NCBI GenBank assembly: GCA_963721805.1
Contig: CAVRJY010000001.1
Location: forward strand, 1,280,001-1,344,000
DNA: 64,000 bases
DNA from: Nitrospirota bacterium
GTDB lineage: Bacteria; Nitrospirota; Thermodesulfovibrionia; Thermodesulfovibrionales; JdFR-86
Direction: 5' to 3'
A program made the translations under genes and the position numbers. Position 1 is the stretch's first letter; each line of letters opens with the position of its first letter. Of this stretch, positions 1 through 64,000 are shown one piece after another. The notes beneath the pieces were generated by a model. The model searched no databases. It was not told the DNA's origin and saw only the letters and a list, made by a program, of their open reading frames with translations.

Positions 1-1
1 C

Positions 2-514
2 GTGCTCTCGCGCGTGGCGGGGCTGTTCAGCGGCAGGGGCTATAATATCGAGAGCATCTCGGTCGGCGAGACCCTGGACCCGATGATCTCTCAGATGACC
101 ATCGTCACCTCCGGCGACGACCAGATCATCGAGCAGATCAACAAGCAGCTCAATAAGCTCATAGACGTGATAAAGGTCACGGACATGCGCGAGCTCGACC
201 ACGTCGAGCGCGAGATGATACTCGTGAAGGTCGCCCCGAAGCAGGAGCGCAAGCTCGAGGTGATGAACATCGTCGAGATCTTCAGGGGCAAGGTGATAGA
301 CTCCTCCGACCGTACCTATACGATAGAGATCACCGGCAACGAGGACAAGCTCGAGGCGTTCGTGAACCTCATCAAGCCCTTCGGGATCGCCGAACTGATC
401 CGCACCGGCAAGGTCGCGATAGCGCGCGAGGGCATGAAAAAGGCCGGGGCGCAGGCCAAAAAGGAAGAGGAGCACCACCATACCGCTCAGTCTCAGGTGG
501 GAGAACCGGCATAA
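2..514 (+). CDS. ilvN: Acetolactate synthase small (regulatory) subunit, 5'-truncated by window
   Basis: ACT-domain motif SRVAGLFSGRGYNIESI...QINKQLNKLIDVIKV and C-terminal ELIRTGKVAI. Confidence 0.95.
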   Translation: MLSRVAGLFSGRGYNIESISVGETLDPMISQMTIVTSGDDQIIEQINKQLNKLIDVIKVTDMRELDHVEREMILVKVAPKQERKLEVMNIVEIFRGKVIDSSDRTYTIEITGNEDKLEAFVNLIKPFGIAELIRTGKVAIAREGMKKAGAQAKKEEEHHHTAQSQVGEPA

Positions 515-534
515 GGGATTAAAAGGGACGATTC

Positions 535-568
535 AAGAGGTCGTGCATCTCGGTGTGCGGCCTTTTTT
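535..568 (+). terminator. Rho-independent terminator after ilvN
   Basis: Stem AAGAGGTCGTGCATC/GGTGTGCGGCCTTTT (G-U rich, folds on + strand) followed by a T run. Confidence 0.6.
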
Positions 569-574
569 GTTTGC

Positions 575-835
575 CTAAAACAGGCCTTCTTCCGAGGTAT
601 CAGCCTCGGATGGTTTCTCTTGTGTGGCGGGCTCGGTCTCGATCTCCTCAAGCACCTTGTTCACTTCGACCTCGGTCTCGCGGAGGCGGCCCTTGCAGAA
701 TGTGATGAGCGCCTTTGCGCGCGCGACCTGCTTGGTGAGCTGGTCGACGTCCACGCCCTCGCTCTCGATCTCGCGCACGATCTGCTCGAGTTCCTGTATC
801 GCCTCGGCGTATGTCGGTTTCTTACTGGCTGCCAT
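575..835 (-). CDS. xseB: Exodeoxyribonuclease VII small subunit
   Basis: TYAEAIQELEQIVREIES...VDVDQL...CKGRL motif; directly downstream of xseA. Confidence 0.92.
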   Translation of the reverse strand: MAASKKPTYAEAIQELEQIVREIESEGVDVDQLTKQVARAKALITFCKGRLRETEVEVNKVLEEIETEPATQEKPSEADTSEEGLF

Positions 836-2142
836 ATTCTCCTTCGGTCGAGCTGACTGTGCTCGTGATCGCGCCTTTATAGAGCCTTGTCGTGATTATA
901 TCATTTTCAGCTGACTGCGGCCGAATCCCGCACAGCGCTGCCGTTTAGGTACGTGATGCTGTAGCCGCGCCCGAGCACAGAGACCGGGTCCATGAGGCTG
1001 ACCTTCAGCTCTAATCTTCCGACGCGCTCGGTGTGCCGCGTAAGCAGGCGCTGGCTGAGATGTACGAGGCCGTCTAGAGTGCGGTCTAATCTGGCTTCCT
1101 TCCTGCCTAGCATCTGCACCGTGCCGCTTCTGAAGCGGTGTCTTATTAAAGATAGCGCATGCCCGCGCGAGGCCAGAGCGGCGCGCGTCAGTCCGACGAT
1201 GCCCAGGCTGTGACGCTCGAGCCTCGCGGCCTCTGCCGCCATGATCGTGCGGATCTCTTTGACGAGCCTCTCGGCCAGCGCATCGACCGAGCCTTCGAAA
1301 TCCCTGGCCCTGCTGATTATGAACTCGGCGGTCGCTGTGGGGGTTATCATCCGCATGTTCGCCACGCGGTCGAGCACGGTCTCGTCGCGCTCATGGCCGA
1401 TGCCGGTGAGCACCGGCAGCGGGAAGGTCGCGACCTCGCGGGCCAGAGCGTAGCTGTCAAAGCATTGGAGCTCAAGCGCCGAGCCTCCGCCGCGGATGAT
1501 CGCGAGGAGGTCGAACTGCCCGGCCCTCTTGCGGCACTTCGCGAGCGCATCGAGGATCGAGCGTTCGGCCTGCTCGCCCTGCATCATGGCCGGGAAGAGT
1601 GTGACGCTGAAGGCGTAGCCCTCGGGATTATCGTCGATCCTGCGCATGAAATCCCCATACCCCGCGGCGGTTGAAGACGATATCACGGCGATCCTCTGAG
1701 GGACTATAGGTATCTCCAGCTCCCGGTTCTTCGCCACCACGCCCTCGGCCGTGAGCTGCTCGATGATCTTTTTGCGCAGCAGCTCGATCCCGCCCAGGGT
1801 ATATGCGGGGTCGACCTCGGTGATGTTCAGGCTCAGGCCGTAAAGCTCGTGGAAGGTCGGTCGGGCGCGGATTAGGAGCTTCATGCCGGCCTCTATCGTG
1901 CGTCCGGTGGCGCGGCGGAATTCGCGGTCTATGCCGGTGAATGCCTTGGCCCAGATCACGGCCCTCATCTGGGCAACCGGGGCGTCGTTTTGCTTCTCGA
2001 CGAGTTCGATGTAACAGTGGCGTGAGCCCCGGTGGACGTTGACCGAGGCGGCCTCGGCAGTGATCCAGTAGTCGAGGCTGACCTCCGAGATCGCGCCTTT
2101 GATGATCGAGGCGAGCTCTAAGAGCGAGATCGCGCTGCTCAT
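822..2142 (-). CDS. xseA: Exodeoxyribonuclease VII large subunit (frameshift near 910; C-terminus continues in another frame)
   Basis: OB-fold N-terminus, IIRGGGS, TGIGHERDETVLDRVA, TPTATAE; start MSSAISL at 2142; tail ENDIITTRLYKGAITSTV lies in a shifted frame ending at 822. Confidence 0.92.
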
Positions 2143-2303
2143 TCGAAATAGCGCATATGCAGCTTGATGCCTACGTATACGCCTACGAGGGAGAACACGC
2201 CGCTTACGGCGTATGCGGTCATGAACCCGTAGCCCTCGGCGAGCCACCAGCCCACGCCGCCGAGTATCGTAGAGGTCGTCATCCATATAAAAGTGCGCAT
2301 CAT
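2139..2303 (-). CDS. Small two-helix membrane protein, 54 aa (absent from ORF track)
   Basis: MMRTFIWMTTSTILGGVGWWLAEGYGFMTAYAVSGVFSLVGVYVGIKLHMRYFE; stop overlaps xseA start (ATGA). Confidence 0.7.
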   Translation of the reverse strand: MMRTFIWMTTSTILGGVGWWLAEGYGFMTAYAVSGVFSLVGVYVGIKLHMRYFE

Positions 2304-2458
2304 TAATTATACCCCCGGGCCGCCTTTAAAATTTACGGTTTGCGGTGTTATAATAATTGTCGCGAAAGCAATGCTGGTTTTCGGGTACAAATGCCCTCTT
2401 TGATGGTCTCATATTGCACACGGCTGAATGCACAATCACGAAGAGGAGGTCGTTTACG

Positions 2459-4246
2459 ATGAACGTTGAGGTTACGCACGCGAAGTTGGGCAGTTGGATC
2501 AGGGAAGTGGCCGAGCTGTGCCAGCCGTCGGATATCCATATCTGTGACGGTTCCAAAGCGGAATACGACCTGATGCTCGATAAACTCACCAGGGCCGGCA
2601 TCGCGATCCCGCTTAAAGCACGCCCGAACAGCTACCTCTTCCGCTCCGACCCCAGCGACGTCGCGCGCGTCGAGGACCGCACATACATAAGCACCACTTC
2701 CAAAGACGAGGCAGGCCCGACCAATAACTGGGTTGCGCCCGGCGAACTCAAGCATACGATGCTCGGCCTGTACAGGGGCTGCATGAAGGGCCGCACGATG
2801 TACGTCATCCCGTTTAGCATGGGGCCGATAGGCTCTCCGATTGCGAAGATCGGGGTAGAGATCTCAGACAGCGCATACGTCGTCGTAAACATGCACCTTA
2901 TGACGCGCGTTAGCTCCAAGGTGCTCGACCTGCTCGGGAAGGACGGGGAGTTCATCCCCTGCCTGCATTCGGTGGGCGCGCCGCTTGAGCCCGGTCAGGC
3001 CGACAGCGTCTGGCCCTGCGCCCCGATGGAGAAAAAATACATTAGCCACTTCCCCGAGGAGAACCTGATCTGGTCCTACGGCTCGGGTTACGGCGGAAAC
3101 GCCCTGCTCGGCAAGAAGTGCCTCGCCCTGCGCATAGCCTCTGCGATGGCGCGCCGCGAGGGCTGGCTCGCCGAGCATATGCTGATCCTCAGGCTCACGA
3201 ACCCCAAGGGCAGGCAATACCACATCGCTGCCGCGTTCCCCTCTGCCTGCGGCAAGACGAACCTCGCGATGATGCGCCCGACGATACCCGGCTGGAAGTG
3301 CGAGTGCATCGGCGACGACATAGCGTGGATGAAGATCGGCCCGGACGGCAGGCTCTATGCGATCAACCCCGAAAACGGGTTCTTCGGCGTCGCTCCCGGA
3401 ACCTCATACGGCACCAACCCGGTGGCAATGGACACGCTCAAGGAAAACATACTGTTTACGAACTGCGCGCTTACGGACGACGGGGACGTGTGGTGGGAGG
3501 GCATGGACGGCGACGAGCCGGAGCATGCGATAGACTGGAAGGGCAACGACTGGACGCCTGACAGCGAACACGACGCCGCGCATCCAAACGCCCGCTTTAC
3601 AGCCCTGGCCTCGCAGTGCCCGGCTATTTGCAAGGACTGGGAGAAGCCCGAGGGAGTTCCCATTGACATATTCATATTCGGAGGCCGCCGCGGCAGCGTC
3701 GTGCCGCTCGTGTACGAGGCCCGCAACTGGGACCACGGGGTGTTCCTGGGCGCTACGGCAGCGTCCGAGACGACAGCGGCCAACATCGGAGCGGTGGGCA
3801 ACCTCAGGCGCGACCCTTTTGCGATGACCCCTTTTTGCGGGTATAACATGGGGGATTACTTCAGCCACTGGCTTGCCATGGGCGACAGGCTCGGCTCGCG
3901 GGCCCCGCGCATCTTCTACGTCAACTGGTTTAGGAAGAGCGAGGCCGGAAAATTCCTCTGGCCCGGTTTCAGCGACAACAGCCGCGTGCTTAAGTGGATG
4001 TGCGAGCGCACGGACGGGAAGCTCGGCGCGAAGGAGACCCCGATAGGGCTGATGCCCAATGAAGGCGATCTGGACCTGAGCGGGCTTAAGGTCTCGGCCG
4101 AGGGCATGAAGGAGCTTATGAGCGTGGATATGAAGGCATGGAGGGGCGAAATCCCTGGCATAGAGGCGCATTTCGCGAAATTCGGCGGCCGCCTGCCCGA
4201 GAGGCTCAAGGCCCAGCTCAAGGAGTTCATGCACAGGCTTGGATAA
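2459..4246 (+). CDS. pckG: Phosphoenolpyruvate carboxykinase (GTP)
   Basis: [60 protein letters not shown] before ATG 2459. Confidence 0.97.
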
Positions 4247-5921
4247 CCGTCAGGTATTCGCCCCGAAGCTTAAAAAGACCCTGCTGAACGTCCTTGGCGT
4301 GGTGTATGCCAACGTCAAGGCCTCCGACGGCGGGGACTTCTACCTCACGCGCTTTGCCGAGCCGAACATAGACCACCTCGAGCTCTCGAACTGGTACGAG
4401 CCGGAGTGGTTCAATGAGTACAAGGAAAGGCTCAAGGGCACCGGCTCCGTCCACCGCGTGCCGACCAAGGAGGTGCACGGCAGGCAGCTTGTGCTCGTCG
4501 TGAAAAACTGCCGGGTCGGCGAGGACGTGCCGGTCAACACCCATACGCTCAAGGAGTTCTGCGACGCGGAGTTCAACAGCCCGTGGGAGGAGTTCTCGCT
4601 CGTGATGGAGATGCGCGAGGGCACCTACGGCCCGCGCACGCTAAAGATCAAGACCCAGCGGCCTCTGCTGATATATGTCCCGCCCGAGCCGATGCAGCAG
4701 TGGCAGAGCGGGCGTTCCAGAAACAAGATCAACCGCATTCGCGCCCGCCACCCCGGCATAGACCTCGACATTCTAAAGGAATACAAGATGGTCTACGAGT
4801 GGATAGAGGGGTATAACCTGCCCGAGATATTCGAGAACATCGACGTGACCGACGACGAGCGGATCAAGCACCTCAGGGAGCTTAACGCGCGCGCCACGTC
4901 GGACATGCAGGATAAGGGCTACCTCGTGGCCGACATGAAGCCCGAGCACGTCATCATCAGCGAGTCCGACACGCGGCAGATCGTCGAGATCGACCGCGCC
5001 CCTGAGCAGCTGAGCTACCTCTACCGCCTCGTAGACAGCGGCAACTACTCTATCGTGGACTACGAACTGCTGGCTCGCACCCCCGTGCACGAGCAGGCGG
5101 TGAAGGACTCGCGCCGGCACTCCTATCTCGACGACATGAAAAACCGCTTCCAGCCGACCGGGCTGCCTGTGCACCTCAACCGCGTCGAGCACTTCGGCGT
5201 GCCATATATCCACGGCAAGGCCGAGAGCACCGGCGGCGCGCTCTGGGTGGTCGGGGAAAACGCCCGGCTGTTTGACTACTTCCTGCCCGAGCGCTGGAGA
5301 AAGACGCCCTCGATCAAGCTCTCCGATATGAAGGACGTCTTCTACACGCTTACGAAGGACAACATCCACCTCGTCTGGGAGACCTCGAGCGTAGGGGAGC
5401 TGCCGGGCGCGGATGCGGCCGATCACGGCATCAACAGCCCGTTTGAGGAATCCGCTTTAGCATATGAACTTAACGCCCTCGGCATCCCGTGCGCATACGT
5501 CCGCGCCATATACATGACCGGAAGCGCGAAGATCGAGACGTCGGCGGACTACAGGAAGTTCGAGTCCCACCGCGCTATGCTCACGCCCGATGGCGAGCCG
5601 ATCCTGAGCGAGAGCAAAAACTATATCACGATCCGCGGCTATTATAACGGCCCGGACGCCTGGGTCGCGGAGCAGGCCGGAGCGCTCCAGCGCCCGGTCG
5701 ACCTCGCAAAGGCGGTGCTTACCGGACTGATCGGCCAGGACACGTGCGACGCGCTCATCAAGAAGGTCAAAGACAGGCTGCTTAATTCAGGATATGACGG
5801 CGGCCTGCTCAAGCCCAAGGATTTCCTGCTCGCGCTCGATCCGCAGGGCAAGATCGTCACCGATTCGACCGGCGAGCCGCTGACCGTCATCTGCAACTTC
5901 GAACTCATCTGGAAGGTTTAA
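4239..5921 (+). CDS. Uncharacterised protein with two tandem protein-kinase-like modules
   Basis: VVK, NSPWEEF, DMKPEH, DYEL in first half; degenerate NSPFEES, LKPKD, NFEL in second half; overlaps pckG stop. Confidence 0.7.
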
Positions 5922-6140
5922 AGCGCGCTAAATTAGCGTTGGGGCCGGCTGGCCCCTATTGCTTTCAGGGCTTCGAAAATCCGCCCTCAATGTAGTTCCG
6001 CTATGCCTCCCTTTTTTCGCGCCCTTTACATTAATCAATTAACATGGCGGAAATCTCATGATATGATTTGAAATATGGCAGCGGCTGAAGCGTTTGCGCA
6101 TATTCATTCGCAATAAAACGGCGGATAATGGAGAGATAGA

Positions 6141-7967
6141 ATGCCAGAAAAAGCTGATGCAGAGATAATACATCCGGGCATGGGGGCCATACCCGGTGCA
6201 GAGGGTGTGGCCTTTCGCGTATGGGCGCCCCATGCCGAGAAGGTTTACGTGACCGGCGACTTCAACGGCTGGAACGAGACCTCCACTGCTATGCTCAGCG
6301 AGGAGGACGGGTACTGGTCAACTGAAGTGCCCGGAGCGAAAACGGGCGACGAATACAGGTATCTGATCCACGCTCCCGCCGAATGGAAGCTCCCTCCCAT
6401 CTCCCGCATCGACCCTTATGCCAGAAAGGTGACGAACGCGGCGGGCAACGCGATTGTCTATGACCCTCAAGCCTTCGGCTGGGGCGAGGATACCTTCCAG
6501 ATGGCCACCGGCAATGAGCTTGTCATTTACGAAATGCACATCGGCACTTTTAACGTTAAAGATAAGGGACATACGGGGACGTTTGAGAGCGCGATCGAAA
6601 AATTCCCTTACCTTAAAGGACTGGGCATCAATGCCATCGAGGTGATGCCGATCGCGGAATTCTCGGGCGATTTTTCGTGGGGATACAATCCGGCCCATCC
6701 CTTTGCGGTAAAAAGCGTATACGGCGGTCCGGATGGCTTCAAGCTCTTTGTAAAGACGGCCCACGAGCAGGGCATCGCCGTCATCGTGGATGTCGTTTAC
6801 AACCACCTCGGCCCGGGCGACCTCGGCCTGTGGCAGTTTGACGGCTGGAGCGAAAACGGGAAGGGCGGGATTTATTTTTACAATGATTGCCGCGCTGAAA
6901 CCCCCTGGGGCGAGACGCGCCCGGATTACGGCAGGGGCGAGGTGCGCCAGTATCTGCGCGATAACGCCCTGATGTGGTTCGAGGAATATCACGCCGACGG
7001 CCTGCGCTGGGACATGATTGCCTATATCAAGAGCGTCGACGGCAATGAGGGTAATCCGCAAAATGACCTTCCCGAGGGCTGGAGCCTGATGCAGTGGATC
7101 AACGTGGAGATCCAGCAGCGGTTTCCGGGCAAGATCAGTATCGGCGAGAGCATGAAAAATAACCCATGGGTCACCAAGGACGTGGGCGCAGGCGGCGCGG
7201 GCTTCAATGCGCAGTGGGATGCCGAGTTCGTCCACCCTGTCCGCACGGCCGTCATTGCACGCGATGACGCGTCTCGCGACCTCGGGGCGGTTAGCGGCGC
7301 CATCAAGCACAGGTACGATCTGGACGTATTCCGCCGGGTCATCTATACCGAGTCGCACGACGAGATCGCCAACGGCCGGGCACGCGTGCCGGAGGAGATC
7401 TGGCCGGGAAAGGTGGATAGCTGGTTTTCGAAGAAACGCTCCACACTGGGCGCGGCGATCGTGCTTACCTCGCCCGGCATCCCGATGATTTTTCAGGGGC
7501 AGGAACTGCTGGAAGACCGCTGGTTCCAGGATAAAGACCCGATCGATTGGTCCCGGGTCGAGGGGGAAAACGGCATCCTCAGCATGTACCGTGACCTGAT
7601 CGCCCTGCGGCGCAATCTGTCGGGCGTGGCGCGCGGGCTTTGCGGGCAAGAGATCCATATCTATCACTTTGACGATGCTGCCAAGCTCCTCGCCTTCCAC
7701 CGCTGGGACAAACTGGGCCCGGCCGACAGCGCCGTCGTGGTGGTGAATATGACGAATCAAAACCGCGATGATTATGCCATCGGTTTTCCGAGAGCCGGGA
7801 TGTGGAAGACGCGGTTTAACAGTGACTCATATAACTACGGCCCGAATTTTGCGAACCACCCGACCCCTGATGTCGAGGCCCTTGAGGAAGAGATCGACGG
7901 GCTGCCCTGCTCCGGCAAGATATGTATCGGGCCGTACACGGTCGTGATATTTTCGCAGGACGAATAA
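6141..7967 (+). CDS. GH13 alpha-amylase family enzyme with N-terminal CBM48 (branching enzyme/trehalohydrolase-like)
   Basis: FRVWAPHA, YEMHIGTF, SWGYNP, DVVYNH, DGLRWD, ESHDE, PMIFQGQE. Confidence 0.9.
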   Translation: MPEKADAEIIHPGMGAIPGAEGVAFRVWAPHAEKVYVTGDFNGWNETSTAMLSEEDGYWSTEVPGAKTGDEYRYLIHAPAEWKLPPISRIDPYARKVTNAAGNAIVYDPQAFGWGEDTFQMATGNELVIYEMHIGTFNVKDKGHTGTFESAIEKFPYLKGLGINAIEVMPIAEFSGDFSWGYNPAHPFAVKSVYGGPDGFKLFVKTAHEQGIAVIVDVVYNHLGPGDLGLWQFDGWSENGKGGIYFYNDCRAETPWGETRPDYGRGEVRQYLRDNALMWFEEYHADGLRWDMIAYIKSVDGNEGNPQNDLPEGWSLMQWINVEIQQRFPGKISIGESMKNNPWVTKDVGAGGAGFNAQWDAEFVHPVRTAVIARDDASRDLGAVSGAIKHRYDLDVFRRVIYTESHDEIANGRARVPEEIWPGKVDSWFSKKRSTLGAAIVLTSPGIPMIFQGQELLEDRWFQDKDPIDWSRVEGENGILSMYRDLIALRRNLSGVARGLCGQEIHIYHFDDAAKLLAFHRWDKLGPADSAVVVVNMTNQNRDDYAIGFPRAGMWKTRFNSDSYNYGPNFANHPTPDVEALEEEIDGLPCSGKICIGPYTVVIFSQDE

Positions 7968-7999
7968 GGATCCATGATAAGGGACTTCCAAGCCCTGAT

Positions 8000-8026
8000 A
8001 AAAAAACGGGGGCCCGAAGGCCCCCG
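8000..8026 (-). terminator. Rho-independent terminator of hcp
   Basis: 8-bp GC stem CGGGGGCC/GGCCCCCG with UUCG loop on minus strand, followed by 7 T. Confidence 0.8.
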
Positions 8027-8056
8027 GTATTAATCAGTCTGCTTGTCTGAATCTGG

Positions 8057-9694
8057 CTAGACGGTCACCTCAACCGGCACGTTCTCGCCAAGGATCGCCT
8101 TGAGGTCCTCATCCGGCGTGGTGATCGGCTTGATCCCGTAATTGTCGACGAGCACCTTAAGCACGTTAGGCGTGATGAAGGCCGGGAGCGTCGGGCCGAG
8201 CCTTATGTCCTTAATGCCCAGATGCAGCAGAGTAAGCAGAATCGCGACGGCCTTCTGCTCGTACCACGAGAGTATCATCGAGAGCGGAAGCTCGTTTACG
8301 CCCACGCCGAAGGCCTCCGAGAGCGCGAGCGCGATCCTGATGGCCGAGTACGCGTCGTTGCACTGCCCGATGTCGAGCAGGCGCGGTATGCCGCCTATGC
8401 TGCCGAGGTCGCGGTCGAAGAACCTGAACTTGCCGCACGCGAGCGTCAGGACCATGCAGTCGCCCGGCACCTTCTCGACGAACTCGGTGTAGTAGTTTCT
8501 GCCGGGCTTGTTCCCGTCGCAGCCGCCTACGAGGAAGAAGTGGCGGATCTTCTTGCCCTTCACGGCCTCAATCACCTTGTCCGCTACGCCTAAGACCGCG
8601 TTGCGCGCAAACCCGGTCATCACGGTCTTGCCGGGGACTTCGGAGGCATATCCCGGCAGCTCCAGCGCCCTCTTGATCGCGGGCGAAAAATCATAACCCT
8701 CGATGTGCGGCACGCCGGGCCACTGCACCGGGCCTGAGGTGAAGATATTGGCGTGGTACTTCTCGACCGGCTTCTGGATGCAGTTGGTCGTCATCACGAT
8801 GGCGCCGGGGAAGGCCGCGAACTCGCGCTGCTGGTTCTGCCACGCGGTGCCGTAATGCCCCGCGAGGTGCCGGTATTTCTTGAGCCCCGGATAGGCGTGG
8901 CATGGGAGCATCTCGCCGTGCGTATAGACGTTGATGCCCTTGCCCTCGGTTTGTTTTAGTATTTCTTCGAGGTCGCGCAGGTCGTGGCCCGAGACGAGCA
9001 GGGCCTTCCCCTTGCGCGCGCCCAGCGATACGCTGGTAGGCTCGGGGTGGCCGTAAGTGCCGGTGTTGGCCTCGTCGAGGAGTTCCATCACGCGGAAGTT
9101 GGCCTCGCCGCACCTTAGAGCGAGCCCGACCCAGTCGTTCAGCGTAAGCGAGCGGTCGAGCATCGCGGAGAGCGCCTCTTCCATATAGGCATAGACCGTG
9201 GCGTCCTCGCGGCCGAGGGTGCGGGCGTGGTGGGCATATGCCGCAACACCCTTAAGCCCGTACATCGTCGTGTGGATCAGCGAGCGGACGTCAGCGTCGT
9301 CGTTGATCGTTGTGATCGCCGAACTCGGGGCTGCCGCGAGCACCTCGGACTTGGTCGCCTTGGGAGAGAGGAACGTGACGCCGGAGGGAAGGGTGACGTC
9401 GGCCTTCGCCGCGAGCGACTCGCGCAGCGCCGAGGCGCGGTTGACCATAGTGACGAAGGAGTCCTCGTCAAAGTTCACGTTAGTAAGCGTGCTGAAGAGC
9501 GCGTCGGCCACGAACGCGTCCACCACGGGCTCGGTGATCCCGCGCCTGCGGGCCTCGTTCGCCACATACGCCAGGCCCCTGAGTTCGTGCTCGAGCACGT
9601 CCTGCGTCTCGGCGACCTCTGGCTTCTTGCCGCATACGCCCACCTTGTCACAGCCGGTCCCCTTCAGCGTCTGCTCGCATTGGTAACAAAACAT
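8057..9694 (-). CDS. hcp: Hybrid cluster protein (hydroxylamine/NO reductase)
   Basis: MFCYQCEQT...C...GVCGK, SGHDL, YTHGEMLPCHAYP, GGCDG, LACGK, DIGQCND, SWYEQKAV. Confidence 0.97.
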   Translation of the reverse strand: MFCYQCEQTLKGTGCDKVGVCGKKPEVAETQDVLEHELRGLAYVANEARRRGITEPVVDAFVADALFSTLTNVNFDEDSFVTMVNRASALRESLAAKADVTLPSGVTFLSPKATKSEVLAAAPSSAITTINDDADVRSLIHTTMYGLKGVAAYAHHARTLGREDATVYAYMEEALSAMLDRSLTLNDWVGLALRCGEANFRVMELLDEANTGTYGHPEPTSVSLGARKGKALLVSGHDLRDLEEILKQTEGKGINVYTHGEMLPCHAYPGLKKYRHLAGHYGTAWQNQQREFAAFPGAIVMTTNCIQKPVEKYHANIFTSGPVQWPGVPHIEGYDFSPAIKRALELPGYASEVPGKTVMTGFARNAVLGVADKVIEAVKGKKIRHFFLVGGCDGNKPGRNYYTEFVEKVPGDCMVLTLACGKFRFFDRDLGSIGGIPRLLDIGQCNDAYSAIRIALALSEAFGVGVNELPLSMILSWYEQKAVAILLTLLHLGIKDIRLGPTLPAFITPNVLKVLVDNYGIKPITTPDEDLKAILGENVPVEVTV

Positions 9695-9744
9695 TTTCTC
9701 GTCCTCCTGTTATCGTTTGTGGACCTTTTCGATCCTGTTAATCA

Positions 9745-9787
9745 ATGGTAGCCGACGGCGCAGGGTGATATCCCTGACTCAAATCAT
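9745..9787 (-). promoter_or_regulatory. Putative hcp promoter with CRP/FNR-family (HcpR-like) site
   Basis: Imperfect palindrome CTGAC-TCAA-ATCAT (9774-9787) centred about 42 nt upstream of the start implied by -10 TACCAT (9750-9745). Confidence 0.5.
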
Positions 9788-9867
9788 AGTTTTCACTTTT
9801 CCCGCGAAATAGATTGCGGCTCAGGGCATGGGCTGTCGTGAAAAGATATGGGCTATGCGGCTGATAC

Positions 9868-10617
9868 CTAAGTTGTGGAGCCCTCGAAGAAGCGGATAGC
9901 ATTCAGCAATTCAGGGAAATTGTAGATAATATAGTCGGGTTCAACGCCTTTGTATTCCTGAGTCCCCTGGTTTGACTTGAAAAATACCGTCTTGATACCT
10001 AGTTCCCTTGCCCCGTATATATCGCGGTACATGTCGTTGCCCACGAACAGGACCTCCGACGGCCCCAGGTTTATCGCGGTCATCGAGGCTTCGAACATGC
10101 GCCTGTCCGGCTTGCGGTAACCCAGGTCGCCAGAGACCGTGACCGATTCGAAATAGCCTGAGAGGCCCACGGCGTTAAGCTCGGCCAAGGCGTATGCCGA
10201 CTGGCCGTCGGATATCGCAGCCAGGCGATACTTCGGGATCAATTGTTTGATGGTGTCCATCACGCCCGGATAGGGCTTCAGCCTGAAGCGCGATGCGGCA
10301 CGATACACCTCCGCAAGAAAAAGCGGAAGCTGCTCGAGCTTTCCGGCTGACATGCCATGCGTATAATCCGTCGAGTATCTCGCTATGATATTGCGAAAAA
10401 TGCCGACCGCGTCAAACTCGGGATGGCGCTCGTCGCTTAAGGCACGCTGTTGCTTCATGATCTGGAAATACGATTCCTTTACCGCGTTTGGGGTAAGGAA
10501 TATCCCCTGATAGGAAAGCAGGTTGCTGATGACGCGATAGACATCGTCGTGCATCTCGTTGGTATTGATATCCGTCAGCGTCCCGTTAATGTCAAAAATA
10601 ATTCCCCTTACGATCAT
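9868..10617 (-). CDS. HAD-superfamily hydrolase
   Basis: IIFDINGTL motif I, ISDGQ, KPD, VGNDMYRDI; start overlaps upstream stop (TGATG). Confidence 0.85.
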   Translation of the reverse strand: MIVRGIIFDINGTLTDINTNEMHDDVYRVISNLLSYQGIFLTPNAVKESYFQIMKQQRALSDERHPEFDAVGIFRNIIARYSTDYTHGMSAGKLEQLPLFLAEVYRAASRFRLKPYPGVMDTIKQLIPKYRLAAISDGQSAYALAELNAVGLSGYFESVTVSGDLGYRKPDRRMFEASMTAINLGPSEVLFVGNDMYRDIYGARELGIKTVFFKSNQGTQEYKGVEPDYIIYNFPELLNAIRFFEGSTT

Positions 10618-11627
10618 CAATACCTCCTCAGGCATCCCTTTGCTACATCTATGAGGCGGCGGCGGTATTCCGGATCGACCCAGCTGTTTCGTGAGATACG
10701 CAGCAGCGTGATGCCAATATAGAACTGCATCCTGCCGGTTATGGATTTGAAAGCGCTTTCGCGGTCCGGGAAGTGGCAGGCGTATTCCCACAGAAAGTGA
10801 CCGATAAAAGGATCGGCGGCACATTTATTGCCCGTGGCGCGCATGAAGAAATGTTTTAGCTCGCCCGCGATGCGCCCCGTGTCGAAAACGCGGTCCGCGC
10901 GCTTGGTCCTCTCCAGGTCGAATGCGATCACGTTTAGTCCGTCACCGAACATGAAATTCTCGGGGGTCGCGTCTCCGTGCACGAGCACCTTCTGGTCCTC
11001 CCACATCCGGGGCTGGTTGCGCCACTGGTCGCGCAGCCAATAGAGTTCATTGGCTTCATCCCAGCGGATCGCCTTGATTTCAAGCAGCCTGTTAATCAGC
11101 AGGTCCATATAATCGCAGTCCTGGTTGAAGTTTACCCCTACGCCAAAGGCAGTCCGGTTGTGAAAGGCCGACAGAAAATAAGCCAGTGCCGTAAGTTTAC
11201 CATTGAGGTAGCCCGGATCGCCGCCCCTGAGCACGGACTCTATCACTTCGCTCAGCAGTTCGCCTTCGCAATGCTCGGTGACCAGCAGGGCATTCAGCGA
11301 ATAGTTGCGCCCAAGCGGCCTGACAACGTGGTGAGGATAGCCCGACATCCCGTAATCCCTCATAAGGTTCAGGTTGTCGTACTCGCTCGTCAGGCGTGAA
11401 AATGCCTTCTTCGAGTCCCACTTCCGCGACGATAGAAAGAACTTGCCGACGACCTTCACCCCGGTGCTCCTGTCCTCATACAGGTATACGTCATTGGACC
11501 CGTGCAGCCTGAAGACCCTGTATGTAACATGGCCTGTCGAGCCGTTAATAAGCGGCTGGATATCATACTGAAGATAACCGTGCATCGGATCGTTCTCCGG
11601 CAGGTGGCCAAGGTAACGTTTACTCAT
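10617..11627 (-). CDS. Aminoglycoside phosphotransferase (APH/choline kinase-like) family protein
   Basis: VVGK, LVHGDATPENF, FDLE motifs. Confidence 0.85.
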   Translation of the reverse strand: MSKRYLGHLPENDPMHGYLQYDIQPLINGSTGHVTYRVFRLHGSNDVYLYEDRSTGVKVVGKFFLSSRKWDSKKAFSRLTSEYDNLNLMRDYGMSGYPHHVVRPLGRNYSLNALLVTEHCEGELLSEVIESVLRGGDPGYLNGKLTALAYFLSAFHNRTAFGVGVNFNQDCDYMDLLINRLLEIKAIRWDEANELYWLRDQWRNQPRMWEDQKVLVHGDATPENFMFGDGLNVIAFDLERTKRADRVFDTGRIAGELKHFFMRATGNKCAADPFIGHFLWEYACHFPDRESAFKSITGRMQFYIGITLLRISRNSWVDPEYRRRLIDVAKGCLRRY

Positions 11628-11887
11628 TGTTTGGTATTTCTCGCATCCAACATGATATCACCTTTCAGCTCGCCTCGCGGAGGCGACATTGTTCAGGGCG
11701 CTACTTGGGAAGGCCATTTAAGGCGGCGCCGGAAGGTCCTGCCAATTTTCAGGTTCAAATAGCCTATCGGCTTGTTGTGTGATAAGATCTGAAAAATACC
11801 ATGGGACATGGCAGACCGCGATCTCTGTCAGTACAGATATCGAGGCAAACGCGCTTATGGGGCCGTTATCAGAAAAGAGGAGAAGAC

Positions 11888-12127
11888 ATGAAGAGGCTGG
11901 GTTGGCTGATTATAGCCATTGCCATGATGATGGCATGTTCAGGCTGTTTTTGGGGCGGGTATGGGGGAGAGGGCTACCCCGATAACGGCGGGTACTATGA
12001 AAGCCCCGGGGGCGGTGGATTCGAGGGCGGTGAGCGCAGGGGCGGCGAGGGCGGACATGAAGGTGGCGAAGGCGGCGAGCACGAAGGCGGCGGCGAGGGC
12101 GGACACGAAGGCGGCGAAGGCCGTTGA
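11888..12127 (+). CDS. Small Gly/Glu/His-rich putative lipoprotein
   Basis: MKRLGWLIIAIAMMMACSGC signal/lipobox followed by GGEGGHE repeats; RBS GAGGAG. Confidence 0.7.
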   Translation: MKRLGWLIIAIAMMMACSGCFWGGYGGEGYPDNGGYYESPGGGGFEGGERRGGEGGHEGGEGGEHEGGGEGGHEGGEGR

Positions 12128-12191
12128 TGCGATCAGGCCATACAGGGTGGCGAACGGGTTTCAGGCGTCTGCACAATAATAAGGAGGATTT

Positions 12192-12350
12192 ATGAAAAGG
12201 CTGGCAGGTCTCTTTATCATCATTATTCTGATGTCGGTGTGTAGCGGGTGCTGGTGGGGCTGGGGCCCCGATCGCGGAGGCCGTGAAGGCGGCGGCTATG
12301 ATCGCGGCGGAAGCCATGAAGGCGGCGGAAGTCACGAAGAGCGTCGTTAA
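12192..12350 (+). CDS. Small Gly-rich putative lipoprotein, 52 aa, paralog of upstream gene (absent from ORF track)
   Basis: MKRLAGLFIIIILMSVCSGCWWGWGPDRGGREGGGYDRGGSHEGGGSHEERR; RBS AAGGAGG. Confidence 0.75.
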   Translation: MKRLAGLFIIIILMSVCSGCWWGWGPDRGGREGGGYDRGGSHEGGGSHEERR

Positions 12351-12531
12351 GACGAGGTACGAACGGCAAAGCGATCTTTTTTGGCAACCGCAGGCCGTCG
12401 GGATCGAAATGGTAAGAACATGCGATGTCGGATTTCAGATATGCACATGATGACTATATCAACGGGGGTCTCATGATGCAAACGATAACGATGACGCAGA
12501 CGTTCATACATATAGCAGAACAGGAGGGTTG

Positions 12532-14241
12532 ATGATCATGAAGTGGTTTAACGTTCGAGAGGTTTTCTTCTTAATCCTGTGTGTTTTTGTAATTACAGGA
12601 TGCGGCAAGGGCTCAGGCAGCAGCAGCGGACATTGGAAAGAAGGGGATACCGACAGGCCCTTCGTGGTCAGCGTAACCCCTCTCGATGGTGCCGTTGAAG
12701 TCGCACTTGACACGACAGTCTCCGCAAGATTCAACGAAGCGATGAGACACTCGACGATCGACGGCTCGACATTTACGTTAATGCACGGGTTTACGACTGT
12801 TTCAGGCGACGTGACCTATTCCGGCGTAACCGCGGTCTTTACGCCGACAAGCCCTCTTATAGCCAACACCGTCTACACCGCCACCGTTACAACCGGGGCC
12901 AAAGACGTCAATAACAATGCGCTGGCAAGTGACTATGTTTGGAGCTTTACAACGGCCAGTGGCCCGGTCGTGGTCCTGACGGTCCCGATCAATAATGCCG
13001 TAGATGTCCCACTAAACACGGAAGTTACCGCGACCTTCAACGAGGCAATGAAAAGCTCGTCGATCACAGGCTTAACGTTTACCCTGTTTAATGGCCCAAC
13101 TCAAGTGACAGGCGCAGTGAGCTACTCCGGGCTGACCGCGACCTTCTTGCCGGACAATCCGCTTATAGCCAACACCGTCTATACCGGCACGATTACAACC
13201 GGGGCCCAGGACCTTGCAAGCATTCATCTCACAAGCAACTATAGCTGGAACTTTACGACAGGTTTTACCAACGATACTGATGCGCCCTTCGTAAATTCCA
13301 CAGACCCTGGCAACGGCGGCATAGAAGTGGCTATCACTAACAGCGTGTTCGCGATCTTCAACGAACCGATGGCCCCTTCATCGATCAACACGACGACTTT
13401 TACCCTGTTTGTTGATAGCGGACCACAAGTTACAGGAACAGTGACCTACGCCGGTCTGACAGGGGTTTTCAAGCCAAACAGCCCGCTCATAGCCAACACC
13501 CTATATGACGCCGAGATTACGACCGGTGCCACGGACCTCGCGGGCAATCCGCTGGCGAGCAATTACGACTGGAGCTTTACGACAGGTTCAGCACTCATAG
13601 TCGGCCCAATATTCCTTGGTTCGGCGGCCAGTTATGGGATCATGGCAACTGCCGCGATTACGAGTGCCGGAACCAATGGCACCGATATAAACGGGGATGT
13701 TTCGTTAGACCCGGGTACTTCGATGACCGGATTCCCGCCTGGAATAGTAAACGGAGCGATACACATAAATGACACAGAGTCCGCGCTGGCAAGGGCCGAC
13801 CTGCTGGTCGCGTATAACACCGCCAAGGGCCTGCCGCCTGGACACACCATCTCCGCCGGTGCGGACCTGGGTGCGCTGTATCCTTTGGGTATCCCTCCTG
13901 GCACCTATACGTCCGGCAGCACGATGCTGGTCTCGACCCCGCTTACTTTGACGGCGGGGGCAACGATAATGCCGTCTGGGTCTTCCAGATCGGCTCCTCG
14001 CTGACTACTGGGGCCAGTCTTACGCTGATTAACGGCGCTCATGCCAAGAACATATTCTGGGTTCCTACTGCCGATGCGACCATAGGGGTAGGCACTACCT
14101 TCTATGGAACCATAGTGGCCGGAAGGGATGTGACTGCCGTGACTGGCGCCATCGATAAACGGCAGGATCTTGGCCGGAGCGATCACCGCCGGCACGGTTG
14201 CTATGCAGGATAACACGGTAGTTAACGTACCTGCCCCGTAA
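12532..14241 (+). CDS. Lipoprotein with three Ig-like (Big_5-type) repeats and C-terminal DUF3494 ice-binding-like domain (two frameshifts)
   Basis: Lipobox VITGC; three FNExM...LIANT.Y...WSFTT repeats; shifted frames give LTLDGGGNDNAVWVFQIGSSLTT...NIFW...INGRILAG; stop at 14241. Confidence 0.85.
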
Positions 14242-14398
14242 GGCGTGAGATCGTGAAAGCGTGCGATTGGAGAGACAGGCCGATATTCATGCTTTGGCCT
14301 GTCTCTCCCCCTCCTCGCTTTAGCGGCTGGTTTTGATATCATGCGCGGCTTTTTGGACATGCTGCTGCAAAGAGCAGCAATATAAAGGAGGACATGAG

Positions 14399-14983
14399 AT
14401 GAAAATGATTTTCCGTGTAGCGCTTATGGTGGCTACCGTTATTCTGCTCCTTCCCTTGGCCGCCCGCGCTGAGATAAAGGCAGGCAGCTTTGAGGTGGAG
14501 CCGTTCGCGGGGTACAATTTTTTCGAACACGGGCAGAACCTGCAAGACTACCTGATCTATGGCGGGCGGGTTGGCTATAACTTCACGAGGTACTTCGGCA
14601 TGGAAGGCGTCGTGGAATATATGCAGAGCCGTGTTGATGACAGGTCAATAAGGGGCAACAAGGAAGGGCAGTTCAGAAGCCCGATCAATCATGTATACCT
14701 TACCATGTATCATCTCGATGCCGTCTATCACCCCTTGCCAGATAGCAGTTTCAACCCCTTTATCGTTGCGGGTATCGGAGGGCTGCACTATCATCCATCG
14801 ATATCGCACGGCGACATGCCCGCTTTTAATGTCGGCATAGGCGCTAAATACTGGGTGACGGACAATATCGCGCTCAGGGTCGATGTCAGGGACTATGTCG
14901 TCACCGAGATTTTCCACGATTCCTACAATAACCTTGCAGTTACCGCTGGAATAACTTATGCGTTCGGCGGTAAGGCAAAGTGA
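14399..14983 (+). CDS. Outer-membrane beta-barrel protein (OmpA-like transmembrane domain)
   Basis: Signal peptide, GGRVGYNF, FNPFIVAGIG, ALRVDVRD, AGITYAFG. Confidence 0.8.
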   Translation: MKMIFRVALMVATVILLLPLAARAEIKAGSFEVEPFAGYNFFEHGQNLQDYLIYGGRVGYNFTRYFGMEGVVEYMQSRVDDRSIRGNKEGQFRSPINHVYLTMYHLDAVYHPLPDSSFNPFIVAGIGGLHYHPSISHGDMPAFNVGIGAKYWVTDNIALRVDVRDYVVTEIFHDSYNNLAVTAGITYAFGGKAK

Positions 14984-15000
14984 GCCAGGAGTATGCAGCA

Positions 15001-15021
15001 AAGAGGCCTGAAAGACGTCTT
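15001..15021 (+). repeat. 21-bp motif upstream of BON gene, copy 1
   Basis: AAGAGGCCTGAAAGACGTCTT, 19/21 identical to 15882-15902. Confidence 0.6.
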
Positions 15022-15069
15022 ACGTTGATCCGGGCCTTCTTCAAAAAATAGGTTTAAGGAGATAACACG

Positions 15070-15846
15070 ATGAGCAAGAGAGCAATCTATTTTTTAGCGC
15101 TGATGGTGGCGGTTATAGCGCTGTTAGCGACCGGTGTGCCCGTGTTCGCGGCTGACACGGATAGCCGTATCGAGTCATCCGCAAAGCAGTCGTACGCGTT
15201 CAAGACCTATCTGAAGGATGATGACATCAAGGTCGAGTCTAAAAAAGGCGTTGTTACCCTGACCGGGACCGTCGCGAACGAATACCACAAGTCCCTGGCC
15301 AAGGATACCGTGGAGAGCCTGCCCGGCGTAAAGAGTGTGGACAACAGGCTTGAACTCAAGGCCGAATCCCCCGCCACGAACTCGGATGAATGGCTCGCGG
15401 ACAAGGTGAAGGCTACCCTGCTGTTTCATCGAAGCGTGAGCGCCACCAATACGGAAGTCAGCGCCAAAGACGGCGTTGTGACCCTGCGCGGCAATGCCGA
15501 CAGCCAGGCGCAAAAGGAATTGACGTCCGAATACGCGGCGGATGTCGAGGGAGTCAAAAGTGTCGATAATGAGCTGAACGTGCCCGGCACGGCCCCGACT
15601 GCCCCGGAACCGGCGTTCCATTCGGCTGGCGAACAGATCGATGACGCCTCGATAACCGGCCAGGTCAAGATGGCGCTGCTGCTGCATCGCTCCACCAGCG
15701 CCCTGCACACCAGCGTAAAGACGAATCACGGCAATGTCACTGTAAGCGGCAGGGCCGCAAACAACGCCGAAAAGGACCTCGTGACCAAGCTCGTCAATGA
15801 CGTGCCCGGCGTCAAGAGCGTAAACAACAGGATGACCACCAAGTAG
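15070..15846 (+). CDS. OsmY-like periplasmic protein with three BON domains
   Basis: Signal peptide; three GVVTLxG...GVKSVxN repeats. Confidence 0.9.
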   Translation: MSKRAIYFLALMVAVIALLATGVPVFAADTDSRIESSAKQSYAFKTYLKDDDIKVESKKGVVTLTGTVANEYHKSLAKDTVESLPGVKSVDNRLELKAESPATNSDEWLADKVKATLLFHRSVSATNTEVSAKDGVVTLRGNADSQAQKELTSEYAADVEGVKSVDNELNVPGTAPTAPEPAFHSAGEQIDDASITGQVKMALLLHRSTSALHTSVKTNHGNVTVSGRAANNAEKDLVTKLVNDVPGVKSVNNRMTTK

Positions 15847-15881
15847 CTTTGGGGCCATACGGAGAACGTAGTGTACACGGC

Positions 15882-15902
15882 AAGGGGCCTGAAAAACGTC
15901 TT
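15882..15902 (+). repeat. 21-bp motif upstream of BON gene, copy 2
   Basis: AAGGGGCCTGAAAAACGTCTT. Confidence 0.6.
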
Positions 15903-15927
15903 GCACAGCTAAGGCAGGAGGACTGAG

Positions 15928-16245
15928 ATGAAGAAGGTCATTTTATTGTCAGTGTTGGCGGCTTTTGTAGCTGCCATGTTTGCGGGCTGCGCCGCCACGC
16001 GCACGAAAGAAAGCACCGGCGGGTATGTTGACGACTCGGCCATTACGGCGAAGGTCAAGGCCGATCTGGTAAGAGACCCCGTGACGAAGGCGCGCGAGAT
16101 AAGCGTCGAGACCTTCAAGGGCGTCGTACAGCTTAGCGGCTTCGTCAGTACCGACAAGGAAAAGGATAGGGCCGAGGAAATCGCGCGCTCTGTCAAGGGC
16201 GTTGTTGATGTCAAAAACAACCTCATCCTTAAGAAAGACCTGTAA
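15928..16245 (+). CDS. Single-BON-domain lipoprotein
   Basis: Lipobox FAGC; DDSAITAKVKA, GVVQLSGFV, VKGVVDVKNNL. Confidence 0.9.
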   Translation: MKKVILLSVLAAFVAAMFAGCAATRTKESTGGYVDDSAITAKVKADLVRDPVTKAREISVETFKGVVQLSGFVSTDKEKDRAEEIARSVKGVVDVKNNLILKKDL

Positions 16246-16273
16246 CAGTCGCAGAAAGGCCTATGGAGGAGAC

Positions 16274-16582
16274 ATGAAAGCTATATCGCTAGCCGTGCTG
16301 CTTATGATGCTGATGGTGACGGCATGCATAATACCGACAGGGCGCGGGGGTTTTGTTGTTGTGCCGCCGCCACTGCCGCCCATCGTGGAGATTGGACCCG
16401 ATCCATACTACTATCAGCAAGGTTATCACTATCAATACCGCGACAGCGACCACTCATGGTATTACTCTCATGACAGGAGCGGCCCGTGGTCTCCGTTGCC
16501 CAGGGACCACTACCCGAGGGAGACCAGGTTCAAGGGCAAGGGAGAAGGAAGCCATGCTCCTGGACCCGTACAGGATCGCTGA
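16274..16582 (+). CDS. Small Pro/Tyr-rich putative lipoprotein
   Basis: RBS GGAGG; MKAISLAVLLMMLMVTAC lipobox; PPPLPP and YYYQQGYHY segments. Confidence 0.7.
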   Translation: MKAISLAVLLMMLMVTACIIPTGRGGFVVVPPPLPPIVEIGPDPYYYQQGYHYQYRDSDHSWYYSHDRSGPWSPLPRDHYPRETRFKGKGEGSHAPGPVQDR

Positions 16583-16720
16583 CCTGACAATGACAGCGGC
16601 AGATAGGGGCTGACCTGCTTGCAGGTTTGGACGCCATAACCCGGCAGGCAAGGTCGTATTCGGCGGCCTTGCCTGCTTTTGGATCCACATTGTGGACCAA
16701 TAATAGAAAGGGGAATTGCC

Positions 16721-16870
16721 ATGTTGTGGACTATTGCTGTAATTCTAATCATATTGTGGCTTTTGGGAATGGTGAGTTCCTACACCATGGGCGGATTCAT
16801 TCACATCCTTCTGATTATCGCGATCGTAGTCATTCTGCTTAGGGTCATCAGCGGACGACGAGCACTATAG
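16721..16870 (+). CDS. Small membrane protein (lmo0937/DUF5670-like)
   Basis: MLWTIAVILIILWLLG...GGFIHILLIIAI...ISGRR. Confidence 0.85.
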   Translation: MLWTIAVILIILWLLGMVSSYTMGGFIHILLIIAIVVILLRVISGRRAL

Positions 16871-16910
16871 CTAACCATAACACGAACTTGCGAGGCGAAG
16901 GAGGAACAAG

Positions 16911-17132
16911 GTGAAATCATCCATGATGCTGGGTTTGATCCTCATTGTCGTAGGGATCGTTGCCTTTGCGTATCAAGGCATCACCTATACGACAAGGGAA
17001 AAGGTAGTTGACGTCGGGCCCATCCACATAACCTCTGACAAGACCAACACGATCCCGCTGACCCCGGTCGTAGGCGCTATCGCGATAGTGGGCGGTATAG
17101 TGCTGGTGGTCATGGGAAACAAAAAGGGCTGA
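16911..17132 (+). CDS. Small two-TM membrane protein (DUF3185-like)
   Basis: Two hydrophobic helices around YTTREKVVDVGPI; RBS AGGAGG. Confidence 0.75.
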   Translation: MKSSMMLGLILIVVGIVAFAYQGITYTTREKVVDVGPIHITSDKTNTIPLTPVVGAIAIVGGIVLVVMGNKKG

Positions 17133-17168
17133 TCCAAGGCAATATATCAATACAGCGAGGAGTCTAGA

Positions 17169-17459
17169 ATGAAGGATAAACGGAAGGCATACGAAGAGAA
17201 GCTCGATGCGCAGCTGGCGCAATGGAGCGCGCAGATCGATCTGCTGAAGGCCAAGGCGAACAATGCCAAGGCCGACGCGAAGATCGATTACCTCAAAACC
17301 ATAGACGCCTTGCAGCTCAAAAAGGATCAGGCCGGTGTGAAGCTGCGGGAGCTGAGGGCCGCAGGAGACGAGGCGTGGGATGATATCAAGGCGGGCGCGG
17401 AAAAGGCTTGGGATGAAGTCAAGGCAGCCTTCCACGGCGCGGCGTCAAAGTTCAAGTGA
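17169..17459 (+). CDS. Coiled-coil stress-associated small protein
   Basis: AYEEKLDAQL...AWDDIKAGAEKAW pattern; RBS GAGGAG. Confidence 0.75.
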   Translation: MKDKRKAYEEKLDAQLAQWSAQIDLLKAKANNAKADAKIDYLKTIDALQLKKDQAGVKLRELRAAGDEAWDDIKAGAEKAWDEVKAAFHGAASKFK

Positions 17460-17526
17460 GCAAAGACGCCAGGCCAGGCGTGCTGGCGTTTGACACCTCT
17501 TGTTTTGTCGAAGAAAGGTGGATGCA

Positions 17527-18639
17527 ATGCCTATCCTGATGCGCATTGCCACCTGCCTCAACATTACCGTAGCCCTTCTTTTCCTTGTAGCGGCTGCCCC
17601 GGCGGTGGCCTCTGAGCGGTCCAGCGATGAATTCCTGAGCGGTTATGTTTCCTCGATCCTTGAACGGGACTTGAACTGGGAGAGAAAAAGCTATATCTTG
17701 AAAGTTGTCAACGGGGTTGCCACGATTACCCTGTTTAAAGATGACCCGGAGAGACGCGAAGCGGTCGATAATAAATTGCGCTCTATCGACGGACTGCACG
17801 GGATAAAGATCGTGGTGAAGACCGCGGATGCCAATAAGCCGGGAGCGTTAGAAAAGATAATAGGGGTAACCGGCGAAGGGGAGTCCTTTCCGACGGGCGA
17901 CCTGTTCCGCCCCCTGCTGGCCGACCCGAAGCAACCGCAGTTCTATGTCAACTTCGACCACTTCGAATCGTTGGGTAAGCGATACACCATGGCCTCGGTC
18001 GGCTTCGGGGAGACATTCGGGCTGTATAGATTTTTCGGCAGCCGCGAGGGTGACGGCCTTCAGATGAGCGTGGAGGGCGCCCTGTTCGCCAAGTTCAACC
18101 TGAACACCGCATCGTCCGACCTCATCAACGCCGATTACACCATCGGCATCCCCGTCACCTACCGCAATGGCGACAATTCGGTCCGCATGCGCATCTATCA
18201 TCAGAGCTCGCACCTGGGGGATGAGTTGCTACTGAGCGCCAATCCTCCCAACCGGGTCAACCTCAGCTACGAAGCCGTCGAGCTCATCTATTCCCGCGAA
18301 TGGCGCGGCTGGCGAGGATATGGCGGCGGTGAGTACCTGATCCACAAGGAACCCGATGACCTGAAGCCGCTGAGCGCCCATTGGGGGGTCGAGTATCGCG
18401 GAAGCGAGCCGCTTCTGTGGAATGGCAGACCGGTTGGCGGGGTGGACATGAAGTGTCTGGAAGAGCATAACTGGGCCATCGACACGAGCGTCAAGGCTGG
18501 CCTGGAGTTCGGTCATCCCAACCCCGGACAGCGTCGTCTGCGCGTAATGGCCGAGTGGTATAAGGGATTCGACCCGCAAGGCCAGTTCTATACCAATAAG
18601 GTCGAATACTATGGCCTGGGGGTATCTCTGGGATTTTGA
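17527..18639 (+). CDS. DUF1207-like outer-membrane protein
   Basis: Signal peptide, PLLADPKQP, LINADY, YHQSSHLGDE, terminal Phe. Confidence 0.75.
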   Translation: MPILMRIATCLNITVALLFLVAAAPAVASERSSDEFLSGYVSSILERDLNWERKSYILKVVNGVATITLFKDDPERREAVDNKLRSIDGLHGIKIVVKTADANKPGALEKIIGVTGEGESFPTGDLFRPLLADPKQPQFYVNFDHFESLGKRYTMASVGFGETFGLYRFFGSREGDGLQMSVEGALFAKFNLNTASSDLINADYTIGIPVTYRNGDNSVRMRIYHQSSHLGDELLLSANPPNRVNLSYEAVELIYSREWRGWRGYGGGEYLIHKEPDDLKPLSAHWGVEYRGSEPLLWNGRPVGGVDMKCLEEHNWAIDTSVKAGLEFGHPNPGQRRLRVMAEWYKGFDPQGQFYTNKVEYYGLGVSLGF

Positions 18640-18735
18640 ATCCTGACTCAGCCAGCCAGCGATGGATTCCCGGATGTGATCCACTGCATAACGTGATAAA
18701 CTTATGCCAGGACTATATCGTTTGAGGAGGACCCG

Positions 18736-19644
18736 ATGAGACTTGTGACGCGCTCTGACTTTGACGGCATCTGCTGTGCCGTGCTCCTTAAGGAGCTTGG
18801 AATCATCAGCGATATGGTCTATGCCCACCCCAAAGACATTCAAGACGGAAAGATAAAGATCACGTCCGACGACTTGCTCGCGAACGTCCCCTACGCCGAG
18901 GGCTGCGGGTTGTGGTTCGACCACCACTCGAGCGAGGCCGAGCGCCTGGAGTTAGGCTTCGAGTTCAAGGGCTGCAGCGAACCTGCCCCGAGCGCGGCGC
19001 GCGTGATCTACAATTACTATAACGGGGCCGCGACCCTCTCGCGCTTCGACGAGATGATGACCTATGTCGACAAGGTCGACTCCGCGATGCTAACCGAGGA
19101 CGAAATCTTAAACCCGAAGGGCTGGGTGCTGCTGGGGTTCATCTGCGACCCTCGCACCGGGTTTGGCTACCACAAAGGTTTCTCGGTCAGCAACCTCGAC
19201 CTGATGAGGCAGCTGGTCGACTATATCCGTCAGTACCCGATAGTGAAGATACTCGATATCCGGGACGTCAGGGAACGCATCGAGATGTACCGCGCCGAAA
19301 ACGAACGGTTCAAGGACTTCCTCATGAGGCATACGCGCCTGGATGGGGTCGTGGCCGTGACCGACGCCAGGGGGGTGGCCGATGTGCCTCCAGGAAACCG
19401 TTTTCTGGTCTACTCCCTGTTCCCGGCGTGCAATATATCGATCCGGTTGATCGATGGCAAGGACGGAGGGTTCGTCGCGTTCTCGGTCGGCCACAGCATA
19501 CTGAACCGCACATCGAAGGTGGACGTCGGGAAACTCCTGCTCAGTTTTGGAGGAGGAGGCCACAGGGCGGTGGGCACGTGCCAGACCCCGGCCGCCGAGG
19601 CAGACCGCGTGCTCCGGGAGCTGCTGACCACGATGAACCGATAG
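18736..19644 (+). CDS. DHH-family phosphoesterase
   Basis: TRSDFDG, FDHH, GGGGH motifs. Confidence 0.88.
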   Translation: MRLVTRSDFDGICCAVLLKELGIISDMVYAHPKDIQDGKIKITSDDLLANVPYAEGCGLWFDHHSSEAERLELGFEFKGCSEPAPSAARVIYNYYNGAATLSRFDEMMTYVDKVDSAMLTEDEILNPKGWVLLGFICDPRTGFGYHKGFSVSNLDLMRQLVDYIRQYPIVKILDIRDVRERIEMYRAENERFKDFLMRHTRLDGVVAVTDARGVADVPPGNRFLVYSLFPACNISIRLIDGKDGGFVAFSVGHSILNRTSKVDVGKLLLSFGGGGHRAVGTCQTPAAEADRVLRELLTTMNR

Positions 19645-19767
19645 CGGATGGGCGCTTTGCCTCCCTGCCGCCACGGAACTGGTGGCGATGGGAGGAGGGC
19701 CGGCCCTTGCTTAAAGGGTGCGGGTTTTTCTATAATCAATAATATCTTTTTGAGGAGGACTTAAGGA

Positions 19768-19974
19768 GTGAAAGAAGGTATACACCCAAAGTACAATGAA
19801 GTCGATGTGACGTGCGCGTGCGGCGAGAAGTTCAAGACCCGCTCGACGCAGGACAAGGTGCGCGTGGACATATGCTCCAAGTGCCATCCGTTTTTCACCG
19901 GAAAGCACAAGGTCCTCGATATCGAGGGGCGCGTCGAGAAGTTCAAGAAGAAGTACGCGAAGAAGACTCAGTAG
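19768..19974 (+). CDS. rpmE: 50S ribosomal protein L31 (Zn-binding form)
   Basis: MKEGIHPKY...CACG...[10 protein letters not shown]. Confidence 0.97.
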
Positions 19975-20042
19975 CTACGCTAGAAATCTTTCGGGCCGTT
20001 GGCGCCTCTGCGTGCCGGCGGCCCTTATGTTTGTGAGGTGCG

Positions 20043-20927
20043 ATGGGACACGCGATAGGCGGACAGGCGGTAATAGAGGGCGTGATGATGAAATCCAAGC
20101 GGGGATGGTCCGTGGCGGTGCGCGGCCCCAAGGGTGAGATCCACGTCAGGACCGAACGCCTGCGCGAACTCCCGGCCATATACTCGATGCCCTTCGTGCG
20201 CGGGGTGCTCGTGCTGCTGCACACCCTGACCATAGGCATCAAGGCGCTCGAGTTTTCGGCCTCGAAGGCCTACGACGACGAGGGCGGCGAGGAGCCCCTG
20301 AGCAAGGGCGCGATAACGCTGACGATAGCGGCCTCGATAGGGCTCTCGGTGGTGCTCTTCGTGCTCGTGCCGCTGTACGCCGCCAAGCTTACTGGCATGG
20401 CCGTCGAAGCGGTGGCCAAGGGCTCGCTGCTTTTTAACCTCGTAGACGGGGTGGTGCGCGTGATAGTGTTCCTGCTCTATATCGTGATCGTGGGGATGTG
20501 GGCCGAGATGCACCGCGTGTTTGAGTACCACGGGGCTGAGCACAAGGTGATCCACGCCTACGAGGCCGGCCGCACGTTGGACGTCCAGAGCGTGCGCGAA
20601 TACAGCCCCCGCCACCCGCGGTGCGGCACCAGCTTCCTGATGATCGTGATGGTGCTGAGCATTCTCGTGTTTTCGCTCATACCCTCGGACTGGGCATTCA
20701 TATATAAGGCGCTTAGCCGCATCGTGCTGATCCCGGTCATCGCCGGCATATCTTACGAGACCCTCAAGCTCTCGGCGCGCATGAAGGACAACCCGATAGT
20801 TGGCGCGCTTATAATGCCGGGGCTGCTGTTACAGAGGCTCACGACGTTTGAGCCCGACGACAGCCAGATAGAGGTCGCGATCAAGGCCATGCGGGAAGTG
20901 CTCGACATGGAGGACTCCGATGCTTGA
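20043..20927 (+). CDS. DUF1385 membrane protein
   Basis: [35 protein letters not shown]; usual position between rpmE and prfA. Confidence 0.9.
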
Positions 20928-21990
20928 GAAGCTTGAAAAGCTCGAGCTGCGCTACGAGGAGCTGACCAACCTGCTGATGTCGCCCGACATCATGGCCGAC
21001 ATGAAGAACTTCCAGAAGCTCTCGAAGGAGCAGGCCGACCTCTCGCCGCTCGTCGAGAAGCTCAGGGAATTTAAAAAGGTCTCCAATGACATGGAAGATG
21101 CGCGCGAGCTCATGTCCTCGGGTGACGAGGAGATGAAGACGCTCGCGCAGGCCGAGTTCGAGGAGCTGAAGGCCCGCAAGCCCGCGCTCGAAGACGAGCT
21201 GAAGCTCATGCTCATCCCCAAGGACCCGCGTGACGAGAAGAACGTCATACTCGAGATCCGCGCCGGGACCGGCGGCGACGAGGCCGCGCTCTTCGCCGCG
21301 ACCCTGTTTAGGATGTACAGCAAGTACGCCGAGGCCCGGAGGTGGAAGGTCGAGGTCGTCGACTCAAGCCCGACCGGCATCGGCGGGTTCAAGGAGATCA
21401 TCGCGACCATAGAGGGCAAGGGCGCATACAGCCGCCTGAAGTACGAAAGCGGCGTGCACCGCGTCCAGCGCGTACCGGCCACCGAGGCCTCGGGCCGCAT
21501 ACACACCTCGGCCGCTACCGTCGCCGTGCTGCCTGAGGTCGAGGACGTCGACGTGAAGATCGAGCAGAAGGACCTGCGTGTCGATACCTTCTGCGCCTCG
21601 GGACCGGGGGGGCAGGGCGTCAACACCACATATTCCGCGGTGCGCATCGTGCACATACCGACAGGCATCACGGTGCAGTGCCAGGACGAGCGGTCGCAGA
21701 TCAAAAACAGGGCGGTCGCGATGAAGGTGCTCCGCGCGAGGCTCTACGAGTCGCAGATCGAGGCGATAGAGAAGGAGCGCGCGCAGGACCGCAAGAGCCA
21801 GGTCGGCTCAGGCGACCGCTCCGAGCGCATACGCACCTATAACTTCCCGCAGACCCGCGTGACCGACCACCGTATAGGGCTGACGCTCTATAGGCTCAAC
21901 GCTGTGGTCGAGGGCGACCTTGACGAGATCATCGACGCGCTCGACGCCCACTACCAGACCGAGAAGATCAAGGACCTGCAAGGCGTCTGA
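20920..21990 (+). CDS. prfA: Peptide chain release factor 1
   Basis: [12 protein letters not shown] (PxT), [20 protein letters not shown]. Confidence 0.97.
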
Positions 21991-21995
21991 GCCCG

Positions 21996-22859
21996 GTGGA
22001 CGCCCGGAGCCTGATAAGCCTGGGGGCCGCTAGGCTCATGGCAGCCGGCATCGGCGAGGCCAGCCGCGAGGCCGAACTCCTTTTCCTTCACGCAACCCAG
22101 ATTCAGCGCGTGGCCCTCTACCGCGACAACCCCGATGTCCCATCCGCGAATGCAGAAGCATACGTTGCCCTAATCAAGCGGCGCGCGAGCCGCGAGCCTA
22201 TGTACTACATCCTGGGAGAGGTCGGGTTTATGGGGCTGCGGCTCCGGGTCGGGCCCGGGGTGCTCGTGCCGAGGCCGGAGACCGAGCTGCTCGTCGAGGA
22301 GGCCCTGCGGCTGATTGCCCCCATGCGCCACCCGCACGTGCTCGACCTCTGCACCGGAAGCGGCGCGATTGCGCTCGCGATAGCCCACGCATTGCCCGCG
22401 GCCGAGCTCACCGCGACCGAGCTATCGGCCGACGCGCTCGCCTATGCCAAGGCCTCGGCGCGGATAAACAAGATCGACAACGTGAGGTTCCTCGAGGGGC
22501 ACCTGTTCGTCCCCGTCGCGGGCATGAAGTTTGAGCTGATCGTCTCAAACCCGCCATACATACCCGCCGCAGAGATAGCCTCGCTCGAGCCGGAGGTAAG
22601 CGTCTGGGAGCCGCGCGAGGCGCTCGACGGGGGCCCGGACGGGCTCGACTTCTACCGCGAGATTCTGACAGGCGCGCTGTGCTATCTCGACCCTCCCGGT
22701 ATCGTGATGCTCGAGCTCGGCGCCGGACAGTCCGGTGCGGTAGCCTCCATAGCGGCCTCGGCTGGGCAGTACGGCAAGCCCGAGTTCGTCCGCGACCTCG
22801 CGGGCCACGAACGCATCGCGATACTGAGGCTCGGCCGAGACCCCCTTAAGTGCAATTAG
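21996..22859 (+). CDS. prmC: Release factor glutamine methyltransferase
   Basis: VPRPETE, DLCTGSG, SNPPY; follows prfA. Confidence 0.95.
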   Translation: MDARSLISLGAARLMAAGIGEASREAELLFLHATQIQRVALYRDNPDVPSANAEAYVALIKRRASREPMYYILGEVGFMGLRLRVGPGVLVPRPETELLVEEALRLIAPMRHPHVLDLCTGSGAIALAIAHALPAAELTATELSADALAYAKASARINKIDNVRFLEGHLFVPVAGMKFELIVSNPPYIPAAEIASLEPEVSVWEPREALDGGPDGLDFYREILTGALCYLDPPGIVMLELGAGQSGAVASIAASAGQYGKPEFVRDLAGHERIAILRLGRDPLKCN

Positions 22860-22896
22860 TTTGCTTAGACGAATATTTTAGTCTAAGATATATGGC

Positions 22897-23526
22897 ATGT
22901 TAGAGCTATCGTCCAGAAAGATCATGATCGCCTGCATGTTGCTGGTCCTGCTCGCGCCGCGCCATGCGCTGGCCGGGCTCATAGAGGACCTCGGCGCGCG
23001 CCAAAAGGGGCTCGCGTCGATCACCGCGACGTTCGACCAGGAGAAGCACACGGAGCTGCTGGGCCGTCCGATCAAGAACCGCGGCAAGATCTATTTCAAG
23101 GCCGGCGCGGGCGTCAGGTGGGAGTATGACGGAAAGATGCTGGTCATATACGACGGGAAGTCCGTCTACCTCCATTACCCCGAGCTCGGGGAGGCCGACA
23201 AGGTCACTGGGGCCTCTGAGTACATAGGCCCGCTTACGTTCGACATCCCGACGCTCGTCAGGGACTACAAGGTCGACGCCGTGCGCTCGGGGAAGGATAT
23301 AGTGCTGGACCTGCGGCCCAAAAAGCGGATGCCCTTTGCCTCGATGCGCATGACGTTCGGGCCAGAGGACGCCTTCCCGCGCGAGATCACCGTGACCGAG
23401 GAGAGCGGCGACAGCACGGCGATCCGCTTCCATGACATAAAGAAGAACGCTCCGCTTAGCGGCTCGCTGTTCGTATTCACCCCGCCGTCCGGCCTCAAGG
23501 TAAGGGAGCGCGGGTTTGGAAGATAA
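22897..23526 (+). CDS. lolA: Outer-membrane lipoprotein carrier LolA family protein
   Basis: Signal peptide, ATFDQ, VRWEY, IYDGK, LFVFTPP. Confidence 0.75.
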   Translation: MLELSSRKIMIACMLLVLLAPRHALAGLIEDLGARQKGLASITATFDQEKHTELLGRPIKNRGKIYFKAGAGVRWEYDGKMLVIYDGKSVYLHYPELGEADKVTGASEYIGPLTFDIPTLVRDYKVDAVRSGKDIVLDLRPKKRMPFASMRMTFGPEDAFPREITVTEESGDSTAIRFHDIKKNAPLSGSLFVFTPPSGLKVRERGFGR

Positions 23527-24940
23527 CAGGTGTTCCGTGCCGGCGGTGGATAAGCCCTACCGCGGCATAAGCGGGATAGGCGATATCAAGAGCGCCGCGG
23601 CGGTCACGTTCGGGGCGGCCCGCGACGATTTCATGGACTCGGTAACGCGGCTCCTGCACGCCGGGTGCGTCGCGCTTCAGGGCGGCCCTGCCACAGCGGA
23701 GGCCATAGTCTCGGCCGGGCCCGACCTCGTCCTGATCGGCCCGGCTGACAGGGCCTCGGACGCAGTGAAATTCGCGCTCTGCCGTGAACTGAGAGAACGC
23801 GCATACAACGGCATCGTGGTCCTGGTCACGAGCGACACGGCGTATGGCGGCGGCACCTCGGGCATCACCGGGGCGGGGTTTGACAACTACCTCCTCGTGG
23901 GCGAGCCGCCCGGCGAGATAGCGGACTCGCTTAACTGGGCCATCCTTAACCGCAAGAGAAAAAATAAGTACATAGTGCAGTTCGACTGCAATCCGGACTC
24001 CATCTATACGATAGATTCCTCGGGCCGCGTCTACGACATTAACGCGGTGGCGGCCGGGGGCTCGGGGTTCACCCCGCGCCAGATCGTCACGGGCGGGATC
24101 AACGTCAGGGAGATCGGCACCCTGGGCTGTTTCGAGGCGCAGATCATGCCCTCGATCACGCTGCAGAACGTCGGCAGGTCGTTCACGATGATGGTCGAGG
24201 ACGACAACCGCATCTTCCAGGTCAAGGCCGGCATACACAACGTCGTGACCATCGGGCTCGTGGCCGCGGTGATAAAGACCGACATCACGCGCGCGATCTA
24301 CGGGCGCACGATGGACATACTCGCAAACTCGATCACGATGCTCTCGGAGCGCGACAACTACACCGCAGGCCACTCGGCGCGCGTGTTCCACTACGTCCGC
24401 CGGATATCGGAGCAGATGGGCCTGGGCCATCAGGCCAAGGTGATAAGGCCGCTCTATTTCTCCTCCCTCCTGCACGACATCGGCAAGGTCGGGGTCAGGG
24501 ACGCGGTGCTCCTGAAGCCGGACAAGCTCGACGCGGCGGAGTTCCGGGAGCTCGCGACGCATTGCGAAAAGGGTGCGAAGATGCTCGAGCACTACGTGTT
24601 TCTGAAGGACTGCCTGCACGTCGTACGCTCGCACCACGAGCGGCCTGACGGCCGCGGATACCCGGACAGCCTCACCGGGGATGCGATCCCGCTGGGCTCG
24701 CTTATAATCGGGGTCGCGGACGGCTTCGACGCCATGACATCGACGCGGCCCTACCGCAAGGCAATGTCATACGAGCAGGCGATTGCCGAGATAAAGGACA
24801 ATCTCGGCGGACAGTTCCACGTCGAACCTGCGCGCGCGTTCCTGTCGCTTATCACCCCGCGGCTCATGGGAGAGGTGGCGGAGCTTTCCGATAAGCCCTT
24901 CATCTCGCTTACGCAGGAACTCCTCGACATGTTCACGTAG
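23516..24940 (+). CDS. HD-GYP phosphodiesterase with degenerate receiver-like and PAS-like N-terminal regions
   Basis: YTAGHSARV, LHDIGK, HHERPDGRGYP, ADGFDAMTSTRPYR. Confidence 0.88.
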   Translation: MEDNRCSVPAVDKPYRGISGIGDIKSAAAVTFGAARDDFMDSVTRLLHAGCVALQGGPATAEAIVSAGPDLVLIGPADRASDAVKFALCRELRERAYNGIVVLVTSDTAYGGGTSGITGAGFDNYLLVGEPPGEIADSLNWAILNRKRKNKYIVQFDCNPDSIYTIDSSGRVYDINAVAAGGSGFTPRQIVTGGINVREIGTLGCFEAQIMPSITLQNVGRSFTMMVEDDNRIFQVKAGIHNVVTIGLVAAVIKTDITRAIYGRTMDILANSITMLSERDNYTAGHSARVFHYVRRISEQMGLGHQAKVIRPLYFSSLLHDIGKVGVRDAVLLKPDKLDAAEFRELATHCEKGAKMLEHYVFLKDCLHVVRSHHERPDGRGYPDSLTGDAIPLGSLIIGVADGFDAMTSTRPYRKAMSYEQAIAEIKDNLGGQFHVEPARAFLSLITPRLMGEVAELSDKPFISLTQELLDMFT

Positions 24941-25009
24941 TCTTGCAATCCCCCGGCGCGAGGCACTATCCTATATCCCTGTATACCTTAACCCACGGAG
25001 GTCTTTTTT

Positions 25010-26698
25010 ATGCGTTTTTCGAAGCTCTTTGTCCCGACTCTCAGGGAGGTGCCCTCGGATGCCGAGGCCATAAGCCACAAGCTCCTGCTGAGGGCCGGTT
25101 TCGTCCGCCAGCTCTCGGCCGGGCTCTATATCTACCTTCCGCTCGGGGTGCGCGTGCTGGAGCGCGTCTACCGGATCATCCGCGAGGAGATGCGGGCCAT
25201 TGGCGCGCAGGAGGTCACGATGCCGGTGCTGCATCCGGCCGAGATATGGCAGCGCACCGGGCGCTGGGACGCTATAGGGGACGAGATGTTCAGGCTCAAG
25301 GACCGCGCGGGCAGGGACATGTGCCTCGGGATGACGCACGAGGAGATCATGACCTGGATGGCCTCGCAGGAGGTGCGCTCATACCGCGACCTGCCGCAGG
25401 TCTGGTATCAGCTCCAGACGAAGCTCCGCGATGAGGCCCGCCCGAAAAGCGGCATACTGCGCACGCGCGAGTTCGTGATGAAGGACAGCTACAGCTTCGA
25501 CCGCGACGAGCAGGGGCTCGACGAAAACTACAGACTCCACATCGGGGCATACGACAAGATCTTCTCGCGCTGCGGCATCAGGTTTCACAGGGTGCAGTCC
25601 GACACCGGGATGATGGGCGGCCTCGGCGCGCACGAGTACATGGGCCCGAGCCCGGCCGGCGAGGACACGATAGTGCTCTGTGACGGATGCGGATATGCCG
25701 CTAACGTCGAACTTGCGGTATCGGTTCCTGAGAACGTCGGGTGCCCGGAGATGCAGTACGAAGAGGTCCATACCCCGAACCGCCGCACCGTGGCCGAGGT
25801 CTCGAACTTCCTGAAGCTCAAGCCGGGCTGCTTCATCAAGAGCCTGCTGCTGATAACCGATGCCCATGGCCCGGTGCTCGCGCTCGTCCGCGGCGACCAC
25901 GAGCTGCACGAAAAGAAGATGACGAAGGTCGTACAGAGCACATTTCGTCCTGCGCGAAAAGAGGAGGTCCGTGACCTCTTAGGAGTCGAGGCCGGGTTCA
26001 TCGGCCCTCAGGACCACACGCTGCGCATCATAGCTGACGAGAGCCTGCGCGGAGGGACGTTCGTGGCCGGGGCGAACAAGCCTGACTATCACATCAAGGG
26101 CATCAGGGCCGACGAGCACTTCAAGGCAGAATGGGCCGACATCCGCACCGCGAAGGATGGAGAGACTTGCACGGCTTGCGGGGCGAAACTTAAATTTGAG
26201 ACCGCGATAGAGATCGGCAACATCTTCAAGCTCGGGACGAAATACTCCGAGGCCCTGGGCGCGAACTTCCTCGACGAGGACGGGCAGGAAAAACCCATCG
26301 TGATGGGCAGCTACGGCATCGGCCCTGCGCGCATCGCTGCCGCGGCCGTAGAGCAGAACTTCGACAAGGACGGCATCATATGGCCCCGCGCCATCGCGCC
26401 CTTCGACATCGAGGTGATCCCGCTTAACATCGCCGATGAACAGTCAGTCGAGCTCGCGGCGATGATATACGAACGCCTCACGGTTGCGGGGCTCGAGGTC
26501 CTGATGGACGACCGCGACCTGCGCGCGGGGGTGAAGTTCAAGGACGCCGACCTGATCGGCATACCCACGCATATCGTGATCGGGGAGAAGACCCTCAAGG
26601 AGGGGCTCATCGAGCTTAAGGACCGCAGGTCGCGCGCGGTCGAGAAGCTCACGCCCGAGGACGTGATCGCCAAGGTGTTGAAGGATGCAGGGAAATAA
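25010..26698 (+). CDS. proS: Proline--tRNA ligase (bacterial type with editing insertion)
   Basis: SHKLLLRAG, RDEARP, REFVMKDSYSF, GNIFKLGTKYS, MGSYGIG. Confidence 0.97.
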   Translation: MRFSKLFVPTLREVPSDAEAISHKLLLRAGFVRQLSAGLYIYLPLGVRVLERVYRIIREEMRAIGAQEVTMPVLHPAEIWQRTGRWDAIGDEMFRLKDRAGRDMCLGMTHEEIMTWMASQEVRSYRDLPQVWYQLQTKLRDEARPKSGILRTREFVMKDSYSFDRDEQGLDENYRLHIGAYDKIFSRCGIRFHRVQSDTGMMGGLGAHEYMGPSPAGEDTIVLCDGCGYAANVELAVSVPENVGCPEMQYEEVHTPNRRTVAEVSNFLKLKPGCFIKSLLLITDAHGPVLALVRGDHELHEKKMTKVVQSTFRPARKEEVRDLLGVEAGFIGPQDHTLRIIADESLRGGTFVAGANKPDYHIKGIRADEHFKAEWADIRTAKDGETCTACGAKLKFETAIEIGNIFKLGTKYSEALGANFLDEDGQEKPIVMGSYGIGPARIAAAAVEQNFDKDGIIWPRAIAPFDIEVIPLNIADEQSVELAAMIYERLTVAGLEVLMDDRDLRAGVKFKDADLIGIPTHIVIGEKTLKEGLIELKDRRSRAVEKLTPEDVIAKVLKDAGK

Positions 26699-28007
26699 GC
26701 AGACCGTCGACCTCATAGCGCGGGGCCGATGGGTCCTGACGATGGACGAGGGCGGCCCGGTCAAGGACTGTGCGGTCGCGGTCGATAAGGGCGTTATAGT
26801 GGACGTGGGGCCGATCCCGGCCATCGACGCGCTATACGATTCGACCGATACGATAGGCGGGCCGGACTGCTTCGTGATGCCCGGCATGGTCAACAGCCAT
26901 ACGCACTCTCCGATGGCGCTCCTGCGCGGCATAGCGGACGACCTCCCGCTGATGGAGTGGCTCGAACGCCACATCTGGCCGGCCGAGGACGCGTGGCTCA
27001 GCGAGGAGTTCGTGCATGACGCAACCGAGCTTGCTGTATTGGAGATGCTCACCTCGGGCGTGACCGCGTGCTCTGACATGTACTTTTTCCAGGACGCGAC
27101 CGCCAAGGTGATGAAGCGCCTTGGGATGAGGGCCGTGCTCGGCGCGGGGGTGATAGACTTCCCGACCAAGACCACGACAGGCCCGGACGACTGCATCGCG
27201 CGCGCCGCGGATTTCATCGCGCGCTGGAAGGGCGACCGCCTGATCACGCCATCTATCGCGGTGCACTCGGCATACACCTGCGGCCCGGATACGCTTAAGA
27301 AGTCCATGGAGCTTGCGCAGCGCGAGGGTGTGCTCTTACAGATCCACCTCAGCGAGACCGAGTGGGAGGTCGGGGAGATTCAGTCCCGCTATGGCAGACG
27401 CCCGGCGCTTCACCTCGACAGCCTCGGCGTGCTCAACGACAACCTCCTCGCCGCGCATTGCGTATGGCTTAGCGACGAGGAGATTGCCCTTATGGCAGAG
27501 CGCGGGGCGCGCGTGGCGCACTGCATCGAGAGCAACCTGAAGCTCGCCTCCGGCGTCGCGCCGATCCCCAAGATGCTGAGGGCGGGCATAACCATCGGCC
27601 TTGGCACGGACGGCGCCGCGAGCAACAACGACCTCTGCGTGCTCGGCGAGGCGCAGACCGTTTCGAAGGTCCATAAGGCGGTATGGAAGGACCCTACAGC
27701 GATGGACGCCAATACAGTGATCAGGATGGCGACGCGTGATGGGGCAAAGGCCATCGGGCTGCCGCAGTGCGGTCATATCGCGAAGGGCGCATGCGCCGAT
27801 ATAATCACGGTCGATCTGATGAGGCCCCACATGGTGCCGATGTATAACCTGCCCTCGCAGATCATATACGCGATGGAGGCCTCGGACGTGCGCGACGTGG
27901 TGGTCGACGGGAAGGTCGTGGTCAGGGCCGGGCGGCTGGTGAACGCGGATCAGATGGAGATCATACTGAAAGCCCAGGCCTGGGGCGAGAGGATCAAGAA
28001 GGCGTAG
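26685..28007 (+). CDS. mtaD: Amidohydrolase, MTA/SAH deaminase-like
   Basis: NSHTH, DMYF, HSAYTC, HLSET, AHCV, SNLKLASG, GTDGAASNN. Confidence 0.8.
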   Translation: MQGNKQTVDLIARGRWVLTMDEGGPVKDCAVAVDKGVIVDVGPIPAIDALYDSTDTIGGPDCFVMPGMVNSHTHSPMALLRGIADDLPLMEWLERHIWPAEDAWLSEEFVHDATELAVLEMLTSGVTACSDMYFFQDATAKVMKRLGMRAVLGAGVIDFPTKTTTGPDDCIARAADFIARWKGDRLITPSIAVHSAYTCGPDTLKKSMELAQREGVLLQIHLSETEWEVGEIQSRYGRRPALHLDSLGVLNDNLLAAHCVWLSDEEIALMAERGARVAHCIESNLKLASGVAPIPKMLRAGITIGLGTDGAASNNDLCVLGEAQTVSKVHKAVWKDPTAMDANTVIRMATRDGAKAIGLPQCGHIAKGACADIITVDLMRPHMVPMYNLPSQIIYAMEASDVRDVVVDGKVVVRAGRLVNADQMEIILKAQAWGERIKKA

Positions 28008-28010
28008 ATT

Positions 28011-28997
28011 TTGATGCCCCACATGAAACCAACATACATTCAGCTTTACCCTACGCTTCGCTGCACGCAGAACTGCACGTTTTGCTTTAACTGGAGCATG
28101 GCACCGCATGGTGCCGACATGTCTTATGATAGTGCCTTGCGGTTGATCGACAAGGCGCTTGAGCACTCGATATCGAGCATCGATATCATGGGCGGCGAGC
28201 CATTTTTGCTTCAGTGGATGCCGCGCTTCATCGCAAACGCACTGGGCCGTGGGATAGCCGTAAATGTCAGCACAAACGGAAGTCTCCCGGATGCATTAAA
28301 AGGCCTGCGCGGCCTGTCGGGGCACCCCCTCCAAGTAGGCGTTTCACTCCAGGGCGCAAGCCCATCCGCCCATGCCGCGCTTTCCGGCTCTGACAACTTC
28401 GGCCTCGCGCTTGAGAGCATCAGGACGTGTCAATCAATCGGGCTTGAGCCAATCGTAAAGACGGTTGTCAGCCGCTGCAATGTGAGCGAGATCGAAGGCA
28501 TCGCCGCGCTGCTTAAGGGCCTTGGAGTGAGGCGCTATAACCTGATCCACATGGATGCGCTTGGCCCGGTCGAGGACTCCTCGACGTATTCATACCCGGA
28601 GTTTATCGAGATCCACCGGCGGGCAGCATGCGCGGGCATCGAGATCGGCAAGGTGCACGCATCGTGTTTCGATCTCGCGGGGCTTGGCGGCACACTGAGG
28701 TGCGCGGGTGGCTCGCGAAAGCTCCTTGTGATGCCGGACGGTACGGTATACCCATGCAACCTGCTGGTGAACGTGGAGGGTTTCAGACTTGGCAATATAT
28801 TTGATGACCAGTACGAGGCGATGATCAACAGCGAGGCGCTCGTCCCGCTTAAGAGGTTTTCCGCGGACAACCATTGCGGCCGCATGGATTGCGGCAATCA
28901 TCGAAACTGCACCGGCGGATGTCCGGCCCACTTGTACACGCATGGGTATTCAATCGATGCGGGCGATCCCCGATGTATGCGTCTTAGCCGTACTTGA
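28011..28997 (+). CDS. Radical SAM/SPASM domain protein
   Basis: CTQNCTFC, GGEP, CAGG...YPC...CGRMDC...CTGGC. Confidence 0.88.
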   Translation: MMPHMKPTYIQLYPTLRCTQNCTFCFNWSMAPHGADMSYDSALRLIDKALEHSISSIDIMGGEPFLLQWMPRFIANALGRGIAVNVSTNGSLPDALKGLRGLSGHPLQVGVSLQGASPSAHAALSGSDNFGLALESIRTCQSIGLEPIVKTVVSRCNVSEIEGIAALLKGLGVRRYNLIHMDALGPVEDSSTYSYPEFIEIHRRAACAGIEIGKVHASCFDLAGLGGTLRCAGGSRKLLVMPDGTVYPCNLLVNVEGFRLGNIFDDQYEAMINSEALVPLKRFSADNHCGRMDCGNHRNCTGGCPAHLYTHGYSIDAGDPRCMRLSRT

Positions 28998-29238
28998 GCT
29001 TCAGATACAGCAGGTAGCACGACAGCACGAACGTAGTGGAGTTTGCGGCGATTATCGGCGACGAATGGAGCATGATCCCGTAGACCGCCCAAAGCCCGAT
29101 GCCGAGCGTGAGCATGACCAGCATCATCAGCGAGAGGTCCTTGGTGTGCCTGCTCTTGTGGGCCTTGATGACCTGCGGGACGTATGAGACGGTCGTGCAG
29201 AATGCGGCCACTATGCCGACCGTAAATAACGCATCCAT
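28984..29238 (-). CDS. SemiSWEET (PQ-loop) transporter
   Basis: 84 aa, three TMs, TTVSYVPQVIK...TKDLS...LWAVYG. Confidence 0.88.
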   Translation of the reverse strand: MDALFTVGIVAAFCTTVSYVPQVIKAHKSRHTKDLSLMMLVMLTLGIGLWAVYGIMLHSSPIIAANSTTFVLSCYLLYLKLKYG

Positions 29239-29831
29239 CAGAGCTTCCGGCGGCCTTCCAGGGATTTTCTGAGCGTGACCTCGTCAGCGAACTCTATGTC
29301 CCCGCCCATCGGCAGGCCGTAAGCGATACGCGTGACCTCGACCTGAAGCCCGGCGAGCGCCTCTTTCAGGTACTGCGCGGTCATCTCGCCCTTGGAGTTC
29401 GGGTTGGTGGCAATGATCACCTCTTCGATGCCGCCGTCTTTCACGCGTCGGATGAGCTCAGCGATCTTGAGTTTGTCGGGCGTGATGCCGTCTATGGGCG
29501 AGAGAGCGCCGAGCAGGACGTGATACCTACCGCGGAACGAGCCCGAGCGCTCGATCACGCTGATGTTGCTCGGCTCCTCGACCACGCAGATCTGTCTGGC
29601 GTTGCGCGAGGGATCGGAGCATATCGAGCAGACCTCGGCCTCGGTGATATTAAAGCAGATGGAGCAGAACCGGGCGTTGTCCTTGACGTCGATGATCGCA
29701 TTGGCGATGGCCTTGGCCTCATTCGTGGGCATCGCGAGCACAAAAAACGCGAGCCTCTGGGCGGTCTTTCTGCCGATGCCCGGAAGCTTCATGAACTGCT
29801 CTGTAAGGTTTTCGATGATGCCGGTAGCCAT
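29238..29831 (-). CDS. recR: Recombination mediator RecR
   Basis: LPGIGRKTAQRLA, C4 zinc finger, Toprim VVE, YHVL. Confidence 0.97.
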   Translation of the reverse strand: MATGIIENLTEQFMKLPGIGRKTAQRLAFFVLAMPTNEAKAIANAIIDVKDNARFCSICFNITEAEVCSICSDPSRNARQICVVEEPSNISVIERSGSFRGRYHVLLGALSPIDGITPDKLKIAELIRRVKDGGIEEVIIATNPNSKGEMTAQYLKEALAGLQVEVTRIAYGLPMGGDIEFADEVTLRKSLEGRRKL

Positions 29832-29840
29832 GAGCTCGAT

Positions 29841-30179
29841 CTAGCCTAAAAGGTCCCCAAGGCCGCCCATGCCCGGAATCTGGAGCCCTCCGGTGAGCTT
29901 CGACATCTCGGCCGCCACCATCTCGCGGCTGCGGCGCAGGGCCTCGTTAGTGGCCGCGAGTACGAGGTCCTGGAGCATCTCGACGTCATTGGGGTCGACG
30001 ACGTCCTTCTCGATCTTGATCGATATGACCTCGCCCGCTCCGCTTGCAACGACCGTGACCATGCCGCCGCCTGCGGTGGCCTCTACGGTCTTATTCTTGG
30101 CCTCTTCCTGCATGCGGGCCATCTCGGCCTGGAGCTTCTGGGCCTGCTGCATTATGTTACCGAGCATTTTCTTGGACAT
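29841..30179 (-). CDS. ybaB: Nucleoid-associated protein YbaB/EbfC
   Basis: QAQKLQ, AGGGMV, EMLQDL; between dnaX and recR. Confidence 0.95.
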   Translation of the reverse strand: MSKKMLGNIMQQAQKLQAEMARMQEEAKNKTVEATAGGGMVTVVASGAGEVISIKIEKDVVDPNDVEMLQDLVLAATNEALRRSREMVAAEMSKLTGGLQIPGMGGLGDLLG

Positions 30180-30191
30180 GGGTTCTCCTTA

Positions 30192-31835
30192 TTATTCTAC
30201 TGCCTTATAGTCCACGAGCCTGCCCTCGAAGAGGTCCATCACCTCTTTGACCGTGGGGTCGGCCAGCGCGCGGGCTTTGAGGTCCACGGAAGGGGCCGCG
30301 ACGGACGCGGTCTTGCCGATAAGTATCGCGACCTTCGTGGGCGTATGCCTGATATCGGAAGCGAGCTTTTGAAGCAGTGCCGATTTCTTATCGAGCGAAT
30401 CCCTGCGGTGCGTGACATTGTCGCCGGTTATGGTGATAGATAGCGTGTCGCCGTCAAGCGCGGCCACCGCGTCTTCGCCGATATGAGAGGACAGCAGAGT
30501 GTTCATCCCCCTGAGCATCGCATCGAGCAGCGAGTCCGCATCCATCGGAGCGATATCGACAAGCTCATCTTCCTCGACGGGCGGTTCGTCCTCCTCGACA
30601 GGCGGCTCGTCTGTCACTATGGGGGCCTTGACCATCTTCGGGGCTGGAGGGCGCGGGGCCGGCATCTTGAGCGCCGGGGCGTGCTCGACCGGTTTAGGGT
30701 GGCCGTGGCCCAGGGCGGCTATCGCGTCCTTGAGCGTCGAAAACGTGGTAAGGTAGCTGACCTTCAGGAGCGCCATCTCGAGCGCGACCCTCGGCCATGA
30801 CGAGAACTTTATCTCGCCCTCGGCCTTGATCAGCTCATTAAGTATCAGGCTCAGGTGTTCTTCCGATAGACCCTCGGCAGCCTGCTTAAGCTGAGCCATC
30901 TCCTCTGAGGTGAGTTCGAGGGCGTCGCCGGTATCGGCCTTCATGATCTTCACGACCAGCAGGTCGCGGAAGTGCTTTATGAGGTCGCGGCCGAACCCGC
31001 GCAGGTCCGTGCCACGGCCCACGAGGTCCGAGACAATGGCGAGCACACCTGCGCGGTCGCCCGAGGTGCAGGCCAGCGCGAGGCTGTGGAGCGTTCTGAA
31101 GTCCGAGATGTCGAGCAGGCCCTTTACGTCGTCCTCATTAACGTGCTCGGAAAACGATGTGACCTGATCGAGTATCGTGAGGCCGTCGCGCATGCTGCCG
31201 TCTGCCGCGCGCGCAACGAGGCTCAGCGCGTCGTCCGTGATGCCGATGCCGTCGGTCGAGACGATATGCGCGAGCCGGGCCTTGATGTCCGAGGTCGAGA
31301 CGCGCCTGAAGGGCATGTGCTGGCAGCGCGAGAGTACGGTGGCCGGGACCTTCTTGGCTTCGGTCGTGGCCATGACGAATACGACATGCGGCGGGGGCTC
31401 TTCGAGTGTTTTGAGCAGCGCGTTGAAGGCCGAGGTCGAGAGCATGTGGGCCTCGTCGATTATATAGACCTTGTAGCGGCCGGAGGGGGCGTATTTAACG
31501 CGTTCGCGCAGATCGCGGACGTCATCGACGCTGTTATTAGACGCGCCGTCGATCTCGAGCACGTCGACCGAGCTTCCGTCCGTGATCGAGACGCATGACG
31601 AGCATACGCCGCAGGGGGTACTCGTGGGCCCGTCGAATGAGGTGCAGTTGAGGCCCATCGCGAGGATGCGGGCCGCCGTGGTCTTGCCCACGCCGCGCGG
31701 CCCAGCGAAGATGTAGGCATGGGAGATCTTACTCTGCGAGATCGCGTTTGCGAGGATCTGCACGATAGGGCCCTGTCCGACGAGGTCGTCGAACCGGCGC
31801 GGACGCCATTTTCTTGCCAGTACGAGGTAGCCCAT
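30192..31835 (-). CDS. dnaX: DNA polymerase III subunit gamma/tau
   Basis: LARKWRP, GPRGVGKTT, EIDGASN, DEAHML, SRC. Confidence 0.97.
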   Translation of the reverse strand: MGYLVLARKWRPRRFDDLVGQGPIVQILANAISQSKISHAYIFAGPRGVGKTTAARILAMGLNCTSFDGPTSTPCGVCSSCVSITDGSSVDVLEIDGASNNSVDDVRDLRERVKYAPSGRYKVYIIDEAHMLSTSAFNALLKTLEEPPPHVVFVMATTEAKKVPATVLSRCQHMPFRRVSTSDIKARLAHIVSTDGIGITDDALSLVARAADGSMRDGLTILDQVTSFSEHVNEDDVKGLLDISDFRTLHSLALACTSGDRAGVLAIVSDLVGRGTDLRGFGRDLIKHFRDLLVVKIMKADTGDALELTSEEMAQLKQAAEGLSEEHLSLILNELIKAEGEIKFSSWPRVALEMALLKVSYLTTFSTLKDAIAALGHGHPKPVEHAPALKMPAPRPPAPKMVKAPIVTDEPPVEEDEPPVEEDELVDIAPMDADSLLDAMLRGMNTLLSSHIGEDAVAALDGDTLSITITGDNVTHRRDSLDKKSALLQKLASDIRHTPTKVAILIGKTASVAAPSVDLKARALADPTVKEVMDLFEGRLVDYKAVE

Positions 31836-31860
31836 ATAGGTGGAGGTATTGCCTTCAATC

Positions 31861-31959
31861 AGGCAACGGCTTGCTGCGGCACACAGGCATAACGCTTACC
31901 GTTGCTTCCTTCCGGACCTGGCGGATTTCACATCGTCCCGTTGCGCAGGGCCATTGCCT
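31861..31959 (-). ncRNA. ffs: Signal recognition particle 4.5S RNA
   Basis: Domain IV core CAGGTCCGGAAGGAAGCA; complementary ends AGGCAATGGC/GCCGTTGCCT; upstream of dnaX. Confidence 0.93.
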
Positions 31960-32008
31960 GATTGAAAAAAACACCTCGCGTCCCGCGTCTTGCTGAGAGG
32001 TGAGTAAA

Positions 32009-32093
32009 CGGAGAGGGTGGGATTTGAACCCACGGTGAGTTACCCCACACACGATTTCCAGTCGTGCTCCTTCGGCCGCTCGGACACCTCTCC
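32009..32093 (-). tRNA. tRNA-Ser(GGA), CCA not encoded
   Basis: Acceptor GGAGAGG/CCTCTCC, anticodon arm CACGA-CTGGAAA-TCGTG, long variable arm, GTTCAAATC. Confidence 0.96.
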
Positions 32094-32131
32094 AAAAAAA
32101 CCTGAAAAATCAATAAAAAGCTTAGACGTGA

Positions 32132-32162
32132 ATTATATCATTTCCGCACGATGGTTTGTCAA
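32132..32162 (-). promoter_or_regulatory. Sigma70 promoter for tRNA-Ser/ffs/dnaX
   Basis: TTGACA (32162-32157), 19-nt spacer, extended -10 TGaTATAAT. Confidence 0.65.
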
Positions 32163-32257
32163 AACGGGCCGAAAGCGGCTGCAATTCCGGGATACTGCGT
32201 CGGTGAGAAGCTTGCCTCACTCATGACCGAATTGTTTAGGTAAGCTTTCTGCCCATA

Positions 32258-33025
32258 TCATGTTGATCCTATCTTAATAACATTGGCACTGTTCCGCGCC
32301 GAATATGCTTGGCTATGGCTATAAAATAGACCATAGAAAATATTGATATTATATCTATCAAGCAATTGTTTTTTGATTTCTCTCACATGGTAATTTCCGC
32401 CTCCTGACAACATTAAAGATGGTGCAATATGATATGGTTTTGTTTTTAATGTTTGTCCATCAAATACCTTAGGTTTTAATTCATTCAGAAGCCCAATAAA
32501 GCTGAACAGTAGTTCTGGAAATGGGTTTAAGTTTTTCACTTCACAAAATGATTTGAGATTACTATTGTCTACATAGCAATATTTACGACTTCCAGAGAAG
32601 AAATATTTTGGATCAGTCAAATTTGTTATTGTTCCTTGGTTAATAATAGATATGTCAGGAGTAACGTAAATACCAGAAGATCGTCCTGAAGCCACCGTTA
32701 AATTATGATGAATCTCGAAAATATGATTTGTTACAGTACCTTTATAAGTATATGTTTTCTGCGCGGTGAAATAGGAAAAATTACTAGGATATCCTGCTGG
32801 GCTAAGTTTATATTTAAACTTACCATCAATTAGGTTGTTGATGGTTATAGAATAACCATTATTGTCATAATGCTTAACGACACTGTTATAGGCTGACATC
32901 TCAAAATAGTCACTAATACGCTCGGCGTGATTTGAAATCGTTGCAGCATGTGCGCTAAGGAAATTAGAAATCTCATACTGGAGAAGGCGGATATCCTTAA
33001 ACGGGGACTTTGGCTTCCTTGCCAT
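32258..33025 (-). CDS. AT-rich hypothetical protein with a candidate PD-(D/E)xK nuclease motif
   Basis: 255-aa ORF; VTPDISII...FCEVK; composition far more AT-rich than flanks. Confidence 0.6.
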   Translation of the reverse strand: MARKPKSPFKDIRLLQYEISNFLSAHAATISNHAERISDYFEMSAYNSVVKHYDNNGYSITINNLIDGKFKYKLSPAGYPSNFSYFTAQKTYTYKGTVTNHIFEIHHNLTVASGRSSGIYVTPDISIINQGTITNLTDPKYFFSGSRKYCYVDNSNLKSFCEVKNLNPFPELLFSFIGLLNELKPKVFDGQTLKTKPYHIAPSLMLSGGGNYHVREIKKQLLDRYNINIFYGLFYSHSQAYSARNSANVIKIGST

Positions 33026-33026
33026 A

Positions 33027-33440
33027 TTACGCTAACCCATCTAAAGAGGTCTTAAGCTTATAGAGAAAAGTCTTCACATCTGAATAATCAAATATGTAAA
33101 TTGGTAGTCCGAATGTCCCAAGGATCCCATAAAAATCATTCGCCATTGACTGTAACGTGTCAGCCTCTGTTTTAGTGAGTTCGTTTTGTCCAAATTTAAT
33201 AATTTGGATAGGAGGCCTATCAGTTAATGATCTTGCACCTGATTCTAAATAGGCAATTACTCTATTGTAGAAAATAGACATAGCAATAAGAAGTTCTATC
33301 GATTCACGCTTTTTTATCCATTGATATTTTCTAGGATTATTCTTTAAGAGAAACGCTAACTCCTTCATCCTAAAGTCATACTCAAATATTAGCTGCCCAC
33401 GTAAATAATATGGTAGTCCTTTACAGAATTGTCTTATCAT
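33027..33440 (-). CDS. AT-rich hypothetical protein
   Basis: 137-aa ORF; stop 1 nt before next start; no recognised motif. Confidence 0.6.
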   Translation of the reverse strand: MIRQFCKGLPYYLRGQLIFEYDFRMKELAFLLKNNPRKYQWIKKRESIELLIAMSIFYNRVIAYLESGARSLTDRPPIQIIKFGQNELTKTEADTLQSMANDFYGILGTFGLPIYIFDYSDVKTFLYKLKTSLDGLA

Positions 33441-33607
33441 GTATTATTGACCTCATAATAATAATTTACTGCTAACTCAAAACGTAGTCAACTACTTACC
33501 ACTCAAGCCGTTATTGTCACTATGAATTTTCCTAATGAGAGAACTGCATTTTCAGGTTTATCTCTGGTCGCCACTTAACCATGTATAGGCGGCATACCAC
33601 ACCTCCC

Positions 33608-33663
33608 CGGAACTGGTCAATAGGAACTGGTTCCCAGGAACCAGTTCCCATGGTACAGTTCCG
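33608..33663. repeat. Nested palindrome
   Basis: CGGAACTG-N7-GGAACTGGTTCC-CA-GGAACCAGTTCC-N7-CAGTTCCG. Confidence 0.8.
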
Positions 33664-33899
33664 ACTTCTTGGTTTATCATCGCGCATGAGTAATAGCAAT
33701 ATGACACATATCATGTTAGGATTTGGCGAAAAGGGACACAATGAAGGTGAGCGCAGAACGAGGAAGGGAAGGGCGATGAAAGGAACCATGACAGAGGGGC
33801 GGGGCTACAGGCACACAATGGCTTGCGGAACTGCCTTTGGCCGCCCGGCTCCGGCATCCGAACAAAACCCCGAAAAACCGGCCAAAACATCCGAACATC

Positions 33900-34217
33900 C
33901 GAACAGGGGGCGCGGAAAGAAATGAGTATTGTCGCAGGGTTAGCCCCGGTTTTGACCCAAACATCCGAACGGAAAATGCAAAAACGCGCGCACACGCGCG
34001 CGAAATGCGTATATATGCCTATGACTGGCCCTCAAATCATGTCGTTGACCTTGGGGGCGCGGGGGTCCAGCGGCTGGGCCGCATCTAACCCCCGAAAGCG
34101 CGAGAAATCGTGTCAGACTAGGAACGGCGAGCAGACCGCCCGGAGGTGTACTGTGATGTACATTGAGGACGAGGCTTCGAGCCGTGACAACGTATCACGC
34201 GAGTTTCGCGCGCTTTC
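33900..34217 (+). repeat. Unclassified structured non-coding element, copy 1 (hairpin core 34094-34217)
   Basis: Colinear similarity to the reverse complement of ~42973-43290; core bounded by GAAAGCGCG/CGCGCTTTC with central TGTAC-N6-GTACA. Confidence 0.85.
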
Positions 34218-34225
34218 ATTTCCAC

Positions 34226-34262
34226 TTGACAAAAGGGTCGACCTAAGTTATAATTATTACAA
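34226..34262 (+). promoter_or_regulatory. Consensus sigma70 promoter overlapped by a Per-box-like operator
   Basis: TTGACA(34226)-17 nt-TATAAT(34249); TTATAATTATTACAA (34248-34262) is one mismatch from TTATAATNATTATAA. Confidence 0.8.
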
Positions 34263-34263
34263 G

Positions 34264-34692
34264 ATGAGAGAGCTTCTAAACAAGACCGGGATGAAGAAAA
34301 CTCCGCAAAGACTTGCGATTCTGGAGTTCCTGAAGGGTAATACCAGCCACCCTTCGGCCGAGGACATCTATGCGGCCGTGGTGGTAAAGTACCCGTCGAT
34401 GTCATTCGCGACGGTCTACAACACGCTCAACAAGCTCCGCGAGCACAGAAGCCTGCTGGAGCTGACGATAGAGCCGGGCCGCAAGCGGTTCGACCCGAAC
34501 CCGGCCCCGCACAACCACATGATCTGTACTAAATGCGGCAGGATCGAGGACATACACGAAAGCTTCTCGCTCGAGCTGCCGCGCGACGCGATGCTGGGAT
34601 TCAGGCTCACGGGGACGCACGTGGATTTCTACGGCGTATGCCCCTCATGCGACGAAAACGATACCACCAAGGGAGGCCCGATATGTGCGTAG
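34264..34692 (+). CDS. perR: Fur-family regulator, PerR-like
   Basis: TPQRLAIL, HPSAE, ATVYNTL, HNHMICTKC, CPSC; upstream of rubrerythrin. Confidence 0.8.
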   Translation: MRELLNKTGMKKTPQRLAILEFLKGNTSHPSAEDIYAAVVVKYPSMSFATVYNTLNKLREHRSLLELTIEPGRKRFDPNPAPHNHMICTKCGRIEDIHESFSLELPRDAMLGFRLTGTHVDFYGVCPSCDENDTTKGGPICA

Positions 34693-35117
34693 ACCATCGA
34701 GTGATCTGCAAGTGCGCGACGAATTCCGTGAGCTTCAACTTCCGCGACAACGTGATGCCGGAAAACGTGATCAGGGCTCTGTACTGCCCGCGCTGCTCGT
34801 CTGACCTCGCGTTTGACCCCGAGAGCATGGTGCGCGACAACACCTGGGTGATCGACTACGACATGGAGGTCGCTGAGTTCATGAAGCCCAAACTCCCGGC
34901 CGCCCGGATCACGCCGGAGTTCATATTCGACAAAGGCTATGCCACCTGGCGCGGCGTGTATCCGGGCGACGAGGTCGACTCGGCGCGCGAGCGCGAGGAG
35001 ATAGTGAAGCTCGCCAAAACCGATCCGAAGCGGTACTTCACGGAGTTTAAGACGTGGGCGGTAACCCGTATGGAACGCCTCAAGAGCGAAGGATGGAGGA
35101 AGGCGAATGAAGCTTGA
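34683..35117 (+). CDS. Conserved-looking hypothetical protein with CxC and CxxC motifs
   Basis: MCVDHRVICKC...LYCPRC; RBS GGAGG; overlaps perR end. Confidence 0.7.
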   Translation: MCVDHRVICKCATNSVSFNFRDNVMPENVIRALYCPRCSSDLAFDPESMVRDNTWVIDYDMEVAEFMKPKLPAARITPEFIFDKGYATWRGVYPGDEVDSAREREEIVKLAKTDPKRYFTEFKTWAVTRMERLKSEGWRKANEA

Positions 35118-35271
35118 AACCTTCGGTGAGACAGAGTTTCTCGTGCTGGTAGGCGTGGTCACGTGCCCCCGCTGCGGCGAGGACGTCGAGATCTGGAACG
35201 AGGGCTACGCGGAGGCGGTCTGCGATTATTGCGATTACAGGGTGTTCAGGAAAGAGCGCATCGTCCACTAG
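35107..35271 (+). CDS. 54-aa zinc-ribbon/rubredoxin-like protein (absent from ORF track)
   Basis: MKLETFGETEFLVLVGVVTCPRCGEDVEIWNEGYAEAVCDYCDYRVFRKERIVH; RBS GGAGGAAGG; overlaps upstream stop. Confidence 0.7.
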   Translation: MKLETFGETEFLVLVGVVTCPRCGEDVEIWNEGYAEAVCDYCDYRVFRKERIVH

Positions 35272-35314
35272 GCGCGCGCCTGAGAGCTAATAAATACAAG
35301 GAGGAAGCAATCAT

Positions 35315-35809
35315 ATGTCGAATTCCGAAGACGGGTTGAAGGCGGCGTTCGCCGGAGAGTCTCAGGCCAACAGGAAGTACCTCGCGTTCGCAAAACAGGC
35401 GGACAAGGAAGGCCTCAAGCAGGTCGCGAAGCTGTTCAGGGCCGCCGCGGAGGCCGAGACCGTGCACGCGAACAACCACCTCAAGGAACTCAAGGGCGTG
35501 AAGTTTACGCGCGAGAACCTCGAGGCCGCGATAGCGGGCGAGACATACGAGTTCGAGAAGATGTACCCTGCCTTCATCGAGGCCGCGCGCGCAGAGGCGA
35601 ACGAGGGCGCGCTGAGGAGCTTTAACTTCGCAAACGAGGTCGAGAAGATACATGCCGCGCTCTATAAAAAGGCGCTGGCGGAGATTGGCAAGAACGCAGA
35701 GACCGATTACTACGTCTGCCAGGTCTGCGGCAACACGGTAGAGGGCGAGGCCCCGGACGTGTGCCCCATATGCGGCGCGAAGAAACAGGCTTTTAAAAAG
35801 ATGGATTAA
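35315..35809 (+). CDS. rbr: Rubrerythrin
   Basis: AFAGESQANRKY, EAETVHA, GETYE, EKIHA, C-terminal CQVCG...CPICG. Confidence 0.95.
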   Translation: MSNSEDGLKAAFAGESQANRKYLAFAKQADKEGLKQVAKLFRAAAEAETVHANNHLKELKGVKFTRENLEAAIAGETYEFEKMYPAFIEAARAEANEGALRSFNFANEVEKIHAALYKKALAEIGKNAETDYYVCQVCGNTVEGEAPDVCPICGAKKQAFKKMD

Positions 35810-35859
35810 GCGGCATGGGGGCGACTCCCCTCGTTCCCGGCCGTTAATCATTTCTCTAC

Positions 35860-35900
35860 ACGGGGGGAGCCTTCCCCCATCCCCAAATGGCTCCCCCCGT
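35860..35900. terminator. GC-rich hairpin between convergent genes
   Basis: ACGGGGGGAGCC...GGCTCCCCCCGT 12-bp stem; no clear U-tract. Confidence 0.4.
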
Positions 35901-35920
35901 CCCTCCCCCCTTAGGGGGCG

Positions 35921-36460
35921 CTATCTGCCTCGATAGGAGTCTGAGTGATCCCGGTGTTTGGTCCAGTTGTCGGCGTAGAGCCGCGCGAGCCCGGCGTTTT
36001 TGATCATCAGCAGGTTCTCTGCGTTGTTCGTCTCGGCCGCGAAGGTGAAGTTGAAGCTCCCGGTTATGACCGTCAGCCGGTCGATGACCATGACCTTGTT
36101 GTGCGCGATCTCGTGGGCGTCGTCGATATACGTCCTGATCCCGGCATGGGCGAGGAAGTCCAGCGACGAGTAGCGCTCGGTCCGGTTGCTCCTGTCGAGG
36201 ATCACCTCGACACGGAGCCCTCTCTTGCGGGCGTCGGCGAGTGCCTTCGCGATCTCGCGGCTGGTGAACGAGAAGGCCTGTACCAGGACCTCCGTGCGCG
36301 CGGCCTCGATCTCATGGACGATGTATCGCGTGCACCCGCCGCCGGGGCTGAAGCACACGCGCGCAGGGGTGTTGTTGAGCGTGAGGTCAGCGGGATAGGC
36401 CGCCGGAGGAAGACAGAGAAGCAGCGACAGCAGGGCGCATGCGGATATACGGTTCAGCAC
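35921..36460 (-). CDS. Exported phospholipase D-family (Nuc-like) nuclease
   Basis: Signal peptide, FSPGGGC, single HNKVMVID...GSFN...NAEN motif. Confidence 0.88.
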   Translation of the reverse strand: MLNRISACALLSLLLCLPPAAYPADLTLNNTPARVCFSPGGGCTRYIVHEIEAARTEVLVQAFSFTSREIAKALADARKRGLRVEVILDRSNRTERYSSLDFLAHAGIRTYIDDAHEIAHNKVMVIDRLTVITGSFNFTFAAETNNAENLLMIKNAGLARLYADNWTKHRDHSDSYRGR

Positions 36461-36466
36461 GGGCGC

Positions 36467-36814
36467 TTATTTCTCATCGAGGTGGAACCTGTGCAGGAAG
36501 CGGTGATATACGGGGGCGAACAGTACGCCGACGAATGTCAGGAACGCGACCCCGCTGAAGAGTGCATAGAAGGCAGCGAAGAGCTTTCCGCCCTCTGATT
36601 CCAGATGGTCCACCGGGCCCATGCCGGTCAGGATCATCGAGGCGTTCAGGAACGAGTCGGTCCAGCCGAGGCCGCCCCAGACATGATACCCGAACATCCC
36701 GAGACCGAGCGAGAACCCCAGGATGAGGCACGAGAATCCCGCGTATCTCAATTGGCGGGCGGCGAAATCCCTCTTGCTCCGAAGCGGCTGGCTATGGTGT
36801 TCGAACATGTCCAC
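36467..36814 (-). CDS. Small two-TM membrane protein with channel-pore-like loop
   Basis: TM-WTDSFLNASMILTGMGP-TM. Confidence 0.7.
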   Translation of the reverse strand: MDMFEHHSQPLRSKRDFAARQLRYAGFSCLILGFSLGLGMFGYHVWGGLGWTDSFLNASMILTGMGPVDHLESEGGKLFAAFYALFSGVAFLTFVGVLFAPVYHRFLHRFHLDEK

Positions 36815-36883
36815 CTCCGCGGCAATTGTAACACGCCTGAGACCGCGAGACGCAGACTGGGAAGGGCAGGATGCGGCCGGGCG

Positions 36884-37306
36884 CTATCTGGCGTTTGCCT
36901 TGAGCGCGGCGTCGAAGGTTGTGAGCTTTCCCTTGTGGAGCTTTATGAACTCAAGCGCGCCGGAGCGGCTCGCGAACGCGACCGTGCTGATGCTGCTCAT
37001 CACGGGAGGGGCGTCGCTGCCGATGACATAGTAAGCTGTCTTTGCGTCAGTGAGATCTGCCGAGAGGTAATCGGCCACCTTGATGTCCACGGCGCCGGAG
37101 GCGTGCTCGCTAACATATTTGGAGACGCAGGCGAAGCTGCAGAATTTAAGGGTCGAGTGGTCACTGGTCTCGATCACGAGACGGGTGTGCATGTTCTGGT
37201 CTATCCACATCCCGCATACCGCGCAGTCTTCGCGCCCGGGCCCCTCGGCGGCGAGGGACCCGGCCATGAGCATTATCGTTAGCAGCGTTATGGCAATCAC
37301 GCGCAT
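36884..37306 (-). CDS. NosL-family metal-binding protein
   Basis: Signal peptide, CAVCGM, FCSFAC, AYYVIGSD, VAFAS. Confidence 0.8.
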   Translation of the reverse strand: MRVIAITLLTIMLMAGSLAAEGPGREDCAVCGMWIDQNMHTRLVIETSDHSTLKFCSFACVSKYVSEHASGAVDIKVADYLSADLTDAKTAYYVIGSDAPPVMSSISTVAFASRSGALEFIKLHKGKLTTFDAALKANAR

Positions 37307-37337
37307 CGGGCATTGTCCTGTCAGCGGGCGGGGAGTG

Positions 37338-37793
37338 TTATTTCCCCATTTTCATGCTCTCGGGTTCTTTGGCCCTGCGCTTGAGAGCATCCTTGAAGTC
37401 GAGGACCTTGCCGCCGAAGCCCTTTACGAACTTATGCGCCTCGTCCTTTTTCGCGAATGCTATCCAGCTCGGGGCGCACGCCGGCGTGGCCGAGCTGCCC
37501 ACGACGTAGTACATCTTGGCCGGGTCCGTCCACTCGCCGCTTATGAAGTCGCGAGCGCGTGCGGATTTAATCTTGTCCTTCTGCCCGGCCTGCACCCAGA
37601 GTCCGCAGTGCGGGCAGCAGTACATCGAGACCTTGCCGTCGGTGAAGGTGATCTCATATGCGGTGTTTTGGTTCTCGTCCATGTTCATCCCGCACTGGGC
37701 GCACTTGCCCATGTCCCCGGCGGCGAAGGCCGCGGTTGCGACGAACATCAGCGACACGGCGATCAGAAATGCTACGGCTAACTTCTTTCCCAT
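37338..37793 (-). CDS. NosL-family metal-binding protein
   Basis: Signal peptide, CAQCGM, YCCPHC, YYVVGS, IAFAKKDEA...FGGKV. Confidence 0.8.
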   Translation of the reverse strand: MGKKLAVAFLIAVSLMFVATAAFAAGDMGKCAQCGMNMDENQNTAYEITFTDGKVSMYCCPHCGLWVQAGQKDKIKSARARDFISGEWTDPAKMYYVVGSSATPACAPSWIAFAKKDEAHKFVKGFGGKVLDFKDALKRRAKEPESMKMGK

Positions 37794-37838
37794 ATGCCCT
37801 CCTTAAAGTTCTGGTTATAAGACTTCACCCGATGGCTC

Positions 37839-37867
37839 ATTATAGGGGAGGTTGCATGGGCTTGCAA
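37839..37867 (-). promoter_or_regulatory. Sigma70 promoter for the nosL-like genes
   Basis: TTGCAA-17 nt-TATAAT. Confidence 0.65.
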
Positions 37868-37980
37868 TAAGAATTTTAGAGATGGCATTGGCGGGGTTGG
37901 CCTGTCATGCGTTGAAGGTGCATGCCAGAGGCTGTTGCCTCTTGATAGCGCCGCGCATTTGGAAGTATCATGAAGTTATT

Positions 37981-38595
37981 ATGAGTGACCGCTTGAAATC
38001 CGGCCCCGATGGATTCCGGGCTATCCACGATGAATTCCGCGGGCGTATCCATCGGTATCTGTGCCGGATGGTCGGCGAGGCCGAGGCGGAAGACCTTACA
38101 CAGGAAGTGTTCATCAAGGTCGACAAGGCATTGCCCGCATTCCGGGACGAGTCTTCGGTCTCCACGTGGCTTTACAGGATCGCGACGAATGCAGCGCACG
38201 ATCACATGCGAAGCGCCTCCAGCCGGCACGAGTCGCTGCATGCTGAGTTGTCCGATATGGACGACGCCATGGCGAGCGAAGGATATGGCGGTGGCGCGCT
38301 CCACCTGGACGCAGCGTTGATTCGCAAGGACATGAATGACTGCATACGCGGCATCGTCGACAGCCTGCCGGAACCGTACAGGACGTCGCTCGTTCTGTGC
38401 GACATCGAGGGGCTGACGAACGCCGAGGTCGCCGAGGTTACGGGCATCTCCCTGGATTCCGTCAAGATAAGGCTCCATCGGGCTCGGACAAAGCTCCGAA
38501 TAGAAATGGAAAAGAAGTGTGTCTTCTACCGCGATTCTCGAAATGAACTGGCCTGCGACCGAAAACCTGTCAAGCTGAACCTCTCAGTAAAATAA
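37981..38595 (+). CDS. ECF sigma factor with short Cys-containing C-terminal extension
   Basis: AEDLTQEVF, TWLYRIATN, VKIRLHRAR, tail CVFYRDSRNELACDRK. Confidence 0.9.
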   Translation: MSDRLKSGPDGFRAIHDEFRGRIHRYLCRMVGEAEAEDLTQEVFIKVDKALPAFRDESSVSTWLYRIATNAAHDHMRSASSRHESLHAELSDMDDAMASEGYGGGALHLDAALIRKDMNDCIRGIVDSLPEPYRTSLVLCDIEGLTNAEVAEVTGISLDSVKIRLHRARTKLRIEMEKKCVFYRDSRNELACDRKPVKLNLSVK

Positions 38596-38844
38596 TTGTA
38601 TCTTTTCCCTCCCGGCTGCGTTTGCAGTGTGTCACCATTATCGCTAGGCAAGGAATTCCACGCCAGGTAGATACCAAAGACGAGCAGGCCATTCGGCACA
38701 GGGCCTGGCATCCGTAAGGGTGGACACATGGTCCGGTTTGCCGGGCTTCCATGGCATTAAACATCGTAGATAAGTCCGGACGGATTCTTTCTGTTGCTTT
38801 TATACTATATATACTCTAAAATTATTCGTTTATGAGGAAACAGT

Positions 38845-40041
38845 TTGAAATATAAATTATTCGCGGCGGTCCGTTCCCTACGCACTGTGTCCATCGCAGC
38901 CATGATCGTAATTTGCTCTCTTATTGCCGTCTCGGCCTCGGCTGCGCAGAAGAGGCCCGCTGGCACCAAAGCCCCGGCACTCCCGGCCGGGAAGGGTGAG
39001 GTCTGGACATTCGGCGTAAACGATTCGGGTCAGTACGGCGATGGCTCGACGTTGAAAAAGGACAGGTTCGTCAAGGCGCTTGGCCTCGACGGCGTGGTCG
39101 ACCTCGCTGCAGGACAGAAACATGTCCTAGCACTGAAATCCGACGGGACCGTCTGGGCATGGGGATGGAACTTCAAGGGCCAGGTCGGCGACAACTTCAA
39201 CCCTAACGCTACCGAGCCTGTGGAGGTCACGGGGCTGAAGGACGTCGTCGCGGTTACCGCCGGGATGTATCATTCCGCAGCTCTCAAAAAAGACGGCACC
39301 GTATGGTGCTGGGGCAGAAACTACTACGGACAGCTCGGCAACCGCCAGGGCGGCAGCAGCAGGATGGACGACAGCGCGCTGCCCGTACAGGTCACCGGGC
39401 TGGGCGGCGTCGTGCAGATCGCGGCAGGATGGTATCACACCCTTGCGCTGACGAGGGATGGCAAGGTCTGGGCATGGGGCTGGAACTCCAAGGGACAGAT
39501 AGGCGTGACCAACTTGTACAAGGCGTCCCAGCCTGTCGAGGTTGCCGGCCTGAGTGATGTGACAAAGGTCGCGGCCGGGATGTACCATTCGCTCGCTATC
39601 ACGAAGGGCGGACAGGTGGTCGCCTGGGGCGCCAACGACCACGGCCAGCTGGGCGACGGGACGGACATCGACAGCAGCGTACCGGTCGAGGTGGCGGGGC
39701 TGACGGACGCGGTGGACATAGCCGGGGGCGTCCACCACAGTATCGCGCTTAAGCGGGACGGTTCGGTCTGGGGCTGGGGCGGCAACGACTACGGGCAGCT
39801 CGGTCCCGGATCGCTGAACGTCGCGGACGCGCCGGTCCGAATAACGACCCTGCCGTCGGGGATAATCGCGCTTACGGCCGGTGCGCATGACTCCTCGGCG
39901 CTCACGCGCGACGGCTCGCTCTGGATGTGGGGGTTGATCAACAACGGCACTCTCAGCATATCCGCGCCCAGGCGCATCAACGCGCCAGAGGGCATAACAA
40001 AGATATCCTCGGGATTGAATTTCATAACCGTGATCAGATGA
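38845..40041 (+). CDS. Exported RCC1-repeat beta-propeller protein
   Basis: Signal peptide; about seven AGxxHxxALxxDGxVWxWGxNxxGQLG repeats. Confidence 0.9.
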   Translation: MKYKLFAAVRSLRTVSIAAMIVICSLIAVSASAAQKRPAGTKAPALPAGKGEVWTFGVNDSGQYGDGSTLKKDRFVKALGLDGVVDLAAGQKHVLALKSDGTVWAWGWNFKGQVGDNFNPNATEPVEVTGLKDVVAVTAGMYHSAALKKDGTVWCWGRNYYGQLGNRQGGSSRMDDSALPVQVTGLGGVVQIAAGWYHTLALTRDGKVWAWGWNSKGQIGVTNLYKASQPVEVAGLSDVTKVAAGMYHSLAITKGGQVVAWGANDHGQLGDGTDIDSSVPVEVAGLTDAVDIAGGVHHSIALKRDGSVWGWGGNDYGQLGPGSLNVADAPVRITTLPSGIIALTAGAHDSSALTRDGSLWMWGLINNGTLSISAPRRINAPEGITKISSGLNFITVIR

Positions 40042-40062
40042 TCGGAGGTTGCGCGGGCTGAG

Positions 40063-40314
40063 TCAGTGCGCTGTGGCGAGTGTCCCGGCGCCGTATGCGT
40101 GCAGCTCAGAGAACATGCGGCTCAGGCATGCGGGGCATATGCCGTGGGTCACCGCCCCGCGGGCATCGGCCGGGCCGAATCCCCAGCTTCCGTCATCGCC
40201 CCTGGTCCGCCTGCACCACGCGCATGCGGTGATGAACTCCTCCTGCCTGTCGATGAACCCTGCTGAAGCGTTCGCTCCGGCTGCCGGTGCACCTATGTTC
40301 CCTGTCTCGATCAC
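40063..40314 (-). CDS. Small putative zinc-binding protein
   Basis: CAWC...THGICPAC motif. Confidence 0.6.
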   Translation of the reverse strand: MIETGNIGAPAAGANASAGFIDRQEEFITACAWCRRTRGDDGSWGFGPADARGAVTHGICPACLSRMFSELHAYGAGTLATAH

Positions 40315-40396
40315 GCCTATCTAATCGGCCAGGCGTGGGGGAAACTTTAATCCGAAGCGGCCTCAGGCGGCCATTATGCGCCTGCCTCGGGCCGCT

Positions 40397-41182
40397 CTAC
40401 TTTCCGAGCACGTCGCTCAGGAACTCGCTTGCCATCTTCCACGACCTCTTGTCCGCCAGGGCGTTGTATGCGGCTCCCTTGGAGTTGTCGGTCCCGGCGC
40501 TCTCGTCAGTGAACGAATGCACCGCGCCTCCGAAGTAAACCATCTGCCAGTCGACGTGCGCGGCCCTGAGCTCGTCCTGAAACGCGGCTATGTCCTTGGG
40601 GGAATTAAACGGGTCGTCGGCCCCGTGCAGGATAAGGATTTTGGCCTTGATGTTCTTGCCGTCTTGCGGGGTGGGGCTGTCAAGCACGCCATGGAAGGTC
40701 ACGACCGCCTTCAGGTCCGCCCCGGAGCGCGTGAGTTCGAGCGCGGTCAGGCCGCCGAAGCAAAACCCGATGGCACCGATCCTTGACTTGTCCACCCCCT
40801 TGAGCGCCCCGATCACGTCGAAGGCCGCCTTCGCATGCCTTCTAAGCAGGGTGCGGTCGGCCTTGAATTTGCCCGAGATCGCCGCGGCCTCGGTGGCGTC
40901 TTTTGGCCTTATCCCATTGCCGTATATGTCAGCTACGAAAACGATGTAGCCCATCTCCGCCAATAGCTTGGCGTGTTTCATCTCGTTGTCCCCCGGGCCC
41001 ATCCATGCATGGAACACGAGCACGGCGGGCCTGCTGCCCTCAAACTTGTCGTCCTTGACGACCTTACCCTCGAACTTCTCGCCGTGGTTCAGGTACTTCA
41101 GCGGCTTTACTATAATCTCGGCAGACGCCGGGACGGCCATGGCCGCTATCAACACAAAAGCTAAGAGTATCCGCATCGTCAT
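40397..41182 (-). CDS. Dienelactone hydrolase family protein, exported
   Basis: GFCFGG nucleophile, HGADDP, HSFT. Confidence 0.9.
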   Translation of the reverse strand: MTMRILLAFVLIAAMAVPASAEIIVKPLKYLNHGEKFEGKVVKDDKFEGSRPAVLVFHAWMGPGDNEMKHAKLLAEMGYIVFVADIYGNGIRPKDATEAAAISGKFKADRTLLRRHAKAAFDVIGALKGVDKSRIGAIGFCFGGLTALELTRSGADLKAVVTFHGVLDSPTPQDGKNIKAKILILHGADDPFNSPKDIAAFQDELRAAHVDWQMVYFGGAVHSFTDESAGTDNSKGAAYNALADKRSWKMASEFLSDVLGK

Positions 41183-41239
41183 TTATGCCTCCTTTATTTT
41201 TAGAAGATAGCGCGGCTGCGCTGAATTGTCAATGCGCAA

Positions 41240-42925
41240 TCACGGCATGCCGGCCCACCTTGCGGCCTCGCGGTTGTGCGGGTCCATCGAGAGGGCCCTG
41301 GCGAAGGCCGCGCGGGCCATGCTCCTGAGCCCGCGCTCGTAGTAGATCTGACCGAGAGAGACGTAGTTGTCCGCGTTTTTCGGGTGCAGCTCGATACTGC
41401 GCGTGACGAGCGATTGCAGCAGTTCCCATATCGAGCTTTTCTCTATCGTCCGCCCGGCCAGGGGCGTGCGCACGAACGCGACGCTGCCGAGGTCCCAATA
41501 GACCGGGCTCCACCCGTCGTCCTTCAGCAGCGCGAGCACGATCGGCGAGACGTTGCCCTTAAACGGTAACAGGGGCCAGAAGACAACGGTGTTGACCTTG
41601 TATTTATCCAGTACGGCCTGCCAGCCGGGCGCGGCGTCGGCCACCGTGTCGTAGTCGTCAAAGGAGTTTCTGCTGTCGATGAACGCGCGGTAATGCGGGT
41701 AAAGGGCCCAGATCATGTAACCGCCCCATTCGTATGGGTGGAAGATGTTTGCGGGGGGCCTGTCCGCCAGGATGAACTCCGCGGTCTTCGAAGGGATCAG
41801 GGTCTCGGGCAGCACTGGCTGCCTGACGATGCTCCGCGGGACCAGCCACAGCGCGATCAGCGCAACGAGCCCGGCGGCGAGCGGGATATGAAGGAGCCTT
41901 GCGCGGACGCGGCCATCCCCCGGCGCGAGGTTCCCGGCAATTATGGCGGTCCCGAACAGCGACAGGAACAGGCCGGCCCTGAACGTGGTCAGGGAGGCGT
42001 ACGCCAGCCCAGCGAAGGCCACCGCATATAGCCAGTCGATGCGCCGTTTTCTTAGCGCCGCCCATACGAACGAGGCCGCGCCGAGGGCAATGAACGCGAG
42101 CATCTCGAAATAGAGGTAGTGCTGCCCGGTGAACTCCGTGAATTCTTTAAGCGGCAGTATCTCGTGGATCGTCGCATGGCCCGTGGCCGCGGTATGGAAT
42201 ATCCCGGCGGCCGTCATATAGGCGGCCGGGCCGTTGGGGTTTAGCGCCGAGCATGCGAGCGCGCCAAGCGCGGCCAGGATGAAAAACCGCTTCTCCCCGC
42301 GCGGGTGGCCGCTGAGGAAAAGCTCCCACGCGGCATAGAGGCATATGATCCCCCCTCCGCTTACGTAGCCCGGATGCATGTTCGACCAGATGAGCATCAT
42401 CGGCAGCAGCCAGAGTATCGGCCTGTACCGCCGCCCGGCGCCCGCCTCGAGCCTCCAGCTTTCGAGCAGGTACAGAGTGGCCGCGAAAAACGCGATAGAG
42501 ACCGTCTGGGGCCTGATCTCGTCAAACTCGGTGCAGATGGCGATCATCGGCAGCATCAGCAGGTAGCTCAGCGGCGGCCTCAGGCCGTGCCTGCCAATGA
42601 GGTGGTGGATGAAACAGAAGGCAGTTACGAAGATCGAGGACTTCAGCGCGATCAGGCCGTAGAAACCGAGGTAATGCTGGACCAGATAGAAGATCACCTG
42701 CGCAAGCCAGAAGGCGCGCAGGACGAATGGCGTGGGGGCGTAAAACGCTATCGAGAAATCGTCCGTCTGGGGGATCGCCATACGCTGCCAGATGAGCTCG
42801 CCGGTCTTGAGGTGCCACCAGACGTCGCCGAGTTCCATCTGGGTCAGGAACGCCAGAGATGCCGCGCTCCAGAAGATGACCGCAGAAAGGCGGGAGACAT
42901 ATGTCCAATTACGCTCGCTAATCAT
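41240..42925 (-). CDS. Polytopic membrane protein with C-terminal TPR (possible GT-C glycosyltransferase)
   Basis: DVWWHLKTG after TM1, IRPQ, WSNMH, LNPNG, WGGYMIW, FIDSR; TPR-like tail. Confidence 0.7.
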   Translation of the reverse strand: MISERNWTYVSRLSAVIFWSAASLAFLTQMELGDVWWHLKTGELIWQRMAIPQTDDFSIAFYAPTPFVLRAFWLAQVIFYLVQHYLGFYGLIALKSSIFVTAFCFIHHLIGRHGLRPPLSYLLMLPMIAICTEFDEIRPQTVSIAFFAATLYLLESWRLEAGAGRRYRPILWLLPMMLIWSNMHPGYVSGGGIICLYAAWELFLSGHPRGEKRFFILAALGALACSALNPNGPAAYMTAAGIFHTAATGHATIHEILPLKEFTEFTGQHYLYFEMLAFIALGAASFVWAALRKRRIDWLYAVAFAGLAYASLTTFRAGLFLSLFGTAIIAGNLAPGDGRVRARLLHIPLAAGLVALIALWLVPRSIVRQPVLPETLIPSKTAEFILADRPPANIFHPYEWGGYMIWALYPHYRAFIDSRNSFDDYDTVADAAPGWQAVLDKYKVNTVVFWPLLPFKGNVSPIVLALLKDDGWSPVYWDLGSVAFVRTPLAGRTIEKSSIWELLQSLVTRSIELHPKNADNYVSLGQIYYERGLRSMARAAFARALSMDPHNREAARWAGMP

Positions 42926-42972
42926 CACCGCAAATTATACCAATTCATACGCATTAATCTGCTCACTTTCAT

Positions 42973-43290
42973 GAAAGCGCTCCAAATCGCTTGATACGTC
43001 GTTGGGCATCGAAGACTCGCCCTCTATGTACGTCACAGTACACCATCGGGCGGTCTTCTTGCCCTGCCTTGTCTGAAGCCGATTTGGGCGCGCTTTCGGG
43101 GGGCACGAAAAAAGGTCGCCCCCCGCGCCCCACAAGGTCAACGGCATGATTAGAGGCTTAGCTATATACATAACTTACCGCGCATGCGCGCGCGTATTTT
43201 TTTAGAGAGTTCAAATGAACAAACAAAACATGTCTTAACCCTGCGGATTTCATCGCTTTTTTGGCCGCCCCAGTGTTCATGCGTTCAGAA
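42973..43290 (-). repeat. Unclassified structured non-coding element, copy 2 (hairpin core 42973-43097)
   Basis: Inverted, diverged copy of 33900-34217; outer boundary approximate. Confidence 0.85.
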
Positions 43291-43404
43291 ACGCTTTTGA
43301 CCGCTCCATCGGCCTGCTGGCTAGCCTTCCGCGCCCTCAAAAATACCCATCCGAGCATCATGCCGTATTGAAGCACAACGATATATGAAAAAGCGATAAA
43401 CTAT

Positions 43405-43420
43405 GGTTTATATATAAACC
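43405..43420. repeat. Perfect 16-bp palindrome
   Basis: GGTTTATATATAAACC. Confidence 0.7.
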
Positions 43421-43490
43421 GAAGGCTATAGGAAAAATTCATATCCGTGCGTTTTCTACTAACTTTCGACTAACTGAAGTTAATGAACGG

Positions 43491-44417
43491 TCAGAGCCGC
43501 TTCGCATTTTTCCAGAGCATTTGCAGGTGTTTTGGAAGGGTGACGTCGTAGGTCTCATAGCTGCACTTGTAGTCCTTGCATGTGAAGGCCCACCATTTCT
43601 TGGCGCCTCCCTGCTTGTCGAAAAGCTGCAACAGGTGCGGCCCGTTCTTCGATGGCGGGAGCAGCCGGGTCTCGACCTTTGTGTTTTCGGTCAGCCCCTC
43701 GTTCGGAAACGAATATTGGATGAACGTATCGAAATCATCCGGTTTCCCGGAGTAATTGAATTCATATACGTGCTCGCCTCCGGAGAACTCTATGGGAGTC
43801 AGAAATATGTTTGGATCGCACTCGATGCAGCTTGAGTGCCTGACGAAAACGGCCTTCTTTCCCCTGTCCTCGCCGAAATCCGTGATCGCATGGACCGTGC
43901 CGTCGAGGTACGATCCCGCGTACGTGGCCTTATACCTGCCCCCGGCATATTTGAGCTCCCAGAGGCTCAGGTACGGGTATTCGTAGGTCTTGCTTATCTC
44001 GGCATACCCGACCACCAAATCCGGCACGCCGTCTCCGTCGAGGTCCGAGACGTAGAAGGCGAGGTTGTCCTGCTTGAGCGTCGGCGCAAGCCCGGCAATT
44101 GCCTGCCTCAGTTCGCCTATGGCCCTCTTGTTGCATACGTTGGAGTAGAGGTTGAACCTCCAGTCGCTCGTAGGCTTAAACGTAGGGCGGGCCTTCCATA
44201 CGAGGACCGAGCCGATGACGCACTGTTTGACCGAGGCCGTCCTCATCGCCGAGGCTGCGATGTTTCGCAGCCTCGCGTGCACAGAGGGGTCCTGGACCGT
44301 GAAGGGCGAGTTTTCCCTGTAGTTCGGCGCATCGGATAAGAGCTTCCCGATCTGCAGCGCGCCCGCGTTAGCCGGGATCAGCAGGCTGACAAGGACTATA
44401 ACCATAAAATACCGCAT
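43491..44417 (-). CDS. Exported hypothetical protein
   Basis: RBS AGGAGG, signal peptide, DLDGDGVPDL Ca-binding-like loop, several Cys. Confidence 0.75.
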   Translation of the reverse strand: MRYFMVIVLVSLLIPANAGALQIGKLLSDAPNYRENSPFTVQDPSVHARLRNIAASAMRTASVKQCVIGSVLVWKARPTFKPTSDWRFNLYSNVCNKRAIGELRQAIAGLAPTLKQDNLAFYVSDLDGDGVPDLVVGYAEISKTYEYPYLSLWELKYAGGRYKATYAGSYLDGTVHAITDFGEDRGKKAVFVRHSSCIECDPNIFLTPIEFSGGEHVYEFNYSGKPDDFDTFIQYSFPNEGLTENTKVETRLLPPSKNGPHLLQLFDKQGGAKKWWAFTCKDYKCSYETYDVTLPKHLQMLWKNAKRL

Positions 44418-44671
44418 TGTGCCTCCTGATTATCATGGTCAGTCGTTAATAAATTATATCACCTCCCCGATGCTTATGCGCCTATATCGACAAGTATTTT
44501 CAACCGGCCGGGGAAAATTTAAAGTAAAACATCATAAGTCAAATTAAATTACAATGAAATATATGTATTATTTCTAATCTAATGCCCCTATGTGGTCGTC
44601 CATTCGCCGTGGCGCGCCCCGCCCTTGCGCCACTAACCATAGTTATTATCCTTATGCTAGAATAACGGGTT

Positions 44672-45409
44672 ATGGAAAAACGATTACAGAAGATACTCGC
44701 GGAGATGGGCGTGGCCTCTAGGCGCCACGCGGAGGAGATTATCGAGGAAGGCCGCGTGACCGTAAACGGCGCGGTCGCCACTATCGGGATGAAGGCCGAC
44801 ACCGAGCGCGACCACATCAAGCTTGACGGAAAGCTCTTAAACAAGGTCGAGCCCAAGGTCTACTACGCTTTCCACAAGCCGGCCGGGGTCGTGACCTCGG
44901 TCTCGGACCCGGAGGGCAGGCCGACGGTCATGGACTACCTGGGCAAGATCAAATACCGCGTCTATCCGGTCGGGAGGCTCGACTTCGACTCCGAGGGTCT
45001 GCTGCTGATCACGAACGACGGCGAGTTCGCCCACGCGGTGCTGCACCCGACGCACAAGCTCCCCAAGCTCTACATGGTCAAGGTCAAGGGGCTGGTCGAG
45101 GACGATGACGTCTTAAAGCTCAGCCGGGGCATCAAGCTCGACGACGGCGTCACGGCCCCGGCCAAGGTCAAAAAGCTAAGAAAATTTCAGGAGAACTCCT
45201 GGATCGAGGTCACCCTCTATGAGGGCAAGAAACGGCAGATACGGCGAATGCTTAACAAAGTAGGCCACCCGGTCATCAGGCTCAAGCGCATTGCTGTCGG
45301 GCCGATAGCGCTCGGCGAACTCGCGCCCGGAGGGCTCCGGCCCCTGAGGGCGGAGGACGTCCGCGCGGTGCTCAAGTGGGCGGCCGCTGGCGAGAAGGAG
45401 GCTAAATGA
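44672..45409 (+). CDS. rluB: RsuA/RluB-family pseudouridine synthase
   Basis: S4 domain [33 protein letters not shown]. Confidence 0.85.
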
Positions 45410-47194
45410 GGCGCGACATGGGATGCGGCGATGTGCGTGAGACCGCGATAGGCAGGGAGCTTGCGGTCTCGGGCTGGGTGTTTCGGAGGCGCGACCACGG
45501 CGGACTGATATTCGTTGACCTCCGCGACCGGAGCGGGCTTCTGCAGGTCGTCTTCAGCCCCGATGTCTCGGCCGAGGCGCACGCGCTCGCGCATGACCTT
45601 AGATCCGAGTTCGTGATAAGCGTCATCGGCGAAGTCCGCCACCGCCCCGAGGGCACGGTGAACGCCGAGCTCCCGACCGGCGCGGTCGAACTCTACGCCA
45701 GCCAGCTAGTAGTGCTCAACCGCTCGGCCGCGCTCCCGTTCATGGTCGAGGACGCCGGGGATACCTCCGAGGCGCTTCGGCTCAAGCACCGCTACCTCGA
45801 CCTCCGCCGCCCCGAGATGCAGCACAACCTGATACTCCGCCACCGCAGCGTCAAGGCGATGCGCGACTACCTCGACGAGCGCGGGTTCATCGAGATCGAG
45901 ACCCCGATGCTCACAAAGAGCACCCCGGAGGGCGCGCGCGACTATCTCGTACCGAGCCGGCTGAACCCCGGACTGTTTTATGCGCTGCCGCAGTCCCCGC
46001 AGCTTTTCAAGCAAATTCTCATGGCCTCCGGGATCGAGAAATACGTACAGGTCGTCAAGTGCTTCCGCGACGAGGACCTCCGCGCCGACCGCCAGCCCGA
46101 GTTCACGCAGGTCGACCTCGAGATGTCGTTTATAGACCGCGAGGACATCATCACCCTGATCGAGGGGATGATGAAGGAGCTGTTCAAGCGCGTGCTCGAC
46201 GTCGATGTCGCAGACGCCGTTTCTGCGTCTTTCGCACAAAGACGCGATGGAGCGCTTTGGCTCTGACAAGCCTGACATGCGCTTCGGCATCGAGCTTTGC
46301 GAGATGGCCGATCTCGCGGCTCAGGGCACGTTCAAGGTATTCCTCGACGCTATAAACTCCGGCGGCCGCGTTAAGGCGATACTCGGAAAGGGCATGGCCG
46401 GGATGTCGCGCAAAGAGGTCGACCTGCTCACGCAGGAGGCCCAGGGCTTCGGGGCCAAGGGCCTGGCCTGGATAAAGGTCAAAGACGGCGGTTTCGACTC
46501 GCCGATAGCGAAGTTCTTCCCCCCCGAGACGCTCGGCGCGATGGCCGCGAGGCTCGACGCTAAGGACGGGGATATCATGCTCTATATAGCGGACCGCGAG
46601 GCGGTCGTGCTCGACGTCCTCGGCCGCATGAGGCTCGAGCTCGCGAAGCGCCTCAATATGGTTAGCGAGGGTTTTAATTTCCTCTGGGTCGTTGACTTCC
46701 CGCTTCTCGAGTGGGACGATGAGGAGGGCCGGTTTAACGCGATGCACCACCCCTTCACCTCCCCGCGCGACGAGGATGTGGCGGCAATGATGGCAGGTAG
46801 CGTTACCGATAAATCGGCGCTTGGCGCCCTTCAGGCCAAGGCCTATGACATCGTGCTTAACGGCTTCGAGATCGGCGGCGGGAGCATCCGCATACACCGC
46901 CCCGAGGTGCAGGAGAAGATGTTCGAGCTTCTGGGGATCGGCGAGGAGGACGCGCGCGTGAAGTTCGGGTTCCTCCTGGACGCGCTTCAGTACGGCGCTC
47001 CGCCGCACGGGGGCCTCGCGCTCGGGCTCGACAGGCTTATGATGCTCATGGTCGGGGCGCAGTCGATCCGCGACGTGATCGCGTTTCCCAAGACGCAGAA
47101 GGCCGCGTGCATGATGAGCGGCGCGCCTTCCAACGTATCCGAAAAGCAGCTGCGCGAGCTCCACATAAAGCTCGACGTGGTCACGGAGGAATAA
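45406..47194 (+). CDS. aspS: Aspartate--tRNA(Asp/Asn) ligase, frameshift near 46205
   Basis: RRDHGG (His suggests non-discriminating type), [35 protein letters not shown]; split across ORFs 45406 and 46205. Confidence 0.95.
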
Positions 47195-47725
47195 TGCACG
47201 AGATCCATGGCACCACGATAGTTTGCATAAGGCGCGACGGCAAGGTCGCGATGGCCGGAGACGGCCAGGTCACGATGGGCTCGACCGTGCTTAAGCAAAA
47301 CGCGCGCAAGGTGCGCCGGATGTACAACGACAAGCTGATTGCAGGTTTCTCGGGCGCGACGGCCGACGCCTTCACGCTCTTTGAGAGGTTCGAGGCCAAG
47401 CTCGAGACGTTCAGCGGCAACATCAGGCGCGCTGCGGTGGAGCTCGCAAAGGACTGGCGCACGGACAAGATGCTCCGCAGGCTCGAGGCGCTCCTGATCA
47501 TCGCGGACGCGGAACTCACGTTCATCCTCTCCGGCACCGGGGACGTGATCGAGCCCGAGCGCGGCATCGCCGCGATAGGCTCGGGCGGGCCGTTTGCGCA
47601 GGCCGCGGCACGCGCGCTCCTGGATAACACAAACCTCTCCGCGCACGAAATCGCGCTTAAGTCCATGGAGATAGCGGCCGAGATCTGCATATATACCAAT
47701 AATTCGTTTACGGTGGAGGAGTTAG

Positions 47726-47733
<8 letters not shown>
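47194..47733 (+). CDS. hslV: ATP-dependent protease subunit HslV
   Basis: Short propeptide then TTIV, GDGQVT, GATADA, IGSGG, CIYTN. Confidence 0.97.
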
Positions 47734-49043
<1,310 letters not shown>

Positions 49044-49072
<29 letters not shown>

Positions 49073-49730
49073 GGCCATCCGCGCGGCGGCGGTCGCACTC
49101 TGCATCGCCGTGGCGGCGGGCTGCGCCGGCCGCCAGCGCTACGACGACTCGTGGACTAGCGGCTATATGGTCGCCTCGTGGTACGGCCCTGACTTCCACG
49201 GCAAGCTCACAGCATCGGGCGAGCGGTATGACATGGACGGCCTGACCTGCGCGCACAAGAGCTTTCCGTTCGGCACGCGGCTTAAGGTGACGAACGTCTC
49301 GACCGGGCAGTCGGCCGAGGTGATCGTGAACGACCGTGGGCCATTCGTCGGAGGCCGCGACCTGGACCTCTCGCGCGGAGCGGCCAAGGCGGTCGGGCTC
49401 TACGGGCCGGGCACCGGAAAGGTCAGCGTAGTGAGGCTCGGGCGCGACGAGCGCTACAGGAAATACCTGTCCGAGCCCGCGGGCAGGCTGGCCGGGCCGT
49501 ATACCGTGCAGGTCGGGGCGTTTGCTGATAGCGATAACGCGGTTCATTTCAGGATGAGCCTCGAACTCACGCACCAGGACGTGCATATGACAGAGAAATG
49601 GATAGGCGGAAAGAAGCTCTACAGGGTGCGAGTCGGCAGGTTCCAGAGCGAGGCCGGGGCCCGCACGCTTGCACGCTCGCTCGCTGACGAAGGCTATAAT
49701 GTAATGCTTGCTACGTATGACCCAGCTTGA
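49044..49730 (+). CDS. rlpA: RlpA-family lytic transglycosylase lipoprotein with SPOR domain
   Basis: Lipobox AAGC, ASWYG, NDRGPF, DLS, VQVGAF. Confidence 0.92.
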
Positions 49731-50786
49731 CCGCATAAGGAAGAAGATCGCCGCGGGCCGCAGGCTCGACGGGCAGGATGCGCTCGAGCTCTTCTCGACC
49801 GCCGACATCCATTCGCTCGGCGAGCTCGCGTCCGAGGCCGCCCGCCGCATAAACGGCAACCGCGCGTACTACGTCCGCAACCTCCACGTAAACCCCTCAA
49901 ACCTCTGCGTCAACAGGTGCAGGTTCTGCGCCTTCAGCCGCTCCGAGGGCGAGGAGGGCGCATACGAATTCGATAACAACGAAATCATAAAACGCATACG
50001 CAAGGCAGGGCCGATCTCTGAGGTCCATATCGTAGGCGGCCTGCACCCGAGCTGGCCCTTCGAGCATTATGACGAAGCTCCTAAGCCGTATCACGCAAGG
50101 CCTTCCCGGCCCTGCACATAAAGGCATTCACCGCGACAGAGATCGACTACTTCAGCCGCATAAGCGGCCTCTCGATAGAGGACGTGCTGCTGAGGCTCAA
50201 GGCCTGCGGGGCTCGATTCGATGCCCGGCGGCGGGGCCGAGATATTCTCTTTGGACGTGCGTAACGCGCTCTGTCCCGAGAAGCTCTCAAGCGAGGGCTG
50301 GCTCGCTGTGATGCGCACCGCGCACGGTCTGGGTATCAAGAGCAACGCGACGATGCTCTACGGCCATACCGAGAGCCCCAGCCACCGCGTTGAACATCTC
50401 ATGCGGCTGCGCAGCCTTGCAGGACGAGACCGGAGGGTTTCAGGCCTTCATCCCGCTTGCCTACCACCCGCATAACACCGAATTAGGAGGCTCGGTCGGC
50501 TCGCGGACTCGATGACCTGCGCACTACCGCTGTCAGCCGCCTCGTGCTGGATAATTTCAGGCACATCAAGGCCTACTGGGTGATGCTCGGCCCTAAGCTC
50601 TCTCAACTGGCTTTATTGTTCGGAGCGGACGACCTCGACGGCACGGTCATAGACGAGCGCATCACGCTCGCGGCCGGGGGCAAGAGCGGGCAGGGCATCA
50701 CGGCCGATACGCTCGTGAACCTGATCAAGCGCGCCGGGCGCAGGCCGGTCGAGCGGGACTCCTACTATAAGGCGGTGAAGCGCTGA
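49717..50786 (+). CDS. mqnE: Aminofutalosine synthase (radical SAM), several frameshifts
   Basis: CVNRCRFC, EVHIVGGLHP, MPGGGAEI, NATMLYGH, HIKAYW, GADDLDGT spread over frames. Confidence 0.85.
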
Positions 50787-51875
50787 TGGCATTCGGCCGC
50801 ATCGACAGGGACGACGCGCTGGAGCTGCTGAAGTACGGCGAGCTCCTGAACCTCGGCCGGGGGGCTGACCTGATGCGCCGCGCCCTGCACCCCGAGGGGA
50901 TCGTGACGTTCGTGATCGACCGCAACATCAACTATACGAACGTCTGCATCAACAAGTGCAAGTTCTGCGCGTTCTGGCGCGAGGAGGCGCAAGAGGGCGG
51001 CTACGTCCTCGGGCGCGACGAGCTGTTTAAAAAGATAGAGGAGACGATCGCGCTCGGCGGCACCCAGATACTGATGCAGGGCGGGATCAACCCCTGCGCT
51101 CGGTATCGATTATTACATCGACCTCCTGCGCTCGATCAAGGGCCGCTTCAAGATAAACATACACGGGTTCTCCCCGCCCGAGGTCGTCCATATCGCCTCA
51201 CAGCTGCCGGTCTGAGCGTGCGCGATACGATCATAGCTGAACTCAGGCGCGCCGGGCTCGACTCGATCCCCGGCGGCGGGGCCGAGCTGCTAAGCGACCG
51301 CGTGCGCAAGCGCATCAGCCCGAACAAGATACGCACCGACGAGTGGCTGGTGTCATGCGCGAGGCCCATCGTTCGGTATGCGCACGACAGCTACGATGAT
51401 GTTCGGCATAGGCGAGAAGCCCGCTGATATCATCGAGCACCTCGACCGCATACGCACGCTTCAGGACGAGACCGGCGGGTTTACGGCCTTCATCCCGTGG
51501 CCCTTCCAGCCCGGCAATACCGCATACGAGGGCAAGATCGAGACCGCGACCGCGGCCGAATACCTGCGCGTGCTCGCGGTATCGAGGCTGTATCTGGACA
51601 ACGTCCATAACGTGCAGGCCTCGTGGGTGACGCAGGGGCTGAAGGTCGCGGAGGTCGCGCTCCGCTTCGGCGCGAACGATCTGGGCTCGACTATGATAGA
51701 GGAAAACGTAGTGGCCTCCACCGGCGTCAGCAACAGCGTCACGATGGACGAGATGGTCGCCGCGATTCACGCCGCCGGCTTCCGCGCGGCCCAGCGCGAT
51801 ACGCTCTACAATCTGCTTAGGGAGTTCCTCGCAAGGAGGATGGATAGATGCCCGATACGCTTTATGACGTGGTGA
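50786..51875 (+). CDS. mqnC: Cyclic dehypoxanthine futalosine synthase (radical SAM), frameshifted
   Basis: DRNINYTNVCINKCKFC, ILMQGG, TATMMFG, QASWVTQG, STMIEENVV; end approximate. Confidence 0.88.
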
Positions 51876-52809
51876 TAATCGGCGGCGGCCCGGCCGGGCT
51901 CGCGGCCGCGCAGTATGCGGCTCGCGCGAGGATGAAGACGGTCGTGCTCGACAAATCCAAAACCGCCGGGGCGCTCGCGTTCGCCGGGGAAGATCGAGAA
52001 CTACCCCGGTCTCGTCCCGCCGCTTCCGGGCAAGGAGCTGCTCGACGTGTTCCGCAGCTCAGGCCATCGAGTTCGGGGCCGAGTATGTGGACGACGCGCA
52101 GGTCGTGGGCGTGAGCGTCGAGGGCGAGGCCAAAGAGGTCTTCACGATGGCGGACTCCTATAAGGGCAAGACCCTGATTATCGCGACCGGCTCGATGGGC
52201 CGGAAGGCCACGATCAAGGGCGAGGCCGAGCTGCTTGGGCAAGGGCGTGAGCTACTGCGCGATATGCGACGCGGCGTTCTTTAGGGGCAAGACCGTATGC
52301 GTGCTCGGCGACTCGGAAGAGGCGGTCAAGGAGGCCGGGCTGCTCACGCGGTTCGCGCCTACGGTGTATCTGATTGCTCCTTCGCAGAAATTGAAAGCCC
52401 CGGAGGACCACCCCGCGCTCGAGGCCGAGAACCTCACCGTACTCTTGGGCCGCACAGTGACGCGACATCAGCGGGTGCGGACTCGGTGGAGTCGGTGCTC
52501 ACCGTGGATAAGGACGGCAACGAGGAATGCATCGAGCTCGACGGCGTGTTCGTATACATACAGGGCTCGAAGCCGATAGTGGACTATCTGGGCGAGACCG
52601 TCAAGCTCGGCGAGAGCGGCTGCATCGAGACCGACCGGTACATGGCGACCAGCGTGCCGGGCGTGTACGCGGCCGGCGACGTGACGTGCACCGAGGTCCG
52701 GCAGGTCGTGATCGCGGCGGCCGACGGTGCGATGGCCGCGCTCTCGGCCGAGAAGTTCGTCCACGGCAAGAAGCGCCTGAAGGCCGACTGGTCAAAGTCA
52801 GGCGAGTAG
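51848..52809 (+). CDS. trxB: Thioredoxin reductase-like FAD/NAD(P) oxidoreductase, frameshifted
   Basis: GGGPAG, IIATG, GVSYCAICD, GVYAAGD over four ORF fragments. Confidence 0.8.
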
Positions 52810-52830
52810 CAGGCTGAAGTTACGCGAATT

Positions 52831-52864
52831 AAAAAGGGGATGCCCTTTCGGGCATCCCCTTTTT
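52831..52864. terminator. Bidirectional Rho-independent terminator
   Basis: AAAAAGGGGATGCCC-TTTC-GGGCATCCCCTTTTT between convergent genes. Confidence 0.9.
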
Positions 52865-52883
52865 GTTTTAGCGGGAAGCGAGC

Positions 52884-53132
52884 TTACTTCTTCTCGATGA
52901 ACAGCTCCCAATATCCCTTGTCCTCGAGCTTCTTGGACTCGAACGCGTAGCCCTGCTTCTCTGCCCAGCGCGGCAGGGAGTCCTCGGCCGAGGCCGGGGC
53001 GTCGCAGAGGACCTTCAGCATCTGACCGGAGGCCATCTTCTCCATGGTCTTTTTCGAGAGCACGAGCGGGTAGGGACAGACCCTCCCGAGTACGTCCAGC
53101 GTCTGATCCGGAGCCTTATCGCTTAATGCCAT
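52884..53132 (-). CDS. tusA: Sulfur carrier TusA-family protein
   Basis: LDVLGRVCPYP motif. Confidence 0.88.
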   Translation of the reverse strand: MALSDKAPDQTLDVLGRVCPYPLVLSKKTMEKMASGQMLKVLCDAPASAEDSLPRWAEKQGYAFESKKLEDKGYWELFIEKK

Positions 53133-53166
53133 AATTAAAAGTCCTCCCTGAGGTTTTTATTGTTTG

Positions 53167-53581
53167 CTAAAAGACCAGGACGTGCTTCGAGCCGTCCATG
53201 AGTTCCTGTATCTTCGAGAACGGGACGACGTTGATCGTCTTGTCCGCGCCCATCTCCTCGGCGCTCGGCATGGCGTCGGCCGGTATGCCGTACTTGTCGA
53301 GGTCTTCCTTGCAGACGTAGACGTCGAGGTCCACGAGCAGGGTGTTCTTCATGTGGTTCTCGGTGCTGGTGATGCCGTAGGTGCCCATCGCGTCCTGGCC
53401 CTTAGTCGAGGCCGAGCACTCCCTCGCCCATGAAGCAGAGGGCCGGGGTGACCATGTCGCCGTCTTCGAGGTATACGTCGACGGTCTGGTATGCTATGGC
53501 GTGCGTGATGGCGAGGCGCGAGGTCTCGCCCTTGTACTGCGGCTTGGTCACGAGGAACGTGAGTTTGACTTCACTTGCCAT
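53167..53581 (-). CDS. DsrF/TusC-like protein, frameshift near 53405
   Basis: MASEVKLTFLVTKPQY...CFMGEGVLGL joined to MGTYGI...VYVCKEDLDKYGI...HVLVF. Confidence 0.7.
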
Positions 53582-53584
53582 GGG

Positions 53585-53951
53585 CTACTCGCCTCCTATA
53601 TGCAAGACACGGTCGGAACCATGGATCTTGACGAGATACCAGGTCATCGAACTCCACTGCGACGCCTTCGATCCCTTCGCCGCGCTTCTTGTCGATGCCG
53701 CGTGCGACGGTGCAGGCCTCGCAGGTGCAGATCTCCACGCCCTTCGCAAGCAGGGCCTTCAGGTGGGTCTCACCGGTGGAGTAGTCCTTCAGGTGCTTCT
53801 GCTGACTCTTAACGGAGCCGGTTGCGTTGCCCGAAAACCAGATGTTGACCTTGTGGCCCTTATCCGCGGCGGCGCCGGCGAGCTTCAGGGCGAAGTCGTA
53901 GGACATGTTGCCCACGAGGCCCGGATAGCATCCCATCGTCAATGTTCCCAT
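53585..53951 (-). CDS. DsrE/TusD-like sulfurtransferase, frameshift near C-terminus
   Basis: KGHKVNIWFSGNA, ICTCEACTVARGI; shifted tail SSMTWYLVKIHGSDRVLHIGGE. Confidence 0.75.
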
Positions 53952-53968
53952 CTAAGATACCCCTCCTA

Positions 53969-54265
53969 TTACAGCCACGCGAGCTGTTCGTATTCGTTCA
54001 TCATTATGTCGACCACGTCTCCGTAGCTGACGACCTTAACGCGCTTGTCCACATCGCTCTCGGCAATGCCTCTTGCCTTGAGGTCGTCGCTGAGGACGTA
54101 AAGTCCCCCGGTCTTATCGAGGAGCGGACAGGGTTTGCCGTCTATCTTCAGCGTGGCGTGATAGACGCCGTTCATTACGAAGATCAATCCCAGCTTGTCG
54201 GCCTTGACCCTGTCGAGCACGTCCGTGGTTTGTGAGAAGTCGCTGACAAAAATCCCTAACTTCAT
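53969..54265 (-). CDS. DsrH/TusB-like protein
   Basis: MNGVY, YVLSDDLKARGI, VSYGDVVD. Confidence 0.8.
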   Translation of the reverse strand: MKLGIFVSDFSQTTDVLDRVKADKLGLIFVMNGVYHATLKIDGKPCPLLDKTGGLYVLSDDLKARGIAESDVDKRVKVVSYGDVVDIMMNEYEQLAWL

Positions 54266-54325
54266 GAATTCACCTCCCTTTTCGCGGTTTATACATTAGG
54301 CATAATATCGTTACGGGAATCATGT

Positions 54326-54355
54326 TTTATACCAATTGTATCCGGGGTTTGTCAA
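54326..54355 (-). promoter_or_regulatory. Sigma70 promoter for the dsrH-like operon
   Basis: TTGACA-18 nt-TATAAA with TG extension. Confidence 0.6.
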
Positions 54356-54440
54356 TAACAAAGTTTGTGCTTCGGCCGCTTCCGCCGGGAGCCGGCGGGA
54401 GTGTTTTTATGTGCGGATTTAGGTTAATATATATTTCTCT

Positions 54441-55537
54441 ATGGCATGGGATTCAGATAAAGCGGTGACTAGCCGCGCCACGGTGTGCAGGATGTTCGCG
54501 ACTGTACTTTTCGCGATGGCGCTGCTGCTGTCATCCTGCGCGGGGCCGCCTCCAAAGGAAGCCGTCCCCGAGCTTTACTGGCCGTTCCCGCCCGAGAGGC
54601 CGCGCATCAAGTTCGTCGACGTCATCCTGGGCAGCCTCGACGCCACGGGCGAGAGGGCGGACAAGTTTAAGAACGTCATCTTCGGCACCGAGGGCGAGGT
54701 TCGCTTCAGCAAGCCTGAATACATTGCGGTCAAGGGCGACAAAGTATTGGTCACTGACCTCGGGCGCATCCATCTGTACGATTTCGGCAAGAAGCGCTAC
54801 AGCGCGATCGGAGTCGGCAACCTGACGAGCGCGACCGGGATAGCCATAACCTCCGAGGACTGGATCTTCGTCGGCGACGCCGCCCGGCGGCGCGTCCTTC
54901 TCTTCACCCCCGAAAGCGGAGAGCCGACCCCGTTCGGCGACCCTGAGGATTTCAGCAGGCCGTCCGGCATCGCGGTCGACGACTCCAGACGTCGGGTATT
55001 TATCGCCGACGCCCTCAAGCATATGCGTGTTGGTCTATTCATACGACGGCAAGAAGCTCTTCAGCATCGGGGGCCGCGGACCGGGAATTCGGCAAGTTCA
55101 ACTACCCCTATGCGGTCGCGATAGGCAAGGACGGCCGCATATACGTGCTCGACTCCGGTAACTTCCGCGTCCAGATATTCGACCCCGAAGGCAAGTTCAT
55201 CCGGAGCTTCGGCGGCGTCGGCTCCGAGGCCGGCACGTTCGCGCGGCCCAAGGGCATCGCCCTGGATTCCGAAGGGCACATATACGTTATCGACGCCGCG
55301 TTCGCCAACTTCCAGATCTTCGACGAGTACGGCAACTCCCTGCTGTCAGTCGGCTCAAACGGCATCGAGCCCGGTATGTTCGTCCTGCCGTTCGGCATCG
55401 CCATAGACGGCAAGGACAAGATTTACGTCGTGGACCAGATCAACAAGCGGGTACAGATTTTCCAGTACCTGAAATACGACGACGAGAAGCAGCCGACGGA
55501 TCAGACTAAAGACCAGCCAAAGGAAAAGAAAAATTGA
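54441..55537 (+). CDS. NHL-repeat beta-propeller lipoprotein, frameshifted
   Basis: Lipobox LSSC, WPFPPERPRIKF, repeats FARPKGIALDSEGHIYVID / PFGIAIDGKDKIYVVD. Confidence 0.85.
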
Positions 55538-57652
55538 AACCATCAATCGACAATCAAGGCTGCTTGCATCTTCCTGGCAATGGCGCTGATGGCCTTGCTC
55601 TCCTCTTCCGCCCTGGCCGCAGAATGCCAGGACTGCCATCCTGACAAGGCCAGCCAGAAAGACGTGCACCCGGCCGTGATGATGGGCTGCACCTCGTGCC
55701 ACACCGGCGTTAACTTCTCGACCTTCCCCCACAAGTTTACCCCCAAGAAGCCGGGCCTTTCGGCCGATGTCGCCCGAGCTGTGTTTCCAGTGCCACGACA
55801 AGGGCATGTTCACCAAAAAGACCGTGCATCCGCCGGTCGCGGCCGGGATGTGCACCAGCTGCCACAACCCGCACTCGACCGCGGCCCCCAAGCTCCTGAT
55901 CGCCGAGAACATCTGCCTGACATGCCACGATCAGAAGGCCTTCACCGACGGCAAGGACGTCCACCCGCCCGTCGCGGCCGGTATGTGCCCGAGCTGCCAT
56001 AACCCGCACTCGACCGATACCCAGCACCTGCTCAAGGCCGACCCGGTCTGCATGAACTGCCACGACAAGGCCATGTTCGAGGGCAAGAGCGTGCATCCGC
56101 CGGTCGCGGCCGGGATGTGCACGAGCTGCCACCAGCCGCACAAGTCCGACAACGCGAAGCTCCTGATCAAGCCCGCGGACAACGGCGAACTCTGCCTGAC
56201 GCTGCCACGACAAGTCCAAGTTCATCGACGTCAAGCACCAGCATCCGCCCGTGGCCGCCGGCATGTGCACGACCTGCCATTTCCCGCACGCGAGCAAACA
56301 GGACCACCTCCTGCGTCAGGCCGACATATGCTTTAACTGCCACGACCAGAAGAAATTCACGTCCAAAAAGGACGTGCACCCGCCCGTTGCGGCCGGGATG
56401 TGCGTCAGCTGCCATAACCCGCACGGCAGCGACAACGAGCGCATGCTCCGCAATGGCGGCGCCGAGCTCTGCTTTCACCTGCCATGACAAGACGAAGTTC
56501 GAGAACAAGAGCACTCACCCGCCAGTCGCGGCCGGGATGTGCATGAGCTGCCACAACCCGCACCAGTCCGACAACCCGAAGCTCCTGGTGGCCCAGGCCC
56601 CGGATCTGTGCTTCAACTGCCACGACAAGGGCATGTTCACGAAAAAGACCGTGCATCCGCCCGTGGCGGCCGGGATGTGCCTGAGCTGCCACGACCCTCA
56701 CGCAAGCCCGAGCAAGAAGCTCACGCTGTCTGACGACCTGTGCTTCCAGTGCCATGACAAGGGCAAGTTCATGAAGGACAACGTCCATCCGCCGGTGGCG
56801 CAGGGCAAGTGCACGGGCTGCCACGACCCGCACTCGAGCGACAACAAGCGGATGCTCCGCGCCGAGGGCGCCAACCTCTGCTTCCTGTGCCACGACAAGG
56901 GCAAGTTCACCAAGAAGTTGGTCCACCCGCCGGTCGCGGCCGGCGAGTGCTTCGACTGCCACGCACCGCATAACAGCAAGGAGAAAGAAGCTCCTGCTGT
57001 CCAAGGACATATGCTTTAACTGCCACGACTCATCGAAGTTCTCGGGCAAGCGCGTCGTGCACGCCCCGGTGGCCGCCAAGCAGTGCACCGAGTGCCACAG
57101 CCCGCACTCGTCCAACGCCAAGCGGATGCTGAACCCCGACATGCCGAACCTCTGCTTCAAGTGCCACTCGAGCGAGGAGTTCACGGACAAGGTCACGCAC
57201 GGACCGATAGAGATCGGGCAGTGCATGGGATGCCACGAGCCGCACCAGTCGGACGAGCGCAAGCTGCTTATCGCGGAGGTCCCGAAGCTATGCTACAACT
57301 GCCACCGCGAGTCGGTGTTTTCCAAGGAAAACGTCCACGCGCCCGTGGCGGCCGGGATGTGCCTCGACTGCCACAAGCCCCACGCCGGCAAGAACCGCGC
57401 GCTCACCGTGCGCCCGAAAACAAGCTGTGCCTGAAGTGCCATAACGAGTTCGGGGACAGCAAAAAGCACGCCTTCGCCGGGCTCAAGTTCAACGGGCACA
57501 AGCTCGAAGGCCCCAAGGACCCGCGCCGCAAGGGCAAGCCCTTCGGCTGTTCGAGCTGCCACAATCCGCACAGCTCGGATTCGATCAAGCTGGCCCGATA
57601 CAAGATAACCAGGGTCTTCGACCTGTGCCAGCAGTGTCATATCAATAAATAA
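55534..57652 (+). CDS. Repeat-built multiheme c-type cytochrome, about 29 CxxCH (paired-CxxCH family), several frameshifts
   Basis: Signal peptide; tandem ~45-aa units HPPVAAGMCxxCHxPH...LCxxCHDK; 27 intact motifs plus 2 broken by indels; start approximate. Confidence 0.9.
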
Positions 57653-57694
57653 ATCTGGCTTGGCCGTATGGGCCCGGGATATATGGAGGCTGAT

Positions 57695-58731
57695 ATGAAA
57701 CGGAAATCGCTGTTACGTGTTTTTGATAATGCTGCTTGGAATCATGGCCCTGCCGCTGGCCGTCTATGCGGAGAACCCGGACTGCAAAATGTGCCACCCG
57801 GAGAAGGCCGAGGGCAAGTCCGTCCATCCGGCGGTCATGATGGGCTGCGAGTCCTGCCATACCGGCGTGGACGCCAACAACATACCGCACAAGTTCACGG
57901 GCAAAAAGGGACTGTCAGCCCAGCCTCCGGAGCTTTGCTTCAACTGCCACGACAAGGGGATGCTGCTCGGGAAGAAGTTCAAGCACTCCCCGGCTGCATC
58001 CGGGATGTGCACCACCTGCCACGACCCGCATACCAGCCCCAACGAGCACCTGCTCACTCAGCCGAACATATGCGCCATGTGCCATGAGGTGGACAAGATA
58101 AAGGGCGTCACGGGGTAACGGCAAACACGCCCGTCACACCGTGCATCCCCCGGTGGCCGCCGACATGTGCCCGTCGTGCCACAAGCCGCACAGCTCCGAC
58201 AACGACAAAATAATAGCCAAGCCTGCGCCCGATCTCTGCTTCGACTGCCATGACAAGACCAAGTTCATCGGTGCTGTCGTGCACGCCCCGGTCGGCATCG
58301 GTCTCTGCCTTTCGTGCCACAAGCCCCACAGCTCGCCCAACAAGGCAATGCTCGTGGCCCCCGGAAGCGATCTGTGCTTCGGCTGCCACGACAAGGCGGA
58401 GTTTACGAAGAAGGTAGTCCACAAGCCCGTGGCCGAGGGCAGATGCACCGCCTGCCACCTCCCGCATGCCGGTCAGAACGAGGCTATGCTCGAACGCAAG
58501 GGCAATCTGCTGTGCCGCAAGTGCCACCCCGACATCGAGCGCAAGGGCCATGCGGTCGTGGGCTTCGAATCAGCCGGACATCCGGTGCGCGGACGTGTGG
58601 ATCCCCTGAGGCCCGGGAAGGTCTTCGGATGCCTGAGCTGCCATCTGCCACATTCGTCCGACTCGATAAAGCTGTTCCGCTATCAGGCCGACAGCATGTA
58701 CGACCTCTGCCTTTATTGCCACAAGATGTAG
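57695..58731 (+). CDS. Paralogous multiheme c-type cytochrome, 13 CxxCH, frameshifted
   Basis: RBS GGAGG, signal peptide, 5 motifs in ORF 57717 plus 8 in ORF 58141. Confidence 0.9.
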
Positions 58732-58751
58732 GGGCGCAGACAGATAAAAAT

Positions 58752-58785
58752 AAAGGCCGGATGGGTCTGCCCCGTCCGGCCTTTT
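58752..58785. terminator. Rho-independent terminator after the cytochrome genes
   Basis: AAAGGCCGGATGGG...CCCGTCCGGCCTTTT. Confidence 0.8.
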
Positions 58786-58809
58786 GTTTAAGTGGGCTGT
58801 CTTGGCCGC

Positions 58810-59700
58810 TATCGCGCCTATCTCCCCCGTGATCTTGTTCAGGGTGTCGTCGAGGCGGCGCGTGTAGTATTGCGCGCAGCTTTTCGGTCAGGGCAGGGTT
58901 ATCGGTCAGCAGCTGCTGCATGGCCTCGCGCCTGAATTCCAGGAGTTCAAGCGTCGCCGACAGCCGTGACCGTGGCGGTCCTCGGCCTTCCGGTCAGGAA
59001 GGCGATCTCGCCGAATAGGTCGCCCTCGCGGAGTTCCGCGAGGTGGACGGTCTTTCCTCCCATGATAGGTCGAGACCTTCGCCCTGCCGGACATTATGAC
59101 AAACATCGAATCCCCCGGCTCGCCTTCCAGCACTACAGGCTCGCTGTCGGCGAAGACTCCTGCGCAGGCCGTTCGTCGGCAGGTACTCCCACTCGGCGTT
59201 CGAGAGCAGAGAGAACGCCTCGGGGATGCCCGGCTCGGCTGGTTTCTCAGCCGCCGGGATGAGTATGTCCGAGGCCCATGACGTGCGAGAAGTGCTCGTC
59301 GGGCGGGCACGGCTCGGTCCCGGCCTTGCATGTCGGCTGTCTCGTTCCCTCGGCGAGCTGGCGGCCGCGAGGCCGCGATGGAATGGCCCCGCTCCTGCTC
59401 GATGGCCTCGAGCAGCTCGCCGGTTTTTCCGGCGGCCTCGCGGTCATCGGGCGCGATGCGCTGGATGATCTTGTATATCGCGAGCGCCTTATGGTTGAAG
59501 CCGTCGTTGATGAGGCAGCGCGCCGACTGGTGGTATGCGGCCACCGCGTCGGCGGGCTTGCCGGTCTTCTGGAGGATGTCTCCGGCCTTGAGGTATATCT
59601 GCGGGTTATCGGGTTCGAGCTTTTTCAGGGCATCGAGCGTTGCGAGGGCCTTGGGCCATTCCTGCTTGAGCACTGGCCTTGAAAAACGACTCCCAATTCC
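58810..59700 (-). CDS. TPR + cyclic-nucleotide-binding domain protein, multiple frameshifts
   Basis: TPR-like N-terminus; VVLEGEPGDSMFVIMSG and shifted GDLFGEIAFLTGRPRTATV; ends approximate. Confidence 0.7.
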
Positions 59701-59869
59701 TCTTGGCCTCAGCCGCTGTTTCCTTGCGCACCATGATCGAAATTATAGGGCAACCCGGCCCCGGTGTGCAATAACATTGTTGAACCGTTTGCCCGAACTC
59801 TGCTAATCTTTAGGTGTCGGCGCACCGGGTGCGCGTGTCGTGAAATCATCCTGAGCGAGGGGGGCCGGT

Positions 59870-60049
59870 TTGGCCAATCAAGCAAGCATGTGCGTCGTTT
59901 GCGCCTGGCGCGAGACGTGCCAGAAGAAGTTCAGTGTCTCGGGGTCGGATATAAGGTGCGCGGACTTCACCAAGGACATCAAGCGGTCGGCTGCCGGGCC
60001 GTCTGTATCCGAAAAGAACCCAGCCCCTGCCAAGGGCAAGGGGAAATGA
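59870..60049 (+). CDS. 59-aa four-Cys protein (absent from ORF track)
   Basis: TTG start after [46 protein letters not shown]... Confidence 0.6.
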
Positions 60050-60071
60050 ACCGCGGAGGACGGGCGATACG

Positions 60072-60687
60072 ATGAAAGTGCAGATCATCTTCTACAGCAT
60101 GTACGGGCATATTTATACGATGGCCGAGGCCGTGGCCGAGGGCGTGCGCGAGGTCGAGGGCGCCGTGGCCGAGCTTTACCAGGTGCCGGAACTCGTGCCG
60201 GAGGAGATACTCAAGGCCGGCTGGGCCTTCGAGGCCAGGGCGAAGTTCGCCCACATACCGGTCGCCACGGTCGACAAGCTCGCCGAGGCCGACGCGATAA
60301 TCTTCGGCACGCCGACGCGCTATGGCAACATGTGCGCCCAGATGCGCAACTTCCTCGACCAGACCGGCGGCATATGGGTCAAGGGCTCGCTGATCGGCAA
60401 GGTCGGGAGCGTGTTTGCGTCCAGCAACACTCAGCACGGCGGGCAGGAGACCACGATCACGAGCTTCCATACCACGCTGCTGCACCACGGCATGGTCATC
60501 GTCGGCGTGCCATACTCCGAGACCCGCCAGTCGATCACGACCGAGATAACCGGCGGCTCCCCGTATGGCGCAACGACGATAGCCGGGCTCGGACGGCAAG
60601 CGCATGCCAACCGAAAACGAGCTTGCGATCGCGCGCTTCCAGGGCCGCCACGTGGCCACGATCGCGACCAAACTCACGGGCAAATAG
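60072..60687 (+). CDS. wrbA: NAD(P)H:quinone oxidoreductase WrbA, frameshift near 60590
   Basis: [30 protein letters not shown]; shifted tail [15 protein letters not shown]. Confidence 0.95.
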
Positions 60688-60814
60688 AACGCCGTATCCC
60701 GCATTGACGAGAGGGCGTCCCGGCGACGTGGGGCCGTGCGCCCTCTTTGCGGTCTCCCATCGGGCAGGATTTTCTAACAAATGTTATATTAAAAAATCCG
60801 CCAGGGGAGGGTAA

Positions 60815-61192
60815 GTGGAATCAACTAAGTCGGTTTTGATAGTCGAGGACTCACACGTGACCCGCTCCATGATAAGGTCCATCGTCGAGGACCTGGGCGA
60901 TGTCGTCACCACGGAGGCCTCCACCGGATTCGAGGCCCTGCGGCTGCTGCCGACGCGCGAGTTCAACCTGATAGTCACGGACATCAACATGCCGGACGTC
61001 AACGGGCTCGAACTGATAAATTTCGTCCGCAACGACGCGCGATACCGGGACATACCGGTGCTGATCGTCAGCACCGAGAAGACCGAGGAGGACCGGCGGC
61101 GCGGCCTCGCCCTGGGCGCAAACGATTACGTGACGAAGCCGTTCAGCCCGGACAGGCTGCAGGAGACCGTAAAGAGACTGCTTGAGATATGA
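60815..61192 (+). CDS. cheY: Single-domain response regulator, CheY-like
   Basis: VEDS, TDINMP, ST, YVTKPF; upstream of cheA. Confidence 0.85.
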   Translation: MESTKSVLIVEDSHVTRSMIRSIVEDLGDVVTTEASTGFEALRLLPTREFNLIVTDINMPDVNGLELINFVRNDARYRDIPVLIVSTEKTEEDRRRGLALGANDYVTKPFSPDRLQETVKRLLEI

Positions 61193-63162
61193 AGTCATCT
61201 GACAAGGATTTCGTGGCCGAGGCCGAAGAACTCCTCGAAAGCGCCGGCAACATACTGGTCGAACTCCAGGAAAGCCCGTCCGACGAGCCCAACCCCGATT
61301 CGATCAACGCGCTCTTCCGCGCCATGCACACCTTAAAGGGCATGGCCGGGATCTACGGATACCACGGCATCTCGGAGATAAGCCACTCCCTTGAGAGCCT
61401 GCTTGACGACGTGCGCATGGGCAGGGCCGCGATGGGCTCGCGGGTGCTGGGCTTCCTCTTCAGACAGATCGACATACTGCGAAGCTCGCTTGAGGACGTG
61501 CTGGATGCCGCTACTCCAGAGGACCCCGAGGCCATCGCCGCGCGCAAGGGCGAGATCGAGGCCTTCCGCGAATCGCTCAAGGGCGGGGGCGATGCGGCGG
61601 CCTCGCTGGAGGGCATACCCGAGGAGCTCCTGCGCGTGCTGTCCGAGTATGAGGAGCACCGCCTCAGGCACAACATCCAGAAGGGCAATGCGATCTACCT
61701 GATCGGCCTCGTGTTTTCGATCATGGACTTCGACGTCGAACTCAAGAAGGTCACCGAGCGCCTGAAGCCCCTCGGCGAGCTCATCTCCACGATGCCGATC
61801 TCTGACAATGTGCCGCCGGGCTCGATAGGGTTCAGCCTCATGCTCGGGAGTGCGAAGTCAGAGGAAGAGATCGCGGCCGCGGCCGGCGTGGATCCAAAGC
61901 GGCTCGTCAAGGGCAGGGCGGCCGCGCAGCCGGTGATGGCCGAGGCATCGCAGGGCCAGCTGCGCTCGACCACGACGACCGTGCGCGTGAACATCGAGAA
62001 GCTCGACAAGATACTCAACACGATCAACGAGATATCGATCATCCGCTCGGCGAACCAGAATATCTGGACCGGACTCGTCGAACGCTACGGCCACACACCG
62101 CTGCTGATCGACATGTACCGCATAAACCAGAGCTTCGACCGGAGGCTCTCCGAGCTTCAGGACAACGTGCTGGGGCTGCGCATGGTCCCTATCGCGCAGA
62201 TGTTCGGCCGCCTGGCCCAGATCGTCAGGCGCTACTCCAATGACATCGACAAGAAGATCGATCTGCACACGTTCGGGGACGACACCGAGATGGACAAGTT
62301 CCTGGCTGAGGAGATCATCGACCCGCTGATGCATATCGTCCGAAACTCGATAGATCACGGCATCGAGGACTCGGACGAGCGCCTCGCGGCCGGTAAGCCC
62401 GAATCCGGCACGATCACCCTGAGCGCATACCAGCGCGGCAACAGCGTCGTGGTCGAGGTGCGCGACGACGGCCGCGGGATCGACATCGAGAGGATCAGGG
62501 AGAAGGCGCTGGAGCGCGGCCTTATAACCCCCGATATGGAACCCACCCGCCACGAACTCATCGCGATGATCTTCATGCCGAGCTTCAGCACGAAGGATTC
62601 GGTGAGCGAGGTCTCGGGCCGCGGCGTCGGGCTCGACGTCGTCAAGAGCAAACTCTCGTCGCTTGGCGCCAAGGTCGATATCGAGACCGAGACAGGCCGC
62701 GGGACTTCCTTCATACTCACGCTCCCGATAACAGTGGCGATCATCCGGAGCCTCATGGTCAAGGCCGGCGAAGAGCTGTTCGCGGTGCCGGTCTCGGCGC
62801 TTCAGGAGACGACCGCCGTGGACCCTACATACCTGAGCAGCCTCGAGGGCAAGGCGGTATACAACCTCAGGGGCGAGATGCTGCCAATCGTGGCACTTAA
62901 TGATATCTTTAACATCCCGACGATCGCCGTCGAGCGTCAGTTCGCGTTCATTGTGGGCGCGGACGAGCGCAAGCTCGGCGTGCTGGTGGATGAGATCATA
63001 GGGCAGCAGGACGTGGTCATCAAGCCCATCAGCGAATACCTGGGCAGTGTGAAGGGCTTTGCCGGTGCGGCCGAGATCAGCCGACACCGGGTCGTGCTCG
63101 TGCTCGACGTCGAGTCCCTGATCGCAGAGGCGTTCTTAAGGAGGAGGCGAGGCAGTGTTTAG
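61189..63162 (+). CDS. cheA: Chemotaxis-type histidine kinase CheA
   Basis: HPt FRAMHTLKG, HIVRNSIDHGIE, DDGRG, SGRGVGLDVV, CheW domain. Confidence 0.96.
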   Translation: MKSSDKDFVAEAEELLESAGNILVELQESPSDEPNPDSINALFRAMHTLKGMAGIYGYHGISEISHSLESLLDDVRMGRAAMGSRVLGFLFRQIDILRSSLEDVLDAATPEDPEAIAARKGEIEAFRESLKGGGDAAASLEGIPEELLRVLSEYEEHRLRHNIQKGNAIYLIGLVFSIMDFDVELKKVTERLKPLGELISTMPISDNVPPGSIGFSLMLGSAKSEEEIAAAAGVDPKRLVKGRAAAQPVMAEASQGQLRSTTTTVRVNIEKLDKILNTINEISIIRSANQNIWTGLVERYGHTPLLIDMYRINQSFDRRLSELQDNVLGLRMVPIAQMFGRLAQIVRRYSNDIDKKIDLHTFGDDTEMDKFLAEEIIDPLMHIVRNSIDHGIEDSDERLAAGKPESGTITLSAYQRGNSVVVEVRDDGRGIDIERIREKALERGLITPDMEPTRHELIAMIFMPSFSTKDSVSEVSGRGVGLDVVKSKLSSLGAKVDIETETGRGTSFILTLPITVAIIRSLMVKAGEELFAVPVSALQETTAVDPTYLSSLEGKAVYNLRGEMLPIVALNDIFNIPTIAVERQFAFIVGADERKLGVLVDEIIGQQDVVIKPISEYLGSVKGFAGAAEISRHRVVLVLDVESLIAEAFLRRRRGSV

Positions 63163-64000
63163 GGAGTTCTACGGCCTGCGCGTTAAGCCTTTCAGCAAGA
63201 CGCCGGACCCCGCGTTCCTCTATCCTGGCAGGCGGCACGAAGAGGCGCTGGCGCGGCTTCAGTACGCGGTCGAGGAGAAGGAGCTCTGCCTGCTGACCGG
63301 CGACGTCGGCTGCGGCAAGACCACGATCACGCGCAAGCTGATGGACGTGCTCGACCCGGCGCGCCACAGGGTCGTGCTGCTGATAAACCCCCGGATTTCA
63401 GCGACACAGTTTCTGGCCGAGGTCGCCTCCAAGATGGGGATCAAGCCGCGCCGGCCGAGGCGCGACATCCTGACCGGCCTGATACAGGAGCGCGTGTACG
63501 AGGACTACCTCTCGGGGATCACGCCGGTGGTCATACTGGACGAGGCGCAGCTCATCCCCCGCCGCGAGACGTTCGAGGAGATCCGGCTTCTGACGAATTT
63601 TCAGCTCGACGACAGCTAACCTGATAAGCGTGATACTGGTCGGGCAGACCGAGCTCAGGGAACGGCTCCAGAGGCCGGTGCACGAGCCGCTGAGGCAGCG
63701 CATAGGGATGGCCTATCACCTGGGCCCGCTAGGGATCGACGAGACGCGCGCATACGTGGCCCACAGGCTATCGATTGCCGGCCGCAGCGAGGCGCTCTTT
63801 ACCGAAGGCCGCGATAGAGGCCCTCCACAGGCATTCGGGCGGGGTGCCGAGGCTCATAAACAGCATCGCCAACCTTGCGCTGCTGGCAGGAATGGGGCAT
63901 GACGCGGAGGTTATAGACGAGGGTATCGTAAATGAGGCGGCCGGGGAACTGGGGTTTACAGCAGGCCATGCCGCCCCCAGGCGCGTGGCCTCGGGGACGG
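63155..64000 (+). CDS. ExeA/GspA-like AAA ATPase, frameshifted, end uncertain at window edge
   Basis: FYGLRVKPFSKTPDP, TGDVGCGKTT, ILDEAQ, LVGQTEL, LRQRI. Confidence 0.85.

Follow-up and report, generated by a model that had tools for sequence, protein, structure and literature searches.

The window analyzed here, a 64-kb stretch of a Nitrospirota genome, contains two copies of a repeat belonging to a family of structured, non-coding, dispersed, non-autonomous elements, whose invariant unit is an imperfect hairpin of ~137 nt. The structure of this hairpin is under selection, as the original prediction had proposed: covariation is found within the genome, between close copy pairs and across lineages. 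The family is probably a mobile one, MITE-like in relatives around its structured hairpin core, and presumably transposed in trans.

The original prediction knew only the two window copies and allowed that there might be no others; nhmmer instead gives 251 matches in the 2.78-Mb genome and blastn gives 210 merged places, an outcome in the element's favor. These matches, together with those in 60 other genomes, refute the idea that the two intergenic regions are alike by chance or through a single, since decayed, duplication. A covariance model of the hairpin (R1) matched all 150 of the candidates scored, out of about 1130 candidates in the genome. The copies fall into nested size classes of ~125, ~180, ~330 and ~560-610 bp, all ending in the hairpin; by our own classification rule, 121 are medium, 46 full, 20 short, 21 3'-truncated and 43 other. 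A 5' extension of ~225 bp is common to 35-40 of the 46 full copies. Among the 194 complete cores no two are identical, and mean pairwise identity is 0.69.

Copy 1 occupies 33870-34224 (+) and copy 2 occupies 42943-43555 (-), and no other full copy lies in the window (Table 1). Both are real and can be aligned with each other over 406 columns at a mean column identity of 80%. The colinear blocks, the two compensated stems and the long hairpin, with its closing GAAAGCGC/GCGCTTTC and its TGTAC-N6-GTACA apex, were all confirmed where they had been described, but the structured core is about 137 nt rather than 124 bp, and copy 2 is longer than first delimited (positions 6-615 of the extended nhmmer model align to 43555-42943, E 9e-191). 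Conservation in the family consensus stops at GCGCTTTC plus about 5 nt, and the Fur-family gene's promoter-like site, which begins 9 nt past the element, is outside the repeat. The conserved loops of the copy 1 core are CAGAC-AGG, GGAGGTGTAC-N6-GTACATTGAGG and GAC-N3-GTATCA. Among the 5' modules, the GC palindrome of copy 1 is followed on the opposite strand by a T-run and scores as terminator-like there; GAAC repeats also occur in copy 2, and copy 1 lacks the ~225-bp extension. The first ~60 nt of the copy 2 modules overlap the 3' end of an ORF at 43491-44417 (-). At the other end of copy 2, a TATAAT at 42941-42936 lies only 5-8 nt ahead of the start of the downstream gene, so that its mRNA looks leaderless. 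We infer that the two copies are independent insertions and not a functional pair. In agreement with the original note, no transposase or integrase family was found in the window among 71 ORFs, taken from the 64 of a crude caller and extra ORFs and screened against NCBIfam or Pfam; the scanned ORFs lie outside 11.7-14.3 kb, where no ORF was called. Geobacter-type decaheme cytochromes are also encoded in the window.

Table 1. Features of the two repeat copies and their surroundings, in window coordinates
Feature	Position	Strand	Detail
Copy 1 core hairpin (~137 nt)	34087-34224	+	R1 136.8 bits, E 2.5e-36, model positions 1-137
Copy 1 closing stem	GAAAGCGCG 34094-34102 with CGCGCTTTC 34209-34217	+	
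Copy 1 5' modules	33870-34086	+	nhmmer alignment to family models, family consensus
Three CATCCGAAC repeats (copy 1)	within 33870-34086	+	
A-run and GC palindrome CGCGCGCACACGCGCGCG (copy 1)	33985-34002	+	
Box GTCGTTGACC (copy 1)	34041-34050	+	
G5...C5 hairpin (copy 1)	about 34054-34093	+	
Promoter-like TTGACA-17-TATAAT of Fur-family gene	34226-34254	+	12/12 consensus match
Fur-family gene downstream of copy 1	34264-34692	+	Fur Pfam match E 2.3e-28
Copy 2 core hairpin	42966-43104	-	R1 127.5 bits, E 1.2e-33
Copy 2 5' modules, longest form	43105-43555	-	extended nhmmer model
Box GCCGTTGACC (copy 2)	43145-43136	-	
GC palindrome (copy 2)	43179-43194	-	
Palindrome GGTTTATATATAAACC in the ~225-bp 5' extension (copy 2)	43420-43405	-	
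Gene downstream of copy 2 (562-aa protein)	41240-42928	-	weak TPR matches; not repeat
Weak partial match to hairpin 3' arm	5911-5994	-	nhmmer E 7e-4, model positions 280-346

The covariation anticipated from two copies holds over many more. In 41 copies from this genome, 32 of the 47 pairs are altered on both sides, the share of paired cells is 83.4% (against 27-47% for a structure slid along the alignment), and none of 500 shuffles reaches any of the observed covariation measures. Between close copies the signal persists: 68 independent nearest-neighbor copy pairs show 13 pairing-preserving double changes against 1.4 expected, with 3.4% of stem sites differing versus 9.0% of unpaired columns. 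For the cross-lineage alignment we kept 39 of 44 rows, dropping four reverse-strand rows and one duplicate; here 39 of the 47 pairs take at least two Watson-Crick types, and two adjacent G.U pairs are retained in 31 and 35 of the 39 rows. Thermodynamic folding of the cores as RNA gives -52.3 kcal/mol for copy 1 (34087-34224, +; z -3.5) and -64.8 kcal/mol for copy 2 (42966-43104, -; z -7.2); the opposite strands fold too (z -1.8 and z -6.9, respectively). From lineage to lineage the stems are rewritten, but a tandem G.A/G.U motif and the asymmetric internal loops do not change. Such loops are not required by a plain DDE-type MITE, and their conservation across phyla suggests that the fold itself has a function.

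Among 150 other genomes of the order, 22 have full-length R1 matches, as do 38 in a sample of 150 genomes of the phylum and two Paceibacteria MAGs (19 and 2 matches at E<=1); 150 other Patescibacteria genomes gave none. Presence is patchy: G088, of the same genus as the element-bearing G069, has no R1 match and no blastn match to the element, and its orthologous site without the element provides one filled/empty comparison, in which only the right junction is clean. The Rfam search that had been suggested found no Rfam 15 family matching the element in the window, nor any matching nine loci from eight other genomes and this one; the best chance match nearby scored 17 bits against a threshold of 75.

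In relatives the hairpin is flanked, MITE-like, by terminal inverted repeats of ~20 bp, GAACCTRTCTCAAAATTG. Forward and reverse matches to this repeat number 68+67, 48+39, 24+23 and 9+9 in four relatives, with 0-1 matches for a reversed-pattern control; in this genome there are 5+7 matches, and ~5 copies have the inverted repeats. Termini vary by lineage around the constant core: G003 has a variant of the inverted repeats, and the phylum-level loci showed none. In this genome the main form likewise lacks terminal inverted repeats, as do both window copies; it has no conserved flanking motif, and in 80 copies direct repeats of at least 5 bp across its ends were not above a shuffled control. TA lies on both sides of only 3 of 10 intact copies from relatives, and the single empty site, in G088, fits a TA or CTAG target. 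In being small (125-610 bp), non-coding and multi-copy with insertion polymorphism, these repeats resemble MITEs; of the three candidates originally listed, the non-autonomous mobile element fits best, given the inverted repeats of relatives and the congeneric genome lacking the element. Such an element would spread, or would once have spread, by transposition in trans through a separate enzyme. In the form expanded in this genome, the inverted repeats may have been lost and a 5' module (box GCCGTTGACC and the G5/C5 hairpin) acquired; copies perhaps persist at sites where they are least harmful or of some use. The analysis revealed no autonomous partner and, in this genome, no long element with these ends; the one long-spaced inverted-repeat pair that we opened (1.7 kb, in G069) encloses a membrane-protein-like ORF and no transposase. 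IS630-type DDE_3, the sole DDE family tested, is absent from G000, G002, G003, G006 and G013 and was not reported for G069.

Several known long-hairpin MITEs (Correia, ERIC, Nezha, Chunjie of Geobacter uraniireducens and QMITE2 of Coxiella) resemble the family in being short (~180 bp), non-coding and intergenic, with tens to hundreds of copies, in the ~20-bp terminal inverted repeats seen here in relatives and the folding of the whole element into one stable hairpin, and in their size variants, truncated REP-like forms and presence that differs between close genomes. They are unlike it in that here the core fold, not the termini, is conserved across families, the phylum and Paceibacteria, and the main form lacks inverted repeats or a detectable duplication. 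Chunjie is described in two reviews as A+T-rich with 9-bp direct repeats (PMC3184786, PMC10969869); no such 9-bp repeats lie beside the relatives' copies read here.

The lack of inverted repeats and target duplication in the main form is also what Y1 transposition predicts, and the hairpin might then be a folded ssDNA substrate, REPIN- or PATE-like, for an HUH/Y1 enzyme (IS200/IS605 TnpA or RAYT); folded DNA tolerates G.T pairs too, and six identical copies of an IS200-like tnpA are present here, several of them 0.3-2.4 kb from family members. We consider this very unlikely. The proximity arises because the IS inserted into the element's 5' extension, and the hairpins at the ends of the 602-bp IS itself, CCCCGTGGCTTGCCACGGGG, are unrelated to the element. 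The co-occurrence that had been suggested with such enzymes was not found in relatives: Y1_Tnp is absent from the element-rich G002, G003 and G006, and is present in 102 of 150 relatives regardless of the element. Neither end has a conserved tetra- or pentanucleotide beside it, and the copies show no strand bias along the replicon. The comparison with REP/BIME elements and with REPINs mobilized with RAYT runs the same way. Likenesses are the hundreds of extragenic palindromic copies, many just past stop codons, and the mosaics with other modules, but the hairpin here is 137 nt rather than 20-40 nt, its internal loops are asymmetric and conserved, and there is no RAYT/Y1 association.

Integron attC sites, an analogy raised in the original prediction, are likewise imperfect hairpins of similar length following ORFs, with structure conserved more than sequence. 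They end in R-boxes (GTTRRRY), and the family consensus has no such end. The attC-like reading finds no support, as the copies lie scattered over all the large contigs rather than gathered in cassette arrays. Less probable still than a Y1 substrate, and barely credible, is the reading as a guide-RNA scaffold, either relic or supplied in trans, of a TnpB/IscB-type transposon nuclease, with flanking DNA serving as guide. The element is multi-copy and structured, and the abrupt change from a conserved 3' end to unrelated sequence would suit such a scaffold, but the zinc-ribbon of Cas12f1-like/TnpB proteins (PF07282) was confirmed in 0 of 11 candidates in this genome (94% complete), no HEARO or other omega-RNA family of Rfam matches, and in relatives' copies inverted repeats lie outside the hairpin on either side.

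The fold is best read as a single strand, most likely RNA or possibly DNA, of the strand on which it was first described. The conserved wobble pairs, which exist only there, favor that strand: G.T outnumbers A.C by 415 to 169 in this genome and by 142 to 56 across lineages, with a ratio above 1 in every host context. In conflict with this, copies are antisense to the gene that they follow in 77 of 98 cases (medium class, this genome) and, on crude ORF calls, in 22 of 34 from other genomes, and the terminator-like hairpin of the long form is also on the opposite strand. Positions, counted from crude gene calls, differ by class: 77 of 98 medium copies adjoin the stop of a convergent gene (50 of the 77 within 0-24 nt), and 29 of 42 full copies point at a gene start. 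The ~180-bp form lies directly after stop codons, and long forms, including both window copies, immediately precede the -35 box of the following gene. At such positions the copies could serve as 3'-end stem-loops or read-through barriers.

A functional structured RNA family, acting in cis within mRNAs or in trans, would account for several of these features. The tandem G.A/G.U pairs and asymmetric loops would bind a putative conserved protein, and the family would have spread because the RNA is useful or is part of its own copying. It would explain why, with every stem rewritten, even the AT-rich Paceibacteria copies retain the loops CA-GAC-AAGG, GAGG-stem-UUGAGG and GA(A)C-N3-GUA, why conserved G.U pairs are confined to one strand, why compensatory changes are in excess between close copies, why the core stays as termini differ among lineages, and why size classes are nested at the 5' side with a common 3' end. 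Against it, the ~180-bp form has no internal promoter (its TTGAC box is followed by a GC hairpin and no -10), the neighboring gene is antisense to most copies, and 250 all-different copies would be unusual for an RNA gene. We regard this explanation as unlikely. Equally doubtful in our view, if more far-reaching, is the proposal that the 137-nt rod is an uncatalogued functional structured RNA or folded ssDNA of at least two bacterial phyla, whose loops and tandem G.A/G.U pairs would serve to dock a conserved protein and which would multiply via its fold (through RNA- or ssDNA-mediated copying) and not via its variable termini. If true, it would represent a mode of mobility or host control outside the present MITE, REP and guide-RNA categories.

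Whether the MITE-like family is new depends on a 2009 Geobacter genome paper, which probably lists the same family. The Geobacter family is multi-copy and intergenic, with a central palindrome GRCGTAGCGCTGCTACGCC closely like the apex of the relatives' copies here, GGCGTAGC-N3/4-GCTACG(T/C) (rows L086, L088 and L117 of the cross-lineage alignment); the proposed identity is drawn from this single 19-nt motif. There the repeat is listed as of unknown function, with no structure model, inverted repeats or distribution beyond four genomes. The original description of the element as undescribed thus holds only in part.

With about 250 copies of 125-610 bp, the family fills a measurable share of the intergenic space of this genome. 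Its copies border ordinary genes at their promoters and stop codons, in this window a Fur-family regulator. They can for this reason mislead annotation, fragment assemblies and possibly change expression. Preservation of the fold goes far beyond the need of a transposase-binding end, and the covariance model now detects the hairpin in distant genomes; together these make the acting strand, and any protein or copying mechanism tied to the fold, testable. Even if the repeat is merely a selfish MITE, it would still provide a useful family definition for the phylum Nitrospirota.

The original prediction spoke of two copies, a count that does not hold: the genome containing the window (G000; 2.78 Mb in 9 contigs, about 60% G+C) has 210 merged blastn places and, with one nhmmer iteration, 251 hits, and a covariance model of the hairpin core (R1, 137 positions) matches all 150 candidates scored there, i.e. 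at least 150 copies. The hits have their 3' end in common (GCGCTTTC and some 5 nt more) and start at preferred points on the 5' side. By our own cut-offs the medium class (~175-190 bp) has 121 members, the full class (~330 bp) 46 and the short class, the bare hairpin of ~125 bp, 20; a further 21 are truncated on the 3' side, and 43 are of other kinds. Between 35 and 40 of the full copies extend ~225 bp further upstream, to a total of about 560-610 bp. Copies are found on all large contigs, with equal use of the strands and no relation to GC skew. The complete cores are all distinct (194 of 194), with a mean pairwise identity of 0.69 and nearest neighbours mostly at 0.85-0.98. On its 5' side the main form in this genome bears the box GCCGTTGACC, which is strongly conserved, together with a G5...C5 hairpin. 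About 25 of the 121 medium copies are directly preceded at their 5' end by a second repeat module, CTCTCACTATTCGCGG-GC hairpin-CTCTCACTATTCGCGC; the arrangement of this module with a family copy is a mosaic, BIME-like one.

Re-reading of the sequence bore out the earlier description of the window copies, at 33900-34217 (+) and 42973-43290 (-). They align over 406 columns with a mean column identity of 80%, and copy 2 is of the longest kind while copy 1 is not. The 3' half of each is one long imperfect hairpin, of which we name two parts, the apex GAGG-stem-UUGAGG and the CAGACAAGG/GACNNNGUAUC loop. RNA folding of the cores gives -52.3 kcal/mol (z -3.5) for copy 1 and -64.8 kcal/mol (z -7.2) for copy 2; the opposite strands fold as well (z -1.8 and -6.9, respectively), so folding energy has no power to choose the strand. 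In each copy a GC palindrome with a T-run after it is scored as an intrinsic terminator opposite to the written strand (the strand on which the copies were first described), and an A-run with GC palindrome is conserved in the long-form consensus. In the genes downstream of both copies TATAAT lies just 5-10 nt ahead of the start codon and a Shine-Dalgarno sequence is lacking, which gives the mRNAs a leaderless look. Three ideas were dropped: a small ORF in the long form, which is not conserved in the consensus; a Shine-Dalgarno-like GGAGG in the apex, which has no conserved start codon after it; and a putative likeness to loop E, k-turn, SRP or hairpin ribozyme.

Selection on the fold was examined in an alignment of 41 diverse copies with a 47-pair, five-helix structure written by hand. 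Paired cells make up 83.4%, versus 27-47% with the 3' partners displaced by sliding, a comparison tilted toward structure because the structure was derived from the same sequences; both-side changes occur in 32 of the 47 pairs, and none of 500 control shuffles reaches any of five measures. A nearest-neighbour test (own script on a MAFFT alignment), free of that bias, used 68 independent copy pairs of 88-98% identity. Pair-keeping double changes numbered 13 against 1.4 expected, pair-breaking single changes 77 against 118 expected, and sites differed at 3.4% in stems versus 9.0% in unpaired columns. The earlier inference that structure is under selection was right, given the covariation among the diverse copies and the compensatory excess in the copy pairs. 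In a cross-lineage alignment (39 of 44 rows kept; four reverse-strand rows and one duplicate left out), two or more Watson-Crick types are seen at 39 of the 47 pairs. The stems shift from GC-rich to AT-rich; the loop CA-GAC-AAGG, its partner GA(A)C-N3-GUA and the apex base GAGG-stem-UUGAGG are fixed. In some stand-alone short hairpins of terminator-like look, A-rich and T-rich arms enclose the apex motif alone, GAGGTGTAC-N6-GTACA-N2-GA, as though the apex were a separate module.

Gene positions, taken from our own crude gene calls, differ by size class. The hairpin end of medium copies adjoins the stop codon of a convergent gene in 77 of 98 anchored cases (50 of the 77 within 0-24 nt), and the 350 bp on their far side is mostly unique sequence; 22 of 34 loci from other genomes have the same orientation. 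Full copies aim at the start of the next gene in 29 of 42 cases, typically from about 50 nt off, a spacing that holds a -35/-10 promoter and a very short leader, as seen at both window copies. Since most copies are convergent with their neighbour, any transcript of them would come from read-through and be of the strand opposite to the written one; on that opposite strand the long form also bears a GC hairpin with T-run. The contrary indication comes from conserved wobble pairs, which are found on the written strand only: two adjacent G.U pairs occur in 31 and 35 of the 39 lineage rows, and G000 has 415 G.T versus 169 A.C. The G.T/A.C ratio exceeds 1 both next to stops (stop-adjacent copies, 1.88) and next to starts (start-adjacent copies, 1.37), and from this independence of host context we read selection as following the element's own strand rather than host transcription.

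A blastn search with the ~190-bp form gave no match in 40 relatives, a sequence search too insensitive for the purpose, as the covariance model later located the family in relatives. With R1, full-length matches turned up in 22 of the 150 further genomes sampled from the order: 3/10 in the genome's own family, 7/15, 4/15, 7/12 and 1/15 in others, and none in eight further families. A phylum-wide sample gave matches in 38 of 150 other genomes, including 11/11 of one family and 12/18 of another; with at most 21 candidates scored per genome, copy numbers outside G000 are minimum values. Scanning the species genome collection for an exact pattern yielded two loci, both on contigs of Paceibacteria MAGs, with about four expected by chance (our own arithmetic for 19 fixed bases); being no higher than chance, this count is weak by itself and became meaningful only once R1 matched those two genomes, at least 19 times (all 19 full-length) and at least twice, with 14 matches below E 1e-9. 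R1 had no match in 150 other Patescibacteria, two family members had none in a plasmid collection, and the apex pattern was absent from the viral contigs searched. Listings of sequencing runs gave four DNA runs, with small shares, and no RNA run.

Eleven relatives have the hairpin flanked by ~20-bp terminal inverted repeats, (TA)GAACCTRTCTCAAAATTG and its complement, in a unit of about 180 bp. In four relatives the repeat occurs 68+67, 48+39, 24+23 and 9+9 times (at most 2 mismatches), and only 5+7 times in G000 (controls 0-1), whose main form lacks inverted repeats and a conserved flank and has direct repeats no more often than a shuffled control. Neither R1 nor blastn finds the element in G088, a congener of the filled genome G069; at the orthologous site there the element is missing together with a second repeat unrelated to it, and the junction on the right would fit a TA or CTAG target. 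Among ten intact copies in relatives just 3 have TA at each side, and in a further filled/empty comparison of the two genomes synteny breaks at a contig end. The unrelated repeat (~150 bp), likewise missing from the empty site, is multi-copy in G069, G088 and G115, all three genomes of the genus.

Among the Y1_Tnp, TnpB-type and IS630-type DDE_3 candidates, no partner enzyme for the family was found. Co-occurrence with an HUH/Y1 enzyme, proposed as a check, failed: Y1_Tnp is present in 102 of 150 relatives, whether or not they carry the element, and missing from the element-rich G002, G003 and G006, and DDE_3 is present in 33 of 150 and missing from these three, G000 and G013, though such absences are weak evidence because the relatives' genomes are mostly draft MAGs. 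G000 has no TnpB-type domain. Its IS200-like tnpA is present in six identical copies and belongs to a 602-bp IS whose own hairpins are unrelated to the family. IS copies lie near the family because they are inserted in the 5' extension of long copies (IS200-like three times, IS481-like, with a 344-aa DDE protein, eight times). The two IS types (602 bp and ~1.2-1.3 kb) are unrelated, yet both are in the same ~200-bp stretch near the palindrome GGTTTATATATAAACC, which looks like an insertion hot spot.

The window genes include GSU2203-type decaheme cytochromes, rubrerythrin, hybrid-cluster protein and a futalosine-pathway enzyme, a gene content suggestive of a Geobacter-like anaerobe; a protein-atlas search with DnaX and a PDB search with S19/L22 indicated no phylum clearly. 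Many genes there and at one further locus are broken or fused, through either assembly indel errors or widespread pseudogenes: AspS has its C-terminal half only, MqnC is spread over four ORFs, a thioredoxin reductase is a fragment, decaheme cytochromes are split, the open frame of L2 is only 108 aa, and S19 and L22 form a single 202-aa ORF. A 2.6-kb stretch has no ORF by our own caller (31 stops in the frame tried) and no Rfam family at the gathering threshold. The sole mobile-element-like hint among the window ORFs is a fragment of an AAA_22 ATPase, at the edge of the window; ATPases of this kind often accompany transposition helper proteins.

Locations of family copies and associated features
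Feature	Location	Strand	Remark
Copy 1	window 33870-34224	+
Copy 2	window 43555-42943	-	longest kind
GC palindrome, T-run	window 33985-34002	-	copy 1
GC palindrome, T-run	window 43179-43194	+	copy 2
TATAAT and start codon	window 34226-34266; 42925-42941		downstream of the copies
Insertion stretch, intact counterpart	window 43380-43480
IS insertion sites	G000 C1:42301-42660; C4:146508-146867; C1:1252034-1252393		plus eight IS481-like, e.g. C2:287817 region
Second module, examples	G000 C1:339142-339191; C1:815201-815250		upstream of medium copies
Apex-only hairpins	L073; also L030, L031		L073: about 40-90 nt downstream of element (G041, Paceibacteria)
Unrelated ~150-bp repeat	L083:1256-1412		G069
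Broken or fused genes	window 46205-47191; 49708-51872; 52297-52806; 55767-58728; L102 (G000 C1:274996-278226)
Stretch with no ORF	window 11700-14300
AAA_22 ATPase fragment	window 63155-63616

The element, called unclassified in the original prediction, corresponds to no Rfam 15 family, with no match in a gathering scan of the window or in permissive scans of both copies and nine further loci. A literature search for the motif strings returned only unrelated papers. Intergenic repeats listed in a Geobacter genome paper, under Gmet_R1xxx labels, have a central palindrome GRCGTAGCGCTGCTACGCC, occur also in three other genomes and have no known function (PMC2700814). The apex of several relatives' copies, GGCGTAGC-N3/4-GCTACG, is like this palindrome, and on that likeness we take the hairpin family to be probably the same as this 2009 family. 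Chunjie, a MITE of Geobacter uraniireducens, is described in two reviews as 178-235 bp long, with inverted repeats of 21 bp and direct repeats of 9 bp (PMC3184786, PMC10969869); compared through that description it differs, as no such direct repeats were seen at copies of the hairpin family.

The family is thus a large, old and widely distributed one of structured non-autonomous repeats rather than a two-copy system, MITE-like in relatives and REP-like in G000. Its sole out-of-ordinary feature is that the fold is conserved more deeply than the ends.
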